55,393 nucleotides of DNA, from assembly GCA_964564035.1 (NCBI GenBank), contig CAZLZN010000006.1:1-55393 (forward strand), in the 5' to 3' direction. The notes below the pieces were generated by a model. The model was given only the letters and a program-made list of their open reading frames with translations. It made no database searches and was not told the origin of the DNA. The DNA comes from an uncultured Gammaproteobacteria bacterium. Its GTDB lineage: Bacteria; Patescibacteriota; Microgenomatia; Levybacterales; UBA12049. The translations under genes were made by a program, and so were the position numbers. Positions 1 to 55,393 of the stretch are shown here, piece by piece. The number at the start of each line of letters is the position of its first letter. Position 1 is the stretch's first letter.

Positions 1-1079
1 CCGATCGTCATATTTGATCCAGATGTAGCGCTGGCACTGCCCTCAACAGACAAATTGTTTGTTATAGTCGCGACAGACGTCATCGTCTTCGTTCCGCTAC
101 CCGAAAGAGTCAGGCTGTCATAAGTAGCCGCGCGTACGGTTTGATCTGCGCCATCATAATTAACAATCGATACATAGCTTGTCGCCGCCGGCGTAAAAGT
201 ACTTCCGGTATCAACATCTATTGCCGCTCCTGATCCCGCTATATTAAGAGTGGGCGCAGAAGTGGCGCCGGAAAGCAGAAATTGAGAATAAGCCGCCGCC
301 GCGCCGTCGCTATTTACATTAATTATTCCGTCGACATCCATCGTGCCGCCGTATAGAAATAGTCTGGCAAGATTCTCAGCCGTATTTGCTGTCCCTTCAT
401 AGCTATTTATATCAACATTCCCTGAAATATTAAGGTTTGCGATCGTGGTTGTAAGTATATTCGTTCTGTCAGCTGTAGGATTTACAGCCGCGTTTCCTAT
501 CGTAATCGAAGCCGCACTTACTGTACCCGCGCCTGATAAATTCAACGCCGTATTAAAATTGCCCCTGTCCAGCAGTATGCCGTTTGTGACGGTTAGAGAT
601 ACATTTGACTCGACAACTATAGTGCAAGTTCCCGCCGCCGCCAGGGTGCAATTTATACTGCCGGCTTGTGCATTCACAGCAGAAGCATTACTCACCGTTA
701 TAGTATACGAAGCGCCGATAGTGACCGTATCATCGGAATCCGGATAACCCGTCCCAGCATCATTGCAAGATGTCCAAGTACCGGCTCCTGTCCAGTCGCC
801 CGTTGCCGCTGCTACACAAGTATCGTCAACAGCATATGCCCGGCTGAACATATTGGGAAGTGCGAAAAAGAATAAAAGTGATGATAATATCATCAAAACA
901 GTAAAGTTGCTGATAAAATAAAACCCTCCGTGTCTTTTTCCGGTAGGATAAGGATATTTTATAAAACCACCCGATTCATTAAATGCTCTATCAGCCTCCT
1001 TCTTTTCAAGAACAGGGTAGGGGAGCATCTTTTGATAATCTGATTTATTTTTCTTCCACGCAAACAAAAACCTCTTCAT
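1..1079 (-). CDS. Large secreted/surface protein, N-terminal part only (gene runs off the left edge); signal-anchor followed by Gly/Thr/Asn/Ala-rich beta-helix-like repeats
   Basis: Own translation of the minus strand from ATG 1079: MKRFLFAWKK...FYFISNFTVLMILSSLLFFFALPNMFSRAYA (hydrophobic anchor), then VDDTCVAAATGDWTGAGTWTSCNDAGTGYPDSDDTVTIGASYTITV..., open to nt 1. It is absent from the ORF track because it has no stop inside the window. Confidence 0.6.
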   Translation of the reverse strand, partial: MKRFLFAWKKNKSDYQKMLPYPVLEKKEADRAFNESGGFIKYPYPTGKRHGGFYFISNFTVLMILSSLLFFFALPNMFSRAYAVDDTCVAAATGDWTGAGTWTSCNDAGTGYPDSDDTVTIGASYTITVSNASAVNAQAGSINCTLAAAGTCTIVVESNVSLTVTNGILLDRGNFNTALNLSGAGTVSAASITIGNAAVNPTADRTNILTTTIANLNISGNVDINSYEGTANTAENLARLFLYGGTMDVDGIINVNSDGAAAAYSQFLLSGATSAPTLNIAGSGAAIDVDTGSTFTPAATSYVSIVNYDGADQTVRAATYDSLTLSGSGTKTMTSVATITNNLSVEGSASATSGSNMTI

Positions 1080-1171
1080 AGGCAGTCCTAATTCCATTAT
1101 TACAGAAACTGATGAGAAGGGAAAGATAGCCGGGATAGTAAGGGAAAATCTGTAATACTGGAAAAATTAAA

Positions 1172-1186
1172 AGTGCAAAAATCAAA
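1172..1186. repeat. Left arm of a 15-bp perfect inverted repeat (agtgcaaaaatcaaa)
   Basis: Exact reverse complement of 1750..1764 (tttgatttttgcact). Both arms continue into similar A-rich or T-rich low-complexity sequence. Confidence 0.8.
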
Positions 1187-1410
1187 TCTTAAATCTAAGA
1201 TCAAAATTAAAAGATACGTGTTAAGTTGAATTTGATTGCCATTAGGCAAGCTTATTCTCAGGTCATAACAATCCAATAAAGCCTGGAGGCAACGCCTTGA
1301 GTATCAATAGGAATTCATCAAAAAATATTGTTAGCTTTTAGCTTGGATCTGGGTTTTGAACTTTGCCTGCCCGCCGAATTGGCGGGATCTTAGATTTTGC
1401 TCTTATATTT

Positions 1411-1539
1411 CTATTTGTGGTGACGAGGCTTAGGCTCTCTGCCGGATACTTTGTACGCAATATAAGTCAGCAATGCCACGATCAAAAATATCCCAAAAGA
1501 AATCTGAGCGTTTGCGTTAATTTTCCAAAATTCATCCAT
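1411..1539 (-). CDS. Small (42 aa) single-pass membrane protein, hypothetical
   Basis: Own translation: MDEFWKINANAQISFGIFLIVALLTYIAYKVSGREPKPRHHK. A gaggggg Shine-Dalgarno-like motif lies about 8 nt upstream. It is below the ORF-track size cutoff. The + strand ORF 1363..1566 overlaps it and looks less protein-like. Confidence 0.3.
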   Translation of the reverse strand: MDEFWKINANAQISFGIFLIVALLTYIAYKVSGREPKPRHHK

Positions 1540-1749
1540 AATATTCTAACCCCCTCTCGATCATAGTTGATATTTGTACTATTGCGATACTAAGTAAATC
1601 TGTCGTATTTCAGTACCTTGTCAGCTTCAATTTGAGATTATAAAACTCCAAACCGCCGACATTAAACTCAAAAAACAAAATAAAATTTTTCTTCTCAACT
1701 TATTCTATCATTGCTTTTGACTTTTTGAGTTAATTTTTGAACTTTGAAT

Positions 1750-1764
1750 TTTGATTTTTGCACT
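1750..1764. repeat. Right arm of the 15-bp perfect inverted repeat
   Basis: Reverse complement of 1172..1186. Confidence 0.8.
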
Positions 1765-1832
1765 ATTCTTATAGATCGATGTATGTCTTAGCTCAAAAAG
1801 CGTTGAAAAACAGATTATTTTAAGAAGTAATG

Positions 1833-2912
1833 CTATATCAATCCCTTGAGGAAATTCGCGATAAACCCGCTGATCAGAAGCACAGTCAGCAGTATCACTC
1901 CGACGATCACCATCAGATGCGGCGCTAGAACAGTCTTGTGGGTTTTCTTATCCTTGTGAGCGAGGAATTTTTTGGAAAGAGCGAGAGTTATTGCCGACAG
2001 GCCTACAAACAAAGTTATCGCCAAAGCCTGAACGTTGGGGGTCACGACTATATTCGCCGACGCCGCTTTGGTAGGGGAGTAGTAGACTGACACATTGGCA
2101 GTATTCCATCCGAGAATCGGAGATAGCGTCTTGGATGACACATTGATAGTTACAGGGGACTTCGGTAGTAAGATATCAAAATACGCATCAAGCGGTATCG
2201 ACTCGACTATTCTGCCGAATGCATCTTTGATCTGAAGCATTCCTGTCGGTTTTAGTCTCACTTCTCCTGTGTTTTCTGCTGTAAAACTAAAATTCAGATT
2301 ATTGTCCGTCACGGTATATTTGAGATCCTTGACCTCAAGCGCTACCTGCTCCGGCCCCGGAACTGTCAGATATACTCTGACTCCGAGTCTCGAAACAACC
2401 TCGAGATTCATGTTTTTGGACTGATAATTCTGCGGTGTGGTATTTTCAAATACCACTCCTCCCGAATATTCGCCTTTCTGTGCGTCTTTCGGAACTGAAA
2501 TCGTAAACGGAATCTCTTTTTTCTCATTGGGTGATATGGTCACCATGTCCTGGTCTACTTTGACCCAGGCGCCGATCGTATCTCTCTTGTCGGTCTCGCT
2601 CTCGAGTGCAAAAGCCCCGTCGCTGGTCGTTGTCGAATCGGCGGGATAGACCTTCACAGTCAATGGCTCTGTGCCTTTGTTTTCGAGAGTCACACTGTCT
2701 TTTCGTGTTTCGCCCGCGGAATAAGTATAAATAAACCACGACCTCGTCCTCGGATCAAGCTCACTGTAGGTACTGGGGGCCGCACTGAACGCACCTGAAG
2801 AAACAGCAAGTACACCCGGTGCAAAAAAAAGCGCAGCACTAATCAGAGTCAACCCCGCCGCGCTGACTTGCAGCTTTTTATTCGTAATAAATTTAGGCAG
2901 ATTTGGCTTCAT
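1833..2912 (-). CDS. Cell-surface protein resembling DUF916/DUF3324 (CscA-like): signal peptide, two beta-sandwich-like halves, C-terminal TM anchor
   Basis: ORF 1833..2972. The likely start is the internal ATG at 2912 (MKPNLPKF...LISAALFFAPGVLA signal), 14 nt after the upstream stop. The pattern SWFIYTYSAGETRKDSVTLENKGTEPLTVKVYPADSTTTSDGAFAL...ISPNEKKEIPFTISVPKDAQKGEYSGGVVF, plus a second half and a C-terminal TM (VIVGVILLTVLLISGFI), matches my memory of DUF916 proteins in WxL clusters. Confidence 0.6.
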   Translation of the reverse strand: MKPNLPKFITNKKLQVSAAGLTLISAALFFAPGVLAVSSGAFSAAPSTYSELDPRTRSWFIYTYSAGETRKDSVTLENKGTEPLTVKVYPADSTTTSDGAFALESETDKRDTIGAWVKVDQDMVTISPNEKKEIPFTISVPKDAQKGEYSGGVVFENTTPQNYQSKNMNLEVVSRLGVRVYLTVPGPEQVALEVKDLKYTVTDNNLNFSFTAENTGEVRLKPTGMLQIKDAFGRIVESIPLDAYFDILLPKSPVTINVSSKTLSPILGWNTANVSVYYSPTKAASANIVVTPNVQALAITLFVGLSAITLALSKKFLAHKDKKTHKTVLAPHLMVIVGVILLTVLLISGFIANFLKGLI

Positions 2913-2928
2913 TTTATATTTATAGAAC

Positions 2929-3828
2929 TTAGGATGCGGTGAGTGTAATTCGCGCAACGTATTCGCTCGCATAGCTGTTTCCCGGTATTCCCAGTCCTAG
3001 TGCCGGCGCTACTGAATATGATCCCATCCCGTAATTTGCGGGCGCAGTAATTAAAGCCACGTTTTCAACTGTGCTGTCGAAGAAATTCAAAGAGCCTCCT
3101 GTCACGTTTGTGCTGGATCCGGAGATTGTTGTCACCGATCCCGGTGTTACGCTGAACCTTGTAACATCAATAGTATCCACGCGGACTGTCCACTGGTCGC
3201 CTGTCGCGTAGTCAGTATCATTGAAGTTTACGTACAAACCGCGTGTGCCGATTGCAACATTTGATCCGGTAAGCACTTCGTTTGCGGATTCCAAGCCTGA
3301 AACATCAAATGTAGCTACACCAGAAGTACCGCCTGTATCTCCGATTGTAATTGTATATATGCCTCCTGAAGATGTTGCGTATGGAGTAGATGATCCAAGT
3401 AAAATTGTGTTTGAACCGGATGTGGTAGTTGGATTGTTATATTTATAAAAATTAGTCGACTGTGCCGTTGCTGACCAACCCGCACCTGATCCCCGGTTAT
3501 CTGTAACAGTTACTGTGCCCAAGTCTCCGGCCGTATCCTGATGATTGACAGACGCGGAAACGGTAGCCATATATTCATCGCCTGTCTGGGAGATTGTTAA
3601 ATTGCCGCCTGTAACATCCTGACGTACATGTGTCTGTGCGGCATTGGCCAGTCTGATCGGTTCTTTGCTCGTCAGCTCGATCAAGACACTGACAAATCCC
3701 ATCACGATAACCAATGTTGAAACAATCAGCGTTGCCCAGTGAAGAACTCCATGGTACTGCCATTCATGATACTCGGTGTACCATTGTGGTCTTGTATGTT
3801 TAATATGATGGGCAATCTTTTTTATCAT
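2929..3828 (-). CDS. WxL-domain-like surface protein with N-terminal membrane anchor (paralog 1)
   Basis: N-terminal TM (WATLIVSTLVIVMGFVSVLI). The motif GDLGTVTVTDNRGSGAGWSATAQSTNF resembles the first WxL-domain motif (D-x-R-G...G-W-x-L). The C-terminal YVARITLTAS sits where the second motif would be. It is a close paralog of 3899..4720. Confidence 0.55.
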   Translation of the reverse strand: MIKKIAHHIKHTRPQWYTEYHEWQYHGVLHWATLIVSTLVIVMGFVSVLIELTSKEPIRLANAAQTHVRQDVTGGNLTISQTGDEYMATVSASVNHQDTAGDLGTVTVTDNRGSGAGWSATAQSTNFYKYNNPTTTSGSNTILLGSSTPYATSSGGIYTITIGDTGGTSGVATFDVSGLESANEVLTGSNVAIGTRGLYVNFNDTDYATGDQWTVRVDTIDVTRFSVTPGSVTTISGSSTNVTGGSLNFFDSTVENVALITAPANYGMGSYSVAPALGLGIPGNSYASEYVARITLTAS

Positions 3829-3898
3829 ATATTTAAACTCTTCAAATTATATCGTATATGTTTATTTATACGGTTGCCAAGATATATTTGCTTTATAT

Positions 3899-4720
3899 TT
3901 AAGACGCAGTCAATGTGACTCTTGCCGTATAGGTATTTGTATAACTGTTTGCCGGAATTCCCAGCCCAAGCGTCGGCGGGACTGAATATGATCCCAATCC
4001 ATATCCGGCAGTTGCCGTAATTAAATTAACGTTCTCGCTCGTACTGTCGAAGAAATTCAGTGAACCGGGAGTAACGTTTGTATTTATTCCTGAAATAGTC
4101 GTCAGTGAACCCGGAGTAAGACTGAATCTGGTTACATCAATGGTATCTACCCTGATTGTCCATTGGTTGCCTGTGGCATAACCCGTATCCGGGAAATTAA
4201 CCTTTAGACCTCTTGTCCCGACTGCAATATCAGTCCCGCCTGTCGTAGCCACGTCATTTACTGTCTCAAGACCGGTTACATCAAATGTTGCAGTGCCCGG
4301 ATCTCCGCCTGTATCAATAGTAATTGTATAAATCCCGGCAGACGAAGTAGAGTAAGGCGTACTGTTACCAAGTGTTAAAGATTTTGCGCCTGATGTTGTT
4401 GTTGGATTATTATATTTATAAAAATTCGTAGACTGCGCTGTGGCAGACCACCCCACACCTGTTCCTCTCGCATCTGTAACCGTTACTGTGCCCAAGTCTC
4501 CTGTCGAATCCTGATGATTGATTGAAGCCGAAACAGTCGACATATATTCGTCTCCTGTCTGAGCGATAGTCAAAGCTCCGCCCGTAATATCCTGTCTTAC
4601 ATGCGTTTGGGCCGTAGCGTTAGCTTTTGTAATCTCCCTGCTCGAAGAAAATTCATTCAGTACATTTATAAAAGCCATCAGGATTATGACGCATGAAACG
4701 ACAAAAGTCGCCCAGTGCAA
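3899..4720 (-). CDS. WxL-domain-like surface protein (paralog 2); 5' end apparently frameshifted
   Basis: Collinear with paralog 1 (GDLGTVTVTDARGTGVGWSATAQSTNF ... YTARVTLTAS). The ORF starts at TTG 4720. The conserved N-terminal peptide (MLRKAVHHITNTRPQWYKDYH) is encoded upstream from ATG 4799 in another frame. Confidence 0.55.
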   Translation of the reverse strand: MHWATFVVSCVIILMAFINVLNEFSSSREITKANATAQTHVRQDITGGALTIAQTGDEYMSTVSASINHQDSTGDLGTVTVTDARGTGVGWSATAQSTNFYKYNNPTTTSGAKSLTLGNSTPYSTSSAGIYTITIDTGGDPGTATFDVTGLETVNDVATTGGTDIAVGTRGLKVNFPDTGYATGNQWTIRVDTIDVTRFSLTPGSLTTISGINTNVTPGSLNFFDSTSENVNLITATAGYGLGSYSVPPTLGLGIPANSYTNTYTARVTLTAS

Positions 4721-4874
4721 AATGCTGTGGTATTTGGTGGTAGTCTTTATACCACTGCGGCCGTGTATTGGTTATATGATGGACAGCTTTTCTGAGCATA
4801 ACGAATTGGACAAATATTTTTATCCATTCTCATCATATGCATGAGTCAGTTATAATGTCAATAGTCATTTGAAT

Positions 4875-5672
4875 TTACAACCTGAGTATCAGGAAGGCGA
4901 CTGTGACTCCGGCGAGAATAATGATCACAACTATCGACACGTTGAAAATAATCCCCAGATGAATTATCTTGCCGGCAGATGGATTGCGTCCCAGAGCTTC
5001 GACTCCTTTCGCGGCTGTCCGCCCGAAAGTCAGGAATCCGAACGCGATCGACCCCAGCACGACCAGTGCCGCAACTATATATTTAAAAATCGGAGCAGGC
5101 GAGTCTTTGGTAGGAAGAAGTGCCAGCTTCAAAATATCCGTCAGCGAACCGAGAAATGTAGGCTTGGCATTAAAATAATGCAAATTCAGCTCAATAGCTA
5201 TCTTCTCGATCTTGGAAGCGTCCGAATTTTCATAATCCTCAAGCGCGTGCCCCAGCACATAACCGTCTTTGTCGGCTTTCACCGCGATGCCCGGCATTGT
5301 CGATGTCGTCAGAAGATCGCCGGTTTTGATCGAGCCGTTCTTGATTGACACCAGAATATATACCGTGCCGTTGGAGATCACCGGCACGCCGTTTGTGACG
5401 TTGTCGTTGTTCATGATTATCCCGGCGTCTCTCGCGACAACTCCCAGAACTTGCGGATCATAAGGGATACTTGACGGCGCCGCGCCGTTTCTCGTACTGG
5501 AGATAATTGTCCCGTCTTTGATATTTTTCTCCTTTACGGCGATCATCCTGGCGACACCCAGTGTCGCTGTATCCGAACGGCTTATCGCAGAAAGGGCATA
5601 TGCAGACTGAGGAAACAGAAGTAATATAGCGAAAAAACTAAGAAAAAATTTTGAAATCAGGGCAGGTTTCAT
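4875..5672 (-). CDS. Secreted protein with C-terminal two-helix hairpin resembling an F/V-ATPase c-subunit (proteolipid)
   Basis: Signal peptide MKPALISKFFLSFFAILLLFPQSAYA. The C-terminal IVAALVVLGSIAFGFLTFGRTAAKGVEALGRNPSAGKIIHLGIIFNVSIVVIIILAGVTVAFLIL resembles the c-subunit loop (G-x-G...E-G-x-A-R-x-P), but helix 2 has no acidic residue. Confidence 0.55.
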   Translation of the reverse strand: MKPALISKFFLSFFAILLLFPQSAYALSAISRSDTATLGVARMIAVKEKNIKDGTIISSTRNGAAPSSIPYDPQVLGVVARDAGIIMNNDNVTNGVPVISNGTVYILVSIKNGSIKTGDLLTTSTMPGIAVKADKDGYVLGHALEDYENSDASKIEKIAIELNLHYFNAKPTFLGSLTDILKLALLPTKDSPAPIFKYIVAALVVLGSIAFGFLTFGRTAAKGVEALGRNPSAGKIIHLGIIFNVSIVVIIILAGVTVAFLILRL

Positions 5673-5695
5673 AAGGATTATTATAATATAAATAG

Positions 5696-5767
5696 TCGGG
5701 GTGGAGAGAATTGAACTCTCTACCTCCCGGTCCCGAACCGGGCGGTCTACCGATGACCTACACCCCG
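5696..5767 (-). tRNA. tRNA-Pro (anticodon CGG)
   Basis: Hand-folded cloverleaf on the minus strand: acceptor cggggtg/caccccg, D stem ggtc/gacc, anticodon stem cccgg/ccggg with loop ttCGGga, T arm gagag-ttcaatt-ctctc, discriminator A. 72 nt, no encoded CCA. Confidence 0.85.
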
Positions 5768-5772
5768 AAGAA

Positions 5773-5831
5773 CTGAAAACTTAAAACTTAAGACTGATAA
5801 TAGCTAGATACTAAGCCCTAAAACCTAAACA
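5773..5831. repeat. Heptamer-periodic low-complexity array between two tRNAs
   Basis: ctgaaaa cttaaaa cttaaga ctgataa (5773-5800), a 10-nt break, then ctaagcc ctaaaac ctaaaca (5811-5831). Confidence 0.7.
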
Positions 5832-5877
5832 ATAGAATTAATTGTATCGTGAGTTGTGCTAAAATACAAATATCCTT

Positions 5878-5949
5878 GTCCCTGTAGCTCAATGGATAGA
5901 GCAGACCCGTCCTAAGGGTAAGATGGAGGTTCGATTCCTCTCGGGGATA
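5878..5949 (+). tRNA. tRNA-Arg (anticodon CCU)
   Basis: Acceptor gtccctg/cggggat (two G-U pairs), D arm gctc-aatggata-gagc, anticodon arm gaccc-gtCCTaa-gggta, T arm ggagg-ttcgatt-cctct. The layout resembles E. coli argW as I recall it. 72 nt. Confidence 0.8.
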
Positions 5950-5973
5950 CAAACTAGAACTTGAGGTTTTTGG

Positions 5974-5989
5974 CTTTACGACTTTATGA
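5974..5989. repeat. Two copies of the CTTTAYRA octamer
   Basis: ctttacga ctttatga. Same octamer family as 15481..15512 and 33056..33087. Followed by the hairpin cctgcc-tatca-ggcagg (about 5994-6010). Confidence 0.6.
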
Positions 5990-6018
5990 CCTACCTGCCT
6001 ATCAGGCAGGCTTACGGC

Positions 6019-7320
6019 TTACTTCAGTCCTATCGTATAAAGCGTCGGGGCGACGTCCGGATTATTCAGATCGGTCAGGATAACGATCCTAGACGAATCC
6101 GGCCATGGAATAGCGAATTCATCTATAAAAGGCCCCCCGTACATCGTAAATCTATTTGAACCGTCATCATCCATAATAATAATTTTTTTATTATTCAGAT
6201 ACAGCAAATGCTCAGAGTCGGTAAGCCAAGTTAGAGGCAGTTTGCATCCGTTATTTTGGATTACTGGACTTACCTCGCCGGCTGTTAATTCATCGGAACT
6301 ATTCTCCGGCGCCGTCTCAGGCTGAACAGGGCAATTTTCCGGTAATTCTACTGCGAGCTGTACGTTTACATCCTCTTTTGTGTCATAAATATATACATTT
6401 CCCGTTTCGATTTTTCGTTGCTCGACCAAAGTATTATTCCCGAGCCTTCTCGGGTTTATAATTATCGGAATTTCGGCTGAAGCGGACGCTTTATATAAGA
6501 TCTTTGTATTATCCGGTGACCATGATAAAACTTCAAAATATGAATTTATCAGCGACCTAATATTCCTGCTTACGCTGTTGATCCTGTTCCTGTTTTTCTC
6601 ATCGACCTGGATCTGCCATTCATCCCTGACACTTTGAATTATGGCGGTGACATCCTGCGGTTCATCATTGAGGCGTGTAGCGTCAAGCAGATATAAGGTA
6701 GAATAGCCGGTGGCCGATATGACCTCAGCCAAAAGCTCGGTACCGTCGGGTGACCACTCCAGCTTAGCGTTTGAGAATATATCTATAGTATCATCCGCAA
6801 TTTGCGTGGATGAACTTTTAAGCGTTAAAACCGGCACCGGTATTGTATTGGCGTTCATATTCAAAACATATATCCCGTTTTTACGCGCCGCTGATTCGGA
6901 TGAAATTTGATACGCAATTTTTGTGCCCGATGGATCTACCAGCGGGTTTTCAACAGGAGTAGTTGCGATACTCTCCAGTCTGGGCGCGAGAGGAAACAGG
7001 CGCGCTTCGGCTTTGGTCACGACCTCTTCTTCGACCTTCAACTTCTTTTGCCATGCAAAATATCCGTCTTTTTGGATTTTTATCGTGTAAGTACCGGGCG
7101 GCAGGCTGATCGTATTATCTGTCGCCGTAGTCAGATGATCGTCGACATATACCTGTGCTCCGTTTGGCACACTATTAGCTACAAGAAGTCCTGTTTTGGA
7201 AAGCTGGGGAAGATCCTGGTTAAACGCGATTCGATAACCGCGTCCAAATAAAACCACTATCGCTGTCCCGGCTATCAAAAAAATCAGGATAAGAGCAGGA
7301 ATGAGAAAATTTTTCTTCAT
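6019..7320 (-). CDS. Membrane-anchored PEGA-domain protein with TolB-like beta-propeller region
   Basis: N-terminal TM. The PEGA-like motif is PNGAQVYVDDHLTTATDNTISLPPGTYTIKIQKDGYFAWQKKLKV. Repeated WSPDG/WSPDN motifs are typical of TolB-type propeller blades. Confidence 0.7.
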   Translation of the reverse strand: MKKNFLIPALILIFLIAGTAIVVLFGRGYRIAFNQDLPQLSKTGLLVANSVPNGAQVYVDDHLTTATDNTISLPPGTYTIKIQKDGYFAWQKKLKVEEEVVTKAEARLFPLAPRLESIATTPVENPLVDPSGTKIAYQISSESAARKNGIYVLNMNANTIPVPVLTLKSSSTQIADDTIDIFSNAKLEWSPDGTELLAEVISATGYSTLYLLDATRLNDEPQDVTAIIQSVRDEWQIQVDEKNRNRINSVSRNIRSLINSYFEVLSWSPDNTKILYKASASAEIPIIINPRRLGNNTLVEQRKIETGNVYIYDTKEDVNVQLAVELPENCPVQPETAPENSSDELTAGEVSPVIQNNGCKLPLTWLTDSEHLLYLNNKKIIIMDDDGSNRFTMYGGPFIDEFAIPWPDSSRIVILTDLNNPDVAPTLYTIGLK

Positions 7321-7357
7321 ATATACGAACTCAATTATACGTCACTTAGCCAAACTC

Positions 7358-7386
7358 TTGCAAGTTTCTCCCGGGGTGTTTATAAT
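7358..7386 (+). promoter_or_regulatory. Sigma70-like promoter candidate upstream of mreB
   Basis: TTGCAA (7358-7363), 17-nt spacer, TATAAT (7381-7386), in the divergent intergenic region. It would give a leader of about 140 nt. Confidence 0.3.
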
Positions 7387-7527
7387 CAAATTATACAAGG
7401 CCGGCAAATAGAAAATGATACATTTAATATATATTATGATATATTTGCCAAACATAAACTAAAAGCGTTTCACAACCGGTATCCGTTAAATTTACATGCC
7501 TGTTTTTTGTCAAAATCATATTAAATA

Positions 7528-8583
7528 GTGAATAAGCTTACAAATTACATCCAAAACTTCAAACTGCCGTCAACCAAAAGGATCGGCATCGATTTGGGTA
7601 CTGCGAACACAGTCGTATACGTTGTCGGAGAGGGGATTGTCCTTAATGAGCCCACGGTCGTCGCGGTCACAGCCGAAGAAAACAGGGTGGTAGCAGTAGG
7701 CAGGGAAGCCAAAGAAATGCTCGGACGAACTCCGGGCAATGTTGTCGCGCTTCGCCCGCTCCGGGACGGAGTTATCGCCGATTACACTATCACCGAAGCC
7801 ATGCTTTCATATTTTATCGACAAAGTCTGCGGTCAGTCCCGATTTTTCAAACCTGAAATCATGGTATGCATCCCCTCAGGCGTCACACAGGTGGAGAGAC
7901 GTGCCGTGCTTGACGCGTCGATGTCGGCCGGAGCCAAAGCCGCTTATCTGATAGACGAACCGTTAGCGGCCGCAATTGGAGCCAGAATTCCGATTGCCCA
8001 AGCCGCCGGCCACATGATTGTCAACATCGGCGGAGGATCGACCGAATCCGCTGTTATTTCGCTCGGAGGCGTTGTAGTTCACAGTTCTGTACGTGTCGCA
8101 GGCAACAAAATCGATGAAGCAATTGCGGGTTATATCAAGCGTAAGCACAATCTGCTGGTCGGCGAAACAACAGCAGAGCAAATAAAAATTGAAATTGGCA
8201 ATGCGGTCCCCGATACTGCCAAAACCGCTAAGCACAAAGAAATGGAAGTAAGAGGCCGCGATACCATTAATGGGTTACCAAGAACCGTTGTTCTCAACGA
8301 ACTGGTGATCGCTGAAGCGATCAAGCCGATCCTTCACGAAATTATAAAAGGCGTCAAAGAAGTTCTCGAACAATGTCCCCCCGAGCTGGCAAGCGATATA
8401 ATCGACAAAGGCATCGTCATGTCGGGAGGAACTTCTCTGCTTACTAACTTTGATAAGCTGATGACCGAGATGACCGGCGTGCCATGTCATGTCGCGGATG
8501 ACGCTCTTCTATGCGTAGTTCGCGGTACGGGAGTCGCGATGGAGAACATCGAGCTCTACAAAAGAAGCATCAACAGGCGCTGA
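7528..8583 (+). CDS. mreB: Rod shape-determining actin homolog MreB
   Basis: GIDLGTANTVVYV..., DGVIADY, and IDEPLAAAIGA...NIGGGSTE are actin/MreB phosphate and adenosine motifs. GTG start, full length. Confidence 0.95.
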   Translation: MNKLTNYIQNFKLPSTKRIGIDLGTANTVVYVVGEGIVLNEPTVVAVTAEENRVVAVGREAKEMLGRTPGNVVALRPLRDGVIADYTITEAMLSYFIDKVCGQSRFFKPEIMVCIPSGVTQVERRAVLDASMSAGAKAAYLIDEPLAAAIGARIPIAQAAGHMIVNIGGGSTESAVISLGGVVVHSSVRVAGNKIDEAIAGYIKRKHNLLVGETTAEQIKIEIGNAVPDTAKTAKHKEMEVRGRDTINGLPRTVVLNELVIAEAIKPILHEIIKGVKEVLEQCPPELASDIIDKGIVMSGGTSLLTNFDKLMTEMTGVPCHVADDALLCVVRGTGVAMENIELYKRSINRR

Positions 8584-8832
8584 TTTTGTAAAATTTTATC
8601 GGATCCTGAAGTAATTATATTCTGTAGCAAAATCTTTCAAGATAACATGTCATTACAACTTACAATTCTTAAAGCCATATATCCTGTAAAAGTCTTTATT
8701 GTATATTTAAGGGGGTCAGCCTCGAAAAATAAATATTATCTTAAATTAGGCATGAACAATGTTAAACAAAATTATCCAATTGGCACCCTATAATTAAATA
8801 TGTTATCTAATTAATATATCCTGTAAAAATAT

Positions 8833-9639
8833 ATGCATAAATTAAATAAGGTAAATTTACTCGATATCGGTATCACGAGTGAGAATGAAGCAAATATCCT
8901 GGAGTATATATACTCAAGCCTGAAAGAAAACCATAAAAAGTACTACATCGTTACACCAAACCCTGAGATAATTGTGCATGCCGTAGATCGCCCGGATTAC
9001 AAAAAGATCATAAATGAGGCTGAGATTGCATTACCCGACGGTGTGGGTGTTTTCATCGCCGCCGGACTGTCCGGAAAGATCATAAAACAGAGGATCACAG
9101 GTGTTGACTTCATGGAAACCATATGCAAACTCAGCGAGAATCGGCCTATTGCCGCGGGCTTTTTGGGCGGAATGGACGGGGTAGCAGAGTTGACCGCCGA
9201 CTGCTTAATCTCTAGGTACCCATGGCTGAAGATCGTCTTCGTAGCTGAGGAATGGGGGGAGAAGGGATTTAAAAATGCAGAAAAGTATCAGGTATCAAGT
9301 ATTAAGTATAAAGAAAATAACGGCAGTAAAATACATAATACAAAATACACGATACATAATACTGGTATCGATATCCTCTTCGTTGCCTTCGGACACCCCA
9401 AGCAGGAAGAGTGGATCTATAACAATTTGGACAAACTCCCGGTCCGTATCGCTATGGGTGTCGGCGGGGCGTTCGATTATGTCAGCGGCTACAAAAAGCG
9501 TGCGCCGTTTATGATCCGCGCGATGGGTTTCGAGTGGTTATATAGACTTATCAAAGAACCCTGGCGCTGGAAGAGACAGCTCGCGCTCTTCAAATTTATC
9601 TGGCTTTTCATTAAAAGCATATTTAAACATAGTAATTAG
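8833..9639 (+). CDS. WecG/TagA/CpsF-family glycosyltransferase
   Basis: LPDGVGV, GFLGG, ILFVAFGHPKQEEWI and GVGGAFDYVSGYKKRAPFMIRAMGFEWLYRLIKEPWRW are characteristic family blocks. It carries an unusual low-complexity loop (see findings). Confidence 0.85.
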   Translation: MHKLNKVNLLDIGITSENEANILEYIYSSLKENHKKYYIVTPNPEIIVHAVDRPDYKKIINEAEIALPDGVGVFIAAGLSGKIIKQRITGVDFMETICKLSENRPIAAGFLGGMDGVAELTADCLISRYPWLKIVFVAEEWGEKGFKNAEKYQVSSIKYKENNGSKIHNTKYTIHNTGIDILFVAFGHPKQEEWIYNNLDKLPVRIAMGVGGAFDYVSGYKKRAPFMIRAMGFEWLYRLIKEPWRWKRQLALFKFIWLFIKSIFKHSN

Positions 9640-9729
9640 CCACATATTATATTTGAGCCTCAAAAAAGTTAAGATGCTGAAATTGATTTATCTCATAGTA
9701 TTTGATAAAATTGTAGAACTATTTCATAT

Positions 9730-12525
9730 ATGAATGAGAGATTAAAACGCGGAATTTCATTAGTTGAGGCAGAAGCACGGGCACTTGTGCCGGCACAGCC
9801 AGGTAAAATGAAAACTATTAAGTGGTTGGGTATAAAAGCTCCTGCAGAAAAGCCCGAAGAATTTAAGATGAAAATTCCGGATACCGTACAAACAACCCCC
9901 GAAACCGCAAACAAGCTCAAGGAAGCCCGCCAGATCATGGGCGGCAGACTCATCCTGCCCGACGCCGTCGAATCCGCTCTGGGTACACGTATAGACCGAC
10001 GCTTAGTCAACCATTTCCCTTTTAGCGAGGAACAATTAAAAAGACTAAGCCGCGATAGCGTAGTCATGTATTTTGCCGATGAAACAGAAACAGGCCAGCC
10101 GATTACGATGCGCTGGCTTGAGGAGATTAAAGCCGCTAAGGTAAAAAGGATATTTAAGTCACTAATAACAAAAGGTAGAGAGATTATAAATTCTGATTAC
10201 ACCCAAACTCCTGACAATAGATATGCCGGTCATGAGTTTTATGAATCTCAAACTCCCAGACCGGGCTGGAGATCATTCACGGTTAACGTGGTCCCCGAGA
10301 GCAAAAATAAAGACGCCCTGGGCCAGACAGACGCGTTAATTGATCATCTAAAGTCTAAAACTTTTAAAGATATAACACTTCCTGAAGATATTCAGTCAGC
10401 AGTAAAAGATTATTATTCTAAAAAAAGACAAATTAGAGATGTTATGATAAAAGACCCCGTTGAGGCTACGAGACTGTTAATGGATTTAGATCTTATTAAA
10501 TTCACGAGAGTAACAGCAGTTGAACTTTCCTATGCCTCTCACGTCTTATCTGAGGTTTACCAAAGAAGATTCTTGGCATTTGAGCGCAGTACAACGCTAA
10601 GTTGCGATACAAGATACCCGGAGGTATTTACGATAGGAAATTTTGACCTTCAGCCTGATAAATCAATCTCTGCAAAAGAAAGCGTATTGCCCGTTCATCC
10701 TAAGAGAAGGTATCCTGATACAGGAGCCGTTTTATCAGTCGGAGCAGATGCTCTGCCAACGCCTCCGCAGACCGAAGAGACGAAATTATCAAATACGTCT
10801 CAAGATCAAGCCCTCATAAAGCATGCCGCAACACCTATTTCTTTTGATCGGCAAATTGCCAATAACCTATTATTTGAATACAGATTGAAACAAGAAAAAC
10901 TCCCCTTCGACCCGGAGAGGGATATTACAGACAATGACTGGAAAGGGATGACAGAAGCCCTCGTCAAAGTGCGAGAAGAAATGGATATATCCCCATATGG
11001 CTACAGTGAATATCTTCAATTACTACACAGGATGAGGGTTCTGTGTCCGAAAAAGTTTAGCATGATTGATTCCTCTATGCTGCCCAAAGAAAAAGATTTT
11101 GATTTTATTAGCGGTTATAATAAAAAACAGATGCTCGGCTATGCATTGGAGCGCACTGAAGGATTTACTTACGCTCATCAATATATGACGGAGGCATCTC
11201 TGCTGCTGCGCCAAGCTTTTCCCGATAAAACCCAACCTTGGGATGAAAAAAAACTTCAGCAAACCTATCAGAGCATAGTTGAATATAATAACAGCAAAGT
11301 CAGCTATGATCTGGGAATGTTGGCCCGCTTGAACATACTTTTTCCAAATTGGATATCAGAAAATTTTCTCAATGAGCACAATACTAAGCGCGAAAACGTA
11401 CAAAGTTCAATCAATACGAATTTTTATATTCTAAGCGCAGAAAAAATTATGGAAGATGAAGCGAATTTTAGAATTTTAACAGGTGATAATAACCACAGGC
11501 TGGATTGGGATATTATAAAACAAGCAATCAACAGTGCCAGAACTGAAGGCAGGAATCGTACATTTGCCAGACTTTGCGAATTGGCAATGATACTCGCCGC
11601 CGAAGAAGTAAAAATCACAGACAAAGGCCTCGAAATCAACATGCGTAAACCCGAGAAAAAATCCGCCCCCGCGATACTAACCGACCGCAAATCAGACTCC
11701 GAACCGGTCTTCGACCCCGAGCGCGACATCCCTGATTCAGAACAGTTGGGTATGTTTAATGAAATGGATGATTTACGAAGGGAAAGTAATTCTATTTTGA
11801 TTTCACGAAATAGTTCCCAGGCCTTTCCAATAAATACTCATAGGAAATACATCGCGTATGCCTTGAGTTTCCGCCGATTATTCCCGGAAACTTTCCAAGC
11901 TATTCAAAAAGAAAATCGTCCCAAACGAGATCATTATGATCAATTAGCGGACGATGTAAAAGACTCTGCAAAGAGACTGGATGATCATTATAATATCGGT
12001 GATAGTCCGGTTCGTGATGCGATCGAGTCCGCGATGCTTATCAGGGAATTCTTCTTTCCAAAACGGAATACAGGGCTTGAAGAACATAAAGACCTACTGG
12101 AACGAATAGTTCAGAAAGAAATCACGTCCAGCCGGCCTGCGGATTATATTAGAATCCTTGCAGAGTTAAATATTATTTTCCCCAATTTAATAACACAAAA
12201 TTATGGAGAGCACTTTACACCGGAAATGATGAGAGCGAGATACTCAAAAGCTACTGAAAATCAAAATGTTCTTTATTTTCTTAAAGACGAAGCAGCATAT
12301 CGCATCATCACGGGAAACAAATGCCCTTTCGTCAATGGAAGGAAGATAAAAGAAGCTATAGAATGGGGTAGGGAAAAAAAGGATTACGGTTACCTTTCAA
12401 TGATTTACGAGAGTCTTCTTATCTCAACCGCCGAGGAAGTCCGTGTCACAGACAGCGGGCTGATTGTAAATGCCCGGAAGCCTGTCAAGTCGAATATGCC
12501 AATAGCACCTCAGTGGACATTCTGA
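9730..12525 (+). CDS. Large (931 aa) hypothetical protein with an internal tandem duplication of about 270 aa
   Basis: Long uninterrupted ORF with no signal peptide. Two collinear units start with FDPERDI(T/P)D at nt 10906 and 11710. Each ends ...AEEV(K/R)(I/V)TD(K/S)GL(E/I)(I/V)N(M/A)RKP. Confidence 0.75.
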   Translation: MNERLKRGISLVEAEARALVPAQPGKMKTIKWLGIKAPAEKPEEFKMKIPDTVQTTPETANKLKEARQIMGGRLILPDAVESALGTRIDRRLVNHFPFSEEQLKRLSRDSVVMYFADETETGQPITMRWLEEIKAAKVKRIFKSLITKGREIINSDYTQTPDNRYAGHEFYESQTPRPGWRSFTVNVVPESKNKDALGQTDALIDHLKSKTFKDITLPEDIQSAVKDYYSKKRQIRDVMIKDPVEATRLLMDLDLIKFTRVTAVELSYASHVLSEVYQRRFLAFERSTTLSCDTRYPEVFTIGNFDLQPDKSISAKESVLPVHPKRRYPDTGAVLSVGADALPTPPQTEETKLSNTSQDQALIKHAATPISFDRQIANNLLFEYRLKQEKLPFDPERDITDNDWKGMTEALVKVREEMDISPYGYSEYLQLLHRMRVLCPKKFSMIDSSMLPKEKDFDFISGYNKKQMLGYALERTEGFTYAHQYMTEASLLLRQAFPDKTQPWDEKKLQQTYQSIVEYNNSKVSYDLGMLARLNILFPNWISENFLNEHNTKRENVQSSINTNFYILSAEKIMEDEANFRILTGDNNHRLDWDIIKQAINSARTEGRNRTFARLCELAMILAAEEVKITDKGLEINMRKPEKKSAPAILTDRKSDSEPVFDPERDIPDSEQLGMFNEMDDLRRESNSILISRNSSQAFPINTHRKYIAYALSFRRLFPETFQAIQKENRPKRDHYDQLADDVKDSAKRLDDHYNIGDSPVRDAIESAMLIREFFFPKRNTGLEEHKDLLERIVQKEITSSRPADYIRILAELNIIFPNLITQNYGEHFTPEMMRARYSKATENQNVLYFLKDEAAYRIITGNKCPFVNGRKIKEAIEWGREKKDYGYLSMIYESLLISTAEEVRVTDSGLIVNARKPVKSNMPIAPQWTF

Positions 12526-13094
12526 TCACCGCCGCTTAATCTATTATGCAATTCATATAGCTTATCATCTATCTTAGCATCAGCAATACGCGCTCTTTCT
12601 CTGCTAAAAAGGATTTTCTTGCGCTCAAAATACAAAGGCAAAAATTCATCTACAGCACTCATTATTTGTCTGGCGCGCTCATCACCGCTTTTTTCGCTGA
12701 TTTGCCCCAGAGCGTTCTCAACGCTTGCCTTATAAAGCGCGTTTTCGGTAATTAACTGACTTGCCTTGCCTCGCCGTTCCCCAAGCATTGGTTGGAATAT
12801 TAAAATATTACTTGCCGAACCTGTCCCGTGCGTATCTGCCATTTTCTTAGCATGCTCCGCGTTTTCATTTAATTCGGCTATTCTTTGAGTATAACCGCGC
12901 TCATAAATTTTGTACCCCATATAAGTCCTCGCGAAATTGCCTTCATGCTGATTGACTCCCAGACTTTCAGTTAGCTTATGCTTCCTGTCAATTCCCTCGG
13001 CCACTTTTGTATATTCAACTACCTTGGCGGGTATCCTATTGCTTTCCTGAACCGCTTTTGCCATCGGTATGAGAATTCGTTCTAACATAGCCAT
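12510..13094 (-). CDS. Hypothetical protein (194 aa)
   Basis: ORF convergent with 9730..12525 (16-nt 3' overlap). No recognisable motifs. Confidence 0.55.
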   Translation of the reverse strand: MAMLERILIPMAKAVQESNRIPAKVVEYTKVAEGIDRKHKLTESLGVNQHEGNFARTYMGYKIYERGYTQRIAELNENAEHAKKMADTHGTGSASNILIFQPMLGERRGKASQLITENALYKASVENALGQISEKSGDERARQIMSAVDEFLPLYFERKKILFSRERARIADAKIDDKLYELHNRLSGGDQNVH

Positions 13095-13161
13095 ATTATA
13101 CTCCTGAGTTCTGTTTTCTTCAACTGCGCATTTCTGCTATACTTTGTTTTAACTTAAAATT

Positions 13162-14280
13162 ATGAAAATCGCGCTCATCGGCTCAATCTGGATCACAATT
13201 CCTCCCGAGAACTTCGGCTTCGGATCGCAGGAATATCTCCAGTATGAGCTCGTCGAAGGCCTCATAAAAAAAGGCCACGATGTGACCCTTTTTGCCGCCT
13301 CAGGCTCCAAAACCTCAGCCAAACTAGTTCCGACTGCGCCAAAACAAGTCATCGATCTTCAGCCCGCGGACAGCCGCACCAAAGAAACTTTTGAGCTAAT
13401 GAATTTGTCCGAAGCGTTTAAAAGGGCAGGGGATTTTGATATCATTCACAACCACCTTTTACCATCCGGCCTGCTGTTTCCCGATCTGGTCAAAACGCCG
13501 GTTGTCCATACCCTCCATCATCAGATCTACAAAACCTCTGAAATTTATATGTACAAAAAATTCAAATCACAGAAATTTGTTTCCATTTCAGACAGCCAGC
13601 GCAAGATCATGCCTGAGCTAAATTATGTTAGCACCGTATACAACGGGATCGATACAAACGATTACACATTCAACGCCCGCCCCAAAGGAGATTATCTTCT
13701 TTATTTGGGTCGCCTCAAGCGCTACAAAGGAGTCCATACCGCTATCGAACTCGCGCAAAAACTAAAAATTCCATTGAAGATCGCGTTTCCGGATCCGAAT
13801 CCGTCTCAGCCTGATTATGAAGAAGTCAATGAATACTGGCTAAAAGACATCAAGCCTCAAATAAAAGACAACATTGAGCATATCGGTTTGGTACAAGGGG
13901 CTGAGAAAATAAAGATTCTCCAGAATGCCAAAGCGCTGATTTTTCCTGTCGAGCGCGAAGAGCCGTTCGGAATGTCGGTTATTGAAGCCATGTCCTGCGG
14001 AGCGCCTGTTATAGTATATGGCAAAGGCGCTCTTCCCGAGCTTGTAAAAGACGCGGAAACAGGTTTTATAATCAAACAAAATCGGCAAGACCCCCTAAAT
14101 ACTTCTATTTTCGACGCGGGGCTCGCCGGTCTGGAGAAGGCAGTCAAAAATATATTTACCATGCCCCAAGCGCAATACGCAAAAATCCGTCAAAATTGCC
14201 GCGCGTCGGTTGAGCAAAACTATACTATCTCAAAAATGGTAGATGGATACGAAGCCGTTTACCGGAAGCTTTTAAAATAA
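13162..14280 (+). CDS. Glycosyltransferase family 4 (GT-B, group 1)
   Basis: N-terminal MKIALIGSIW..PPE..G, and a C-terminal E-x7-E region (FPVEREEPFGMSVIEAMSCGAPVI) typical of GT4. Confidence 0.85.
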   Translation: MKIALIGSIWITIPPENFGFGSQEYLQYELVEGLIKKGHDVTLFAASGSKTSAKLVPTAPKQVIDLQPADSRTKETFELMNLSEAFKRAGDFDIIHNHLLPSGLLFPDLVKTPVVHTLHHQIYKTSEIYMYKKFKSQKFVSISDSQRKIMPELNYVSTVYNGIDTNDYTFNARPKGDYLLYLGRLKRYKGVHTAIELAQKLKIPLKIAFPDPNPSQPDYEEVNEYWLKDIKPQIKDNIEHIGLVQGAEKIKILQNAKALIFPVEREEPFGMSVIEAMSCGAPVIVYGKGALPELVKDAETGFIIKQNRQDPLNTSIFDAGLAGLEKAVKNIFTMPQAQYAKIRQNCRASVEQNYTISKMVDGYEAVYRKLLK

Positions 14281-14387
14281 AGCACTCCGGCCAGCATCAC
14301 TTCTTACTCTCCTGTAACTTATTTAATACAAAATACAGCGCACAAACCGATGAGAATAATTAGAGGCTATAAACCTTGAACGCAAAT

Positions 14388-15488
14388 ATGAAAATTGCAA
14401 TTATCGGATCTATCTGGCTTGACACGCCTCCAAAAGGATATGGCGGAACCGAAGACGTGATCTACAATCTCGTTCAGGGCTTATCTGCCGCCGGCCACGA
14501 TGTGACGCTTTTTGCCCCCAAAACCGCCAAGGTCAATGCGAGACTGATCCCGACAGTCGACAAACCGCTTAGATCATTCAACGTCAGTTGGGAAAACAGC
14601 AGTTATCCGCTTTATCATATTACGGAGGTTTTCGACCGCGCCCGGGAGTTCGATATCATACATATGCATCTTAACAAATCATCAGATCTGGCCGGTTTAC
14701 CACTTGCTGTTTTATCCAAAACGCCCGTTGTCTCAACGCTACACTTCAAAGTCTTCCCCCGCACTGAGCGTGAAGACCAGTATATTTTACTCAAAAAATA
14801 CCGAGAACTCCCATACGTCTCAATTTCAAACGCCCAGCGCAAACCAAACGACCTCAACTATGTCGCGACTGTCTACAACGGCGTAGATCTGAAAAAGTAC
14901 CCGTATTCCGATATCAATGGCAAATATTTGGCATGGCTCGGCAAAATTAATCCGGTCAAAGGTACCAAAGAGGCAATTATTGCAGCCAAAAAAGCCGGTA
15001 TCAAGATTTATGTGATGGGGCCGATTGATCAGGGAGTGCCCAGTATGTTATCATACTATGAAAACGAGGTAAAACCTCTCCTTGACGAGAAAACGGTTGT
15101 TTATCTGGGCGAAGTTTCTCACAACGAGAAAACCAGTATATTGTCAGGCGCGATGTGTCTTTTGAATCCGATCTTGTGGGAAGAGCCGTTCGGACTCGTG
15201 ATGACGGAAGCACAGGCAACAGGGACGCCCGTTATTGCTTTCGGCAGGGGAGCGGCGCCGGAGGTTATTTTGGAGGACAGAACCGGTTTTATAGTAAATA
15301 ATATTGATCAGATGGCGGCTCGTATTAAAAAAGTAAGCGCCCTCGAAAGAAGTGAAGCGAGGCAATGGATTGAAGAAAACTTTACGACAGACAAAATGAT
15401 CAAAGATTACGAGGCCGTATACGAGAAAGTTATTAAAAATTGGGACAAATATAGATCTGACCAAATCAAACTAATAAAAACTTTATAA
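14388..15488 (+). CDS. Glycosyltransferase family 4 (paralog of 13162..14280)
   Basis: MKIAIIGSIWLDTPPKGYGGTE... and LNPILWEEPFGLVMTEAQATGTPVIAF. I prefer ATG 14388 over the upstream TTG 14376. Confidence 0.85.
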   Translation: MKIAIIGSIWLDTPPKGYGGTEDVIYNLVQGLSAAGHDVTLFAPKTAKVNARLIPTVDKPLRSFNVSWENSSYPLYHITEVFDRAREFDIIHMHLNKSSDLAGLPLAVLSKTPVVSTLHFKVFPRTEREDQYILLKKYRELPYVSISNAQRKPNDLNYVATVYNGVDLKKYPYSDINGKYLAWLGKINPVKGTKEAIIAAKKAGIKIYVMGPIDQGVPSMLSYYENEVKPLLDEKTVVYLGEVSHNEKTSILSGAMCLLNPILWEEPFGLVMTEAQATGTPVIAFGRGAAPEVILEDRTGFIVNNIDQMAARIKKVSALERSEARQWIEENFTTDKMIKDYEAVYEKVIKNWDKYRSDQIKLIKTL

Positions 15489-15512
15489 CTTTATAACTTT
15501 ATAACTTTACAA
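15481..15512. repeat. Four tandem CTTTAYAA octamers
   Basis: ctttataa x3 plus ctttacaa. The array starts inside the last codons and stop of the GT4 gene and ends 7 nt before the otsA ATG. Confidence 0.9.
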
Positions 15513-15519
15513 CTAACTT

Positions 15520-17025
15520 ATGGTAAGCCCGAATGAAATAAAAGAAATATTACGCTCCAATGAATACAAGTTGATTATCGTTGCTGACGGTGAGCCTGTC
15601 GTATCCAAAATCGAGGACGGCAAAGTCGTCTCCAGTGTCCCCGCAGGCGGCGTTGCAGTCGTTCTTGATCCGATCGCTCGCAAAACCTCCGCGCAATATA
15701 TCGCCCGCGCAAAAAATATTGAGGAAAAAAAAGCGCTCGACAAAAACGGTAAAATGCTGATCGGCAATGCAGACGGCTCTTATCAGCTCAAAAGACTCTT
15801 TTTTGATCAAAAAGATGTAGAAGATTATTATTATGGATTCTCCAACCAAAGTCTGTGGCCGCTTTGTCACGTAGCTTTTGAAGAGCCCAAATTCAGCGAA
15901 GAGTGGTTTGCCGGATACAAAAAAGTAAACGAGCAATACGCCAAAGCCATCCGTGATGAAATTGACGGCAAAACCCTCGTTTGGATCCAGGATTACCAAT
16001 TGTCGCTTGTCCCGTCCATGCTCAACCGCCCCAAAGACACTATCATATCAATGTTCTGGCACATCCCGTGGCCGACTTGGGAAGTGTTTCGCATACTGCC
16101 TTACAAAGACGAGATCCTCAAGGGTCTTTTGTCTTGTGATTTTCTGGCGTTCCACCGTAACTATCAGGCCAGAAATTTCCTGCATACTGTCGAGCAGGAA
16201 CTTGAAGCCAGGATCGACGCGGAAAGACACAAAGTTTACTACCAGAACAATGAAACAATAGTCAAAAGCCTACCTCTCGGAATCGATTTCGATGTAGTGC
16301 GCTCCATGGTGCACAAAGAAGAGGAAGAAACCGTTTTGAGCCGCACGATCCGTGAGCTTCTCGGGATCCAAAGCGCCAAGCCTCATCCGCTGGACTGGTA
16401 TTTTACCAAATACAAAGTCCTCATCGGGGTCGACCGCCTGGATTATACCAAGGGCTTGCGCCACAGGCTTCTGGCGCTTGACCGGTTTTTCGAACAAAAT
16501 CCCCAGTACATCGGCAAAGTCGTTTACCTCGGAATAATCGCCCCGTCCCGCGACATTATCAATTCATATATCCGCGTCAAAAAAGAAACATTGACTCTCG
16601 CCAAGATGATCAATGACAAATACGCGACCAAAGAATGGAAGCCGATCAACTTGATCCACGAGGTCTTCAAGCGAGAAGACGTTCTCAATTTTTACCGTCA
16701 GGCCGATGTCTGCGTAGTTACGCCGCTGGATGACGGTATGAACCTCGTTTCCAAAGAATTCGTAGTTGCCTCCTCGATGTCCGCCAATCCCGGAATGCTT
16801 GTCCTTTCCAGATTTGCCGGATCTGCAATTGACCTTACTCAAGCGCTGATCGTCAATCCCTACAACATCGACGAAGTAGCCGGCGCGATCAAAAAAGGCC
16901 TCGAAATGGACAAAGAAGAAAAAATAGAGCGCACAAAACAGATGGTCGCGAGTATGGAAGAAAAAAATGTCTACGAATGGGCATACCGAAATATCCGAGG
17001 CGCCCTCGAATCCTCCAGGAAATAA
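15520..17025 (+). CDS. otsA: Alpha,alpha-trehalose-phosphate synthase (GT20, OtsA-like)
   Basis: GFSNQSLWPLCH, VWIQDYQLSLVPSML, FWHIPWPTWEVFRILP, LGVDRLDYTKG and TPLDDGMNLVSKEF are classic GT20 blocks. Confidence 0.9.
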   Translation: MVSPNEIKEILRSNEYKLIIVADGEPVVSKIEDGKVVSSVPAGGVAVVLDPIARKTSAQYIARAKNIEEKKALDKNGKMLIGNADGSYQLKRLFFDQKDVEDYYYGFSNQSLWPLCHVAFEEPKFSEEWFAGYKKVNEQYAKAIRDEIDGKTLVWIQDYQLSLVPSMLNRPKDTIISMFWHIPWPTWEVFRILPYKDEILKGLLSCDFLAFHRNYQARNFLHTVEQELEARIDAERHKVYYQNNETIVKSLPLGIDFDVVRSMVHKEEEETVLSRTIRELLGIQSAKPHPLDWYFTKYKVLIGVDRLDYTKGLRHRLLALDRFFEQNPQYIGKVVYLGIIAPSRDIINSYIRVKKETLTLAKMINDKYATKEWKPINLIHEVFKREDVLNFYRQADVCVVTPLDDGMNLVSKEFVVASSMSANPGMLVLSRFAGSAIDLTQALIVNPYNIDEVAGAIKKGLEMDKEEKIERTKQMVASMEEKNVYEWAYRNIRGALESSRK

Positions 17026-17773
17026 ATTTAATTTTTAATTTTTCTTAATCGGCAGGTTATCCGCTTATAAAACGCACCTGATTATACGCTTGTAGCGCTT
17101 TTTATCGTATTGACCCCGCTCAGCGGGAGAAGTATTTTCCAAAGTATAAAGAAGAATTGTGGATATTAACATCCGCATAAGTGCATATTTGCATACTATA
17201 GCAATAAATTTATATAACTATAGGTAAATGTGGAAAACATGAGGATAATTTGTTGAAAACAGGGGATAGCATGCGAATAATTTTAGCCGGTCAGCTCATG
17301 TCATATATTCCGTGAAAACAAATCAATCATTCGGGAATTAATTTGACTCCGGCAACTTGAATTTTTCCGTAAACTGTCCCATTATCTTTATTCCCGAAGA
17401 AATAATTAACAAAAAAAGTACCGGAATTTTAAATTTAGTTTATTCTAAGTATACATTTTTTGATCAAATCTTTTCACGCCGGTGAAATGAAGTGTTTTAT
17501 CAGAAATCTACAATTTATATACTGATAAATAATAAATATATCCAAAATTAATATAAATAAGTCTCTTAAATATTCAATTTGGTGTATAAATACAGTTATT
17601 TAGGCTTGGCAAGCTAGTTTATGAACGATTCAAATATACATAATTAATTTATACATAAATAGGGAAATAGATTGATAGAAAAGACCAATTAACATAGCAT
17701 AAAAAACGCACAGAACGCTTTTTGTCAGTTTAAAAATTTTTGCGTCTATTGTAAAATAAAATTACTTAATTTT

Positions 17774-18211
17774 ATGAAATTAATTATCCAAAGAGTGTCA
17801 GAAGCCCGGCTTTCTGTCGGAGGAGAACTTGTCTCGGAAATAGGAAAGGGACTTTTTGTACTCTTGGGAATTGGCGTGAAAGATACCGGCGAAAAAGCGG
17901 AAATGCTTGCTGATAAACTCTCAAAGATACGTCTCATGTCGGATAGTGCCCTCAAAATGAACTACACGGTCAAAGATGTCGAGGGTGAAATGCTGATAGT
18001 TTCCCAGTTTACGCTCTACGCGGATACGGCCGGAGGCAACAGGCCAAGTTTTTTAAACGCTGCGAGACCTGAAGTTGCCCGCCCAATTTATGAAAAATTC
18101 ATTGAAAAACTGAAAAAAAACGGAGAAAAAGTCTCAACCGGCCGTTTTGGTGAATATATGAAGATCGAGCCCGTACTCGACGGCCCCGTGACTATAATCG
18201 TCCAAAACTAA
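17774..18211 (+). CDS. dtd: D-aminoacyl-tRNA deacylase
   Basis: MKLIIQRVSEA...GKGLFVLLGI...SQFTLYADT..GNRPSF. Full-length Dtd pattern, 145 aa. Confidence 0.92.
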   Translation: MKLIIQRVSEARLSVGGELVSEIGKGLFVLLGIGVKDTGEKAEMLADKLSKIRLMSDSALKMNYTVKDVEGEMLIVSQFTLYADTAGGNRPSFLNAARPEVARPIYEKFIEKLKKNGEKVSTGRFGEYMKIEPVLDGPVTIIVQN

Positions 18212-18293
18212 AAAGCACACCCATTTCTTACAAAATATTATCATATAGTAGGTTGCATTGAGGCTCTATTTCTGCTAGAATATATCTCATAAT

Positions 18294-19451
18294 ATGATCA
18301 AAGAAACACAACCCCGTCATATAGAACAGGCAAATCTGGAATTATATAACCCAACCAAAGCGTTTATTCCCAAGTTTACCTCTGTACTGGCGAGAATTGA
18401 TAGTATAAACAGTAAGCGGCTGGAAGCAGGTATGTCTTCTGTTATTGATCCGGTCGAATTCACAAAAAGAGCACTGCTAAAAAATAGAGAGACGTTGTCA
18501 CAAAACGTGATCAGTATTCTCGATGTTTTTTGTATGGACGCGCCTATTGAGAGATCTCCTTCGCAAATACAGGTTTACAATTATTTAGACAGGGTAACAG
18601 GAGACCGTGATTTGGCAAATGACGATGAAATATCTTTTAAAAACGCATATAAAGAGAGCAGGGTAAATTTGGGATATTTCTTAAACTACGCTTATTTAAA
18701 AAAACAGGCTGAGACAGTGGCGGCTACCGCGCGCTCTTACGCAAATGGGTTGCGAGAGGAGGCAGGCAAAATGCCATCATCAAAAGAACAAGCTCTAGAG
18801 GCGTGGACTGATTTAAGACTTCAATTCAGAGCAGAAAATAATTTAAAAAATGAATTAATACAAACAAAAAACGGTGTATTTAATATGAATGATTCGTTAT
18901 CTGAAAGCGAAAAGGAGGCTGAATTAAAGACACACATGGTTACAGATGCAAAAGAGGAAATTTATTCATCCAGGCATGATGAACGAGTTAGAAGGTCTCA
19001 AAAACTAGCAGGGTTAACACAGTCGTTAACAAATATTTCCTTTAAAGAAAGCTCGGAATTGGTCGTTGAAGCGTTTCTTAACGACGACGAAAGAAAAGAA
19101 ATCTCCAAAATAAGAGGTGAGCACGGCCTGGCTTTAAGACTTGCGAAAGAAGTAACAGGCTTTACAAGCTATAAGCAAGAATCATATAGACAATTTCGCG
19201 ATAAGTTTATTGATAAAGGAATAATGCGCCCGGATGTTATACCGTGTGTTGAAAAACAATTTGACAGGGTTGCTGAAATTATTCTTGGCTCTTCTTTGGA
19301 AAATCTCACATACAGAACTAAGCAGGAATTATTAAAAAGCACAGTGGAAACGCCAGACGGCAAACGGATTGACGCGCTGAGCGCATTGCGTAACTATGTT
19401 AACGGAGTTGCCGCTCACTTGTTGCTTAATCCCCAAAGTAAACAGCAATAA
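18294..19451 (+). CDS. Hypothetical protein (385 aa), helical/charged
   Basis: Long ORF with no recognisable motifs. Confidence 0.65.
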   Translation: MIKETQPRHIEQANLELYNPTKAFIPKFTSVLARIDSINSKRLEAGMSSVIDPVEFTKRALLKNRETLSQNVISILDVFCMDAPIERSPSQIQVYNYLDRVTGDRDLANDDEISFKNAYKESRVNLGYFLNYAYLKKQAETVAATARSYANGLREEAGKMPSSKEQALEAWTDLRLQFRAENNLKNELIQTKNGVFNMNDSLSESEKEAELKTHMVTDAKEEIYSSRHDERVRRSQKLAGLTQSLTNISFKESSELVVEAFLNDDERKEISKIRGEHGLALRLAKEVTGFTSYKQESYRQFRDKFIDKGIMRPDVIPCVEKQFDRVAEIILGSSLENLTYRTKQELLKSTVETPDGKRIDALSALRNYVNGVAAHLLLNPQSKQQ

Positions 19452-19498
19452 AATAAATAGTATTTGTTTTAACCCGCTTTTCCACTATACTTATTCAT

Positions 19499-20521
19499 AT
19501 GTCCGATTTTAGATTCGTCTACAATCAAAGCGCCAAAAAATACGTAATCCTCGACCCGAATAGAGCCAAACGGCCGAATATCGGACACAAGACGGAGAAA
19601 GTTTGTCCGTTTTGCGTCGGGATCGAAAAAACCGAAACGGAAATATTTCGCGTCGGCGGAGAGCCATATGACACCGACTGGCAGATTCGTGTTATTGAAA
19701 ACAAATTTCCCTTCGCGCCGATACATGAAATAATAATCCATTCTCCCGATCACCACAAGAATTTCGAAGAACTGCCGCTTGCCCAGGCAGAATTGATTAT
19801 AAAAACATACCGTGATAGATTTATCGCTAACGAAAACAAAGGCATAGTATATATTTTCCATAATAGAGGAATCGCGGCAGGGGAGAGTATTCCTCATCCT
19901 CATACGCAAGTAACTGTTGTCCAAAAAGACATTTCACTTGATACGCCCCATTTGGATAATGAATTTTATAAACAAGCAGAACAGAAAACTAACGATAAAA
20001 ATTTAGCTGATTTTGAAAATGAAACTAACAGCAGAAAAGCATCTAAATTCGATATGAATAATTTAGGGTTTATCAAAATGCTTTTTGACCAAAATAAAAA
20101 TACTTATTCGTCACAGATTGATTTTATAAAAACCAAAAATTTTCTGATTTTTTGCCCGTCCGATTCTCAGTGGCCGGACGAAGTTTGGATCGCGCCAAAA
20201 ATCAAAGGTCAAACTTTTGGGCAGATCAACGAACAGGAGATTTCAGATCTGGCCTTTTGTCTCCAAAGAATTATTGCTATTTTTGATCTCAAACTTGGAC
20301 ACGAATTTCCGTTTAATCACTATATTTATCCCGGCAAAAACTGGTATATGCGCATCATTCCGCGATCAAAAATTCTGGGTGGCTTTGAAATGGGAACAGG
20401 AATAGTCGTGAACACACAGGATCCGAAAAAAACTTTTAATTTCCTCAAAGAAAACTTCCATGAACAAGATCTCTACAAAATCAGACTTACCGAAGGTGAA
20501 GATTTCTGGCGAAGCGTGTGA
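19499..20521 (+). CDS. galT: Galactose-1-phosphate uridylyltransferase-like (HIT superfamily, GalT type)
   Basis: RAKRP...CPFCVGIE zinc-knuckle region and FHNRGIAAGESIPHPHTQV (H-x-H-x-Q active site). A low-complexity Asn/Lys-rich segment separates the two half-domains. Confidence 0.8.
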   Translation: MSDFRFVYNQSAKKYVILDPNRAKRPNIGHKTEKVCPFCVGIEKTETEIFRVGGEPYDTDWQIRVIENKFPFAPIHEIIIHSPDHHKNFEELPLAQAELIIKTYRDRFIANENKGIVYIFHNRGIAAGESIPHPHTQVTVVQKDISLDTPHLDNEFYKQAEQKTNDKNLADFENETNSRKASKFDMNNLGFIKMLFDQNKNTYSSQIDFIKTKNFLIFCPSDSQWPDEVWIAPKIKGQTFGQINEQEISDLAFCLQRIIAIFDLKLGHEFPFNHYIYPGKNWYMRIIPRSKILGGFEMGTGIVVNTQDPKKTFNFLKENFHEQDLYKIRLTEGEDFWRSV

Positions 20522-20574
20522 GAGTGATACATTATTCCCGCTCAAAAATTAATTATTAGTATTATGCAAGTATT

Positions 20575-20784
20575 TTATTTTTTAAACTTAGACTCATATA
20601 CTTCGCTCGATTCCGTAGGCTGTGTATTTTCTTTAATGTCTTTATACATTTCACAGCCAATCATCCCGGCAACGCCCGCGAAGATTGAATAGGCTGCTAT
20701 TGGGCCAATAATTATGGTTGTTCTTATTAGCGTTCTACTTGGGAGCATTTGCTCACGTTTATATTTTGTAACTTCTCTTTCCAT
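20575..20784 (-). CDS. Small membrane protein, hypothetical (69 aa)
   Basis: ORF with a hydrophobic stretch, TIIIGPIAAYSIFAGVAGMIGC. Confidence 0.4.
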   Translation of the reverse strand: MEREVTKYKREQMLPSRTLIRTTIIIGPIAAYSIFAGVAGMIGCEMYKDIKENTQPTESSEVYESKFKK

Positions 20785-20897
20785 AAATTATTTCAACTGC
20801 AATTAATAAGTTTAAACTTAATATTAAATTGACTTATTTATATATATATCTTATACTACAAATATCGCGAGTGGTAAATACTACCACGCAATGTACT

Positions 20898-21632
20898 ATG
20901 TTTACACAGCAATTAATGAATTTAGGTCTACCAAAAAATGAAGCACAAATATATGAAGCGCTGATTGAGCATGGGGTGCTTTCTGTCGCCGAGTTGTCAA
21001 AGATTACAAAAATTCACAGGAGAAATATTTATGACTGTTTGAATCGGATGCAGGAAAAAGGATTTGCCGTAATTATTTTAGAAAAAAAAGAGAACCGTTA
21101 TAAAGCAGCTAATCCTGAAAAATTAAATGAGATCGTAGAAGAGAAGAAGATAACTCTTGAATCGATATTACCTGGCCTTCAGAAATTATGGTCTGAAAAA
21201 CCACATACTGAAGAAGTTTATGTTTTAAAAGGCGTAGAAGGCTATAAAAGCTACATGACGGAAATACTAAAGAGCGGTGAGGACCTATATGCGATTGGAG
21301 CCGGGGGATTATGGGCAAACCCAAAAGTCGTTAATTTCATTAATAATTTTCGTGAAGAGTTTATCAAAAAGGGACTAAAAGCTTATGTTTTGTATGACCA
21401 TTCTGTTGAAGGGCAAGACAAAGTACTACTGAATTTTTTTGGTAAAACTTATAAATTTATGGATAAAAAATTCAGCAGCAATGCAACAATGGATATTTTT
21501 GGAGATTATGTGGCTATTACTACCAAGGGTAAATTTGCCGAGATTAAAGACGCAACAATTACAATCATTAAAAACCGGAATATAGCAGATGCTTTCAGAA
21601 AATGGTTTCAGATGATGTGGGAATCGAATTAA
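20898..21632 (+). CDS. TrmB-family transcriptional regulator
   Basis: N-terminal winged HTH LGLPKNEAQIYEALIEHGVLSVAELSKITKIHRRNIYDCLNRMQEKGF is typical of TrmB. ATG 20898 is preferred over the upstream TTG 20829. Confidence 0.75.
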   Translation: MFTQQLMNLGLPKNEAQIYEALIEHGVLSVAELSKITKIHRRNIYDCLNRMQEKGFAVIILEKKENRYKAANPEKLNEIVEEKKITLESILPGLQKLWSEKPHTEEVYVLKGVEGYKSYMTEILKSGEDLYAIGAGGLWANPKVVNFINNFREEFIKKGLKAYVLYDHSVEGQDKVLLNFFGKTYKFMDKKFSSNATMDIFGDYVAITTKGKFAEIKDATITIIKNRNIADAFRKWFQMMWESN

Positions 21633-21647
21633 ATATCAAAAGCATTA

Positions 21648-21869
21648 CTACTCGCTTTTTTGCTGAATGCCGAGGATCCAAAGTACTGCTTCTTTTTTAT
21701 ATCTCCTGTCCCCGCGCGAATTAATTCTGATTGCGGGAAGCTTTCCGCGCTTTCCCCACCTCTTGATCGTAAGAGGGGACACTCGGAGTACCTCGGCAAC
21801 TTCACGAACGGTAAGCAGATCAGGTAGATTATCAATAGTTAATCGAGGGGATTTTGAACTGACTGTCAT
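21648..21869 (-). CDS. Small helix-turn-helix DNA-binding protein (excisionase/MerR-like HTH)
   Basis: LLTVREVAEVLRVSPLTIKRWGKRGKLPAIRI matches the excisionase-family HTH pattern. Confidence 0.7.
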   Translation of the reverse strand: MTVSSKSPRLTIDNLPDLLTVREVAEVLRVSPLTIKRWGKRGKLPAIRINSRGDRRYKKEAVLWILGIQQKSE

Positions 21870-21999
21870 AAAATATCAATATATATGTTTAGTATATAAA
21901 CAATAACAAACTATACCAATGCTGTCAAGAGGTTTTGTGTAAGAATATCCCGTTCCATATTTTTTTGCCTTGTAGATCGCTTTATGGGTATAATAAATT

Positions 22000-23610
22000 A
22001 TGAGAGAGATACTGGTCGCTTTTGTTCTTTTTTTAACAGCGTCTTCTATAGTTATCTCGTTAAGTTTGTTCGCTATACCTGCGGACCTGATCATAAAAAT
22101 AATTGCGTTACTTGTTTTGCTTATCCTAGTACTCGTCGTAATTTTCAACCACTTGCTCTACAAAAAAAAATTCAGATATTTATTACTGTTTTTAACAACG
22201 CTTACTACACAGCTGCTTGTGATCTCGACCGGTGGTTTTTATAGCCCCTACTTAGTATTATTTTATTTTTTTGCGTTGGGAATTAGTTTATTCTTTACAG
22301 TAAACACGTCGCTGTTTTTTTTAATATCATCTTTTGCAGTGCTGATCGGAGATGTACTTCTAGACAAAACCGGCCAGAACCTCTGGCAGAATGACCCCGG
22401 AGCCGTGATTTTATATAGCTTGTCTTTTTTGGCTATAATCCCAATCGCACAGCTGCTCGCTTCAAAATATAAGCTCAAAGATAATTTTCTAAAACTGATG
22501 AAAAAACAAATCGCCCTGCAGGAGACGATCATATCTGAAGTTAAAGAAATGATCTTTATAATAGATAATGAAAAAAATATTTTAGCTGTTAATGATAGGG
22601 TAGAGCATATGCTCGGACGAACTCGAGAATCACTTATCGGACAACCGGTTTTAACAATTTTATTCTTGAGAGATTCCGCCGGCAAGCTTATAAATAATAG
22701 CGACTTGGGTATTGAGGAATTAAAAAAAACAAAAAAAACAAAAAAAATAAATGATCTGATCTTTATTCCTCCTGGAGCCGGAAGCGTCAAGCGCGTTAAT
22801 GTAATATTAAAACCGAATTTAAATTTAAAAGATGAATTGGAGCAGGTAAGTATAATTTTGCACGAAAATCGCGTGAATACCGAAATTTATAAAAATATTG
22901 AAGAAGCGGATGCGAGACTCGGGGCAAAAATAGGTGATTTAAAGATCAAATTTGCCAAAACCGACATTGACTCATTAAATCAATTAATACTTATTGAACG
23001 TTTAAAAAACGACATCCTGCTAATGCATACTTTAGAAGATCATTTACTGCCCGAAAAGAAGATTGTGATAGACATAGCGGTTTTGTGCAGGGCAGCAGTA
23101 AATTCTGAGCAGGATTTCGCAAAAGCCTGCGGCGTACCGCTTAAGTTCGCATTGCCGGATTTTACACAAGAAGAATACTCCAAGATGGTAACACCACTAA
23201 TTGATGTAAAACCCGAAGATTTCACAGGGCCATTCTTTACAGCAAGATGCGAAGTAAGATATGTTAATATTGCTATAAAAAAATTAATTGAACTGGCTCT
23301 GCTTATGTCTAGTCCGGCTGATAATTCGGAAGTTATGGTGCAGGTTGAGCGCAATAAAGACAAAAAAATTATTATCGGAATAAACTGCAAAGCTTCCGAA
23401 TATATTATCAGAAATCATAATGAAGTATTTGAGCTATATTATGGAAGCTTGATCCACGAAGCAAAATTAAATCAGGGCACAGGCTTGGAAGGTCACCTGG
23501 CAGCGCAAATACTAAAGGAGTTAAATATCCCGCTCGCAGTAAACGCAGACCAGTCAAGCCAAACAGTACGCTTTAGCCTATCTCTCAAAAAAGAAAATAG
23601 CTTGTCCTAA
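22000..23610 (+). CDS. Membrane sensor histidine-kinase-like protein (polytopic N-terminus, PAS-like, HATPase_c-like C-terminus)
   Basis: Five to six N-terminal hydrophobic helices. The PAS-like segment is IFIIDNEKNILAVNDRVEHMLGRTRESLIGQPV. A C-terminal G-box-like GTGLEGHLAAQILKEL is present. The H-box is not clearly recognisable, and no response regulator is adjacent. Confidence 0.6.
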   Translation: MREILVAFVLFLTASSIVISLSLFAIPADLIIKIIALLVLLILVLVVIFNHLLYKKKFRYLLLFLTTLTTQLLVISTGGFYSPYLVLFYFFALGISLFFTVNTSLFFLISSFAVLIGDVLLDKTGQNLWQNDPGAVILYSLSFLAIIPIAQLLASKYKLKDNFLKLMKKQIALQETIISEVKEMIFIIDNEKNILAVNDRVEHMLGRTRESLIGQPVLTILFLRDSAGKLINNSDLGIEELKKTKKTKKINDLIFIPPGAGSVKRVNVILKPNLNLKDELEQVSIILHENRVNTEIYKNIEEADARLGAKIGDLKIKFAKTDIDSLNQLILIERLKNDILLMHTLEDHLLPEKKIVIDIAVLCRAAVNSEQDFAKACGVPLKFALPDFTQEEYSKMVTPLIDVKPEDFTGPFFTARCEVRYVNIAIKKLIELALLMSSPADNSEVMVQVERNKDKKIIIGINCKASEYIIRNHNEVFELYYGSLIHEAKLNQGTGLEGHLAAQILKELNIPLAVNADQSSQTVRFSLSLKKENSLS

Positions 23611-23728
23611 AGCCCTAACTTTTGTTGCGAGCAGAAACCTTTGTATTTGAGCTTTGATTACAGATTAAAATATAAACTCAACTTAAATTCGCTTTCCCGG
23701 CGTACATATTGGGTGTCAGTTAAAAATA

Positions 23729-26104
23729 TTATCTTGAAAAGAGCTGGCTCTGCGGTACAACTTGTTTTGCTTGAGACTTACTGCTCCAGCTGAGGCGGGC
23801 TTCCGATCCTCCATAGTTCTGATAATATTCTATTCTGATCGCATACTTTCTATTCGCTGTTAAACTTATCTTTCCGTTGTATTCTGTTGCGGGCTGATTG
23901 ATCCATTTATCAATTAACTTTACTCCGTTTACCCAAACGCGTGCTCCGTCATCCGTTCTAAAATAAATAGTATACTGCTGTGAGTATTTAGGAATAATAT
24001 AACCTGTCCACAATACGCTGTATGTAGATGGTTCAATTCCGCTGACAGGCGAGTTGGACCCCCAGTTAAAATTAATAATTGGATCAATTCTGGTAATAGA
24101 TGTACCGGTAAAATTATTATTGTTGTAGTATTTACCCGTCAATCCGTTTGGATTAGGAGTGGGAGTAGGTAGTTTTGTAGGAGTAGGGATACTGGTTGGG
24201 GTGGGGGATGGGGTAATAGTTGGTGTAGGGGTAAAAGTCGGCGATGGTGTCGGAGTATTTGTGGGAGTAGGCGTTGGCGAAGGAGTGCTGGTTGGAGTGG
24301 GATATGGTGTACTTGTGGAGGTTAAACTGGGCGACGGCGTGTCAGTGGGATTAGTGATTACTGCAGGGAATGCGATCCTCAGTAATTCCCATGCCTCCTT
24401 GCGGATTCTAACCACCGATTCGGGATCGGTTTTAAAAGTTTTTACTGCCACATCCGCGCTCTCCGATAACCAAGCGTCAGCACGGCTTTCCCATTCTCCT
24501 GCATATTTTCCCTGCCTCTTCGCCTGTTTTATTCGTTCATAAATCGACACATCTTCAACGCTCTCTCTCCAGGCTTCAATACCCCGCGTTAAAATATATC
24601 CGGCACTGCTAGGAAATACAAGAACAGCGTCATTTAAATTGGAAGCACCCCGATCATCACCGTCAAAATCATTCCAAATATCTCCGTATCCAAAATCTAT
24701 ACCCCACATCCCCATGCCTTGAAGATCATGCTTTATGGCGATCCATCCGGCTCTTCTGAAAAATCTCAACAGCGAAACTTCGTTTCTGGCCCCCTCGCCG
24801 TAATAATTGCTGTAGAACCATAGCGGCTTACCTGTTGATTTAAGAAAGGCTGTTTGATCTTCCAGTCGATACATGGTTTCATGTGGTATCCAAATATCAA
24901 CATAAGGATTAAGTCCCTCAAGAGTCTCAAGAAGCCTGTTACCGGCAGGATTCTCAACTATGAGAGCATTCGGCCGGTATGCTTTTACCTCCTGGGCAAT
25001 TATCCCAATTCCTTCAACATGTTCCAGCTTTGGCTCATCCAGAATAGAGATTATTATTTGCTCGTCTTTCCAGCCTTCTTCATTCAAGCGTGAATAATAT
25101 GCGTCAACGGCGGCTCTGATCTTATTTCTAAAATCTGCCGGATCCGTTTTATAAAGATTAGTTGTGATGGAAAGATCTTTGCTCCACAGGTCAGACCTCG
25201 AGTAAGATAGAAGATTTTTATATACATAAGACTTATTCTGTCCATGATTTGTTATTGACCCGTTTATCGTTGTGTAATAAGACTTATCTAGATCTTCATC
25301 ATATCCGCCATATGTTAGAACTTGTTTATATGGTTTTGTTGGGATGTAGGTAGAAAGCACCTCCGCATTGATATACTGTTGTCTAACTAAAGATCCGTCT
25401 GGATTTGCTACGTCGAGATTAAAAACATAATTACCCTGAGTTGTCTGAGCACTGCCCGGTGAAGTGTTATACGTCTGTAAACGCATCCACAATCTTACCG
25501 GTGTGTTTGGCTTAAGATGAAGTACGGGAAAATCCTTCCAAGCTTCTTCATCTACAAAAGAAGCGGGAAAATTGCCGTTAAAACTATCTATCTGTTCTTT
25601 GGTAAATAGATTAACCAAAGCGGCTTTATTTGCGGAGGTGGTAGAAGCTCTGCTCTCTATTGCCCCCAGAACACGCAAATCTGCTTTGCCGTATTTGAAA
25701 TCCGTCGGGGCCGTAAGCGTCACTCGCACATCTACTTCATTTTCTGAAGTATTCATAATGCCGATAATCTTTTGCTCGACCTCATTTCTCAATACGGGTA
25801 TCGACCATGAAGACTCTTCAATTTCAAGAGTGGTGGGCATTCTGGTTCCGCCATCGGTGAAAATCCATGGATCCTCAGTCCACGTAGTAATACCTTGTTT
25901 AAAATCCGGGCTATTTGGATCAGTATTTAATTGGGCTCTGCCTTTACTAATATTTTGATGTTTATTTATGTTGGAATTTATAAGTGGAATTGTTGCTAAC
26001 AGGCTAAGAGATAGTATAATTCCAAAAAGCGAAAAATATAAAAGTATGGCGGATTGTCTGCTGTTGTTTTTAAATTGACTCAAATAACTAATAAATCTTT
26101 TCAT
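23729..26104 (-). CDS. Secreted putative glycan-active enzyme (DUF4091-like catalytic region, tentative) + Pro/Thr linker + C-terminal PA14 domain
   Basis: N-terminal anchor, about 550-aa globular region, about 65-aa PT-rich linker, then [15 protein letters not shown]...FSVLWTGYI...[17 protein letters not shown]...[20 protein letters not shown] (PA14 pattern). Confidence 0.7.
23762..24125. repeat. 364-bp repeat, copy 1 (identical to 26140..26503)
   Basis: Block-by-block comparison by eye shows no mismatch. It encodes the PA14 core of both genes. Confidence 0.9.
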
Positions 26105-26106
26105 GA

Positions 26107-27708
26107 TTACTTACTCAAGAGTTGCGATTGAGGTATTGTTTGTTTTGCTTGAGACTTACTGCTCCAGCTGAGGCGGGCTTCCGATCCTCCATAGTTCTGA
26201 TAATATTCTATTCTGATCGCATACTTTCTATTCGCTGTTAAACTTATCTTTCCGTTGTATTCTGTTGCGGGCTGATTGATCCATTTATCAATTAACTTTA
26301 CTCCGTTTACCCAAACGCGTGCTCCGTCATCCGTTCTAAAATAAATAGTATACTGCTGTGAGTATTTAGGAATAATATAACCTGTCCACAATACGCTGTA
26401 TGTAGATGGTTCAATTCCGCTGACAGGCGAGTTGGACCCCCAGTTAAAATTAATAATTGGATCAATTCTGGTAATAGATGTACCGGTAAAATTATTATTG
26501 TTGAAATATTGCCCTGTTAATCCGCTCTGAGCCACAGCAGGTGTCGGTGTGTTTGTGGGAGTAGGGGATGGGGGAGTGCTGGTGGGAGTTGGCGTGTTAG
26601 TCGGAGTAGGAGATGGTGTGTTGGTAGGCGTGAGAGACGGAGTGCTGGTTGGAGCTATTGAGGGCGTAATTGTCGGCACAGCGGTCGCTGTAGGCTCAGT
26701 ACTCGGTGAATATACTCTAATATAATCTATCTCCATCTCGGGTGGGAAAACAGTATCCGGCTTTACTTCTCCCGGCCATTTGCTCCCTATTTCCCAAGAA
26801 GCGAGGAAATATAAGGACTTATTTACGTAATTTGGTATCGATTTAACTACTTGTCCATCCAGATACCATTTCATGTCTGCGGGAGTCCATTCGAACGCAT
26901 ATGTATGCCATACGCCCAGCATGCCCCCGGCCGGTTGCATATATGTAAGTCCTGAGTCTGGCGACTCTCCGTGAGCATTAACTGTAGACAATAGTCCTGC
27001 AGAAGGATTATTCCCATCGTAAAGAGTTTCCAGGATATCAATTTCGGGAGGATAAGAGCCGTCTTGTGCCAGGAGCCAAAAAGCCAAGTGCTGTGCGCTT
27101 GAAATTGCGTTTAGTTTAGCGCGTATCTCCCAAAAGCCATATGTTTGTGCATGTGACAGTTCGGATGTGATCATTGATGCCGCCGCAGGCGGGGAGGCGC
27201 CATACCAGTCAAATTGCGGCTGATATGCCGGCGGTATAGGATAAGCTCTCATTTTAAGCGTTCCATTCGAGACTTCATGAAGCGATGGGTTTGGCCATCC
27301 CGCTTCGATAAGCACCTGTTTTATTGTTTTGGCACCCGCAGGTGCGTTTATGCCTTTCCATGTATCATCCATCTTCACGCCGTCATCCAGATTGTCATAG
27401 ATCCTTCTGGTATTCCATCTGCAGAAATAACTAGCCCACTTATTAGTTATGCTATTTCTTCCGCAAGTCGGATCAAGGTCGAGAGATGCTCCGTCAAATT
27501 CATCGCTCCATGATAGAGTATGTCCGGGGGGAGCTGCATGAACGTTTTTTAGCTTGTCTGCATTCTTTATCCGGCTATTTAAAACAGGAAAAGAGATTAA
27601 AGTAACTAAAAATGCCAAAATACTGAAAGCGGAAATTGATATCCAGATCTTTGATATATTATTTTTGTTTTTCGTGCGGCGCTTTAAGGATTTTCTTTTT
27701 TTGACCAT
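26107..27708 (-). CDS. Secreted glycoside hydrolase family 16 + Pro/Thr linker + PA14 domain
   Basis: GH16 catalytic motif PPEIDILE (E-x-D-x-x-E), GFWEIRAKL and [10 protein letters not shown], then the PT linker and the same PA14 domain as the downstream gene. Only 2 nt separate the two genes. Confidence 0.85.
26140..26503. repeat. 364-bp repeat, copy 2
   Basis: Identical to 23762..24125 (offset 2378 nt). Confidence 0.9.
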
Positions 27709-27783
27709 ATATTTTGTAAAATTACAGAAAATAATTCTATGATTCTATAATTTAATTATATTTACTATTGATAGTCAATAGGC

Positions 27784-27850
27784 AAAAGTCACAAAAATAC
27801 CCCGTTCACCAATACGCAAATTTTTTTGTGTATTTGACTAACGGGGTATT
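27784..27850 (-). terminator. Candidate intrinsic terminator after rplL
   Basis: Minus-strand hairpin with 11-bp arms aataccccgtt / aacggggtatt and a partly self-pairing loop, followed by tttgtgactttt. Confidence 0.45.
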
Positions 27851-27853
27851 TAA

Positions 27854-28246
27854 CTATTTAAGTTCAACTGTAGCTCCTGCTGCAGTGAGCTTGGTTTTTG
27901 CTTCATCCGCGGTCTTTTTATTGACCTGGGACATAACCTCTTGAGGCGCGGTATCAACCTTGCCTTTAGCTTCAACAAGAGATAGTGTAGGTACTAATTC
28001 GCGAAGAGCCTTGATGACAGCGATCTTATTTGCGCCTGCTGATGCCAGGACGACATTGAAGATAGTCTGTTCTTCTTTGGGTGCGTCTGACGCTCCCGCT
28101 CCTCCCGCTGCCGGTGCCGCCGCGACCATTGTTGCCGCCGCTGATACTCCGAATTTTTCTTCGAGTGCCTTTACCAGATCGGAAAGCTCGAGAACTGTCA
28201 TCTCTTCAATCGCTTTCATTAATTCATCTTTTGTTATTTTTGCCAT
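27854..28246 (-). CDS. rplL: 50S ribosomal protein L7/L12
   Basis: [38 protein letters not shown]..., an Ala/Gly hinge, and C-terminal ...[12 protein letters not shown]. Confidence 0.95.
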
Positions 28247-28378
28247 AATACACCTCCTTTCAGCCGTTGAATTTTAAATTTACAATTTTAAATTTGAAAT
28301 GAATTTTCAATACTTTAAATTTAAATTTTTAAAATTTATATTTGATTGAAAATTTAAAATTTCAAACTGAAAATTTAC

Positions 28379-28915
28379 TTATACTTTTTTCTCCCTAATC
28401 GCGTTAAGAGTCATTACTAAGCTTTGTAAGTTCCAATTCAGTGCCCTATGAAGTCCGGAAATCGGTGCTTTCATCTGTCCCAAAAGTTGTGCCTGTAGAA
28501 CGGGTAGGGGAGGAAGAGTCGCTATTTTCTCTACCTCTTTTTCGGATATTTGCTTTCCCTCAAAAATACCGAATTTTATTTTTGGAAGCGTTAATTCTTT
28601 TATTATATTAGTCAATTCTTTCAGAGGCGCGACAATATCGTTATAAATAAAGAGAGTCGCGGTCGGGTCTGTAAATTTATCTTTATCCGCTTCAGGATCT
28701 ATCTTGTCGCCAAGAGCTCTTTTGACCAGTGTGTTTTTAGTAGTTACATATTCTGCCTCAAGCTTTTTAGCGGCTCTTTTGATCCTCTCAAGCTGAAGAT
28801 GAGTAAGTCCCTGATAGTTGGTAAAAATAATCGCTTTGGACTTAGTGACCTTCTCGGAAAGCTCGTTTACCAGATCTATTTTTTTCTGTTTATTTGTACT
28901 GATTTTGCTGCTCAT
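28379..28915 (-). CDS. rplJ: 50S ribosomal protein L10
   Basis: KIDLVNELSEKVTKSKAIIFTNYQGLTHLQLERIKRAAKK...TKNTLVKRAL is the typical L10 N-terminal domain. It sits directly upstream of rplL. Confidence 0.9.
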   Translation of the reverse strand: MSSKISTNKQKKIDLVNELSEKVTKSKAIIFTNYQGLTHLQLERIKRAAKKLEAEYVTTKNTLVKRALGDKIDPEADKDKFTDPTATLFIYNDIVAPLKELTNIIKELTLPKIKFGIFEGKQISEKEVEKIATLPPLPVLQAQLLGQMKAPISGLHRALNWNLQSLVMTLNAIREKKV

Positions 28916-28930
28916 ATTAAAAATTTTCTC

Positions 28931-28953
28931 AAAAAAAACACTCCTGAGGAGTG
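28931..28953 (-). terminator. Hairpin + U8 tract 15 nt upstream of the rplJ start (candidate leader attenuator)
   Basis: Minus strand: cactcctcaggagtg (6-bp stem, 3-nt loop) immediately followed by tttttttt, then 15 nt, then the ATG at 28915. Confidence 0.5.
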
Positions 28954-29074
28954 CTGTATATAATTAAAATTTAAAGTATTGAGAACAAACTTTTTATTTT
29001 CAACTTTAAACTTTTAACTATTTCTGCTCCTCGGCAGGTCTTAGTTTAGCGCCTGCTGTCTCTGGACTTCAAGT

Positions 29075-29103
29075 ATTATAACAGTTATATAAAATTTTGT
29101 AAA
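29075..29103 (-). promoter_or_regulatory. Sigma70-like promoter candidate for the rplJL leader
   Basis: Minus strand TTTACA (29103-29098), 17-nt spacer, TATAAT (29080-29075), just downstream of the stop of 29111..31324. Confidence 0.35.
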
Positions 29104-29110
29104 TATTGCT

Positions 29111-31324
29111 TTATTGGCCGGTTACGTATATTGAATGTGCTCCTTTCCAAAGCGTGCCTGAATTTATAGTAGACGGCCAGGTGCCAAATGTACGCGATTT
29201 ATAAACGGCACTTTTTGCCGAAACATCATTATATTTCATATTGTTAAGATTGCTTTTGCGGCCGTTTGTGTTATAAAGCAGCCAATAAGAAGTGTTAGCA
29301 GATAAAACTGCGTTAATAGATATTGTATTCCATGAGTTCGCCTGAAGTGTGCCGTTCGAGCTTTTTGAGACTAATGTCCCGGGTTTGCCGCTGCTATTGT
29401 TGGTGTATATCGCCACTTGGTACTGACTATATGGAGCTGAGTCTATTTGACCTACGTAAACAGAGATTGAAGAAACAGTAAGCGACTGGGATCCAACGCT
29501 AACTTTTAATCCGGACATTGAATTTGAATTGCTATTATCAGTTTTGGATCCAATTGTTGTATTACCTAGCTTAACTGCGCTTATCGGTGTTGGGGTGGGG
29601 GACAGTAAGGGCGTTGGAGTACTTGTGGTGGTTGGTGTTGGAGTATAAGTTGGCGGTGGAGGCGTTAATGTCGGCGTCAAGGTTGGGGTTAGTGTCGTAG
29701 TAACGGTTGGTGTCGGATTAGCTCCCAAGGCTGCTGCTTGAAGCTCAAAAGCAGAAGTAAGTGTCTGCCATAGCGGTTTTGTTGTGTACGGCAGCATATC
29801 TTCATAATAATACCACCAGAAATATCCGCCAACGTAATCTCTAACCGGAATACTTAAGCCATAATAATAATTAATCATTGATTCAGCAGGCGCGGTATTG
29901 CTCCCTACAGGATTGGGAAAACCAATTTCACCAAAGCCTAATTTGGAGTTTGGATATATTGCCTTAAGGTTTATAAAAAAATTGGCTAAAACTGACGCGC
30001 TTGGACGGATATTATTACATTGCGATTCGTAATAGCTGACAAAAACATAGTCTAATCCGTTACGCATGTCTGCAGGAACATATTGTTCGGAAAAAGCAAT
30101 CGGGTCCAGTTCGGACGGACCGTTGCCGCATCCGTCATTATACCAGAGCGTTAAAGCACTTTTTTTGTTCGCTGTTTTTACTTGTTGATATGCATCATAT
30201 ATTTTTTCACTAACTGATGAGTAAGGGCCGGTCCAGTTGCCGTTTACCTCATTGCCGATTTCCCAAATGTCTACTTTATCTCCCAATAAAGATAAATAGC
30301 TTTGAGTACGATTGTGATATTGCTGTAAGCTGGAATTTGCCAATCCTTCTGAGTCAAGAATTTCCCCCATGATGTAGCTGACCGGCTGTATTTGATTTAC
30401 CGCATTTAAATAATAACTGGCAGAAACTCCGTCGTCAAAAACAATCCTTGTAGTGGGCATGTGTGACAAGTGAATAGAGGAATCAACAATTCTGGATATA
30501 TTGGCGACGTCATCAACTGTAACCCCATAAATTATATTGGGAAGATCACGCATGCCTGTAAGCGGGGTAGGGGATATTGATGGGGTTGATGTGGTCTGAG
30601 ACACCATTACGTCATCAAAATATACCAATGAATCTTCATTATATAAACCTATCGAACCGCTTGTGTAAGGCGTTTCTGTATCGGTAAAAGTAGTCAATAA
30701 ATTACCATTTACATAAATTGTAATTTGATTTGATTGCTGTGCTACTCTGACGCTATTCCATTGGCCAATTGGAAATGCGGGTGTAGTTCCGGTTGCGAGA
30801 AATCTTTGTGCACCGGGATACGCGGGATCCGCTTTGCCCAATTCCCAGCCGTTAGGCTTGAGTGCAAGATAATAGAAATGTGTATTATCGGTATAATGCC
30901 AAAGAGCCCATGCGGTTTCCCATGGGTTAGGCACCGGGGTGCGCAGTTGCTGCGCTGTTTTCATTTTCAATGAAAAATCTATATCGCTGAATACCGCTAT
31001 GGACGTAACCAGTGATGCATGAGTTTCGGATTCGGTAGTCGACACCATAGGCTGCTGGTATAAAACTTTAGATGCGTCCGAAGCAATGCCAACACTGCCA
31101 AATCCTGTAAAATTTACTCCCCAATTGCTATTCGTACTTCCTTCAGGCCATGATCCAATTGAGTAAGATTCAAAGTCGTCGCTGAAAGCTGTTCCCGCTG
31201 CTGAACCGATTAAGGATTGTCTTTGATTCACACCGATTAGCAACAATGGTATGAGGACAACCACTAATACCAATGAAACAAGAAGCTTCTTATAACCTTT
31301 CTTTTTTCTCCCTTTTTTTAACAC
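29111..31324 (-). CDS. Secreted multidomain protein: LamG/DUF1080-like lectin fold + clan GH-A-like (beta/alpha)8 hydrolase + Pro/Thr linker + C-terminal beta-sandwich
   Basis: N-terminal anchor. FSDDFESYS...HFYYLALKPNGWELGK...WNSVRVAQQSNQITIYVNG is concanavalin-like. DIWEIGNEVNGNW is the acid/base N-E motif of clan GH-A, and GFGEIGFP is a candidate nucleophile. A PT linker precedes an Asn/Ser-rich C-terminal domain. Confidence 0.65.
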   Translation of the reverse strand: MLKKGRKKKGYKKLLVSLVLVVVLIPLLLIGVNQRQSLIGSAAGTAFSDDFESYSIGSWPEGSTNSNWGVNFTGFGSVGIASDASKVLYQQPMVSTTESETHASLVTSIAVFSDIDFSLKMKTAQQLRTPVPNPWETAWALWHYTDNTHFYYLALKPNGWELGKADPAYPGAQRFLATGTTPAFPIGQWNSVRVAQQSNQITIYVNGNLLTTFTDTETPYTSGSIGLYNEDSLVYFDDVMVSQTTSTPSISPTPLTGMRDLPNIIYGVTVDDVANISRIVDSSIHLSHMPTTRIVFDDGVSASYYLNAVNQIQPVSYIMGEILDSEGLANSSLQQYHNRTQSYLSLLGDKVDIWEIGNEVNGNWTGPYSSVSEKIYDAYQQVKTANKKSALTLWYNDGCGNGPSELDPIAFSEQYVPADMRNGLDYVFVSYYESQCNNIRPSASVLANFFINLKAIYPNSKLGFGEIGFPNPVGSNTAPAESMINYYYGLSIPVRDYVGGYFWWYYYEDMLPYTTKPLWQTLTSAFELQAAALGANPTPTVTTTLTPTLTPTLTPPPPTYTPTPTTTSTPTPLLSPTPTPISAVKLGNTTIGSKTDNSNSNSMSGLKVSVGSQSLTVSSISVYVGQIDSAPYSQYQVAIYTNNSSGKPGTLVSKSSNGTLQANSWNTISINAVLSANTSYWLLYNTNGRKSNLNNMKYNDVSAKSAVYKSRTFGTWPSTINSGTLWKGAHSIYVTGQ

Positions 31325-31431
31325 ATGAATATAATAACATTTCGATTAAAAAACCGTCAATAAATATTTATCTTTAAATAATTTTATTGGTTGTATTTCG
31401 TAATGAAGAGACTTAGTAGTATTCTGCTCTT

Positions 31432-32127
31432 TTACACAGCATGTTTTTTAATTCCGCTTATCCAGTGGTGTGCCCGTCTGTTGATCACCAGATATTCGCG
31501 AGTAAGCTGTTCGTTTTCCTGTTTTGCTTGAGCGGTTGTAAAGACATCAGTCGCTATTCGAAGAAAAGGATTGAACATGGTAGCCGCCTGCACAATAAAA
31601 GGTAATTGATCTTCGCCTCTGTCGTGCTTTTTTACTTCGCTAATATATTTCTTATAATTCCCGCCGGTATAATCCGACCGCCTTAATTCTCCGATCTTGA
31701 GCAGATTATCCAATAATTTTAGCTCTGCCGATATCTGATCCGGGAACTCGTCATTTTCATGTTTTTTAAATGATCCCTCTACAATGCCTCTCAGATGATC
31801 GACCATCATATTTTTCGAGAATTCTCCTTTGCCCCATAGCCAGGGCATACCTTTACTCCTTATCATTGAATAGGTTTCTTCCAATGCTTCGTTAAGTACG
31901 ATTAGGTTCAATTTTTTTAGAAGTATTGGAGGATTATACTTTTTTGAAATATCACTTTCTTCGTTGGCAATTAGAATTAGGCCTACCGGGTCGCCTGTGA
32001 TAAATTTTTCGTACTCTACAGAGTTTTCTTGTCTGTACTTAAGCGATAACCATACAGCATTAGAGTCAAGCCTCAGTTGCTCTTGAAGATTATTAATAAG
32101 TAAAGGTTCGGCTTTAGCTTCTTTCAT
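31432..32127 (-). CDS. Hypothetical protein (231 aa)
   Basis: ORF with no recognisable motifs. It lies inside the ribosomal-protein cluster. Confidence 0.6.
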   Translation of the reverse strand: MKEAKAEPLLINNLQEQLRLDSNAVWLSLKYRQENSVEYEKFITGDPVGLILIANEESDISKKYNPPILLKKLNLIVLNEALEETYSMIRSKGMPWLWGKGEFSKNMMVDHLRGIVEGSFKKHENDEFPDQISAELKLLDNLLKIGELRRSDYTGGNYKKYISEVKKHDRGEDQLPFIVQAATMFNPFLRIATDVFTTAQAKQENEQLTREYLVINRRAHHWISGIKKHAV

Positions 32128-32156
32128 TTATTAAATTTACGCAATTTAACCAAAGC

Positions 32157-33008
32157 CTACGCTAATCCTGAGGTTTCTAGCTTGATACCGGGGGACATAG
32201 TGGACTTGAGAGTTATATTTTTTACATTTTTCATCTGTATCGCGCCAATCGCTGCTTTGATATTTTCCTCCAGCTTTTGGTCTCCGAACGAAACCTTGCC
32301 GACAGCCATATGTAAAATAGGGAACTTTGCCTCAGTCTTGAAATTTACCTGCCCGCCCTGGAATTTTTTCGCGATCTCGGCGGGTTTAGGTGTTACAGTC
32401 CCGTTTTTCGGATTTGGCATGAGGCCGCGTGGTCCCAGGAACTTAGCAATTCGTGCGAGTTTAGGCATAGAATCCGGAGTCGCGATCAGGACGTCAAAAT
32501 AAATATCTCCGCCCTCGACTTTTTTGACAATTTCTTCTACATGCTTGGAGTCTTCTGATTGATTAGCTATTTCGATCTTTATCTCCTTACCGGTTCCGTG
32601 TGGGAGTGTCACATTGCCTGATACATTTTTTTCAAGCGTATTTATATGAAGTTCCACGGTCTCATCAAATTTTGCTATTTTGATTTTCGGAAGAATTCCC
32701 AGTGCTTCTTTAAGAGCATACTTTTTATTTTTATCTACAATTTGTAAGGCCGCCAAATATTTATCAGAGCGGGCTTTTTTATTTGCTGATTTAAATTTAG
32801 AAGGTTTAGCTTTTGCTTTCTCAACCGCTTTCTCTATGTTCTCCGGTTTATCCGCGGTTTCTTTTGCAGGGCTTTCTTGATCGGCCTGCGCCGGCTCTTT
32901 CACTTCTTTTTCAGACAATTTTTTTGCCTCGGCCTTTTTAAAAGCCGCTTTTTTATCTTCTTTTTCTTTCTTCTCGTCTCCGAGTGTTCTGACTCTTATT
33001 TTTCCCAT
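32157..33008 (-). CDS. rplA: 50S ribosomal protein L1 with Lys/Glu/Ala-rich N-terminal extension of about 75 aa
   Basis: The core (YALKEALGILPKI...VTLPHGTGKE...DVLIATPDSMPKLARIAKFLGPRGLMPNPKNGTVT...) aligns by eye with E. coli L1. It is preceded by MGKIRVRTLGDEKKEKEDKKAAFKKAEAKK..., with no alternative internal start. Confidence 0.9.
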   Translation of the reverse strand: MGKIRVRTLGDEKKEKEDKKAAFKKAEAKKLSEKEVKEPAQADQESPAKETADKPENIEKAVEKAKAKPSKFKSANKKARSDKYLAALQIVDKNKKYALKEALGILPKIKIAKFDETVELHINTLEKNVSGNVTLPHGTGKEIKIEIANQSEDSKHVEEIVKKVEGGDIYFDVLIATPDSMPKLARIAKFLGPRGLMPNPKNGTVTPKPAEIAKKFQGGQVNFKTEAKFPILHMAVGKVSFGDQKLEENIKAAIGAIQMKNVKNITLKSTMSPGIKLETSGLA

Positions 33009-33055
33009 AATTTATTTGTCTTCAAGTCTAAAGTCTCCATGTCATCAAGTCATTA

Positions 33056-33087
33056 CTTTATAACTTTACGACTTTATAACTTTATGA
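33056..33087. repeat. Four tandem CTTTAYRA octamers between rplK and rplA
   Basis: ctttataa ctttacga ctttataa ctttatga. Preceded by the 7-8-nt periodic words caagtc taaagtc tccatgtc atcaagtc. Confidence 0.9.
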
Positions 33088-33088
33088 C

Positions 33089-33511
33089 TTATTTAACCTC
33101 CACTCCCATGCTTCTTGCTGTGCCCGCGACGATTCTCGCGCCCATAGCAATATCATCTGTATTCAAGTCTTCAAGTTTGTCTTTGGCAATCTGTTCGGCT
33201 TGAGCCATAGACAGAATACCTGCTTTTTCTTTACCCGGCTTTTGTGAGCCTTTTTCTTTGCTGATAGCTTTTTTGATCATCTCGGCAACCGGAGGCTTTT
33301 TAGTTATAAAACTAAATGTCCTGTCAACATAAACCGATATAACAACCGGGAGCACATTGCCTTTCATTTTCTCGGTTCGGGCATTGAATTCTTTCACAAA
33401 CTCCATAATAGGAAGTCCGTGCTGACCCAGAGCAGGTCCGACCGGCGGAGCTGGAGTTGCTTCTCCGGCTTTTATATTTAATTTTATAAGTGTTTTAATT
33501 TTCTTCGCCAT
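33089..33511 (-). CDS. rplK: 50S ribosomal protein L11
   Basis: IKLNIKAGEATPAPPVGPALGQHGLPIMEFVKEFN... is the canonical L11 N-terminal domain. Confidence 0.95.
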   Translation of the reverse strand: MAKKIKTLIKLNIKAGEATPAPPVGPALGQHGLPIMEFVKEFNARTEKMKGNVLPVVISVYVDRTFSFITKKPPVAEMIKKAISKEKGSQKPGKEKAGILSMAQAEQIAKDKLEDLNTDDIAMGARIVAGTARSMGVEVK

Positions 33512-33515
33512 ACTT

Positions 33516-33590
33516 TAGGTTTTAGGGGTTAGGTTCTAGGTTTTAGGCAAATTTACTAAGCCCTAATCCCTAAATACCAAGCCCTGATTA
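33516..33590. repeat. Palindromic pair of heptamer arrays (5 x TAGGNNN, 5-nt spacer, 5 x CYNANNN in inverse orientation)
   Basis: taggttt taggggt taggttc taggttt taggcaa / atttа-like spacer / ctaagcc ctaatcc ctaaata ccaagcc ctgatta. It fills the nusG-rplK spacer and overlaps the nusG stop codon. Confidence 0.8.
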
Positions 33591-34163
33591 AATTTTCTTT
33601 ACTTGCAAAAAGTCTAATTCTACGGGCGTTTCCCGTCCGAAAATCGAAACCAATATCCTGAGCTTACCCGCTTTCTCGTCGATATAATCGATTGTCCCCA
33701 GAAAATCAGTGAACGGTCCGTCTACGATCTTGACTGCCTCACCGACAGTAAATGAAACTTTGTAAAGAGGCTCTTCCATCCTCATGAATTTCTGAATTGC
33801 ATTCACTTCATCCTCAGAAATTGGCGTAGGCTTATTTCCGGCACCGATAAACGATGTAACTCCGGGCGTGCTTCTCACCATGATCCAGGTTTCGTCATCA
33901 AGAAGCATTTTGACCAGAACATAACCAGGAAAGATTTTTTCTTTGACCGTTTCTTTTTTGCCTTGCGAGACTTTGATTGTGTTTCTGGTCGGAACAATTG
34001 TATCGAAAATCCTGTCGTCAAAACCCATCGCCTCGGTCCTTTGCTTGAGGGACCTCGCGACTTTGTTCTCATGACCCGCGTAGGTATGAATTATGTACCA
34101 TTTGGCAAGCTCCTGATTTGCCTTAATTTTTTCCTCACTCGGATGCGTAACTTGTTTGTCCAT
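33588..34163 (-). CDS. nusG: Transcription termination/antitermination factor NusG
   Basis: WYIIHTYAGHENKV (NGN domain) and a C-terminal KOW (GEAVKIVDGPFTDFLGTI). Conserved position between secE and rplK. Confidence 0.93.
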   Translation of the reverse strand: MDKQVTHPSEEKIKANQELAKWYIIHTYAGHENKVARSLKQRTEAMGFDDRIFDTIVPTRNTIKVSQGKKETVKEKIFPGYVLVKMLLDDETWIMVRSTPGVTSFIGAGNKPTPISEDEVNAIQKFMRMEEPLYKVSFTVGEAVKIVDGPFTDFLGTIDYIDEKAGKLRILVSIFGRETPVELDFLQVKKI

Positions 34164-34169
34164 AAATTA

Positions 34170-34349
34170 TTAGAGTATTATACTCATTAGATTCGTAAAA
34201 ATATAGTCCAGTCCGCCTATATAAATACCGATAGCAAAACTCATTATCAGTACTACTATGGTGAGCCTGATTACTTCCTGGCGAGTCGGCCATTTTACTT
34301 GTTTCAACTCGTCGTAAGTTTGTCTCAGGAAAGTAATTGGCGATATCAT
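34170..34349 (-). CDS. secE: Preprotein translocase subunit SecE
   Basis: FLRQTYDELKQVKWPTRQEVIRLTIVVLIMSFAIGIYIGGLDYIF is the SecE pattern. I prefer ATG 34349; the ORF track extends to TTG 34382. Confidence 0.8.
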   Translation of the reverse strand: MISPITFLRQTYDELKQVKWPTRQEVIRLTIVVLIMSFAIGIYIGGLDYIFTNLMSIIL

Positions 34350-34456
34350 GTCAAATACAAAAAATAAAAGCTCCCGCTTCAATTCATCTCATGGAGCCTT
34401 ATCTATAGAATGTATTTTATCAAATGTATCCATGCGTGTAAAGGGGAATAGAAGAC

Positions 34457-34855
34457 CTAAATATTCCAGGGCATAAAAAAACAGTCCTCATCAAACATTA
34501 TATAATCCGCACGGCCGTTGATGACCATAGTTTTTATCTGAGCCGCGTCTTTCAATACTTGTTTGGCAAATTCAAGCGTAGCGCCTGTGTTTGAGCGGTC
34601 ATCAACGAGGAGAATTTTTTTACCTGCATAATTAAAATCAATATGCTTCAGGAGTTCGGGGTTTTTTCTTACCGGATCATTTGAATCATCGCGGTAATTG
34701 ATTCTTATAAACTCGAGTGGTAGCTTGAGATGATTTGCGGCAAGGTAGCCCGGAACTATCCCGCCATGAGCAATCGCGACAACCAGATCAAAGCTCTCTT
34801 CGGGTTTAAATAGTTTTAGTTTGCCTGTGATATCTTCGAATGATTTTTCTTTCAT
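34457..34855 (-). CDS. Phosphoribosyltransferase-family protein (type I PRTase)
   Basis: PRPP-binding motif KILLVDDRSNTGATL. Small (132 aa), purine/XPRT-like size. Confidence 0.75.
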   Translation of the reverse strand: MKEKSFEDITGKLKLFKPEESFDLVVAIAHGGIVPGYLAANHLKLPLEFIRINYRDDSNDPVRKNPELLKHIDFNYAGKKILLVDDRSNTGATLEFAKQVLKDAAQIKTMVINGRADYIMFDEDCFFMPWNI

Positions 34856-35402
34856 AATGCGTGATTTTGGATGCGATAAACGGAACTGCGGTGATTAGTA
34901 AAAAAATTCCCGGATATCCCGCCGCGAAATCCATCTTCGCCAGATTTATATTTGAATTTATAATATATAACAAAAAGTTTCCGTTCAAAAGTGCGAAAAC
35001 TGTCGCGATAAATGCTGTCAAATAAAATTTTTTCCCCGCCAGCATCTCTGTTAATAAACCGCTTACAAATCCAATTCCAATTGCTTTGATAATAACAAAA
35101 GGCAAAATTCCGGCCGGGGGCATTTGAGTAATCGAAAAGCTTACGAGAGGTGCCAGTAATCCGACTAAAAATCCGCAGCGCGAGCCGTATGTCAAACCTG
35201 CAAGTAAACTGAATAAGTATAGGGGTAAAAAAATCTGCCCGGCAATTCCGAACAAATGAAGCACAAATGGCAGTGTAATGCTTGCCATCAAGAGAAGTGA
35301 AATAATTAAGTACAATCTTAACTCCAAAAATCTGGGATAAGTAAGCTTTATCTCGTCTGCAATTACATTTTCTGACGCCGCAGTAGGGGATTCCTGGTCC
35401 AT
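34806..35402 (-). CDS. Polytopic membrane protein (ECF-transporter S-component-like, tentative)
   Basis: Five to six hydrophobic helices. LPLYLFSLLAGLTYGSRCGFLVGLLAPLVSF is reminiscent of S components. The 3' end overlaps the PRTase start by 50 nt. Confidence 0.45.
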   Translation of the reverse strand: MDQESPTAASENVIADEIKLTYPRFLELRLYLIISLLLMASITLPFVLHLFGIAGQIFLPLYLFSLLAGLTYGSRCGFLVGLLAPLVSFSITQMPPAGILPFVIIKAIGIGFVSGLLTEMLAGKKFYLTAFIATVFALLNGNFLLYIINSNINLAKMDFAAGYPGIFLLITAVPFIASKITHYERKIIRRYHRQTKTI

Positions 35403-35499
35403 ACTTATAAACTACAATATCTGCCTAAAATTGTAAAGGCTATTGTATTGAATTACAAAATAGTACTATTATATATCTATATACTTCTTTTGATTTAAC

Positions 35500-37416
35500 A
35501 TGAACAAACCGATATCAGAAGTGAAGCATTCCGATAAAAAACACTCCTGCGTTCACCACGATCATGAATGTTACTATTCGGGTACAAATAAGTCTGTTTT
35601 TTACATACTGTTGGGCGTTCTTTCTCTCGTCTGGTTTATGGTACGCACCGGAACCAAGCCTTCCCGCTTTTTATATCCATGCCAGCAAACCGCGCTGGTT
35701 AATTCGGTTGCGTTTGTGCCCGGACTTTATCCGTTATTGCTCTTGAGCGGAAAAACAGCCGCCAAATTAAACAAGACGTGGACTCTGGGAATTCTGGTCT
35801 TACTGCTGATCTTTACTCTTATAGCCGCTGTGGGCAGGGAATATACCAATCAGACATCCTGGGCGCAGATGGTTCCTAATCAGCCGATGGGTACGCCGGC
35901 CGGTGTCAGCCCCGGCAGGGTAGTTTGGGCTTATGACGAGAACGCGACTACGGGCAATTTTACCCAATATTGGACACAGCTTGACCAGACCAAAGTAGAT
36001 AACATGATCAAAACAGCTCTGATAGCATTATCGGGTGAGAAAACTCCCGGCGCGGCAGTCGCCAGGCTTTTTCCGTGTGGAAATAATTGCTCAGGCAAAA
36101 AGATTGCCATCAAAGTAAATTTCAACAACTCGGGCCGCTCCGACGCCGCGATGGATGCTAACTCTCAGACTGTCAAATCGTTATTAAAATATTTAACCAC
36201 CTCAGAGCCCGGGGTATTTCAGGCTTTCAACCAGCAGGACATTTCTATTTATGACGCGTCCAGAAAAATCCGGGATTATTTCGCGTCGCAGGTAACCGGT
36301 TCATACCCCAATGTTAAGCTGTTTAGCGAAAGCGGTATCGTTTCAAGCGGCGACAATTATGTATTTGACTCAAAATATTGTCAGCCGTCCGGCACTCACA
36401 AAGTCCCGGCAATTGTAAAAGAAGCCGATTATCTGATAAATATGCCTCTCCTGAAAGCGCATACCAATGCAGGAGTAACTCTAACGTTTAAAAATTATTT
36501 CGGAAGCGCGACCGATCCGGTTAGCTTCCACCCATGTATTGACCGGGATATGAAATTTCTGGTAGGACTTTATACGGCTGGAATTCGCAATGCGGACAAT
36601 ACATCTACAACCTTGGCTCAAAAAACAAAACTCATCATAGGAGACGCACTATACGGCAATTTCCATGGCCAAAACAACCCGCCTGACAAGTGGTCATTTT
36701 TCAAAAATGACAGCCCGAACAGTCTTTTTGTTTCTCAGGACCCCGTCGCTGTCGACTCTGTCATGTTCGACCTGATCATGCAGGAGCTGGGAAAATTCAA
36801 TGACGCCAAACAGCAATATCTGGAAGAAGCAGCACAGAGATCAGGCGGAAGTCTCGGTGTCCACGAGCATCCCGGGCTGGCTCCGGGATGTGCGGACTTG
36901 AAAAATCTGCATTGCTGGAAATATACAAAGCTTGAATTCGTCAAATGTGATATATCCGGAAACAAACTGGATCCTTTATGTGCAGGTACCCAAGCAGATC
37001 CCACTCAAGCGCCTCAGCCGACAGCAGTAATCCCGACGTTTGTCTGCGCCGGTGGAGCCAACTGCCCTCCATCCGTTACACCGACCGTACCGGCGTCCGG
37101 CATTACCATAACACAGCCTGCAAGCACATCTCCGATCCCATCAATTTCAACCGCTAATCCAACCCCTACATTGCCGATCTCAAATATTAGCCCGACCACT
37201 GCAAATGGTTCTCCCGCTCCCACTACGCAATCAAATAATCCCACAATTGGTAGCGTCTCTCCGACAGCCGGAGCAATTTTGACACCGGGAAGCGGGCAGA
37301 GACCGACAGCTAGCCCGGGTCGTCCCGGCGGGCAAAACACAGGACTCCTCATCCAGCTATTGGAAATCATAAAGCAGTTAATCGAGCTCCTGACAAGGCT
37401 CTTGAGGTTTCAATAA
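35500..37416 (+). CDS. Membrane-anchored DUF362-domain protein with Pro/Thr-rich linker and shared C-terminal tail module
   Basis: KIAIKVNFNN and DYLINMPLLKAHTNAGVTLTFKNYFGS are DUF362 hallmarks as I recall them. The C-terminal 138 aa are shared with 37454..38788. Confidence 0.7.
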   Translation: MNKPISEVKHSDKKHSCVHHDHECYYSGTNKSVFYILLGVLSLVWFMVRTGTKPSRFLYPCQQTALVNSVAFVPGLYPLLLLSGKTAAKLNKTWTLGILVLLLIFTLIAAVGREYTNQTSWAQMVPNQPMGTPAGVSPGRVVWAYDENATTGNFTQYWTQLDQTKVDNMIKTALIALSGEKTPGAAVARLFPCGNNCSGKKIAIKVNFNNSGRSDAAMDANSQTVKSLLKYLTTSEPGVFQAFNQQDISIYDASRKIRDYFASQVTGSYPNVKLFSESGIVSSGDNYVFDSKYCQPSGTHKVPAIVKEADYLINMPLLKAHTNAGVTLTFKNYFGSATDPVSFHPCIDRDMKFLVGLYTAGIRNADNTSTTLAQKTKLIIGDALYGNFHGQNNPPDKWSFFKNDSPNSLFVSQDPVAVDSVMFDLIMQELGKFNDAKQQYLEEAAQRSGGSLGVHEHPGLAPGCADLKNLHCWKYTKLEFVKCDISGNKLDPLCAGTQADPTQAPQPTAVIPTFVCAGGANCPPSVTPTVPASGITITQPASTSPIPSISTANPTPTLPISNISPTTANGSPAPTTQSNNPTIGSVSPTAGAILTPGSGQRPTASPGRPGGQNTGLLIQLLEIIKQLIELLTRLLRFQ

Positions 37417-37453
37417 GAATCATTAAAATAGCTTTGGAATATCCTTCATATAA

Positions 37454-38788
37454 ATGAAAATAAATAAAAAAAGCCCATCAGCTCGTATTAAAACACAAAA
37501 CGGAGACATGCTTGTCTGGATTGCATTTACGTCGTTTACAATAATTGTTTTTTTAATATTCTTTATAATTCTGCCTTTAACCAATACCAAAAAGAATTTA
37601 AAAGACGTAAAAAATGCCCAAGCAGCCCCCTCAGGATATGCGCTGTCATGGGGCGATGAATTTGACGCTATTACTCTTGATACATCATGCAGTGGCTCTA
37701 ATACATGGGCTGATTATTTTTGTAAATTCAACACCAGGAGGCTTGACGGCAACTCCGACGACGGCATTAAAATGCACAGCGACTGGAAAGGAGCAAACCC
37801 TTCCTCAGGCGCCAAAACAATACGGGAAGTGCTTACCGAAGCCGGATGGCCTTCTCCTTCTCTTCATGATGCATCAAACGGAACGCTTAAGCTTCGGGCA
37901 TATCCTATTCCTTCCTTATATCAAAATCAGTTCAATTGGAATGGAGCTACCAATCCCTCTGCAGCGTCTATGATTACAAGCGAGAAATCGCACTCACAAA
38001 CTTATGGTTACTGGGAAGTACGCGCCAAATTAAACACTGAGCCTAAAAATAAGCATTTTTCAATATGGCTCATGCCTCAGGACGGCTCATGGCCTCCGGA
38101 AATAGATCTCCTGGAAACAGTTATTGATATAAATAACAAAAGCGCCGGTATACTATCATCGGCAAACTCACACGGAGAAACACCCGATGTGCCAATAACA
38201 TTTTTCAAACCTGCAGGGGGTATGCTTAATGTTTGGCATACATACGGATTTGAATGGACACCAACAACCATGATATGGACTGTTGACGGACAAGTAGTTA
38301 GATCGCATCCTAACTATGTCAACAAGCCGATGTATATACTTGCCTCTTGGGAAGTAGGAGGTAGCTGGTCAGGAAACACGGATCAGAACACAAACTGGCC
38401 GGGCGAGATGGAGATTGATTATGTGAGAGTTTATACGCAGGGCGCTGGTCCCACATCCACGCAAGCACCTCAGCCGACAACAGTAATCCCGACATTCGTC
38501 TGCGCCGGAGGATCAAACTGTTCACCGTCAGTTACACCGACTATGCCGGCATCGGGAGTAACCATAACTCAACCCGTATATACATCTCCCGCTCCCACAG
38601 CTCAGACAGTGAGTCCTACCGGCGGTAGCGTCTCTCCGACAGCCGGAGCAATTTTGACACCCGGAAATCAGATTGGGCCGACTGTCAGGCCCGGACAGCC
38701 GGGAAGTCAAAACACAGGACTACTCATCCAGCTATTGGAAATCATAAAGCAGTTAATCGAGCTCCTGACAAGATTATTAAAATTCTGA
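37454..38788 (+). CDS. Secreted glycoside hydrolase family 16 (paralog of 26107..27708) with shared C-terminal tail module instead of PA14
   Basis: WPPEIDLLE (E-x-D-x-x-E), GYWEVRAKL and WHTYGFEWTP. The C-terminal 110 aa parallel the tail of the DUF362 protein. Confidence 0.85.
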   Translation: MKINKKSPSARIKTQNGDMLVWIAFTSFTIIVFLIFFIILPLTNTKKNLKDVKNAQAAPSGYALSWGDEFDAITLDTSCSGSNTWADYFCKFNTRRLDGNSDDGIKMHSDWKGANPSSGAKTIREVLTEAGWPSPSLHDASNGTLKLRAYPIPSLYQNQFNWNGATNPSAASMITSEKSHSQTYGYWEVRAKLNTEPKNKHFSIWLMPQDGSWPPEIDLLETVIDINNKSAGILSSANSHGETPDVPITFFKPAGGMLNVWHTYGFEWTPTTMIWTVDGQVVRSHPNYVNKPMYILASWEVGGSWSGNTDQNTNWPGEMEIDYVRVYTQGAGPTSTQAPQPTTVIPTFVCAGGSNCSPSVTPTMPASGVTITQPVYTSPAPTAQTVSPTGGSVSPTAGAILTPGNQIGPTVRPGQPGSQNTGLLIQLLEIIKQLIELLTRLLKF

Positions 38789-38893
38789 TATTTTATTGCG
38801 GATTGACCTTGCCTTTGACGTTGTCTTATATCTTCTAATTCTCCCTTAAATATTTATAACCTAAATAGAAAATGGTTCATGCGGCATTGACGG

Positions 38894-39307
38894 TTAGAAC
38901 TTGCCCGGATAAGTATAATGCTTGAAATTACCGGCTCTGACATGCTTCTTAAATATCCTCGTCTGGAATTCGGTATGCTCATCTCTGCCGACTACTATAC
39001 TTGATCTATTCAAAAGTTTACCACCTTCATGGTCGGTTATTACAGGAATAGTGGAAAATTTTCTCAGCAGAGGATCATAAGCGTTAGCAGATAGCTCCTG
39101 TATGTTTCCCGGTTTTATATCAATCATCGTGTCATTTTCCTCGAAACTTACATTGGCAGTGTAAAAATTGCCATCAAGGCTCACAACTGCAAAAGCAATC
39201 TCCGGACGCTGAGGAAAGCTCCATTTATAAATTTTTATTAACTTCGATTTGATTTCATTCTCAATTTGCTCTTTAGACTTCTCTTGTCCTCTCTCTATCT
39301 CTCTCAT
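38894..39307 (-). CDS. Hypothetical protein (137 aa)
   Basis: ORF only. Confidence 0.5.
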   Translation of the reverse strand: MREIERGQEKSKEQIENEIKSKLIKIYKWSFPQRPEIAFAVVSLDGNFYTANVSFEENDTMIDIKPGNIQELSANAYDPLLRKFSTIPVITDHEGGKLLNRSSIVVGRDEHTEFQTRIFKKHVRAGNFKHYTYPGKF

Positions 39308-39407
39308 ATAACGATATTTTATAAAAAAATTCTTACTAACACAAATTTAGTTATATATTGATTTTTGGTCTCCAGTTTGTCATAATTTAGACAAAAGGAA
39401 TATCAAA

Positions 39408-39932
39408 ATGAAAAACTCGATCGCATCCAAATTTGCATACCTCGCCGCTTTAGCTTTCATTGCCGCTATTATCACATCGTCAGTTTTGCTTCCGCCTGAA
39501 ACATATACAGGCCAGCCGCCGCTGTCTGTCATATTATCGGTAAGCTTTTTTATTATTTTCCATCTCGCTATGCTCCCGGTGATATCTGCGCTCCGTGCGC
39601 CCGACTGGGCAAAAACCTCGGGGATTATCTGGGTCGCAATCGACAATATGCTCGAGATGATGTCGTTTTTCGGAGTAGCAGGAGAACTTATTATACCTAT
39701 GAGGTGGGGGATTCATCTGGCGACGGCAACCTGGCTTATCGGAGTAGGACTCGAGCACCGGGGATTTTTCCGAATATTTAGTTTTATTGTCGCCGCCCTC
39801 CTGATCGCGGTCACACTTGCCGGGCCTTTTCTTGAGAGATCGGCCGTTGCACAGACTCTCGGTGCCGCCGGAGTACCATTCATAATCTGGATCTTCACCG
39901 CGGGCTTCAAATTGAACAAAGGCTACAAATAA
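39408..39932 (+). CDS. Hypothetical polytopic membrane protein (174 aa)
   Basis: Several clear hydrophobic helices. Preferred over the overlapping minus ORF 39380..39646. Confidence 0.5.
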   Translation: MKNSIASKFAYLAALAFIAAIITSSVLLPPETYTGQPPLSVILSVSFFIIFHLAMLPVISALRAPDWAKTSGIIWVAIDNMLEMMSFFGVAGELIIPMRWGIHLATATWLIGVGLEHRGFFRIFSFIVAALLIAVTLAGPFLERSAVAQTLGAAGVPFIIWIFTAGFKLNKGYK

Positions 39933-39952
39933 TTTTTGACTCTAATTGTAGA

Positions 39953-40669
39953 TCAGTGACCATGTCTAAGCCTCTTCACGGTTTTCCACAATATATATAA
40001 ATCAAAACCAAGGCTGGCGTGTTTGATATAAAATCTGTCATGATGATATCTGAGGTCATCCCTCTTTAAATTATTCCCCCTGGCTTGGTGCAAGCCTGTC
40101 AATCCCGGCAATGCGGTAGAATATAACTTTTTATAATTTTTATATCTTTCCTCCGACCAAACTTCTTTTAAATACCGCATACCATTAGTGCTCATCGGTC
40201 TGATGCCGGATATCGACATGTGTCCGGAAGCTATTTGGAATAATTGCGGAAGCTCATCCAATCCGTATTTTCTTAGCACTCTACCTAGTCTGGTAGCTCT
40301 GGGATCTTCATGGCCTGCTTTCCCCTTAACTGCCTGCGCGGTGTCTTTTTGTTTATCTGCGTCTTCATGCATAGAACGGATCTTATATACATCTAAACGC
40401 CCGAATTGACCGGAACGTTTTTGTTTATAAAAAACACTCCCACCGTCCTCTAGTTTTTTCGCCATTCCCAAAACAGTAATAGCGGGAGTACAAATAATAG
40501 ACGCAGGTATAGATACTGCTAAGTCCAGTACTCTTTTTCTTTTACTATTGAGATATTCTTTGCCCGGACTAGAGGAGAGGTGACTCACGGCGCGCCCGAG
40601 CAGAGTATCAGGTCTTCTTAGATACTTGTCGGCCGGTGTGTTCTGCTGTGCGTAATTATATCTCTCCAC
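39953..40669 (-). CDS. Undecaprenyl-phosphate sugar phosphotransferase (bacterial sugar transferase, WbaP/EpsL-type)
   Basis: RVLDLAVSIPASII..., GGSVFYKQKRSGQFGRLDVYKIRSM, and DPRATRLGRVLRKYGLDELPQLFQIASGHMSISGIRP are classic family blocks. GTG start. Confidence 0.85.
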   Translation of the reverse strand: MERYNYAQQNTPADKYLRRPDTLLGRAVSHLSSSPGKEYLNSKRKRVLDLAVSIPASIICTPAITVLGMAKKLEDGGSVFYKQKRSGQFGRLDVYKIRSMHEDADKQKDTAQAVKGKAGHEDPRATRLGRVLRKYGLDELPQLFQIASGHMSISGIRPMSTNGMRYLKEVWSEERYKNYKKLYSTALPGLTGLHQARGNNLKRDDLRYHHDRFYIKHASLGFDLYILWKTVKRLRHGH

Positions 40670-40810
40670 ACGTAGATTATACTATAAATATAATAATATA
40701 ATCAATTAATAATATACATAAAAGCAGGAGTTTAGTGCTTATTCATCAGCCCGCATATCTATATTCAATTTGCTGACTGTTTCTCTCCCTACCGCGCTAT
40801 ACCGAGACAA

Positions 40811-40839
40811 CTGCGGAGAGGGGGGGCGATATTGGAACT
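40811..40839 (-). pseudogene. Decayed remnant of a tRNA-Ser 3' end (T arm + acceptor + 3' flank)
   Basis: + strand ctgcggagagggggggcgatattggaact versus ctgcggaaggggcgagattcgaact at the live tRNA-Ser (43169-43193). The shared flank is ctgc. The remnant has a G-run expansion and 2-3 substitutions. Its acceptor (minus strand cctctcc) is exactly complementary to the 5' fragment at 43556..43591 (ggagagg). Confidence 0.45.
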
Positions 40840-40876
40840 TTTATGGCTCACAATACCGCCTTATAAATTTTACAAT

Positions 40877-41347
40877 TTACTTCTTACGCCGTTTATAAAT
40901 AAGCTCAATAAACTTATCAGTCATAAATATAGAATTCGTCATCTCATATAAAGCATAAAGATATAATAAAGACAAATAAACACTAGCGTATTTTAGAAAG
41001 TACGCAGTATTTTTTATTAGAATGGATGAATTTGAGTCTACTTTAGGAATTCCAATTAAAATTACAAACTGTATTAAAAAGAGCACCATCATTAAATATA
41101 TATTTTTTCTAATTTCTTTTTTAGTTTCACTAAATATTAATTTATTTTTTTGACTCTCAATATTAGTAAAATAACCAACTAGAAATATTGAAGATGCTAT
41201 ATTAAGCCCCAATAATAGCCCCATTATCTGAAGTGACTGGTTTTTAATATAATCTATTAAAAATCCATTCCCGATATATAGGTCAATTATTATTATTGGT
41301 ATCTCTGCTATGAGTATTAGAAATAATAAGCCAATTAATCTAACCAT
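40877..41347 (-). CDS. Hypothetical 4-TM membrane protein (156 aa from ATG 41347)
   Basis: Four long hydrophobic helices and a Lys/Arg-rich C-terminus. ATG 41347 overlaps the upstream stop by 8 nt (aATGgtTAG), suggesting translational coupling. Confidence 0.55.
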   Translation of the reverse strand: MVRLIGLLFLILIAEIPIIIIDLYIGNGFLIDYIKNQSLQIMGLLLGLNIASSIFLVGYFTNIESQKNKLIFSETKKEIRKNIYLMMVLFLIQFVILIGIPKVDSNSSILIKNTAYFLKYASVYLSLLYLYALYEMTNSIFMTDKFIELIYKRRKK

Positions 41348-42176
41348 TAAATATTTTATTAAAAAAATCCTTAACTGTTTGAGGGTCGGTAGTTGCCAAA
41401 TCAACATCTAAATCTAGTTCTATAGATTTTATTTTTTGTTCACTACTTATAATTTTTGACCTTATACCACCTTTAATCTTAAATTTGAATTCTCCTCCTC
41501 CTTTAGTAATATATTCAACCCCTTCTTTAATTAATCTATTATTCTTGGGAATTTTTAAATTCGCATTTTTATTAACTAATGATACCCCAGTGTTAGTAAT
41601 GCCAAATTCTTCCTGCAAATTTTTCAGGTCTTCATTTAATGTATTTATTATATTCAATAAATTAGGTGCGGCAAAAAATAAATCCAGCTCCTCTATATTT
41701 CCTTCATTCTGTTCGACAATTTTCCAAAAATCATACTCTTTAGTTACTGGATTAATTGTAGCTACGAGGCCATGCTGTAGTAGTTTATTATTTATTTTAT
41801 TAATGAATTCCTGTAATTGCTTGAGTGGTTGTTGAAAAATAGACCTTTTATACTCGAAAGCAATCATTTGTCCATTTTCAGGATTTTCACCAATATTTAT
41901 AAAGACCATGCAATTTGGCCAATCTTCCTCTTTTTCTTTTTTGAAGTTTTTTTCAGGAGATGCATGCTTTACTATGCTTGATTTTTTACCTATTTTGGCA
42001 AAAATATAATCGCCTTCAGACCTTTCATAGGTATATGCCAATTTTGATCCTCTATAATCGAAATAATAAGTCTTTTCCAGTAATTTCCGCATTAATTCCT
42101 TTTTGCTTGTTTCAGGAGCAAAAAGAATTTGTTGAGCAGTTTTATTAACAAAATACCTAAATAATAATATTCTCAT
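41340..42176 (-). CDS. Hypothetical protein (278 aa), no recognisable domain
   Basis: Long ORF in very AT-rich DNA. Lys/Asn/Glu-rich. Confidence 0.6.
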   Translation of the reverse strand: MRILLFRYFVNKTAQQILFAPETSKKELMRKLLEKTYYFDYRGSKLAYTYERSEGDYIFAKIGKKSSIVKHASPEKNFKKEKEEDWPNCMVFINIGENPENGQMIAFEYKRSIFQQPLKQLQEFINKINNKLLQHGLVATINPVTKEYDFWKIVEQNEGNIEELDLFFAAPNLLNIINTLNEDLKNLQEEFGITNTGVSLVNKNANLKIPKNNRLIKEGVEYITKGGGEFKFKIKGGIRSKIISSEQKIKSIELDLDVDLATTDPQTVKDFFNKIFNG

Positions 42177-42256
42177 ATATTTGCCTCAGCTTTAGCGGTA
42201 ATTTTACCATAAAGACGAAAATAATTCATTGTATTGTTGTAATACGGGGCTAAATT

Positions 42257-42724
42257 CTATTTAATAAATTCTGTTAATAGAAAAGAATAAGCTAATTGTA
42301 TCTCTTTTTTTATCCAACTCTCTTTTAATTCTTCTATTTCACCATTCCGGTCAATAAGTGAACTACAAGGAGAAAAATAAAATTTGTTTTTTGAAGCAAG
42401 GAAAAGAAAACATGGATTCCATGTAGCGTTTATTTTGTTTGCAATATCCAGAACATCTTGTTTATCAAATTGTGATCTATATTTTACTTCTACGAGATAA
42501 ACGCTTTGTTTGTCTTGTGATACTAATGCAAAATCTGGCGCATTTCGGATATTTTGCAGAACTTTTTGTACATGCAGATGATGCTGATATTGAGCAAGCA
42601 TAGGCGTTGTATGTTCATAGCCTAATGGAATAATTGTAAATTCCTCAGTAGAGCGGAACATTTCTTCAAAAATTAGCTCTGTAATTTTCCCCTTTATTAA
42701 GTTTCTCGAAAAACTTATATCCAT
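42257..42724 (-). CDS. Small PD-(D/E)xK-like nuclease-fold protein (tentative)
   Basis: GKITELIFEEMF (motif I Glu), then ...NAPDFALVS...SVYLVEVKYRS (P-D ... E-V-K spacing typical of restriction-endonuclease-like folds). Confidence 0.45.
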   Translation of the reverse strand: MDISFSRNLIKGKITELIFEEMFRSTEEFTIIPLGYEHTTPMLAQYQHHLHVQKVLQNIRNAPDFALVSQDKQSVYLVEVKYRSQFDKQDVLDIANKINATWNPCFLFLASKNKFYFSPCSSLIDRNGEIEELKESWIKKEIQLAYSFLLTEFIK

Positions 42725-42809
42725 ATATTAATTGTAACAGCTTATTACATTACTCATCTAGCTATTTAATAAACGCCCCTTCAGAAACGCCCCTCCCAAG
42801 CCGGATTCG

Positions 42810-43088
42810 TTATATTAAAGAAATTTTTTCTTCATTTTTGAAATAAGTTTTTAACATAGCTTTTAGACTGCGCAGGCCATATCCGGATTTAAGGTATTCT
42901 TCGCGGTTTTTTGCATCAGTTTCGTTTAAAAAGGCTTCGTAGCATATTAATTTATAAGGGATGTATGGTTTGGAAGCGGCGTTTTTGCCGGCATTATGTG
43001 ATTCAAGTCTAATTCTCAAGTTAGTCGAGTAACCAATATATAATTTTTTATAATTTACGCTTTGAAGGACATATGTATAGTAGAACAT
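42810..43088 (-). CDS. Small GIY-YIG nuclease-family protein (#1)
   Basis: MFYYTYVLQS..KKLYIGYSTNLRIRLESHNAGK...YYEAF..ETDAKNREEYLKSGYG shows the GIY...YIG, Arg and Glu elements of the URI/GIY-YIG domain. Confidence 0.85.
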   Translation of the reverse strand: MFYYTYVLQSVNYKKLYIGYSTNLRIRLESHNAGKNAASKPYIPYKLICYEAFLNETDAKNREEYLKSGYGLRSLKAMLKTYFKNEEKISLI

Positions 43089-43097
43089 AGTGAAGGC

Positions 43098-43172
43098 GAG
43101 ACGTAATAAATTTGCTATGCAAATTTAAACGTCTCAGCAGCGTTGAAATTGCTATGCAATTTCTTACGCTGC
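43098..43172. repeat. Two tandem 36-38-nt near-perfect palindromes
   Basis: gagacgt-aat-aaatttgc-tat-gcaaattt-aa-acgtctc (43098-43135) and gcagcgt-tg-aaattgc-tat-gcaattt-ctt-acgctgc (43137-43172). The outer stems differ but stay complementary within each unit. Confidence 0.8.
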
Positions 43173-43258
43173 GGAAGGGGCGAGATTCGAACTCGCGGTA
43201 GGCTTGCACCCACAGATGTTTTCAAGACATCCGCACTAGACCACTATGCGACCCTTCC
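43172..43258 (-). tRNA. tRNA-Ser (anticodon UGA), type II with long variable arm
   Basis: Minus strand: acceptor ggaaggg/cccttcc, 3-bp D stem, anticodon arm gatgt-ctTGAaa-acatc, long variable arm (tgtgggtgcaagcctacc), T arm gcgag-ttcgaat-ctcgc, discriminator G. 87 nt. Confidence 0.85.
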
Positions 43259-43259
43259 A

Positions 43260-43514
43260 TTATACTTTTGCGCCATTTTCCAGCAAATACTTTATTCTTT
43301 CTCTTCCTTTGCCGGTTTTTAAAAAATTTTCTTCTCGTAAAGCATCAGTCTTATTTATAAAAGCTTCATAATAAATTAGCCTCCAAGGTTTACCGTATTT
43401 GGTTGAGCGAACTTTTCCTTTATTATGATCTTTAATTCTTTCTTTTAAATCATCTGAGCTTCCTTTATATAACTCGCCAGTAATTTTGCTTTTTAAGATA
43501 TAAACGTAATGCAT
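43260..43514 (-). CDS. Small GIY-YIG nuclease-family protein (#2)
   Basis: MHYVYILKSKITGELYKGSSDDLKERIKDHNKGK...YYEAF..KTDALREENFLKTGKG. Its stop codon lies 1 nt before the first nucleotide of tRNA-Ser. Confidence 0.85.
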   Translation of the reverse strand: MHYVYILKSKITGELYKGSSDDLKERIKDHNKGKVRSTKYGKPWRLIYYEAFINKTDALREENFLKTGKGRERIKYLLENGAKV

Positions 43515-43524
43515 TATAAGGTTT

Positions 43525-43555
43525 TTCCGCCCAAGGCGGATCAGCCTCGGGCTGA
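43525..43555. repeat. Double hairpin, copy B (ttccgcc-caa-ggcgga / tcagcc-tcg-ggctga)
   Basis: Same stems as 43844..43878, with different loops. It lies between tRNA fragment B and the start of GIY-YIG #2. Confidence 0.8.
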
Positions 43556-43591
43556 CAAGACATCCGCACTAGACCACTATGCGACCTCTCC
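43556..43591 (-). pseudogene. tRNA-Ser 5' half fragment B (nt 1-36, ending inside the anticodon)
   Basis: + strand caagacatccgcactagaccactatgcgacctctcc versus 43223-43258 caagacatccgcactagaccactatgcgacccttcc: 34/36 identical, with both differences in the acceptor arm. The last four codons and the TAG stop of GIY-YIG #3 are encoded by fragment nt 1-15. Confidence 0.75.
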
Positions 43592-43837
43592 AAAGTAATT
43601 TTTTAACTTTCCCTTTAGTATTTCTCTTCCGTGCCCGGTTTTAAAATATTTTTCCGCATTTTGAGCATCCTTTTTATTTAAATAAGCTTCATAAAAGACC
43701 AATTTAAATTCACCGTTTCTTTTTGTAAAATCTGAATCGCCACGCTCATGCTCTCGAATCCTTCGCTTTAGGTCCGAACAAAACCCTTTGTATAACTTTT
43801 TATTCTTTATGAATTCTAAAACGTAAAAATAATACAT
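43577..43837 (-). CDS. Small GIY-YIG nuclease-family protein (#3)
   Basis: MYYFYVLEFIKNKKLYKGFCSDLKRRIREHERG...FYEAYLNKKDAQNAEKYFKTGHG. ATG 43837 is preferred over the upstream GTG 43843. Confidence 0.85.
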   Translation of the reverse strand: MYYFYVLEFIKNKKLYKGFCSDLKRRIREHERGDSDFTKRNGEFKLVFYEAYLNKKDAQNAEKYFKTGHGREILKGKLKNYFGEVA

Positions 43838-43843
43838 TTTCAC

Positions 43844-43878
43844 TTCCGCCTCTTCGGCGGATCAGCCGTAGAGGCTGA
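43844..43878. repeat. Double hairpin, copy A (ttccgcc-tcttc-ggcgga / tcagcc-gtaga-ggctga)
   Basis: Stems identical to copy B. It lies between tRNA fragment A and the start of GIY-YIG #3. Confidence 0.8.
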
Positions 43879-43891
43879 ATGCGACCCTTCC
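43879..43891 (-). pseudogene. tRNA-Ser 5' fragment A (nt 1-13)
   Basis: + strand atgcgacccttcc equals 43246-43258 exactly, and the next upstream base (a) is also shared. The match is short, so it could be chance, but it sits in the same relative position as fragment B. Confidence 0.4.
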
Positions 43892-44007
43892 AAGAGCGAA
43901 AAACTAAAAAAGAAAAACTTAAAAAAATCTTAGCATTTCTTGCGCGCGTAGCTATTTTAGCAAAAATAGGGGATTGATGCGAATGACAAATTATTACTGT
44001 ATTTGTG

Positions 44008-44035
44008 TTGATAAATATAAGTGAAGTGATATAAT
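44008..44035 (+). promoter_or_regulatory. Sigma70-like promoter candidate for the GH15 gene
   Basis: TTGATA (44008-44013), 16-nt spacer, TATAAT (44030-44035). Confidence 0.3.
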
Positions 44036-44088
44036 GCATTAAATAATTGCTATAGGACTTATAATTAGTTTGATTGGCAATAAATAAT

Positions 44089-46839
44089 ATGCATGAACGC
44101 GAAAATTTGCGACAACAAAGGACAGTGGATAGGCGAGATGTAAAGGAACCGAAGATGCAAGGTGTCCGCTCGCGCGTTCATGTCGAGCCCGTTACGGATT
44201 ACCGTGCTGGATTCGCCACGAAAGAGTCAGGCATCAATTCTTACCGAGATTCTTCGGCACCAAAAGATCTTTCCCGGCGCTCTTTTCTTTCAGGCATTAC
44301 GGCATCAATCAGCGCAAATATTTTACCGCCGGTATCTTTTCGGGCACTCGCAGAAGTCGAAAAAAACCATGACAACAAGCCTGTTCAAATTGATAATGCC
44401 TCCCCGGCACTGGCTTCCTTCCCCAGCGAAGATGCCTGGCTGAAAGCGTGGGTTCCGCGATTGCTTGAGCAAAAGAGGATTGATGTCCTAAATGCCCGGA
44501 AAATCCTTGCATTGCATTCGGAGGCGAACATCAAACAATTAGAAGCGGCAGTTTTTAATCTTGATCATTATTTGCGCATGGCTTCTGTAAATATGCTTGC
44601 TTACCGGCAGGAGAGCGAGGTGCTCTTGCGTGTCTTGGGATCAAAAGACGCACACGAGTATCCATCGGCAGAACCCGATGTTCGTATCACGGCGGTGCGG
44701 GCATATACAAAGTCCGGCGGGACCCTGGAGGAACTCCTCGTCAGGCCGCTCGATCTGGATGAGCAGATAGACCGGGAGATAACGGACCTAGCCGTTAGCA
44801 CGTGCGATGCCGGCAAATTGATGAGTTTGATTAAGCGTTACCCGCATCGCCAGGAATTCTTGCGCGTTGGACTTGCCGGGCTTTTGGTGCGTGAGCGGCA
44901 GGGTTCTAAAGAATCAGCAGTCATGTCGGTCTCGGAGGCCGGTTTTCCAATGGCAAACGGAGTAGCATCTGCCGTTTTTCATCCTGAAACGGGTAGATTG
45001 GAGTTACGCAGTTCGATATTGCACCGGGAGTTTTTAGGTACTCAGTCGGAGACAGTCTCGGATCGCCTGGGTTGGGTTATGAGACAGGATGGCAAAGAAC
45101 TGTCTTTTAAATCCGCATTAACCAAAAATTATATGGATGAGACTCCTATCATCCAAGTTGAACAATCTCTGGGAAATACCGGCGGCAAAGTAAATTATTA
45201 TTATTTTGTCCCGTTTGCTGCATCAAGGACTGAAGACCGCGAAGCCTCATTGGTAATGCTGGCACATGTTGAGGCGCCTCCAGGTACAGACGACATTCTC
45301 GAACTCGAAGCGGCCCCGTGTATCAACCCCCGGGCTTTCTCAACCCGTCTTCCCGATAGACAGGTTTCAAACGGCAATTTCTGGCGGGGCACTGTCATTT
45401 CGGTTGATAATAAGCAAACCCAATACGCCGGAACGGATCCTGAGCAATTACTGGCCAAGGAGCATGCGTTTTGGCACAGGGTGCGCGAGCGTGTCCAAAT
45501 GCCCGAGGGAATGAACGAAGGTGAACGTGAACTATATATTAGGTCATATAACACCCTGCTTATGGGCCAGCATCCGGATGGTCCCGTAGTAGCCAGCTTA
45601 CCTCCGGCTGATGCATATCGGATTCCCTGGGTTCGAGATATGACTTACGCTATGCAGGCTATGCTTTCGGCCGGATTGCAGGATGAGTTCGAGAGGGGAG
45701 CGGCGTTTCTTTTCAGTCCGGAAGTGCGTACATACGGCCCGGATAGCGATTATTTCCGGTTCAGGGGAGCTTTCAGGGGAACACAGATGCCTCGTACAGT
45801 TTCTCTTGTGCGTTATGATCGATATGCTGACAAGCAAGGTAAATTGCGCTGGACGGAGAGTTGTGATCCGATTAACGAGGATATAAATGGTAATGGTGGT
45901 GATAATAACCGCAACGTAGAATTTGATGGTTTAGGCTTGGCGTTACACTCCTTAGGCAAATACGTATCGATAGCTAGGGAGCGGGGCTGGGACATGCGTC
46001 GTGTAGAAGTTTTTTTGCGTGAACATTGGGATGCAGCAAGTTTATACACGGCGGATGTATTAACCGATGAACTATTAGATCCCCGGTATGGACTAATAAA
46101 ACCTGATTCGGGATTTTCCGAAAGACATCATCCCGGCAGATGGTATGCATATACATCTGTCACCGCTGCAGTAGGACTGCGTGAGGCCTCAGAAGTTGCC
46201 GGTATGCTTGGCGACACAGCCCGGCAGAAGAAATATGCAAATGCCGCCGAACGCATCAAAGATGGAGTATTGAAACATCTCGTGACGCGTTCAGAAGCGG
46301 GGGATCTGACGATTCGCGCGACACTTGATGACACAAATCTCATTACAGGTATGGAAGCCCTTTCGCTTGAGGCCATCACTCTTGGCTTTCTCAACCTGAA
46401 AGACCCGGAAGAATATCAACTTGCAAAGGGGATTATTCGTACAACTGATGAACATCTTACATTTCCGGGAACGCCGGGGACCCGCCGGGCAACGGTCACG
46501 GAATGGATGGGGTTGACCGACTGGTTTTTTGCAGATTTGCGCAAAGCAACCGCGCTCTTTATGATGAGCCGGGAACGCATTCAATCCGGCGATCCCAAGG
46601 AAGGAATTCCGATGCTCGCGCGAGGCGAGGAAATTATGGACTGGGTTGGTTCATGGGCGAGGGCTCATCATGGGATGATAGGTGAACAGGTCGGGTTTGA
46701 TTACCGGGATCCGAGGTCTCTTGTATATACGAACATCAATATGGTCGGTTACGGCGGCGGGATATATATTATGGCCATGGAAGCTATGAAGCAGGCACAG
46801 TCCGTCGACTCAGGCAATCGTTTTAAGCTAAGGGATTAA
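44089..46839 (+). CDS. Glycoside hydrolase family 15-like protein (glucoamylase/trehalase-type (alpha/alpha)6 barrel) with twin-arginine-like signal
   Basis: DLSRRSFLSGITASI resembles a Tat motif (S-R-R-x-F-L). YIRSYNTLLMGQHPDGPVVASLP...YRIPWVRDMTYAMQAML is the GH15 pattern (W-x-R-D). The gene is markedly more GC-rich than its neighbours. ATG 44089 is preferred over TTG 44074, but the true start is uncertain. Confidence 0.75.
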   Translation: MHERENLRQQRTVDRRDVKEPKMQGVRSRVHVEPVTDYRAGFATKESGINSYRDSSAPKDLSRRSFLSGITASISANILPPVSFRALAEVEKNHDNKPVQIDNASPALASFPSEDAWLKAWVPRLLEQKRIDVLNARKILALHSEANIKQLEAAVFNLDHYLRMASVNMLAYRQESEVLLRVLGSKDAHEYPSAEPDVRITAVRAYTKSGGTLEELLVRPLDLDEQIDREITDLAVSTCDAGKLMSLIKRYPHRQEFLRVGLAGLLVRERQGSKESAVMSVSEAGFPMANGVASAVFHPETGRLELRSSILHREFLGTQSETVSDRLGWVMRQDGKELSFKSALTKNYMDETPIIQVEQSLGNTGGKVNYYYFVPFAASRTEDREASLVMLAHVEAPPGTDDILELEAAPCINPRAFSTRLPDRQVSNGNFWRGTVISVDNKQTQYAGTDPEQLLAKEHAFWHRVRERVQMPEGMNEGERELYIRSYNTLLMGQHPDGPVVASLPPADAYRIPWVRDMTYAMQAMLSAGLQDEFERGAAFLFSPEVRTYGPDSDYFRFRGAFRGTQMPRTVSLVRYDRYADKQGKLRWTESCDPINEDINGNGGDNNRNVEFDGLGLALHSLGKYVSIARERGWDMRRVEVFLREHWDAASLYTADVLTDELLDPRYGLIKPDSGFSERHHPGRWYAYTSVTAAVGLREASEVAGMLGDTARQKKYANAAERIKDGVLKHLVTRSEAGDLTIRATLDDTNLITGMEALSLEAITLGFLNLKDPEEYQLAKGIIRTTDEHLTFPGTPGTRRATVTEWMGLTDWFFADLRKATALFMMSRERIQSGDPKEGIPMLARGEEIMDWVGSWARAHHGMIGEQVGFDYRDPRSLVYTNINMVGYGGGIYIMAMEAMKQAQSVDSGNRFKLRD

Positions 46840-46955
46840 GTCAAAGCGCAGGAACAAATTTCGTGAATATAGACTTTTAAAGCGTGAAACCGCTGAGTAT
46901 TTCCTCGGTGAGTTTCAGATATTACCCCAATATTGAGAAATTTAATACTAACCGT

Positions 46956-47282
46956 CTAAAAACCAAGTTTTCGCTTGACCTTGTTATTTAGATACTTATT
47001 TAACTTATCTTTAAAACCTTGGCCTTTTCGTGCATATCTGAACTCATAGCTAACCCCTGGCAATTTGGATCTGAGATTAAAGCCGCCAAGATTATCTACT
47101 TCAAGTCTATTAAATACATGGTCCGCCCCATTTAGCTCGATATGAACTTTATTTGGTGTATATACAGAAACAGTGGCCACCTTTCCCTCCGGAGTCTTAT
47201 ACTTTTTTGGCGTTAAGCCAGGCTCAACAGTTTTTACCCAAATTGTTTGCCCGAACACTTTTGTATCCCTCTCAATAGTCAT
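46956..47282 (-). CDS. Hypothetical protein (108 aa)
   Basis: ORF only. Confidence 0.5.
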   Translation of the reverse strand: MTIERDTKVFGQTIWVKTVEPGLTPKKYKTPEGKVATVSVYTPNKVHIELNGADHVFNRLEVDNLGGFNLRSKLPGVSYEFRYARKGQGFKDKLNKYLNNKVKRKLGF

Positions 47283-47345
47283 AATAGCGGATTTTACTCT
47301 TAAGCTCGGATATTTGCAAGAAGTCAGACAGAATTTGAATTAGAA

Positions 47346-49136
47346 TTATTTTACCGTAACGCTCTTGGCCAGATTTCGCGGCTTATCAGGATCAAGTTTC
47401 TTTTTAACAGCAATAAAATACGCCAGAAGCTGAAGGGGGACAACATGTGTAATAAGCGGTGCTCCTGTCTCGCTGACCTCGATCCACGTATCAAAAGCAG
47501 GATTATTCTCGCTTGAAATCCCGATAATATGTCCGCCGCGCGATCTTATCTCAATCGCGTTTGATATCGTCGCATCATAAGTCTCATCCTTGGGCGCAAT
47601 GACAATAACCGGTGTGCCTTTGGCGACAAGCGCGATCGTTCCATGTTTCAGTTCTCCTCCGGCAAGCCCCTCCGTATGAATATAACTGACTTCTTTGATT
47701 TTCAAAGCGCCTTCAAGGGCTGCGGCATATGAAATTCCCCGCCCGATAATATAGATATGTTCATTGTCCGATAAGAATGACGCAGTATCTTTGATTTTCT
47801 CAATCTGTTTTTTATCAAGCATTTTCAATATAACCTTTACTGCTTTATTTAGTATAGTTTTCGCTTCACCAGGTTTATTTGCCAAAGCAAACGACAGCAT
47901 CATCAGTATCGCGATTTTGGCGATAAACGCTTTTGTGGACGCGACGGCCATTTCCGGCCCGGCGCCGAGTAGTAATTTATAATCACCCATTCTATACACT
48001 GTCGAGCCAAGTACGTTTGTGATCGCGACAATTTTACTGCCCCGCTTTTTGACGTGACTAAGCGGCTCGACCACATCAATCGTCTCTCCGCTTTGCGATA
48101 GGGGAATGATCAGGCTGTCTTTGGTAATAAAATCCTCCAAATAATTAAACTCCGATGCGGGAGCCGTATTTACATGGCGGTGGGCAATTTTTGAAAAAAG
48201 ATAAGTACCGGCGAGACAAGCATTAAAAGCAGTGCCGCATCCTATGAAATAAGTGCCCCGCGCTTTTCTAATCGCTTCAGCTATCTGTTCTATCTGGTCA
48301 CCATATGTATTTGCGATGTTGTTTATGACTCTGGGCTGATCATATATTTCTTTGAGCATAAAATGCTCAAACTTTCCTTTGTCTGCCTGTTCGGCTTTCC
48401 ATTCAATTGTTTCGATCCCCGGAATTTTTTCGGCGCCTGTTTCGAGGTCATATACCTTAAAAATTTTATTGAGCGAAATAAGTTCATTGTCCCTCAGAAA
48501 AATTACTTTTTTCGTAAATGGCAATATCGCGCTGGTGTCAGACGAGATCAGATACTCACCATTGCCGATGCCCGCGATAAGAGGCGAGCCGTTTTTGGCC
48601 GCTACAATTTCCTTATCTAGAGTATTGATCGCGACAATCGCGTTTAGCCCTTTGAGGTTATTGAATGCTTTGCTTACGGCTTCTCGGAATGGCCGGTTCT
48701 GATTTAGAGAATCTTCGATCAAATGCGCTATTACTTCCGTATCCGTATCTGATCTGAATTTGTGCCCTTTTTTAATTAATTTATTTTTAAGCTCCTGATA
48801 ATTCTCAATTATCCCGTTTTGTATCACAGCGACACGCCTCTCGCAGTCAAATTGCGGATGTGCATTTTCGTCTGTTACTCCGCCGTGTGTTGCCCAGCGG
48901 GTATGTCCAATCGCGATAGAATTCGGTGCAGAAAATTTGGGATCTAACTGTGCGCCGCCGATCTTGCCGATGTGTCTTTCATGAATAAATCTGGTTCTGA
49001 TATCATCCCTCTTTGATTTAAGCTGAGCGGCAACTCCCCATGAGTCATACCCTCTGTATTCCAAAAGCTTAAGTCCTTCAAGCACGATATTGGATGCATT
49101 TTCTTTTTTTCCTATATAACCGAATATTCCGCACAT
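47346..49136 (-). CDS. glmS: Glutamine--fructose-6-phosphate aminotransferase (isomerizing)
   Basis: MCGIFGYIG (Ntn Cys), GHTRWATHG, two SIS domains, and C-terminal ...AKSVTVK. Full length. Confidence 0.95.
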   Translation of the reverse strand: MCGIFGYIGKKENASNIVLEGLKLLEYRGYDSWGVAAQLKSKRDDIRTRFIHERHIGKIGGAQLDPKFSAPNSIAIGHTRWATHGGVTDENAHPQFDCERRVAVIQNGIIENYQELKNKLIKKGHKFRSDTDTEVIAHLIEDSLNQNRPFREAVSKAFNNLKGLNAIVAINTLDKEIVAAKNGSPLIAGIGNGEYLISSDTSAILPFTKKVIFLRDNELISLNKIFKVYDLETGAEKIPGIETIEWKAEQADKGKFEHFMLKEIYDQPRVINNIANTYGDQIEQIAEAIRKARGTYFIGCGTAFNACLAGTYLFSKIAHRHVNTAPASEFNYLEDFITKDSLIIPLSQSGETIDVVEPLSHVKKRGSKIVAITNVLGSTVYRMGDYKLLLGAGPEMAVASTKAFIAKIAILMMLSFALANKPGEAKTILNKAVKVILKMLDKKQIEKIKDTASFLSDNEHIYIIGRGISYAAALEGALKIKEVSYIHTEGLAGGELKHGTIALVAKGTPVIVIAPKDETYDATISNAIEIRSRGGHIIGISSENNPAFDTWIEVSETGAPLITHVVPLQLLAYFIAVKKKLDPDKPRNLAKSVTVK

Positions 49137-49271
49137 TTATGAAATCAATTCTAGTTTTAGTCATATCGAAAGTCAACAGCTTAAATATACTTTTGAACTT
49201 GTTCGTGGTTGTAGTATATGTTAATATAGTTGATATTTGGCGGCACAGAATGTGCCAGCCGCGTTTGACGC

Positions 49272-49343
49272 GGCGCGGTGGCGAAGTGGTAACGCAGCTG
49301 TCTGCAGAACAGCCATTCACCGGTTCGAATCCGGTTCGCGCCT
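49272..49343 (+). tRNA. tRNA-Cys (anticodon GCA)
   Basis: Acceptor ggcgcgg/tcgcgcc, anticodon arm gctgt-ctGCAga-acagc, T arm accgg-ttcgaat-ccggt, discriminator U (as expected for Cys). 72 nt. Two small GC hairpins lie immediately upstream (ggcaca-gaa-tgtgcc; gccgcg-tttga-cgcggc). Confidence 0.85.
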
Positions 49344-49350
49344 CTATAAT

Positions 49351-49409
49351 TAGGGCTTAGGGCTTAGGGCTTAGGGCTTAGGGCTTAGGGCTTAGGGCTT
49401 AGGGCTTAG
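49351..49409. repeat. Perfect tandem array: 8 x TAGGGCT (= TTAGGGC) plus partial unit
   Basis: Counted directly: 56 nt of exact heptamers from 49351 to 49406, then tag. The array begins 7 nt after the tRNA-Cys 3' end. Confidence 0.95.
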
Positions 49410-49814
49410 TATTAAGTATTTCCGCTCTCACTTTTTGACATACCTTTCACTTCAAAACGAGACTCTCAGATCTTCACTAAATTGTAACTGCTCACTGGAC
49501 TTTCAAAAATTGTCATTGTACAGGATTAATACCGCGATTTGATCCTATGAGAAGAAATTCCAAATTCAAAGCACCAAATAACAAATAATATCAAAATACA
49601 AATAATTAAATCCACAATTTATTTTGACTGCGTAATATGCGAATTTGATATTTGAATTTATATATTTGGTTTTATTTGTAATTTGTAATTTTGGATTTGT
49701 AATTTAATTTATTAACCAGAATGACATTTGTCATAGATTGTGATAAAAGCCAAAGAGCACTTACACTGAATTAATTTGACTATTTATAGTTTTTAGACTA
49801 TATTGCGGGTACAT

Positions 49815-50015
49815 ATGGCATCAAGAGCAGAATATTATCAGGGATCAGGAGGGGAGCGGTCATTCGCCGAAAAAGCCGGCTGGTACACTACAGCGCTAGG
49901 TTTGACCGCAATTGGTATCGGGCTTATTGCCGGTTATCCAAATCTGGCCGCGCTCGGCTTGGCGGTAACAGTTGGAGGAGTCCTAATAGGAAGTACCGGC
50001 GGCAAGTCAAAATAA
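49815..50015 (+). CDS. Small Gly-rich two-helix membrane protein, hypothetical
   Basis: WYTTALGLTAIGIGLIAGYPNLAALGLAVTVGGVLIGSTGG. ATG 49815 lies within ORF 49803..50015. Confidence 0.45.
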   Translation: MASRAEYYQGSGGERSFAEKAGWYTTALGLTAIGIGLIAGYPNLAALGLAVTVGGVLIGSTGGKSK

Positions 50016-50309
50016 ATGCAGAGGAGACATATGGCAGGAAGTCCTGAGGCAAGAAGCCAAGCGCTTGAAAAATACAAAAATTTCAATAAACTGACGTTCG
50101 TCGGCTCTTTAGGAGTGGCAGGGGTATCCGCTTTTGTAGCGCCTCCCCTCGTAGTTCCCGCGCTCGGGTTTGCGGCAATTGACGGTGCCCAGATTATCGC
50201 GATAAATAAAATTAACAAAAAGAATTCAGTTCAGAAACAAGAATTAAGACACGCTAATGATAACGAAAAAATTATTTTTAGATCTTCTGATTTGAAACAC
50301 TCAGCATAA
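50016..50309 (+). CDS. Small Gly-rich membrane protein, hypothetical (tandem to previous)
   Basis: The ATG directly abuts the previous stop (TAAATG). FVGSLGVAGVSAFVAPPLVVPALGFAAIDGAQIIAI. Confidence 0.45.
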   Translation: MQRRHMAGSPEARSQALEKYKNFNKLTFVGSLGVAGVSAFVAPPLVVPALGFAAIDGAQIIAINKINKKNSVQKQELRHANDNEKIIFRSSDLKHSA

Positions 50310-50554
50310 TTTATGGAAAGAATCAAAAACAATATTGAGAGCAATAAGAGTAATCAACGGGATCGAAAAACAGCACCAATCGCCCGCCGAATCCTTCTCG
50401 GCTATGCAGATAGCATTAAAAATAAACCCCTCCGCACCCTCGCGCGATTATTATTTAAATAAAAGCATAACCCCAATTTTTTTACGTGTGACAAATAACC
50501 TAAACATATATTTTGTCTTTAGCATAGTTTCTTGTTATAATAGCCTCTATTGTT

Positions 50555-52432
50555 ATGGAAGCACGTCGCCCATCAGTTGAGAGCTCCGGCATTGCCCCTC
50601 CTCAATCCGAATCCAAATTTCATCGCGAACAAACAGCGCGTTTAAAGCGCTTTTACATCGGCATGGCGGACCCCACGGAAGAAAATTTGCTTAGAGCATG
50701 CCGTTTATTAAATAAGCTACCGTTTGAGTCATTAAAAAAATTGAGCAGCAAAACTTTAAATGCGCATCATAGTCCGCAAAATATATTTGCAAATGAAGGT
50801 GAGAATACTACTGAAAGAGAAAAATTAAATAAAGGAACCGGCAATACTGGCTGGTTAATAGATGACATTTTAATTAGAAGAAAAAATCCCTTTGATAGTA
50901 AAGAAGTAAAACTCAGCGACGCGGAACTGCGCGAAATCGCATCAAGGCAATACGATTCATTATTGAAAGAGAATAAAAAGAGCGAAATATTTAAATTATC
51001 AGAGGCCGTTAAAAATGAGAGCGACCTGCAAAGACGTTCAGAGCTAGGATCAATTTTGGCCGTTATGATTAGGGAGCCTGGGTTGCCTGAGGATTTTTTG
51101 CGCTACAATATGCAAATTTCAGATATTGCTCGATCAGCTGGGGAGAGGGCAATATTTGAAGACCGGCTCGAGAAGATGCCCAAAAAGGACCGCCTGCATT
51201 TTAAAATATTAAGAAAAAAATATGGCGCAAAAGGAGCTAACTTACTTTTATTAAATGGCGTAATTGAGGAAATAAATATGCTTTATGATACAGAGAATTA
51301 CCAATTAAAGATACCCGAATTTCAGGTAGTACCTGCTTCTCTATACGTTGAGTGGAAGTCTGGTAAGCCTACTGAAAAACAATTGACTCATTATTATCAG
51401 CAAGTACAAAAAATTAATCATACGGATCGTTCAGCGGGAGTAATTGTCAGAAGCAGTGCTATCCATTCCGAGGACGGAGAAAAAGTTACAGGTGCCGGTA
51501 TTTATGATTCGGTTCCGATCTTAGATGATAATCTAAACTATAACAGCTTTAAAAACGCTGTAGTTGATGTTTATAAATCAACAAATAGTGATAAAGCTCG
51601 GGCTTATCGCAGGGAACATGGGATAAAAGAGGAGCAAATGGGTCTTATTGTGCAGGATTATCTGTACGTCGACAATGAAGGTTATCTCAATACGCACTTG
51701 CCGGGCGTCCCCGGTCTTACTGAAATTGTAACCCGCAGAAGCAGGAATTTTGTAAAACATAATGAATTGGATTTTTATTTAGCAAGCGTTATTTATAGTA
51801 AGGGCTTCAAAGATGCACATCATTTTCCTCCTGATGAGAACAGGGTCCAGTCTCAAGCGTTGTTGGCGCTTGGCCAGAGAGCTATGATTTTAGAACGGCT
51901 ATGGGGTAATAGTATCCAACTGGAATTCGTCTTGCTGGGTGATAAGTTTGCGTTCAATAATAGCATAAACTTAGTGCAAATTCGTGATATACCAACAGTG
52001 CTCAGTTCAAAGCACACGGAAATAATTTTTCCGGAGGAGAAGCCGCTGCATATGGGGGCTGCAATTGGCGTTGCAGACGCTTCCTACGATATTTTAGATA
52101 CTCATAGTTTCAATAATAAAAAAAGGGGATTAGTAGTGTTATCAGAAAACCATGAATGGTCAAAGTTTGGTGATGAGCGCAAACTGCCCAAAGAAGTGGT
52201 AGTTATGTTGGTAAACTCATGGGGAGCCAACGGCCACATCCAGACTATATGCGCCGAGCGGGGCTTGATATGTATATATCCAGGTGATTTATCGCGCTCC
52301 GATTATCAGGGAGAGATGCCGGTAAATATCAACTATAATGAATTCATGAATAAAAAAGTAGTCAGAGTAGTGTCAAACGGTATTGAGGCAAGAGTTTATG
52401 ATGTAAATGATAATGAAAAATCAGCCAAATAA
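50555..52432 (+). CDS. PEP-utilising / pyruvate-phosphate-dikinase-like phosphotransferase with N-terminal extension of about 200 aa
   Basis: YGAKGANLLLLNG...LKIPEFQVVP resembles the PPDK_N ATP-grasp start (G-x-K-G-A-N-L). The C-terminal NSWGANGHIQTICAERGLICIY resembles the swivelling phospho-His domain (G-G-x-T-S-H-A-A-I-V-A-R-E-x-G-I-P). Confidence 0.65.
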   Translation: MEARRPSVESSGIAPPQSESKFHREQTARLKRFYIGMADPTEENLLRACRLLNKLPFESLKKLSSKTLNAHHSPQNIFANEGENTTEREKLNKGTGNTGWLIDDILIRRKNPFDSKEVKLSDAELREIASRQYDSLLKENKKSEIFKLSEAVKNESDLQRRSELGSILAVMIREPGLPEDFLRYNMQISDIARSAGERAIFEDRLEKMPKKDRLHFKILRKKYGAKGANLLLLNGVIEEINMLYDTENYQLKIPEFQVVPASLYVEWKSGKPTEKQLTHYYQQVQKINHTDRSAGVIVRSSAIHSEDGEKVTGAGIYDSVPILDDNLNYNSFKNAVVDVYKSTNSDKARAYRREHGIKEEQMGLIVQDYLYVDNEGYLNTHLPGVPGLTEIVTRRSRNFVKHNELDFYLASVIYSKGFKDAHHFPPDENRVQSQALLALGQRAMILERLWGNSIQLEFVLLGDKFAFNNSINLVQIRDIPTVLSSKHTEIIFPEEKPLHMGAAIGVADASYDILDTHSFNNKKRGLVVLSENHEWSKFGDERKLPKEVVVMLVNSWGANGHIQTICAERGLICIYPGDLSRSDYQGEMPVNINYNEFMNKKVVRVVSNGIEARVYDVNDNEKSAK

Positions 52433-52490
52433 TTTTTCAGGGATGAACGGAGCGCGGAAATATTGTATAATACTCTTTGATTAGATATAA

Positions 52491-52514
52491 TCCGGGCATC
52501 TAGTTCATCGGCTA
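52491..52514 (+). pseudogene. Duplicated 5' fragment of tRNA-Ile (3 nt of leader + nt 1-21)
   Basis: tccgggcatctagttcatcggcta is identical to 52592-52615. It is followed by a long hairpin cccgc-at-tgc-t-acgc-aaa-gcgt-t-gca-g-gcggg (about 52519-52551). Confidence 0.7.
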
Positions 52515-52594
52515 CCTGCCCGCATTGCTACGCAAAGCGTTGCAGGCGGGGAACGCATTCTGAACTTATGCTCTGATATATTTAAGTGAATTCC

Positions 52595-52667
52595 GGGCAT
52601 CTAGTTCATCGGCTAGAACGCTTTCCTGATAAGAAAGAGGCGCGTGGTTCGATTCCACGGATGCCCA
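52595..52667 (+). tRNA. tRNA-Ile (anticodon GAU)
   Basis: Acceptor gggcatc/gatgccc, D arm gttc-atcggcta-gaac, anticodon arm ctttc-ctGATaa-gaaag, T arm cgtgg-ttcgatt-ccacg, discriminator A. 73 nt. Confidence 0.85.
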
Positions 52668-52726
52668 CAGCAGTCACGCTGAGATTAAAATAAAAAAATA
52701 TAACCTGGCCCGCAACAATTAAACCC

Positions 52727-53389
52727 ATGATAAAAATTCAAAAACTCGACCTGTTGATCTCCCTATATATCGGACTAATTGCCATATCCGAACTCCTCGG
52801 CGCGAAAACATTTCCGCTCGTCAAAATATTCGGATACCAGCTCAACGCCAGTGTCGCGATATTCACATTCCCATTCATATTTACGATCAACGACATGATT
52901 ACCGAAGTATACGGCAAAGAAAGAACCAGAAGCATTATCCAGTCAGGATTAATAATTATACTAATTATATTTCTGTTCAATTTATTCGCGACATCTCTCC
53001 CTCCGTCAGCCAGGTTTGCAGCGACGGAAAGCGCGTATGATACTATTTTCAGTCTTTCGGCACGTATTGCTGCGGCAAGCCTTATCGCGTTTACCATTGC
53101 AGAATTTATGGACGTACTGATTTTCGTCAAGATCCGCGAGAAATTAGGCAAAAGCAAACTATGGCTTCGCAATAACCTTTCCAATTTCACCGCGCAGTTA
53201 TTTGACACAACAATATTTATGTTTCTGGCTTTTTACGCACTTGATAAACCATTTGACGCGAACCTGTCATTCCTGCTAAGCCTGATAATTCCTTACTGGC
53301 TTTTAAAATGTTTCGCGTCAGTTATTGAAACGCCGTTTGTCTACCTCGGCGTCAACTGGCTAAAAAAAGATAAATCAAAAAAAGGATGA
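52727..53389 (+). CDS. yhhQ: Queuosine-precursor transporter (YhhQ/VUT, DUF165 family)
   Basis: FTFPFIFTINDMITEVYGKERTRSII and the six-TM layout are typical of YhhQ. Confidence 0.8.
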   Translation: MIKIQKLDLLISLYIGLIAISELLGAKTFPLVKIFGYQLNASVAIFTFPFIFTINDMITEVYGKERTRSIIQSGLIIILIIFLFNLFATSLPPSARFAATESAYDTIFSLSARIAAASLIAFTIAEFMDVLIFVKIREKLGKSKLWLRNNLSNFTAQLFDTTIFMFLAFYALDKPFDANLSFLLSLIIPYWLLKCFASVIETPFVYLGVNWLKKDKSKKG

Positions 53390-53913
53390 AAGTAATTTTG
53401 GTAATGGTCGCCTCAATCGACGGCAAAACAACAAGCTGGCACGCGCCCTCTGTCCCCGAATGGACATCAAAAGAGGATAAATTGCACTTCAGGAATGTTA
53501 TTTTAAAAAACAAACTGATAATAATGGGCCGTAAAACATACGCGGACTCAAACTCGCAGTTTCAAAACTCACCGGGCAAATTGCGCATAATTATGACATC
53601 CCGTCCCGAAAAATTTAAAAACATATCAGTTCCCGGTATGCTGGAATTTACAAGTGAAAATCCCGACGCACTCATTCAAAGATTATCTGAAAAAGGCTAC
53701 AAAGAGGCCGTTTTAGCCGGAGGAGCAGAAATCAACAGCCTTTTTTTAGCGTCAAATTTAATAAATGAGATTTGGCTAACTGTCGAGCCTGTAATTTTAG
53801 GCAAAGGCAACGGACTTATCTCGCCGCTTGAGATCACAAAACATTTCAAACTCAAAAGCGCAAAAAAACTAAATAAAAACGGCACTATGTTATTTAAATA
53901 CGTCGCGCTATGA
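53386..53913 (+). CDS. RibD C-terminal-domain / dihydrofolate-reductase-like NADPH reductase
   Basis: MKVILVMVASIDGKTT...LIIMGRKTY...LRIIMTS...AVLAGGAEINSLFL...IWLTVEPVILGKG. The start overlaps the yhhQ stop (ATGA). Confidence 0.75.
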   Translation: MKVILVMVASIDGKTTSWHAPSVPEWTSKEDKLHFRNVILKNKLIIMGRKTYADSNSQFQNSPGKLRIIMTSRPEKFKNISVPGMLEFTSENPDALIQRLSEKGYKEAVLAGGAEINSLFLASNLINEIWLTVEPVILGKGNGLISPLEITKHFKLKSAKKLNKNGTMLFKYVAL

Positions 53914-54656
53914 AAGTAAGACCGGTTAAAACACAAAAAATAACTCCGGGGAATGATCTGTATGGAGTTCTGAATGACTCAATTGCGCGTCTTCCCGAAA
54001 ATTCTGTGCTGGCAATCACCTCCAAGATTATCTCCCTTTGCGAGAATAATGTAGTCAAAATCGGAAGCATCGACAAAGACGATTTGATACATGATCAGGC
54101 CGATTTCTATCTCCCTGTCGACAAAGCCTACAACATAAACTTGACTATCAAAAACAACATTCTTATCCCAAGTGCCGGAATAGACGAATCAAACGGCAAT
54201 GGCTATTACATTTTATGGCCCGAAGATCCTCAGAAGTCCGCCAATGAGATCAAGGAGTACCTCACGAAGAAATTTAAATTAAATAACTTAGGAATTATAA
54301 TAGTCGACAGCAAAACAACGCCTCTCCGCTGGGGAGTGACAGGAACTGCGCTTGCGCACAGCGGTTTTACCGCGCTGATTGATTATACCGGAAAACTGGA
54401 TATTTTCGGTCGCAAATTTAAATTCGAAAAAGCCAATATAGCCGATTCGCTGGCAGTTGCCGCCGTTGCCGTGATGGGTGAGGGGAGCGAGCAGACACCT
54501 ATTGCTCTGATCGAAGATATCCCGTTTGTAGAATTCCAAAGCGGAAATCCGACAGACGCCGAGCTTGAAAATCTCAAAATCGATATGAAAAATGATTTAT
54601 ACAAAGAGCTCCTGACGTCGGTCAAATGGAAGCGGGGAAAAGGCGGCGGAAAATAA
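53910..54656 (+). CDS. CofE-like (F420-0:gamma-glutamyl ligase family) protein
   Basis: VLAITSKIISLCENNVV and IIIVDSKTTPLRWGVTGTALAHSGF resemble CofE/FbiB N-domain blocks. The start overlaps the previous stop (ATGA). Confidence 0.7.
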   Translation: MKVRPVKTQKITPGNDLYGVLNDSIARLPENSVLAITSKIISLCENNVVKIGSIDKDDLIHDQADFYLPVDKAYNINLTIKNNILIPSAGIDESNGNGYYILWPEDPQKSANEIKEYLTKKFKLNNLGIIIVDSKTTPLRWGVTGTALAHSGFTALIDYTGKLDIFGRKFKFEKANIADSLAVAAVAVMGEGSEQTPIALIEDIPFVEFQSGNPTDAELENLKIDMKNDLYKELLTSVKWKRGKGGGK

Positions 54657-54661
54657 TTGTC

Positions 54662-55204
54662 TCAGTTTTGGATAGCGAATATCCCAATTTCTAAAATTTC
54701 ATCTGAACCGGAGCTTATGTTTTCAAATCTGACCGGATTGGAATTTATTGTCTTATATCCGGCAGGCAAATTGACCAGTACGTCTATGTTCAAATTTTGC
54801 GCTCCATTGGCACCGATACCGGCAAAATCATATCTGAAATAACCGTTTGCATCGCTGATTACTGTCGTTAAGATATTGTTGTTTATTTCCATGTCTCCGC
54901 TTTTTTTGTCCGTTTGCGCGATTTCGATACTTATATTCCCGCCTCCTGATTCATTGTATTCCCGGGTTCCATTTTGGTTTTCATCCAGGTAAATATAGCC
55001 TCGCAAATAACCACCTTCAGTCACGATATTATTGCTCTCCGCTGAGGCGCGCTGTCTGATATCCTGTTTTTCATTGGACGCGAATATAAACAGCGGTATG
55101 CTCAAAATTATAGTCAGGGTAATAAATATCCCGATTATAGAGGCGTGTGAAGTAACCGGTTTGACAGCTTCCTGCATATATTTACTAGTATTGTATTTCG
55201 TCAT
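54662..55204 (-). CDS. Secreted/anchored protein with SdrD-B/Cna-B-like beta-sandwich
   Basis: N-terminal TM. GYIYLDENQNGTREYNESGGGNISIEI...DANGYFRYDF matches the SdrD B-like repeat pattern. Confidence 0.55.
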   Translation of the reverse strand: MTKYNTSKYMQEAVKPVTSHASIIGIFITLTIILSIPLFIFASNEKQDIRQRASAESNNIVTEGGYLRGYIYLDENQNGTREYNESGGGNISIEIAQTDKKSGDMEINNNILTTVISDANGYFRYDFAGIGANGAQNLNIDVLVNLPAGYKTINSNPVRFENISSGSDEILEIGIFAIQN

Positions 55205-55393
55205 TGTTCTATTGTTAGCAATTTATCTTAGTTTGATAAACCAGTATCAATTATGAATGGATTTAGCAAAGATTAACGAAATACAGTACTAGTCTGGCAA
55301 ACGCCGCGTGTTTTGTCAACAACGCTGTTGAGATAAGCTTGTGCAGGGGTCAGCACATGGTATACACTTTCGGCAACCCCCGGTTAAACCGGA

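Follow-up and report, generated by a model that had tools for sequence, protein, structure and literature searches.

A clade-restricted C-terminal stalk-and-helix module on adjacent DUF362 and GH16 proteins of a Microgenomates-like bacterium, a possible surface tether

The stretch of DNA analysed here (the window, 55,393 nucleotides) has a CPR/Microgenomates-like gene content. The source organism is an uncultured wastewater bacterium. Two adjacent genes of the window encode a DUF362 protein and a GH16 glucanase-like protein that end in the same tail, here called copy 1 and copy 2. These genes, the parts of the tails and a sister GH16 gene are listed below; P0125, P0126 and P0127 are DUF362 orthologues from relatives.

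35500..37416, + strand: DUF362 (LarA-clan fold) gene, 638 aa, membrane-anchored, with tail copy 1 (ORF; Pfam DUF362, E=1.5e-13)
35587..35865, + strand: membrane region at the N-terminus of the DUF362 protein, with about three helices (AF2 helices 30-52, 60-90 and 94-122)
37003..37119, + strand: copy 1 Cys block TQAPQPTAVIPTFVCAGGANCPPSVTPTVPASGITITQP (C-x5-C), kept in P0125-P0127 (AF2 pLDDT <50)
37120..37341, + strand: copy 1 Pro/Thr/Ser-rich disordered linker (AF2 pLDDT 32-40)
37342..37413, + strand: copy 1 terminal amphipathic three-heptad helix GLLIQLLEIIKQLIELLTRLLRFQ (AF2 helix 614-635)
37454..38788, + strand: GH16 glucanase-like gene, 444 aa, with tail copy 2 (ORF; Pfam GH16, E=3.6e-14)
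38459..38575, + strand: copy 2 Cys block TQAPQPTTVIPTFVCAGGSNCSPSVTPTMPASGVTITQP (AF2 pLDDT 42-49)
38576..38716, + strand: copy 2 Pro/Thr-rich linker, with conversion patch A at 38624-38665
38717..38785, + strand: copy 2 terminal amphipathic helix GLLIQLLEIIKQLIELLTRLLKF (AF2 helix 422-443, pLDDT ~70-83)
26107..27708, - strand: sister GH16 paralogue (P0002), with a Pro/Thr linker and PA14 in the tail's place (PA14 at 394-528, E=3.5e-29)

AF2 models the two tailed proteins alike: an N-terminal TM segment comes first, then a catalytic domain predicted with confidence, then the tail (pLDDT <50), whose terminal helix reaches pLDDT 61-83. The confident domain of the DUF362 protein spans residues 130-497 and matches LarA-like racemases in Foldseek (E down to 1e-5). 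Its third membrane helix has a Hessa dG of -3.0, and a motif between the helices (W45, P54, R56, Y59, P60, C61, Q62) is invariant in 28 homologues. The roughly three helices of the N-terminal membrane region predict a catalytic domain on the outside of the cell. The GH16 fold is confident at residues 60-330. It is preceded by a TM or signal-anchor helix (37499-37582; AF2 helix 16-43; Hessa dG -4.3), and the N-terminal segment contains a conserved AQA|AP, a candidate cleavage site. The sister GH16 is 56% identical to the tailed GH16 in the catalytic part and ends, as had been described from its sequence, in a PA14 domain.

BlastP comparison of the DUF362 protein with the adjacent GH16 gave an alignment limited to the tails, with 88 of 136 residues identical (65%, E=2e-47). 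This agrees with the preliminary description, which had placed one C-terminal module on both proteins; the two ORFs are as described and the tail motifs quoted there are exact in both. The module starts with the Cys block TQAPQPT[AT]VIPTFVCAGG[AS]NC[PS]PSVTPT[VM]PASG[IV]TITQP (37003-37119 and 38459-38575), continues in a Pro/Thr linker that includes GSVSPTAGAILTPG (37249-37290 and 38624-38665), and ends in a helix of 23-24 residues, GLLIQLLEIIKQLIELLTRLL[RK]F (37342-37413 and 38717-38785). The DUF362 copy has one additional residue, Q, ahead of the stop. Its linker contains conversion patch A (GSVSPTAGAILTPG, 37249-37290) and also a stretch of 27 codons that is missing from copy 2. AF2 places 90-115 disordered residues before the single helix. 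The amphipathic, heptad-like helix proposed there is modelled in both proteins (422-443 in GH16, 614-635 in DUF362), and the two helices share one heptad register. The helix DNA was also said to be nearly identical in the two genes, and 62 of 63 nt are indeed the same in the core (37333-37395 versus 38708-38770); for the GSVS block the count is 41 of 42. A tblastn search and an HMM scan of all six frames found no tail copies in the window beyond these two.

The tail is not confined to the two neighbouring genes. The complete tail, from Cys block through linker to helix, is present on the DUF362 orthologues P0125 (80% identity), P0126 (79%) and P0127 (46%). Another carrier, a third and unrelated Cys-rich protein of a distant relative, ends in the same linker and three-heptad helix. 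The consensus of the Cys block is V[VI]PTF[VS]C[AI]GG(G).NC.PS. Between it and the helix lies a disordered Pro/Thr/Ser stalk of 45-75 residues, and the helix has 23-24 residues in three 'hh..hhp' heptads with a conserved acidic residue, which is Glu in the five DUF362/GH16 copies; the third protein has Asp at the corresponding position. The tail is a genuine three-part C-terminal module that is protein-coding and lineage-specific. A wide family did not emerge: an exhaustive phmmer search against 1.84 billion representatives gave no match, nor did four pattern scans covering GTDB genomes and JGI metagenomes, these three large searches having known blind spots. As the preliminary description had supposed, no known sorting signal or domain was recognized on the tail; Pfam, NCBIfam and PDB sequences were without match, and the five DUF362/GH16 tails matched no Pfam or NCBIfam model even at E<=10.

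The locus L001 is syntenic with the window and is without the GH16 gene. Sequence comparison indicates that within a narrow clade of Microgenomates (Daviesbacteria-like) the tail is ancestral on the DUF362 enzyme, which is membrane-anchored and predicted extracytoplasmic, and that the GH16 tail in the lineage of the window is a second copy, derived from an old local duplication. The two tails form direct repeats flanking GH16, and the presence of GH16 differs among close relatives.

The Cys blocks of the two copies differ with dS 1.03 and dN 0.069 (dN/dS ~0.07); the pair is therefore not a fresh duplicate. In two diverged strain variants of the GH16 tail helix, all listed changes are synonymous (6/6 and 8/8 codons), and the last five helix codons of copies 1 and 2 have seven nucleotide differences with five synonymous substitutions (Nei-Gojobori). 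These substitution patterns indicate that the tail is a conserved unit under selection. Two patches stand out, with dS of 0.07-0.08 versus ~1 elsewhere in the tail copies: patch A in the linkers and patch B across the helix core (37333-37395 in copy 1, 38708-38770 in copy 2). The body of the DUF362 protein is 92-93% identical to P0125 and P0126, but in the helix the identity to both is only 42%. In nucleotides, this helix matches the neighbouring GH16 helix at 61 of 69 nt and that of L002 at 28 of 69 nt. Since the two patches are near-identical in DNA, they have been homogenized by gene conversion after the old local duplication; a DNA-level constraint does not account for the identity of the helices, because relatives vary at synonymous sites. 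The shared patches are present in exactly two copies per genome as judged by unitig depth in eight runs: unitigs 37249-37286 and 37348-37397 have ~2x the flank depth and unitig 38624-38661 has ~2x depth. Sequencing runs labelled RNA behaved like DNA. The presence of the tail on two unrelated proteins here goes back to duplication between adjacent genes followed by gene conversion, rather than to each gene having recruited a portable tag on its own. The locus offers a clean natural case of concerted evolution, in which patchwise gene conversion acts on a protein-targeting element of two functionally unrelated neighbours.

The five DUF362/GH16 helices share the heptad register LLIQLLE IIKQLIE LLTRLLR, and the helix of the third protein has the same pattern. 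Hydrophobic moments are 0.42-0.60 at 100-105 degrees and mean hydrophobicities 0.82-1.00 (0.56 and 0.82 for copy 1). All five have K/R near the C-terminus and a net charge of +1, and four of the five end in [KR]F. The orthologue helices consist of 70-80% Leu/Ile/Phe/Ala. The window-type helix is markedly more polar, with two Glu, one Lys, one or two Arg, two Gln and i/i+3-4 Glu-Lys/Arg pairs. Its Hessa 19-mer dG is +8.3, compared with +1.4 to +4.6 for the orthologues and -4.3 for the N-terminal TM helix of GH16. The P0127 helix (dG -0.6 as a 17-mer, +1.4 as a 19-mer) is borderline for a C-terminal TM anchor.

We tentatively favour, at somewhat less than even odds, a clade-restricted surface tether with a logic like that of PBP5, in which a flexible stalk ends in a helix lying in the cell's own membrane. 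The helix would be too hydrophobic for free water, so that its ~260-degree hydrophobic face would be buried in the outer leaflet of the cytoplasmic membrane; helices of the P0127 type may insert more deeply, near to a transmembrane segment. Burial would hold the exported enzyme to the cell surface by its C-terminal end, with the stalk as a flexible tether and the Cys block perhaps as a small disulfide-stapled hinge or a recognition site. In exported PBP5 a C-terminal amphipathic helix of 18 residues binds the outer face of the inner membrane and is required for function (PMC2909392). The membrane-anchor reading also draws on position, as binding or anchoring modules occur at the same place in related proteins (PA14 in the paralogue, dockerin-like repeats in homologues). 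Several observations weigh against it. The need for a second membrane anchor is not obvious, since N-terminal TM helices are present in both proteins already. The window-type helix could pass for a soluble, bundle-forming helix as readily as for a lipid binder, and the conserved acidic residue, together with the net-negative helix of the third protein, would be unusual for binding to an anionic bacterial membrane. Co-assembly fits the within-genome identity of the two helices at least as well as anchoring does.

The main alternative to a membrane tether is a Type-2 coiled coil (hydrophobic at a, d, e and g) that bundles the stalks into homo-oligomers or DUF362-GH16 hetero-oligomers and so clusters the enzymes; we regard this as possible but rather unlikely. 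Helical barrels or bundles from pentamers to nonamers are specified by the hpphhph repeat (PMC8503928), and the heptad hh..hhp of the tail, being a cyclic permutation of it, follows that pattern. The window-type helix has Glu/Lys/Arg on exposed positions in i/i+3-4 pairs. Moreover, the helices of the adjacent genes are identical through gene conversion and strongly diverged between genomes, as expected of a self-recognizing interface, although conversion of adjacent repeats may be neutral. There are only three heptads, however, and e and g are bulky Leu/Ile instead of the small residues of known barrels. The orthologue helices have up to six of seven hydrophobic positions per heptad and very few charges, more membrane-like than soluble; with FILLILE as its second heptad, the P0127 helix is implausible as a water-exposed coiled coil.

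A bolder proposal, which we consider improbable, is that the stalk-and-helix tail serves as a clade-specific portable surface-display tag of Microgenomates, whose helices co-assemble or dock on a common membrane partner to form multi-enzyme complexes. If so, the tail would be a minimal one-helix functional analogue of cohesin-dockerin, and concerted evolution within each genome would keep the tagged proteins compatible while the 'code' drifts between lineages.

The preliminary description left sorting, anchoring and oligomerization side by side as roles for a portable tag. Anchoring or oligomerization fits the data better, and sorting is the least supported of the three. A cleavable sorting signal, quite doubtful in our view, would use the helix as a weak stop-transfer or recognition segment, which a peptidase or transpeptidase removes while joining the protein through the stalk or Cys block to wall or lipid. 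The layout of low-complexity stalk, hydrophobic helix and terminal K/R resembles that of such signals, an invariant Gly stands immediately before the helix (GG in P0125), and the Cys block (dN/dS 0.07) could serve for recognition or attachment. The five tails nevertheless have no motif of the LPXTG, PEP, PGF or GlyGly type and match no Pfam or NCBIfam model, the curated sorting-signal models of NCBIfam included, and at dG +8.3 no membrane arrest of the window-type helix is expected. A co-occurring processing enzyme had been proposed as a companion; no sortase, rhomboid, exosortase or other such enzyme is recognizable in the window, nor are the first three beside the orthologues. No sortase gene was recognized in the window or in L001-L003, and one is encoded on a related Daviesbacteria contig (L009), a point in favour of processing. 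A genome carries known C-terminal sorting signals on many proteins, whereas the 55 kb of the window have two copies of the tail and the depth data give exactly two copies of the shared DNA for each genome.

Similarly doubtful is a docking module, a functional analogue of the dockerin-cohesin pair, in which the helix would bind a specific partner protein on the bacterium's own surface or on that of its host, the organism being presumably episymbiotic. More distant DUF362 homologues have dockerin-like repeats at exactly the tail position (P0131, Dockerin_1 22.8 bits with a cut-off of 22.9; P0130, 14.4 bits), and PA14 is present on the sister GH16. A polytopic membrane protein, conserved and without annotation, is encoded nearby (39408-39932) in both the window and L001, but it is conserved with or without GH16. 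The helix is poorly conserved between lineages (38-42% identity), and a partner would need to co-evolve with it. Finally, that the tail is a functionless, neutral low-complexity extension left by local duplication is very unlikely and is largely refuted already by these selection signatures: clade restriction, predicted disorder over most of its length in AF2 and absence from large databases would suit it, but the Cys block has dN/dS ~0.07 at dS ~1, the strain differences in the helix are all synonymous, the module is kept on orthologues at 46% identity, and the heptad register and the position of the acidic residue are conserved in six helices.

Microgenomates and other CPR/Patescibacteria have not been cultured; their genomes are tiny and they rely on other cells. 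To our knowledge, little has been established about the way hydrolases and adhesins are displayed on their surface, and a large part of the proteins they export lacks annotation. As an orphan module the tail is small and well delimited, and it bears clear marks of selection; its most likely role is to tether or cluster enzymes on the surface of the cell, not to act as a new, widespread sorting signal. Surface tethering in Microgenomates becomes accessible to experiment through it, with a peptide of 24 residues and a tail of 110 residues as tractable material. Since the module seems to be restricted to a narrow lineage, its practical impact is modest.

The tail can be compared with several known systems. 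The tripartite signals (LPXTG/sortase, PEP-CTERM/exosortase, GlyGly-CTERM/rhombosortase, PGF-CTERM/archaeosortase) are likewise C-terminal, with a Pro/Thr-rich spacer, a hydrophobic helix and a Lys/Arg end; the tail differs in its few carriers, in having no signature motif, model match or nearby cognate enzyme, and in a helix that is amphipathic, not uniformly hydrophobic. An LPXTG-like pentapeptide is absent from all six tails, and the sole weak match (EF0750_LPXTG, 14 bits versus a cut-off of 47) falls within the Pro/Thr region. The uniformly hydrophobic segment and positive tail of LPXTG proteins were not found, as charges lie inside the helix (19-mer dG +8.3). PEP-CTERM, GlyGly-CTERM and PGF-CTERM models did not appear in NCBIfam scans at E<=10, and a single invariant Gly precedes the helix. 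The T9SS C-terminal domain is a folded beta-sandwich of about 70-100 residues used in diderm Bacteroidota-type secretion; the tail is disorder plus one helix in AF2, has no Pfam or NCBIfam match to that domain, and comes from a CPR/Microgenomates-like gene context. Dockerin and PA14 modules follow Pro/Thr linkers on glycoside hydrolases with the same position and linker logic, and homologues of both carriers bear them. They fold into domains of 60-150 residues, respectively a duplicated Ca-binding repeat and a beta-barrel lectin, whereas the tail is a single helix; Dockerin_1 (type I) gave no match on the tails. With Type-2 coiled coils and alpha-helical barrels the tail shares the a/d/e/g hydrophobic pattern over three heptads and, in the window-type helix, exposed Glu/Lys/Arg, whereas natural and designed barrels usually have small e and g residues and at least four heptads, and the orthologue helices are too hydrophobic for a soluble bundle. 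The anchors of E. coli PBP5/DacA, PBP6, DacD and PBP4-type proteins have no sequence homology to the tail, which adds a Pro/Thr stalk of 45-75 residues and a conserved Cys block, sits on carriers that also have N-terminal TM helices, and shows a much broader hydrophobic face (four to six of seven positions) and a conserved acidic residue. Like these anchors, the tail ends an exported protein with an amphipathic helix of 18-24 residues at its very C-terminus, has no upstream motif or presumed cleavage, and shows a hydrophobic moment and hydrophobicity within the lipid-binding range.

The C-termini are the only region in which BLASTP aligns the DUF362 protein with the adjacent GH16 protein (88 of 136 residues identical, E=2e-47, one 27-residue gap). 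The two genes are:

35500-37416, forward strand: DUF362 protein, 638 aa (ORF and Pfam)
37454-38788, forward strand: GH16 protein, 444 aa, starting 37 bp after the DUF362 gene

The preliminary description reported one C-terminal module on both proteins, and its quoted motifs are all present in the tails of the two genes (37003-37416 and 38459-38788). BLASTP, the motif check and the scans bear out the two-gene observation. The paralogous GH16 gene (26107-27708) indeed carries PA14, preceded by a Pro/Thr linker, where the tail would sit. Six-frame tblastn and HMM scans found no third tail copy in the 55-kb window. The tail DNA of the two copies is 80% identical overall, but the identity is unevenly spread: the GSVSPTAGAILTPG block is identical at 41/42 nt and the helix core at 62/63 nt.

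AlphaFold2 models of both tailed proteins were built with homologue alignments, and the two models agree. The catalytic domains are confidently predicted (pLDDT mostly >90), and the N-termini contain one membrane helix in GH16 (residues 16-43) and about three in the DUF362 protein (residues 30-122). The tails have 90-115 residues at pLDDT 28-49, Cys block included, and then a single terminal helix (GH16 residues 422-443, pLDDT about 70-83; DUF362 protein residues 614-635, pLDDT about 61-68). The DUF362 domain has a remote LarA-like fold, which agrees with its Pfam clan (PMC11770544). The terminal helix consists of three exact heptads, LLIQLLE / IIKQLIE / LLTRLL[RK], in which positions 1, 2, 5 and 6 are always Leu, Ile or Phe and position 7 is always polar. 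Window-type helices have a hydrophobic moment of 0.56-0.59 and a mean hydrophobicity of 0.82-0.86 (Fauchere-Pliska scale). For the best 19-mer, the Hessa insertion energies sum to +8.3 kcal/mol, vs -4.3 for the GH16 N-terminal TM helix. With this energy and the high hydrophobic moment, the window helix is strongly amphipathic and is not a classical TM segment. A NAQA↓AP motif lies 12 residues past the GH16 N-terminal hydrophobic helix (window 37454-37630) and aligns by eye with the AXA↓AP signal-peptidase-type sites of four close GH16 homologues with short signal peptides of the classical type (P0004, P0005, P0007 and P0009). Putative cleavage at this site would make a difference to whether GH16 has any anchor besides its C-terminal helix.

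Substitutions between the two tail copies were counted by the Nei-Gojobori method.

Differences between copy 1 (DUF362) and copy 2 (GH16) of the tail
Cys block: dS 1.03, dN 0.069 (ratio about 0.07)
Variable linker parts: dN 0.34-0.54
GSVS block: dS 0.08
Helix core: dS 0.07
Last five helix codons, RLL[RK]F: 7 nt differences, 5 synonymous substitutions

This pattern of dS and dN across the segments dates the tail duplication as old, with purifying selection on both copies and recent homogenisation of two patches. Constraint on the DNA itself does not explain the identity of the patches, because two diverged related-strain variants from sludge metagenomes differ at synonymous helix sites (6/6 and 8/8 codons synonymous, a result that covers 7 and 8 of 11 differences in the two variants). 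An RNA element was rejected as the cause for the same reason; Rfam on the whole window gave five tRNAs only and nothing at the conserved patches. The shared patches are exactly where Logan unitigs break, and the shared 38-mer and 50-mer unitigs have about twice the flanking depth in eight sequencing runs (49.9 vs about 23 in X1; 48.5/49.2 vs 22.7-24.9 in X10). There are therefore exactly two copies of the shared patch DNA per genome, a count blind to copies with diverged DNA. Four runs (X10, X11, X13 and X15) are labelled metatranscriptomic RNA-Seq; over window 35300-39000 their depth is flat across genes and intergenic DNA and equals that of the flanks, and their contigs reach 74-210 kb. They behave like DNA libraries and are unfit as expression evidence.

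Three orthologues covering the tail, each on a Logan-assembly locus, came from the final homology search, in which the complete DUF362 protein was the query:

P0125, 80% identity, locus L002: terminal helix GLLAILLSLIQVILELFKSLFKF
P0126, 79% identity, locus L001: terminal helix GLIAILLQIIQAILELFKSLFKF
P0127, 46% identity, locus L003: terminal helix GLLAAILNFILLILEFLKSLLGIK

The Cys block reads PTFVCAGG.NC in these proteins, or PTFSCIGGGVNC in P0127, and the Pro/Thr linkers vary in sequence and length. The helices keep the register and the invariant Glu of the window helices and are much more hydrophobic. The window DUF362 body is 92-93% identical to P0125 and P0126, but the helix only 42%; nucleotide identity falls from about 80% for the body to 37-57% for linker and helix. 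The same DUF362 helix matches that of the neighbouring GH16 at 61/69 nt. Taken by segment, these identities show concerted evolution of the two tails. The tail is absent from more distant DUF362 homologues; P0130 and P0131 have dockerin-like repeats in its place and P0129 (Candidatus Daviesbacteria) a PQQ propeller. In Microgenomates, the C-terminal modules of extracytoplasmic DUF362 (LarA-clan) proteins are interchangeable: dockerin-like repeats, a PQQ beta-propeller or the tail. This exported family is widespread, and 28 homologues share its N-terminal membrane motif RTGTKPSR.LYPCQQ without variation.

None of the close GH16 homologues P0003-P0012 has the tail; they carry other C-terminal modules instead. 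L001 shares the gene order of the window (L11, NusG, PRTase, membrane protein, tailed DUF362, then Bac_transf) but has no GH16. In L002 a GH16 orthologue directly follows DUF362, and the contig stops at '...VRVYSEGQEATP', where the tail is expected to start. GH16 orthologues of relatives likely carry the tail as well, because an X2 contig of the L002 type extends at least 158 nt further and a 1236-nt X7 contig leads from a DUF362 helix end (ELLSRLLRF) across a GH16 of 81% identity into the Cys block, where it breaks off at a graph branch. A 638-nt X7/X18 contig joins a DUF362-type body end to a window-type tail ending RLLKF* and then to the flank found 3' of GH16 in the window; reading it as the GH16 tail of a relative was wrong, as its upstream junction is DUF362-type. 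With relatives that have GH16 (L002 and the 1236-nt contig) and others without it (L001 and the 638-nt contig), GH16 presence is polymorphic among close relatives. Recombination between the two tails is a plausible route to its gain or loss, because they form direct repeats on either side of the GH16 body.

A helix HMM and a heuristic scan were applied to 702 stop-terminated ORFs from the window and ten loci (about 130 kb). The heuristic scan picked 5/6 carriers and nothing else; the L002 DUF362 protein fell below its Pro/Thr/Ser cut-off and was caught by the helix HMM. One further carrier was found:

L003:3283-3750, reverse strand: partial gene of a third carrier, 1.4 kb from the P0127 gene

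The encoded protein is Cys-rich and has no relation to DUF362 or GH16; the partial gene covers its C-terminus, and the N-terminal part runs off the contig. In the end '...TPTNTATATPTKGSNNNGDLIKFLLDLLKSIEDLFAGLFK*', a Pro/Thr stalk is followed by an Asn-rich stretch with a final Gly (SNNNG) and by a three-heptad amphipathic helix, DLIKFLLDLLKSIEDLFAGLFK*, whose ending IEDLFAGLFK resembles ILELFKSLFKF of P0125 and P0126. The helix matches an HMM built without it only weakly (E about 1), and the match of the full-tail HMM (E=1.8e-5) owes most of its score to the linker. We take the product as a third carrier of the helix module on architectural and contextual grounds. The partial protein has no entry in the protein-cluster collection, and a contig look-up by exact sequence had no record of the two window proteins.

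Searches further afield were negative. Exhaustive phmmer against 1.84 billion 50%-identity representatives returned only the query's own protein and four repeat or low-complexity false positives, a soft negative since the library also missed P0125-P0127. The 109-aa tail had no match among 5.8 billion proteins in a word-indexed search, which was uninformative, as the window's own protein was missed too. Four back-translated pattern scans (from 2-tail and 5-tail alignments) of GTDB representative genomes and JGI metagenome contigs gave no confirmed match; all the relatives come from Logan assemblies, which lie outside these collections and fragment at this repeat. At E<=10, Pfam and NCBIfam (including the curated LPXTG, PEP-CTERM, GlyGly-CTERM and PGF-CTERM models) had no match to the window tails, the orthologue tails or the helices alone, and a profile search of PDB sequences gave two chance matches at E about 0.5. 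It is fair to state that no wider tail family is detectable. On present evidence, the tail is restricted to a narrow Microgenomates/Daviesbacteria-like clade that is frequent in activated sludge. Two other identities were rejected. The established lipobox consensus is L-[ASTVI]-[GAS]-C; FVCAGG is in the wrong position with no preceding signal peptide, and its -3 to -1 residues T-F-V misfit. A T1SS-type C-terminal secretion signal is at odds with the N-terminal Sec-type TM or signal segments of both carriers.

Other features of the window were recorded. In the reverse-strand region 27854-33511, rplK-rplA and rplJ-rplL are kept apart by two ORFs:

29111-31324, reverse strand: LamG/3-keto-disaccharide-hydrolase-like exported protein, 737 aa, with a Pro/Thr linker
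31432-32127, reverse strand: unannotated ORF, 231 aa

L12 is directly followed by the GH16-PA14 gene (26107-27708) and a 791-aa PA14 protein (23729-26104); the relative locus L010 also has the order L10-L12-GH16. Window 1833-4720 (reverse strand) of this CPR-like genome encodes clustered surface proteins of the WxL-domain and WxL-interacting (WxLIP_PGBD) types; the WxL system is best known from Firmicutes.

The tail of these exported enzymes is a disordered stalk under selection that terminates in a very hydrophobic amphipathic helix; it has spread locally, and conversion has kept its copies similar. The proposal of an undescribed module stands in that the tail is an orphan that extends beyond two genes; it is clade-restricted, and its sharing by two unrelated proteins reflects local duplication maintained by gene conversion. 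The helix would have to bury a broad apolar face, and we favour its insertion in the outer leaflet of the membrane of the cell itself. Three features of the orthologue helices speak for this and would suit a water-soluble bundle poorly: Leu, Ile, Phe and Ala make up 70-80% of their residues; as many as six positions of a heptad are hydrophobic, with insertion energies close to those of TM segments (17-mer -0.6, P0127); and their ends carry Lys/Arg and mostly Phe. The main rival is a Type-2 coiled coil in which the helices co-assemble. The hh..hhp register equals the hpphhph repeat, which drives higher-order bundles (PMC8503928). The window-type helix is also more polar and salt-bridged, and the within-genome identity of the two helices suits co-assembly. 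Docking to a partner ranks lower; two genes downstream in both the window and L001 are candidate partners by position only:

38894-39307, reverse strand: unannotated conserved protein, 137 aa
39408-39932, forward strand: unannotated conserved polytopic membrane protein, 174 aa, no Pfam match

A cleaved sorting signal also ranks lower; the annotated window ORFs include no recognisable gene for a sortase, rhomboid or exosortase-like protein. Neutrality of the tail ranks low as well, with both copies under purifying selection. Membrane insertion would follow the logic of the C-terminal helix anchor of PBP5, a precedent for this type of attachment (PMC2909392). The most likely role of the tail is that of an amphipathic-helix tether: the orphan module is undescribed, and the solution is of a known kind.

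Follow-up and report, generated by a model that had tools for sequence, protein, structure and literature searches.

We find that the tRNA-Ser(UGA) locus examined here, part of a 55,393-nt contig from an uncultured bacterium (hereafter the window, meaning that whole stretch of DNA), carries an arrangement of small GIY-YIG genes, partial tRNA copies and hairpin pairs that recurs across hundreds of Patescibacteria genomes, where it turns up together with a mobile DNA hairpin. We read the locus, with about even confidence, as two stacked copies of a Patescibacteria-wide selfish cassette, accompanied by one further cassette of a sister type. Along the minus strand, the outer part consists of tRNA-Ser nt 1-13, a double hairpin, nt 14-17, GIY-YIG #3 and tRNA nt 1-36, followed by a double hairpin, nt 37-41, GIY-YIG #2, 1 nt and the intact tRNA-Ser(UGA), beyond which lie a different hairpin pair and GIY-YIG #1. 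The individual features are:

43879..43891, minus strand: partial tRNA copy A (fragment A), first piece, tRNA-Ser nt 1-13, 13/13 identical
43845..43878, no strand: hairpin pair A, TCAGCC-tctac-GGCTGA + TCCGCC-gaaga-GGCGGA, inside the D loop of copy A
43841..43844, minus strand: partial tRNA copy A, second piece, AGTG, tRNA nt 14-17, where homology restarts after the hairpins
43577..43837, minus strand: GIY-YIG #3, 86 aa from ATG or 88 aa with the GTG start upstream at 43843, Pfam PF01541 47.4 bits
43556..43591, minus strand: partial tRNA copy B (fragment B), first piece, tRNA-Ser nt 1-36, 34/36 identical
43526..43555, no strand: hairpin pair B, TCAGCC-cga-GGCTGA + TCCGCC-ttg-GGCGGA, inside the anticodon loop of copy B
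43521..43525, minus strand: partial tRNA copy B, second piece, AAAAC, tRNA nt 37-41, a 5-nt continuation
43260..43514, minus strand: GIY-YIG #2, 84 aa, stop 1 nt before the tRNA, Pfam 55.6 bits
43171/43172-43258, minus strand: intact tRNA-Ser(UGA), called by ARAGORN; Rfam tRNA 56.2 bits
43098..43170, minus strand: second-type hairpin pair, two long AT-rich stem-loops, from the tRNA 3' end to GIY-YIG #1
42810..43088, minus strand: GIY-YIG #1, 92 aa, from a separate clade found 3' of tRNA genes, Pfam 51.3 bits

An earlier note on this DNA had described one intact tRNA-Ser(UGA), which ARAGORN and Rfam both call on the minus strand (56 bits), and two 5' fragments of it, whose 13-nt identity (fragment A) and 34/36 match (fragment B) we recover by alignment. 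The 13-mer of fragment A occurs in the window only at fragment A and in the live tRNA-Ser, the fragment B pattern has no further occurrence there, and 100 shuffles give 0 expected matches for either; the repeated pieces are all 5' ones, with no extra tRNA-Ser 3' match in the window. The differences between fragment B and the live gene lie at nt 4-5 (GGAGAGG vs. GGAAGGG), with one predicted mispair against the live 3' strand CCCTTCC, and could be drift. As the note had also read, the last four codons and stop of GIY-YIG #3 (GEVA and the stop) come from fragment B, and the stop of GIY-YIG #2 lies 1 nt before the intact tRNA.

Hairpin pairs A and B each stand immediately after their tRNA fragment, are predicted to fold as two hairpins and, in the case of pair B, are identical to the pair in a related locus (L013). 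The tRNA sequence restarts right after each pair, with AGTG and AAAAC respectively, so that the partial copies comprise nt 1-17 and nt 1-41 and are interrupted by hairpins. The previously proposed order of fragment, hairpin and ORF holds, but the hairpins thus lie inside the partial copies, and the supposed break of fragment B between anticodon positions 2 and 3, although a real site, is the point of hairpin insertion. The second-type pair has a DNA fold of -29.2 kcal/mol (z = -9.6) and also precedes the relative at L060, with which GIY-YIG #1 groups. The 916-aa neighbour protein found no homologues in the database searched.

All three window proteins score above the 22.6-bit cutoff for the Pfam GIY-YIG domain (51.3, 55.6 and 47.4 bits for #1, #2 and #3). 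Residues Y3, Y5, Y16, G18, R26, H30 and E62 are invariant in 22 aligned sequences including these three, a set which we take to be the GIY-YIG catalytic residues, comprising two Tyr motifs, Arg and the metal-binding Glu. The family profile matches UPF0213 proteins in the PDB (1zg2, E = 1e-10; 1ywl, E = 9e-7) as well as SLX1 (E = 7e-4 to 6e-3), and the proteins, at 79-92 aa, have no additional domain; neither Pfam nor the alignment reveals a DNA-binding module for long specific recognition, just a ~75-aa catalytic domain. On these profile matches, the cassette protein is a predicted UPF0213/SLX1-like stand-alone GIY-YIG nuclease of 80-90 aa, and dN/dS values of 0.02-0.13 indicate that the GIY-YIG proteins are under purifying selection. 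To our knowledge, UPF0213 proteins have not been tied to mobile elements, to tRNA genes or to a hairpin partner, and the literature searched on them held nothing on these points. GIY-YIG #2 has 217 homologues, for the most part from Patescibacteria. The viral contigs searched gave one weak GIY match and no hairpin match, and carriage of the cassette by phage was rejected on this near-absence of the family.

Relatives are encoded by 577 of the 599 candidate stretches in a species-level genome set, and we counted architectures in the best 80 Patescibacteria loci, which hold 94 related GIY-YIG ORFs. Within these loci, a same-strand tRNA 5' end (tRNA start at -70 to +130 nt from the ORF stop) adjoins 74 of the 94 ORFs, Ser in most cases, and a perfect hairpin pair, 30 nt long, lies at most 130 nt upstream of 67, such that the combination of small GIY-YIG ORFs, tRNA 5' fragments and hairpins noted at this locus does recur in relatives. 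Upstream of the ORF, a tRNA of the same kind is present as a partial 5' copy, interrupted by the hairpins in its D, anticodon or T loop; a prefix of the neighbouring tRNA (match score of at least 10) was found there in 48 of 68 cases, vs. 1.5% of controls. Past the hairpins, 5-12 nt of tRNA sequence follow family-wide, with the ATG a few nt further, and the ORFs end anywhere from ~58 nt inside to 20 nt before tRNA nt 1. In at least 11 loci with a single cassette, the ORF extends 15 nt into the live tRNA; GIY-YIG #3 runs 15 nt into fragment B in the same way, so fragment B must once have been the 5' end of the tRNA beside GIY-YIG #3. This agrees with the serial addition of cassettes proposed in the earlier note, and stacked cassettes are also present in L030, L051, L066, L077 and L209. 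Close protein relatives adjoin tRNAs for Ser (all four anticodons), Tyr, Asp, Thr, Cys and Glu, and both tRNA identity and break position (nt 8, 12-14, 21-23 and 34-36) are mixed among them, which argues that the protein sets no single site. A break position fixed by protein clade was accordingly rejected, the pattern being absent.

We propose, at roughly an even chance of being right, a homing-type cassette with a predicted UPF0213/SLX1-like nuclease that would spread by break repair, using the tRNA as portable homology. The cassette would have no promoter of its own, the tRNA promoter driving a leader-ORF-tRNA transcript from which RNase P cleavage would free the tRNA; in L209, TTGACA-17-TATTCT is found upstream of the leader. 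The nuclease would probably start the process by a break within the tRNA 5' region or directly upstream of it, and homing-type break repair or gene conversion would follow, with the left partial copy and the right intact tRNA serving as portable homology arms because they are homologous to any cassette-free copy of the tRNA. With homology on the tRNA side alone, copying would proceed leftward and stop at the outer edge of the hairpin pair. After each event a partial 5' copy would lie on the outside and an intact tRNA on the inside, and repetition would build the stack observed here. The gathering of hairpin pairs just upstream of GIY starts would reflect either action of the nuclease on them in cis or an aid to expression. 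The intact tRNA beside each cassette is unaltered and should thus remain a target, which counts against the homing model, and simple homing would not lead one to expect the regular 5-7-nt tRNA stretch between the hairpins and the point where homology stops. The absence of a DNA-binding module and the mixed break positions and tRNA identities among close protein relatives also weigh against the model, as does the finding that 8 of 120 listed hairpin pairs precede a GIY gene.

Allele comparisons among related loci bear on how the tRNA is rebuilt. According to the earlier note, each insertion regenerates a 5' part and pushes the old one outward, and in the L209 family the old-allele halves (GGAGGCG.../...CGCCTCC) do surround an intact tRNA of another allele, while the old tRNA of L009 is likewise split around an intact one. 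Foreign tRNA alleles stand beside cassettes in L009/L010, L011, L013 and the L209 family, and partial copies often differ in allele from the adjoining intact gene. The fragment in L009, for instance, is the functional tRNA of L010 and matches L009's own tRNA at 30/36, with ~97% identity across fragment and hairpins between the two loci vs. 75-80% in flanking genes. Judging from L009/L010 and from L222/L227 below, the upstream fragment may come with incoming DNA. What is regenerated, moreover, is often the whole tRNA of another allele, and the idea that only a 5' part is renewed while the resident part moves outward therefore oversimplifies the process. Because many of the fragments are different bona fide tRNA alleles, we ruled out that they arose by target-site duplication.

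Occupied and empty alleles, a further point in favour of the earlier note, were found in relatives: the cassette is present in L222/L209 and absent from L227/L230 within flanks that are 96-99.7% identical, 384 nt standing in place of 9 nt. The right junction of L222/L227 falls in or at tRNA homology (99.7% identity) and the left one at the outer edge of the hairpin pair. Being a single case, the pair might in principle reflect a complex deletion instead. No empty counterpart of the window's own locus turned up: the predicted empty-site sequence (flank joined to intact tRNA) is absent from JGI metagenomes, and flank matching among related loci yielded no empty/occupied pair.

The double hairpin, which the earlier note had placed as a boundary between fragment and cassette, is instead a separate 30-bp palindromic mini-element, inserted within the partial tRNA copy. 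One exact pattern is dispersed over at least 120 loci in metagenomes, and among the matches listed, 52 of 120 pairs lie in-frame within protein genes, where they are read as SAQGGSALGG, and 8 of 120 precede a GIY gene. The stems covary, and covariation gives no support to a single long hairpin in place of two. Ribozymes, riboswitches and other known RNAs were likewise set aside: the tRNA alone passes Rfam in 42000-44500, with other matches far under gathering scores, no hairpin or fragment family appears in 12 related loci, and the hammerhead core misfits by inspection. Insertion of the hairpin pair with a 7-8-nt target-site duplication was also rejected, as abutting repeats flank 8 of 116 copies and those 8 sit in 7-8-nt tandem-repeat arrays. 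Such arrays are common in intergenic DNA of this kind, the window included.

Dispersal of the pair favours a serious though doubtful alternative in which the GIY-YIG protein is a structure-specific nuclease that mobilises the 30-bp hairpin pair, as RAYT does for REP/REPIN. GIY genes would then merely reside near tRNAs, and the partial duplications would arise as by-products when nuclease breaks at TTN|NAA-like or loop sites are repaired by ectopic recombination. Consistent with this, hairpin-pair flanks are symmetric (T at -2, A at +2), the pair stands directly before the ATG in all three GIY clades, inserts beside GIY genes are polymorphic between 99%-identical contigs, one hairpin can be nested within the loop of another, and the structure-specific nuclease SLX1 is among the closest relatives of solved structure. 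The small share of listed dispersed pairs that adjoin a GIY gene nevertheless speaks against it, as does the 55-kb window itself, which away from the cassettes holds one pair, of a different type, at tRNA-Cys (49242-49274); strand transfer, in addition, goes beyond a hydrolytic nuclease alone, and the model itself leaves unexplained why the ORF abuts tRNA nt 1. A possible, if tentative, reading is that an 80-aa structure-specific nuclease cutting loop-like or TTN|NAA sites and the 30-bp double hairpin together form an unrecognised bacterial mobile system. The hairpin pair would in that case be a cis element copied into cut sites, namely the loops of tRNA copies and in-frame gene positions (adding SAQGGSALGG), as well as the exact end of one-ended transfers of adjoining DNA, and the nuclease gene would persist at tRNA 5' ends by borrowing the promoter and using the tRNA as universal homology.

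An account without mobility, in which the GIY-YIG gene is a normal host gene, passed on vertically and transcribed together with tRNA-Ser, and the fragments are decaying local tandem duplications, seems unlikely to us. Strong purifying selection, a position beside tRNA-Ser that is kept in many lineages and the syntenic loci L015 and L020, both with the cassette in place, would fit such a gene. (Raised ORF divergence between L015 and L020, considered as a sign of cassette exchange, was not significant against a background of 4%.) GIY-YIG #2 and #3, however, are just 42% identical even though fragment B matches the live tRNA at 34/36, and a host gene would not readily account for the variety of tRNAs adjoined by close relatives, for fragments that are often bona fide foreign alleles, or for presence and absence in near-identical DNA. 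The region is also a low-GC island, which likewise counts against this alternative.

An integrase acting in trans on an attP that copies the tRNA 5' part, as a true mirror of tRNA 3'-end integration, is very unlikely: the insert is flanked by direct repeats of tRNA sequence and a circularly permuted description would be compatible with Campbell-type integration, but neither the cassettes nor their neighbours encode an integrase or recombinase (Pfam gives GIY-YIG and a weak TnsA-N-like match nearby), the repeats differ widely in length and breakpoint and often represent heterologous alleles, a cassette measures just ~300 bp, and viral contigs hold almost no members of the family.

Independent contigs from several runs cover every junction outside 43509-43556 at 99.6-100% identity. 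ENA contig L221 spans 43508..42711 at 99.9% and supports the GIY-YIG #2/tRNA junction, Logan contigs span 43557..49421 and 43252..39811, an 86-aa gene called on independent Logan contigs is GIY-YIG #3, and GIY-YIG #1 is present on independent contigs L219-L221; the Logan contigs end at a 31-nt exact repeat between fragment B and the tRNA, which a k = 31 assembler should do. An artefact of collapsed or chimeric repeats, which this contig-breaking repeat and the stretch 43509-43556 without an independent contig might suggest, is hardly credible in view of the coverage elsewhere, the private differences of fragment B at nt 4-5 and the same architecture in dozens of unrelated assemblies.

If the homing-type reading is true, a very compact selfish element colonises the tRNA genes of Patescibacteria, whose genomes are minimal and have few redundant tRNAs, and spares its essential target by carrying or regenerating the tRNA, neither splicing as introns do nor using an integrase att site. 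It would extend to bacteria and to RNA genes a strategy known from mitochondrial protein genes, and would give the large, uncharacterised UPF0213 stand-alone GIY-YIG family its first concrete biological context, with a tiny palindrome remodelling tRNA loci and entering proteins in-frame in uncultivated bacteria. In practical terms, short-read assemblies break at tRNA-Ser loci on these repeats, tRNA pseudo-fragments may mislead annotation, and tRNA alleles would be exchanged horizontally through them.

Known systems share parts of this architecture. Taken alone, the hairpin pair has its closest kin in Rickettsia palindromic elements (RPEs) and REP/REPIN-RAYT: like RPEs it is a short dispersed palindrome tolerated in-frame within protein genes, and like REPs around RAYT its copies lie on either side of a gene whose product may mobilise it. 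Unlike either, it consists of 30 nt with two 6-bp-stem hairpins and prefers the loops of tRNA copies, and its sole linked enzyme is a GIY-YIG nuclease, with no HUH (Y1)/RAYT transposase. Integrase-borne islands and prophages likewise target tRNAs, supply a replacement tRNA part, form arrays by serial insertion and mark their far end with a displaced partial copy; they duplicate the 3' part, however, and require a tyrosine integrase and defined att cores, whereas here the 5' part is duplicated, no integrase is present, and breakpoints and alleles vary. The Seg proteins of T4-like phages are free-standing GIY-YIG homing endonucleases, such as SegB in a tRNA gene cluster, and resemble the present proteins in having their genes between or beside tRNA genes. 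Seg genes spread by double-strand-break repair with co-conversion of flanking markers, much as we propose here. Seg proteins are nonetheless ~200 aa or longer, with DNA-binding domains in place of a bare catalytic domain, their genes lack the duplicated tRNA fragments and hairpin pair seen here, and they are phage-borne, whereas the present family is essentially absent from viral contigs. Free-standing GIY-YIG homing endonucleases as a class are treated in PMC2988022.

The literature searched contained no description of a tRNA-adjoining GIY-YIG cassette with a hairpin system in Patescibacteria/CPR, as the earlier note had surmised in knowing of no such element class, but the underlying logic has a precedent in fungal mitochondria. 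On architectural grounds, the closest known analogue is the endonuclease mORF found there, which forms "gene hybrids" in Allomyces macrogynus atp6 and in Glomus atp6, atp9, cox2 and nad3, carrying a copy of the disrupted gene end while the native end is kept as a duplicate (PMC3630166). In both systems an intron-less endonuclease ORF (LAGLIDADG or GIY-YIG in fungi) sits in a host gene, a brought copy of the disrupted part restores function, and the native part persists nearby as a duplicate; the window likewise holds the ORF, the intact tRNA and displaced 5' copies that define such a hybrid. The brought copy is often a foreign allele in fungi and is clearly foreign in the relatives L009, L011, L013 and L209, whereas in the window nt 4-5 alone set fragment B apart from the live gene. 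The fungal elements encode full-size endonucleases in mitochondrial protein genes and duplicate the 3' (C-terminal) part, whereas the cassettes described here encode a bare 80-90-aa catalytic domain, occupy bacterial tRNA genes and duplicate the 5' part or the whole tRNA, and they additionally combine a hairpin mini-element within the displaced copy with the stacking of cassettes.

Read on the minus strand (42600-44700), the tRNA-Ser(UGA) locus of the window contains three small GIY-YIG ORFs, all above the Pfam GIY-YIG cutoff, alongside a single tRNA called by ARAGORN and Rfam.

Features of the tRNA-Ser(UGA) locus in minus-strand order
43891..43879, minus strand: fragment A, a partial tRNA copy (GGAAGGGTCGCAT), preceded by upstream flank
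43878..43845, read on the minus strand: hairpin pair A (TCAGCCtctacGGCTGA TCCGCCgaagaGGCGGA)
following, minus strand: AGTG (tRNA nt 14-17), then aaa, then the ATG of GIY-YIG #3
43837..43577, minus strand: GIY-YIG #3, ATG to TAG
43591..43556, minus strand: fragment B, a partial tRNA copy (GGAGAGGTCGCATAGTGGTCTAGTGCGGATGTCTTG), overlapping the last 15 nt of the GIY-YIG #3 ORF
43555..43526, read on the minus strand: hairpin pair B (TCAGCCcgaGGCTGA TCCGCCttgGGCGGA)
following, minus strand: AAAAC (tRNA nt 37-41), then cttata, then the ATG of GIY-YIG #2
43514..43260, minus strand: GIY-YIG #2, ATG to TAA, with a single T before the tRNA
43258..43171, minus strand: intact tRNA-Ser(UGA)
43170..43098: two long AT-rich hairpins between the intact tRNA and GIY-YIG #1
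43088..42810, minus strand: GIY-YIG #1

This order is the one described in an earlier note, and its fragments are not chance matches: the fragment-B 36-mer (up to 3 mismatches) and the fragment-A 13-mer (exact) each match only the live gene and the fragment, with 0 expected from shuffles. The note had each 5' fragment end at a double hairpin; the hairpin position stands, but tRNA sequence continues directly past each pair, so that the partial copies span nt 1-17 and nt 1-41 and the hairpin pairs are inserts within them rather than copy ends. Fragment A (GGAAGGG) agrees with the live gene while fragment B (GGAGAGG) differs from it, with one mispaired position against the live 3' strand, so that fragment B has either drifted or come from a foreign allele. 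As claimed, the end of GIY-YIG #3 is read from tRNA-derived sequence, its stop being the TAG at fragment B nt 13-15. The same geometry is found in at least 11 single-cassette loci that read 15 nt into the live tRNA, indicating that the GIY-YIG #2 unit came later, between GIY-YIG #3 and the tRNA body, in agreement with the proposed serial insertion.

An assembly artefact as the origin of this stack is made very unlikely by independent contigs, which back all window junctions except 48 nt around hairpin pair B: an ENA contig from a different sample matches 43508..42711 at 99.9%, and Logan contigs from several runs match 43557..49421 and 43252..39811 at 99.6-100%, with contigs ending exactly at a 31-nt exact repeat common to fragment B and the tRNA.

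A low-GC island (~41000-44000, 27-36% vs. about 42%) ends at this locus. Besides the three GIY genes it contains two ORFs of no clear family: one of 278 aa (41340-42176), and one of 155 aa (42257-42724) that weakly matches the N-terminal domain of TnsA-like endonucleases. At window 44074-46839 and 47346-49136 lie the gene of a 916/921-aa protein with a short GH15-like stretch and, adjoining it, a glmS-like gene (GATase/SIS domains); the 916/921-aa protein is present on about 10 contigs, and no homologue besides itself was found in a 5.8-billion-protein database.

Among relatives, GIY-YIG #2 has hundreds of homologues of 79-90 aa, mostly in Patescibacteria MAGs, several of which have C-termini (...GEVA or ...GGVA) indicating that they also read into the tRNA-Ser 5' end; a scan of one genome per species yielded at least 577 GIY relatives. 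Architecture was counted in the best 80 loci plus the window (94 GIY ORFs). A same-strand tRNA starts -70..+130 nt from the stop in 74/94, most at -15..+20, and many of the remaining ORFs border a contig end. Most of the tRNAs are Ser (TGA, CGA, GCT or GGA), with Tyr, Asp, Thr, Glu, Cys, Lys and Gly among the others. A perfect double hairpin lies within 130 nt upstream in 67/94, and the association with tRNA 5' fragments extends to relatives, with 48 of the 68 loci that have an adjacent tRNA carrying its 5' prefix (score at least 10) upstream, abutting the hairpins (random controls, 1.5%). The breaks lie where the cloverleaf is unpaired (nt 8, 12-14, 21-23 and 34-36; the T loop on the 3' side of tRNAs), and the tRNA resumes past the hairpins at the exact next nucleotide for 5-12 nt (chance ~0.3 nt). 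Among the loci compared (L numbers), some carry two or three hairpin inserts per partial copy (L025, L070, L036), hairpins nested in loops of other hairpins (L059, L062, L067) or window-like stacks (L030, L051, L066, L077, L209). The arrangement is real and widespread, and has apparently not been described before.

Our comparisons also revealed signs of movement, first in mosaic loci such as the syntenic pair L009 and L010, whose flanking genes are 75-80% identical, fragment, hairpins and leader about 97%, ORFs 90% (dS = 0.40) and intact tRNAs only 82%. The L010 fragment matches its own tRNA (36/36); that of L009 matches the L010 tRNA and not its own (30/36), and downstream of its intact tRNA L009 carries TCTTG, hairpins and old-allele nt 37-88 in direct succession. 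An L009-specific 1.75-kb segment (L009 3385-5120 vs. L010 about 2033-2040), bounded by imperfect 15-nt repeats (GATAATTGTGTCTTG / GATAATTTAATCTTA), begins exactly with the hairpin pair and tRNA-Ser 3' half next to a native TCTTG mimicking the anticodon loop, and looks like a one-ended transfer beginning at the hairpin pair. Fragments in L011 and L013 are of tRNA-Ser(CGA) type, quite unlike the adjoining gene.

At least 24 contigs, 99.3-99.9% identical, carry one and the same 80-aa GIY protein (GIYa). Its module runs from a sigma-70-like promoter through hairpins, 20 nt plus tRNA nt 1-8, and hairpins to GIYa, then old-allele nt 1-31, 18 nt and an intact tRNA-Ser(TGA) of another allele, and finally 11 nt, GTCTTG, hairpins, old-allele nt 37-88 and, on tRNA-Ser(GCT), another cassette. 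In their acceptor strands, the two old-allele pieces match one another but not the intact gene. These contigs differ among themselves in a hairpin unit, in a 35-nt hairpin insert in the D loop and in the flanking gene blocks. The 35-nt insert (CCCCGCACCAGAGTAAAGCACGGTACGGGG...), in the D loop of the old tRNA fragment (L212 about 2769-2805; L227/L230 about 321-355), is absent from other contigs otherwise 99% identical, and a ~2.2-kb block (sigma-70 factor plus two ORFs), present or absent among L224 and L213 vs. L209/L222 on otherwise near-identical contigs, has its boundary at the exact promoter-side edge of the tRNA-Ser/GIY module.

Two contigs, L227 and L230, lack GIYa though they have the same neighbouring RRM protein: they carry 9 nt (AGAGCGATT) where the occupied allele (L222) has a 384-nt segment (hairpins, 20-nt flank plus nt 1-8, hairpins, leader, GIYa, 14 nt), which meets its surroundings on the left at the outer edge of a hairpin pair and on the right, in DNA 99.7% identical, at or within the tRNA copy. 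Simple deletion between 8-nt repeats would not yield the L227/L230 allele. Empty and occupied loci, which the note had wished to see compared, are available here; for the locus in the window itself, no empty allele turned up. The L222-type fragment appears to have arrived together with its cassette; of the note's idea that the 5' part is regenerated and the old one pushed outward, the layout (partial copy outside, intact tRNA inside) holds, but the origin of this fragment seems to differ.

The hairpin pair has the consensus YCNGCC-CRA-GGCNGR YCNGCC-TNG-GGCNGR (48 distinct 30-nt versions). Because instances were pre-selected for perfect stems, the percentage paired is uninformative and only covariation is informative, with pairing-preserving changes on both sides in 11/12 stem pairs; one long hairpin instead of two had no covariation support. 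One exact version occurs at 120 or more loci in JGI metagenomes, where, among the matches listed, a GIY ORF lies downstream in only 8/120, tRNA fragments are found at about a dozen, and 52/120 are within long ORFs and nearly always in the frame reading SAQGG(S/P)ALGG. Flanks are symmetric (T at -2 in 82/116, A at +2 in 87/116), and comparison of these 116 copies revealed generally no target-site duplication. With most listed copies away from GIY genes and many in ORFs, the hairpin pair is itself a dispersed palindromic mini-element. The in-frame copies, found among L088-L207 (e.g., L113 1458-1488, L105, L107, L138), are RPE-like selfish inserts in proteins of uncultivated bacteria.

The hairpin-GIY link remains despite this dispersal: the pair lies 10-20 nt before the ATG in every GIY clade, with long nested hairpins there in a sister clade and AT-rich hairpins (z = -9.6) in the GIY-YIG #1 clade. 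The more radical reading that nuclease and hairpin together form a new mobile system strikes us as rather unlikely.

Within the 55-kb window, no hairpin pair was found away from cassettes except one of a different type (49242-49274, GGCACAgaaTGTGCC a GCCGCGtttgaCGCGGC, preceded by GGC), which overlaps the first 3 nt of tRNA-Cys (49272-49344) without an adjoining GIY ORF; this type also follows a tRNA 3' end in L013 (3900-3935). Directly 3' of tRNA-Cys is a perfect heptamer array (TTAGGGC x 8.6, 49350-49409), with further intergenic arrays of 7-8-nt period at 9283-9362, 15479-15514, 33055-33090, 33514-33547 and 49674-49705, and similar short-period arrays flank hairpin pairs on metagenome contigs.

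Other inserts adjoin tRNA genes of related loci. ORF-less inserts of ~150-200 nt immediately 3' of tRNA genes (L014 3358-3530, L025, L042, L048, L059, L027, L062, L068, L077, L210 from 3476) terminate in a displaced tRNA 3' end copy (nt ~68-88), share a conserved hairpin whose loop is 'ctgc' (e.g., GCAAActgcTTTGC), match no Rfam family, and differ in presence between L209 and L210. Mirror-image 3' cases (L005 3356-3455, L009 3365-3470, L053 3366-3470, L043, L001 1525-1590, L007 3300-3370, L049, L128, L147, L149, L162) consist of an intact tRNA, 1-16 nt, 4-15 nt of tRNA, a hairpin pair at the anticodon-loop or T-loop position, and the complete displaced 3' part. A group I intron (Rfam 77 bits) adjoins a tRNA gene on a Patescibacteria contig (L053 5702-5941).

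At the protein level, the GIY family profile matches two UPF0213 proteins of known structure, BH0048 (1e-10) and EF2693; its match to the structure-specific endonuclease SLX1 is weaker. In NCBIfam the sole match, to group I intron endonucleases, stayed below threshold. Signature residues are invariant in the family alignment, and dN/dS of 0.02-0.13 in close pairs indicates working genes, not relics. We found no second domain, and the 80-aa catalytic domain has no obvious means of reading a long site. Break positions differ among close protein relatives, which favours structure-directed or hairpin-directed action, in agreement with the SLX1 similarity.

The most likely reading, to which we give even chances and which the data fit, is that these are homing-type cassettes for which the tRNA serves as portable homology. 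A cassette-free tRNA gene broken within its 5' part or immediately upstream, presumably by the nuclease, would be repaired from a cassette-bearing copy, with the tRNA as homology on one side and, on the other, either the partial copy as second arm or end-joining at the hairpin edge; the 9-nt loss in L222 vs. L227 is consistent with such end-joining. Each event would leave the ORF between an outer partial copy and an inner intact tRNA, and repeated events would build the window stack; the cassette may be expressed from the tRNA promoter and the tRNA released by RNase P. Two features fit less well: the intact tRNA next to every cassette is unaltered and should therefore be open to self-cleavage, and the regular 5-7 nt of tRNA from the hairpins to the point where homology stops may reflect either selection that keeps hairpins near the ATG or a cut placed at a constant distance from them.

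Collectively, the original observation is confirmed with its hairpin placement corrected, and its interpretation partly supported. Neither the 30-nt hairpin element nor Patescibacteria GIY-YIG cassettes placed at the 5' end of tRNAs are described in the literature searched, which is not proof of absence; the note's remark that no described class behaves this way holds to that extent, but close logic exists. The nearest described logic is seen in fungal mitochondria, whose endonuclease mORFs bring a foreign C-terminal gene part while the native part stays as a duplicate (PMC3630166, where the Allomyces atp6 case is cited). Free-standing GIY-YIG homing endonucleases of T4-like phages share enzyme class and tRNA neighbourhood with the Patescibacteria cassettes, but differ in size, duplications and hairpins. 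The target logic of integrase islands at tRNA genes is similar, but those islands duplicate the tRNA 3' part and depend on a recombinase; the cassettes have none. The hairpin pair, as a dispersed palindromic mini-element, is reminiscent of Rickettsia palindromic elements (RPE) or REPINs, but without a HUH transposase. In kind, the cassettes would belong with the homing-type endonuclease cassettes, here combined with a palindromic mini-element that is new.
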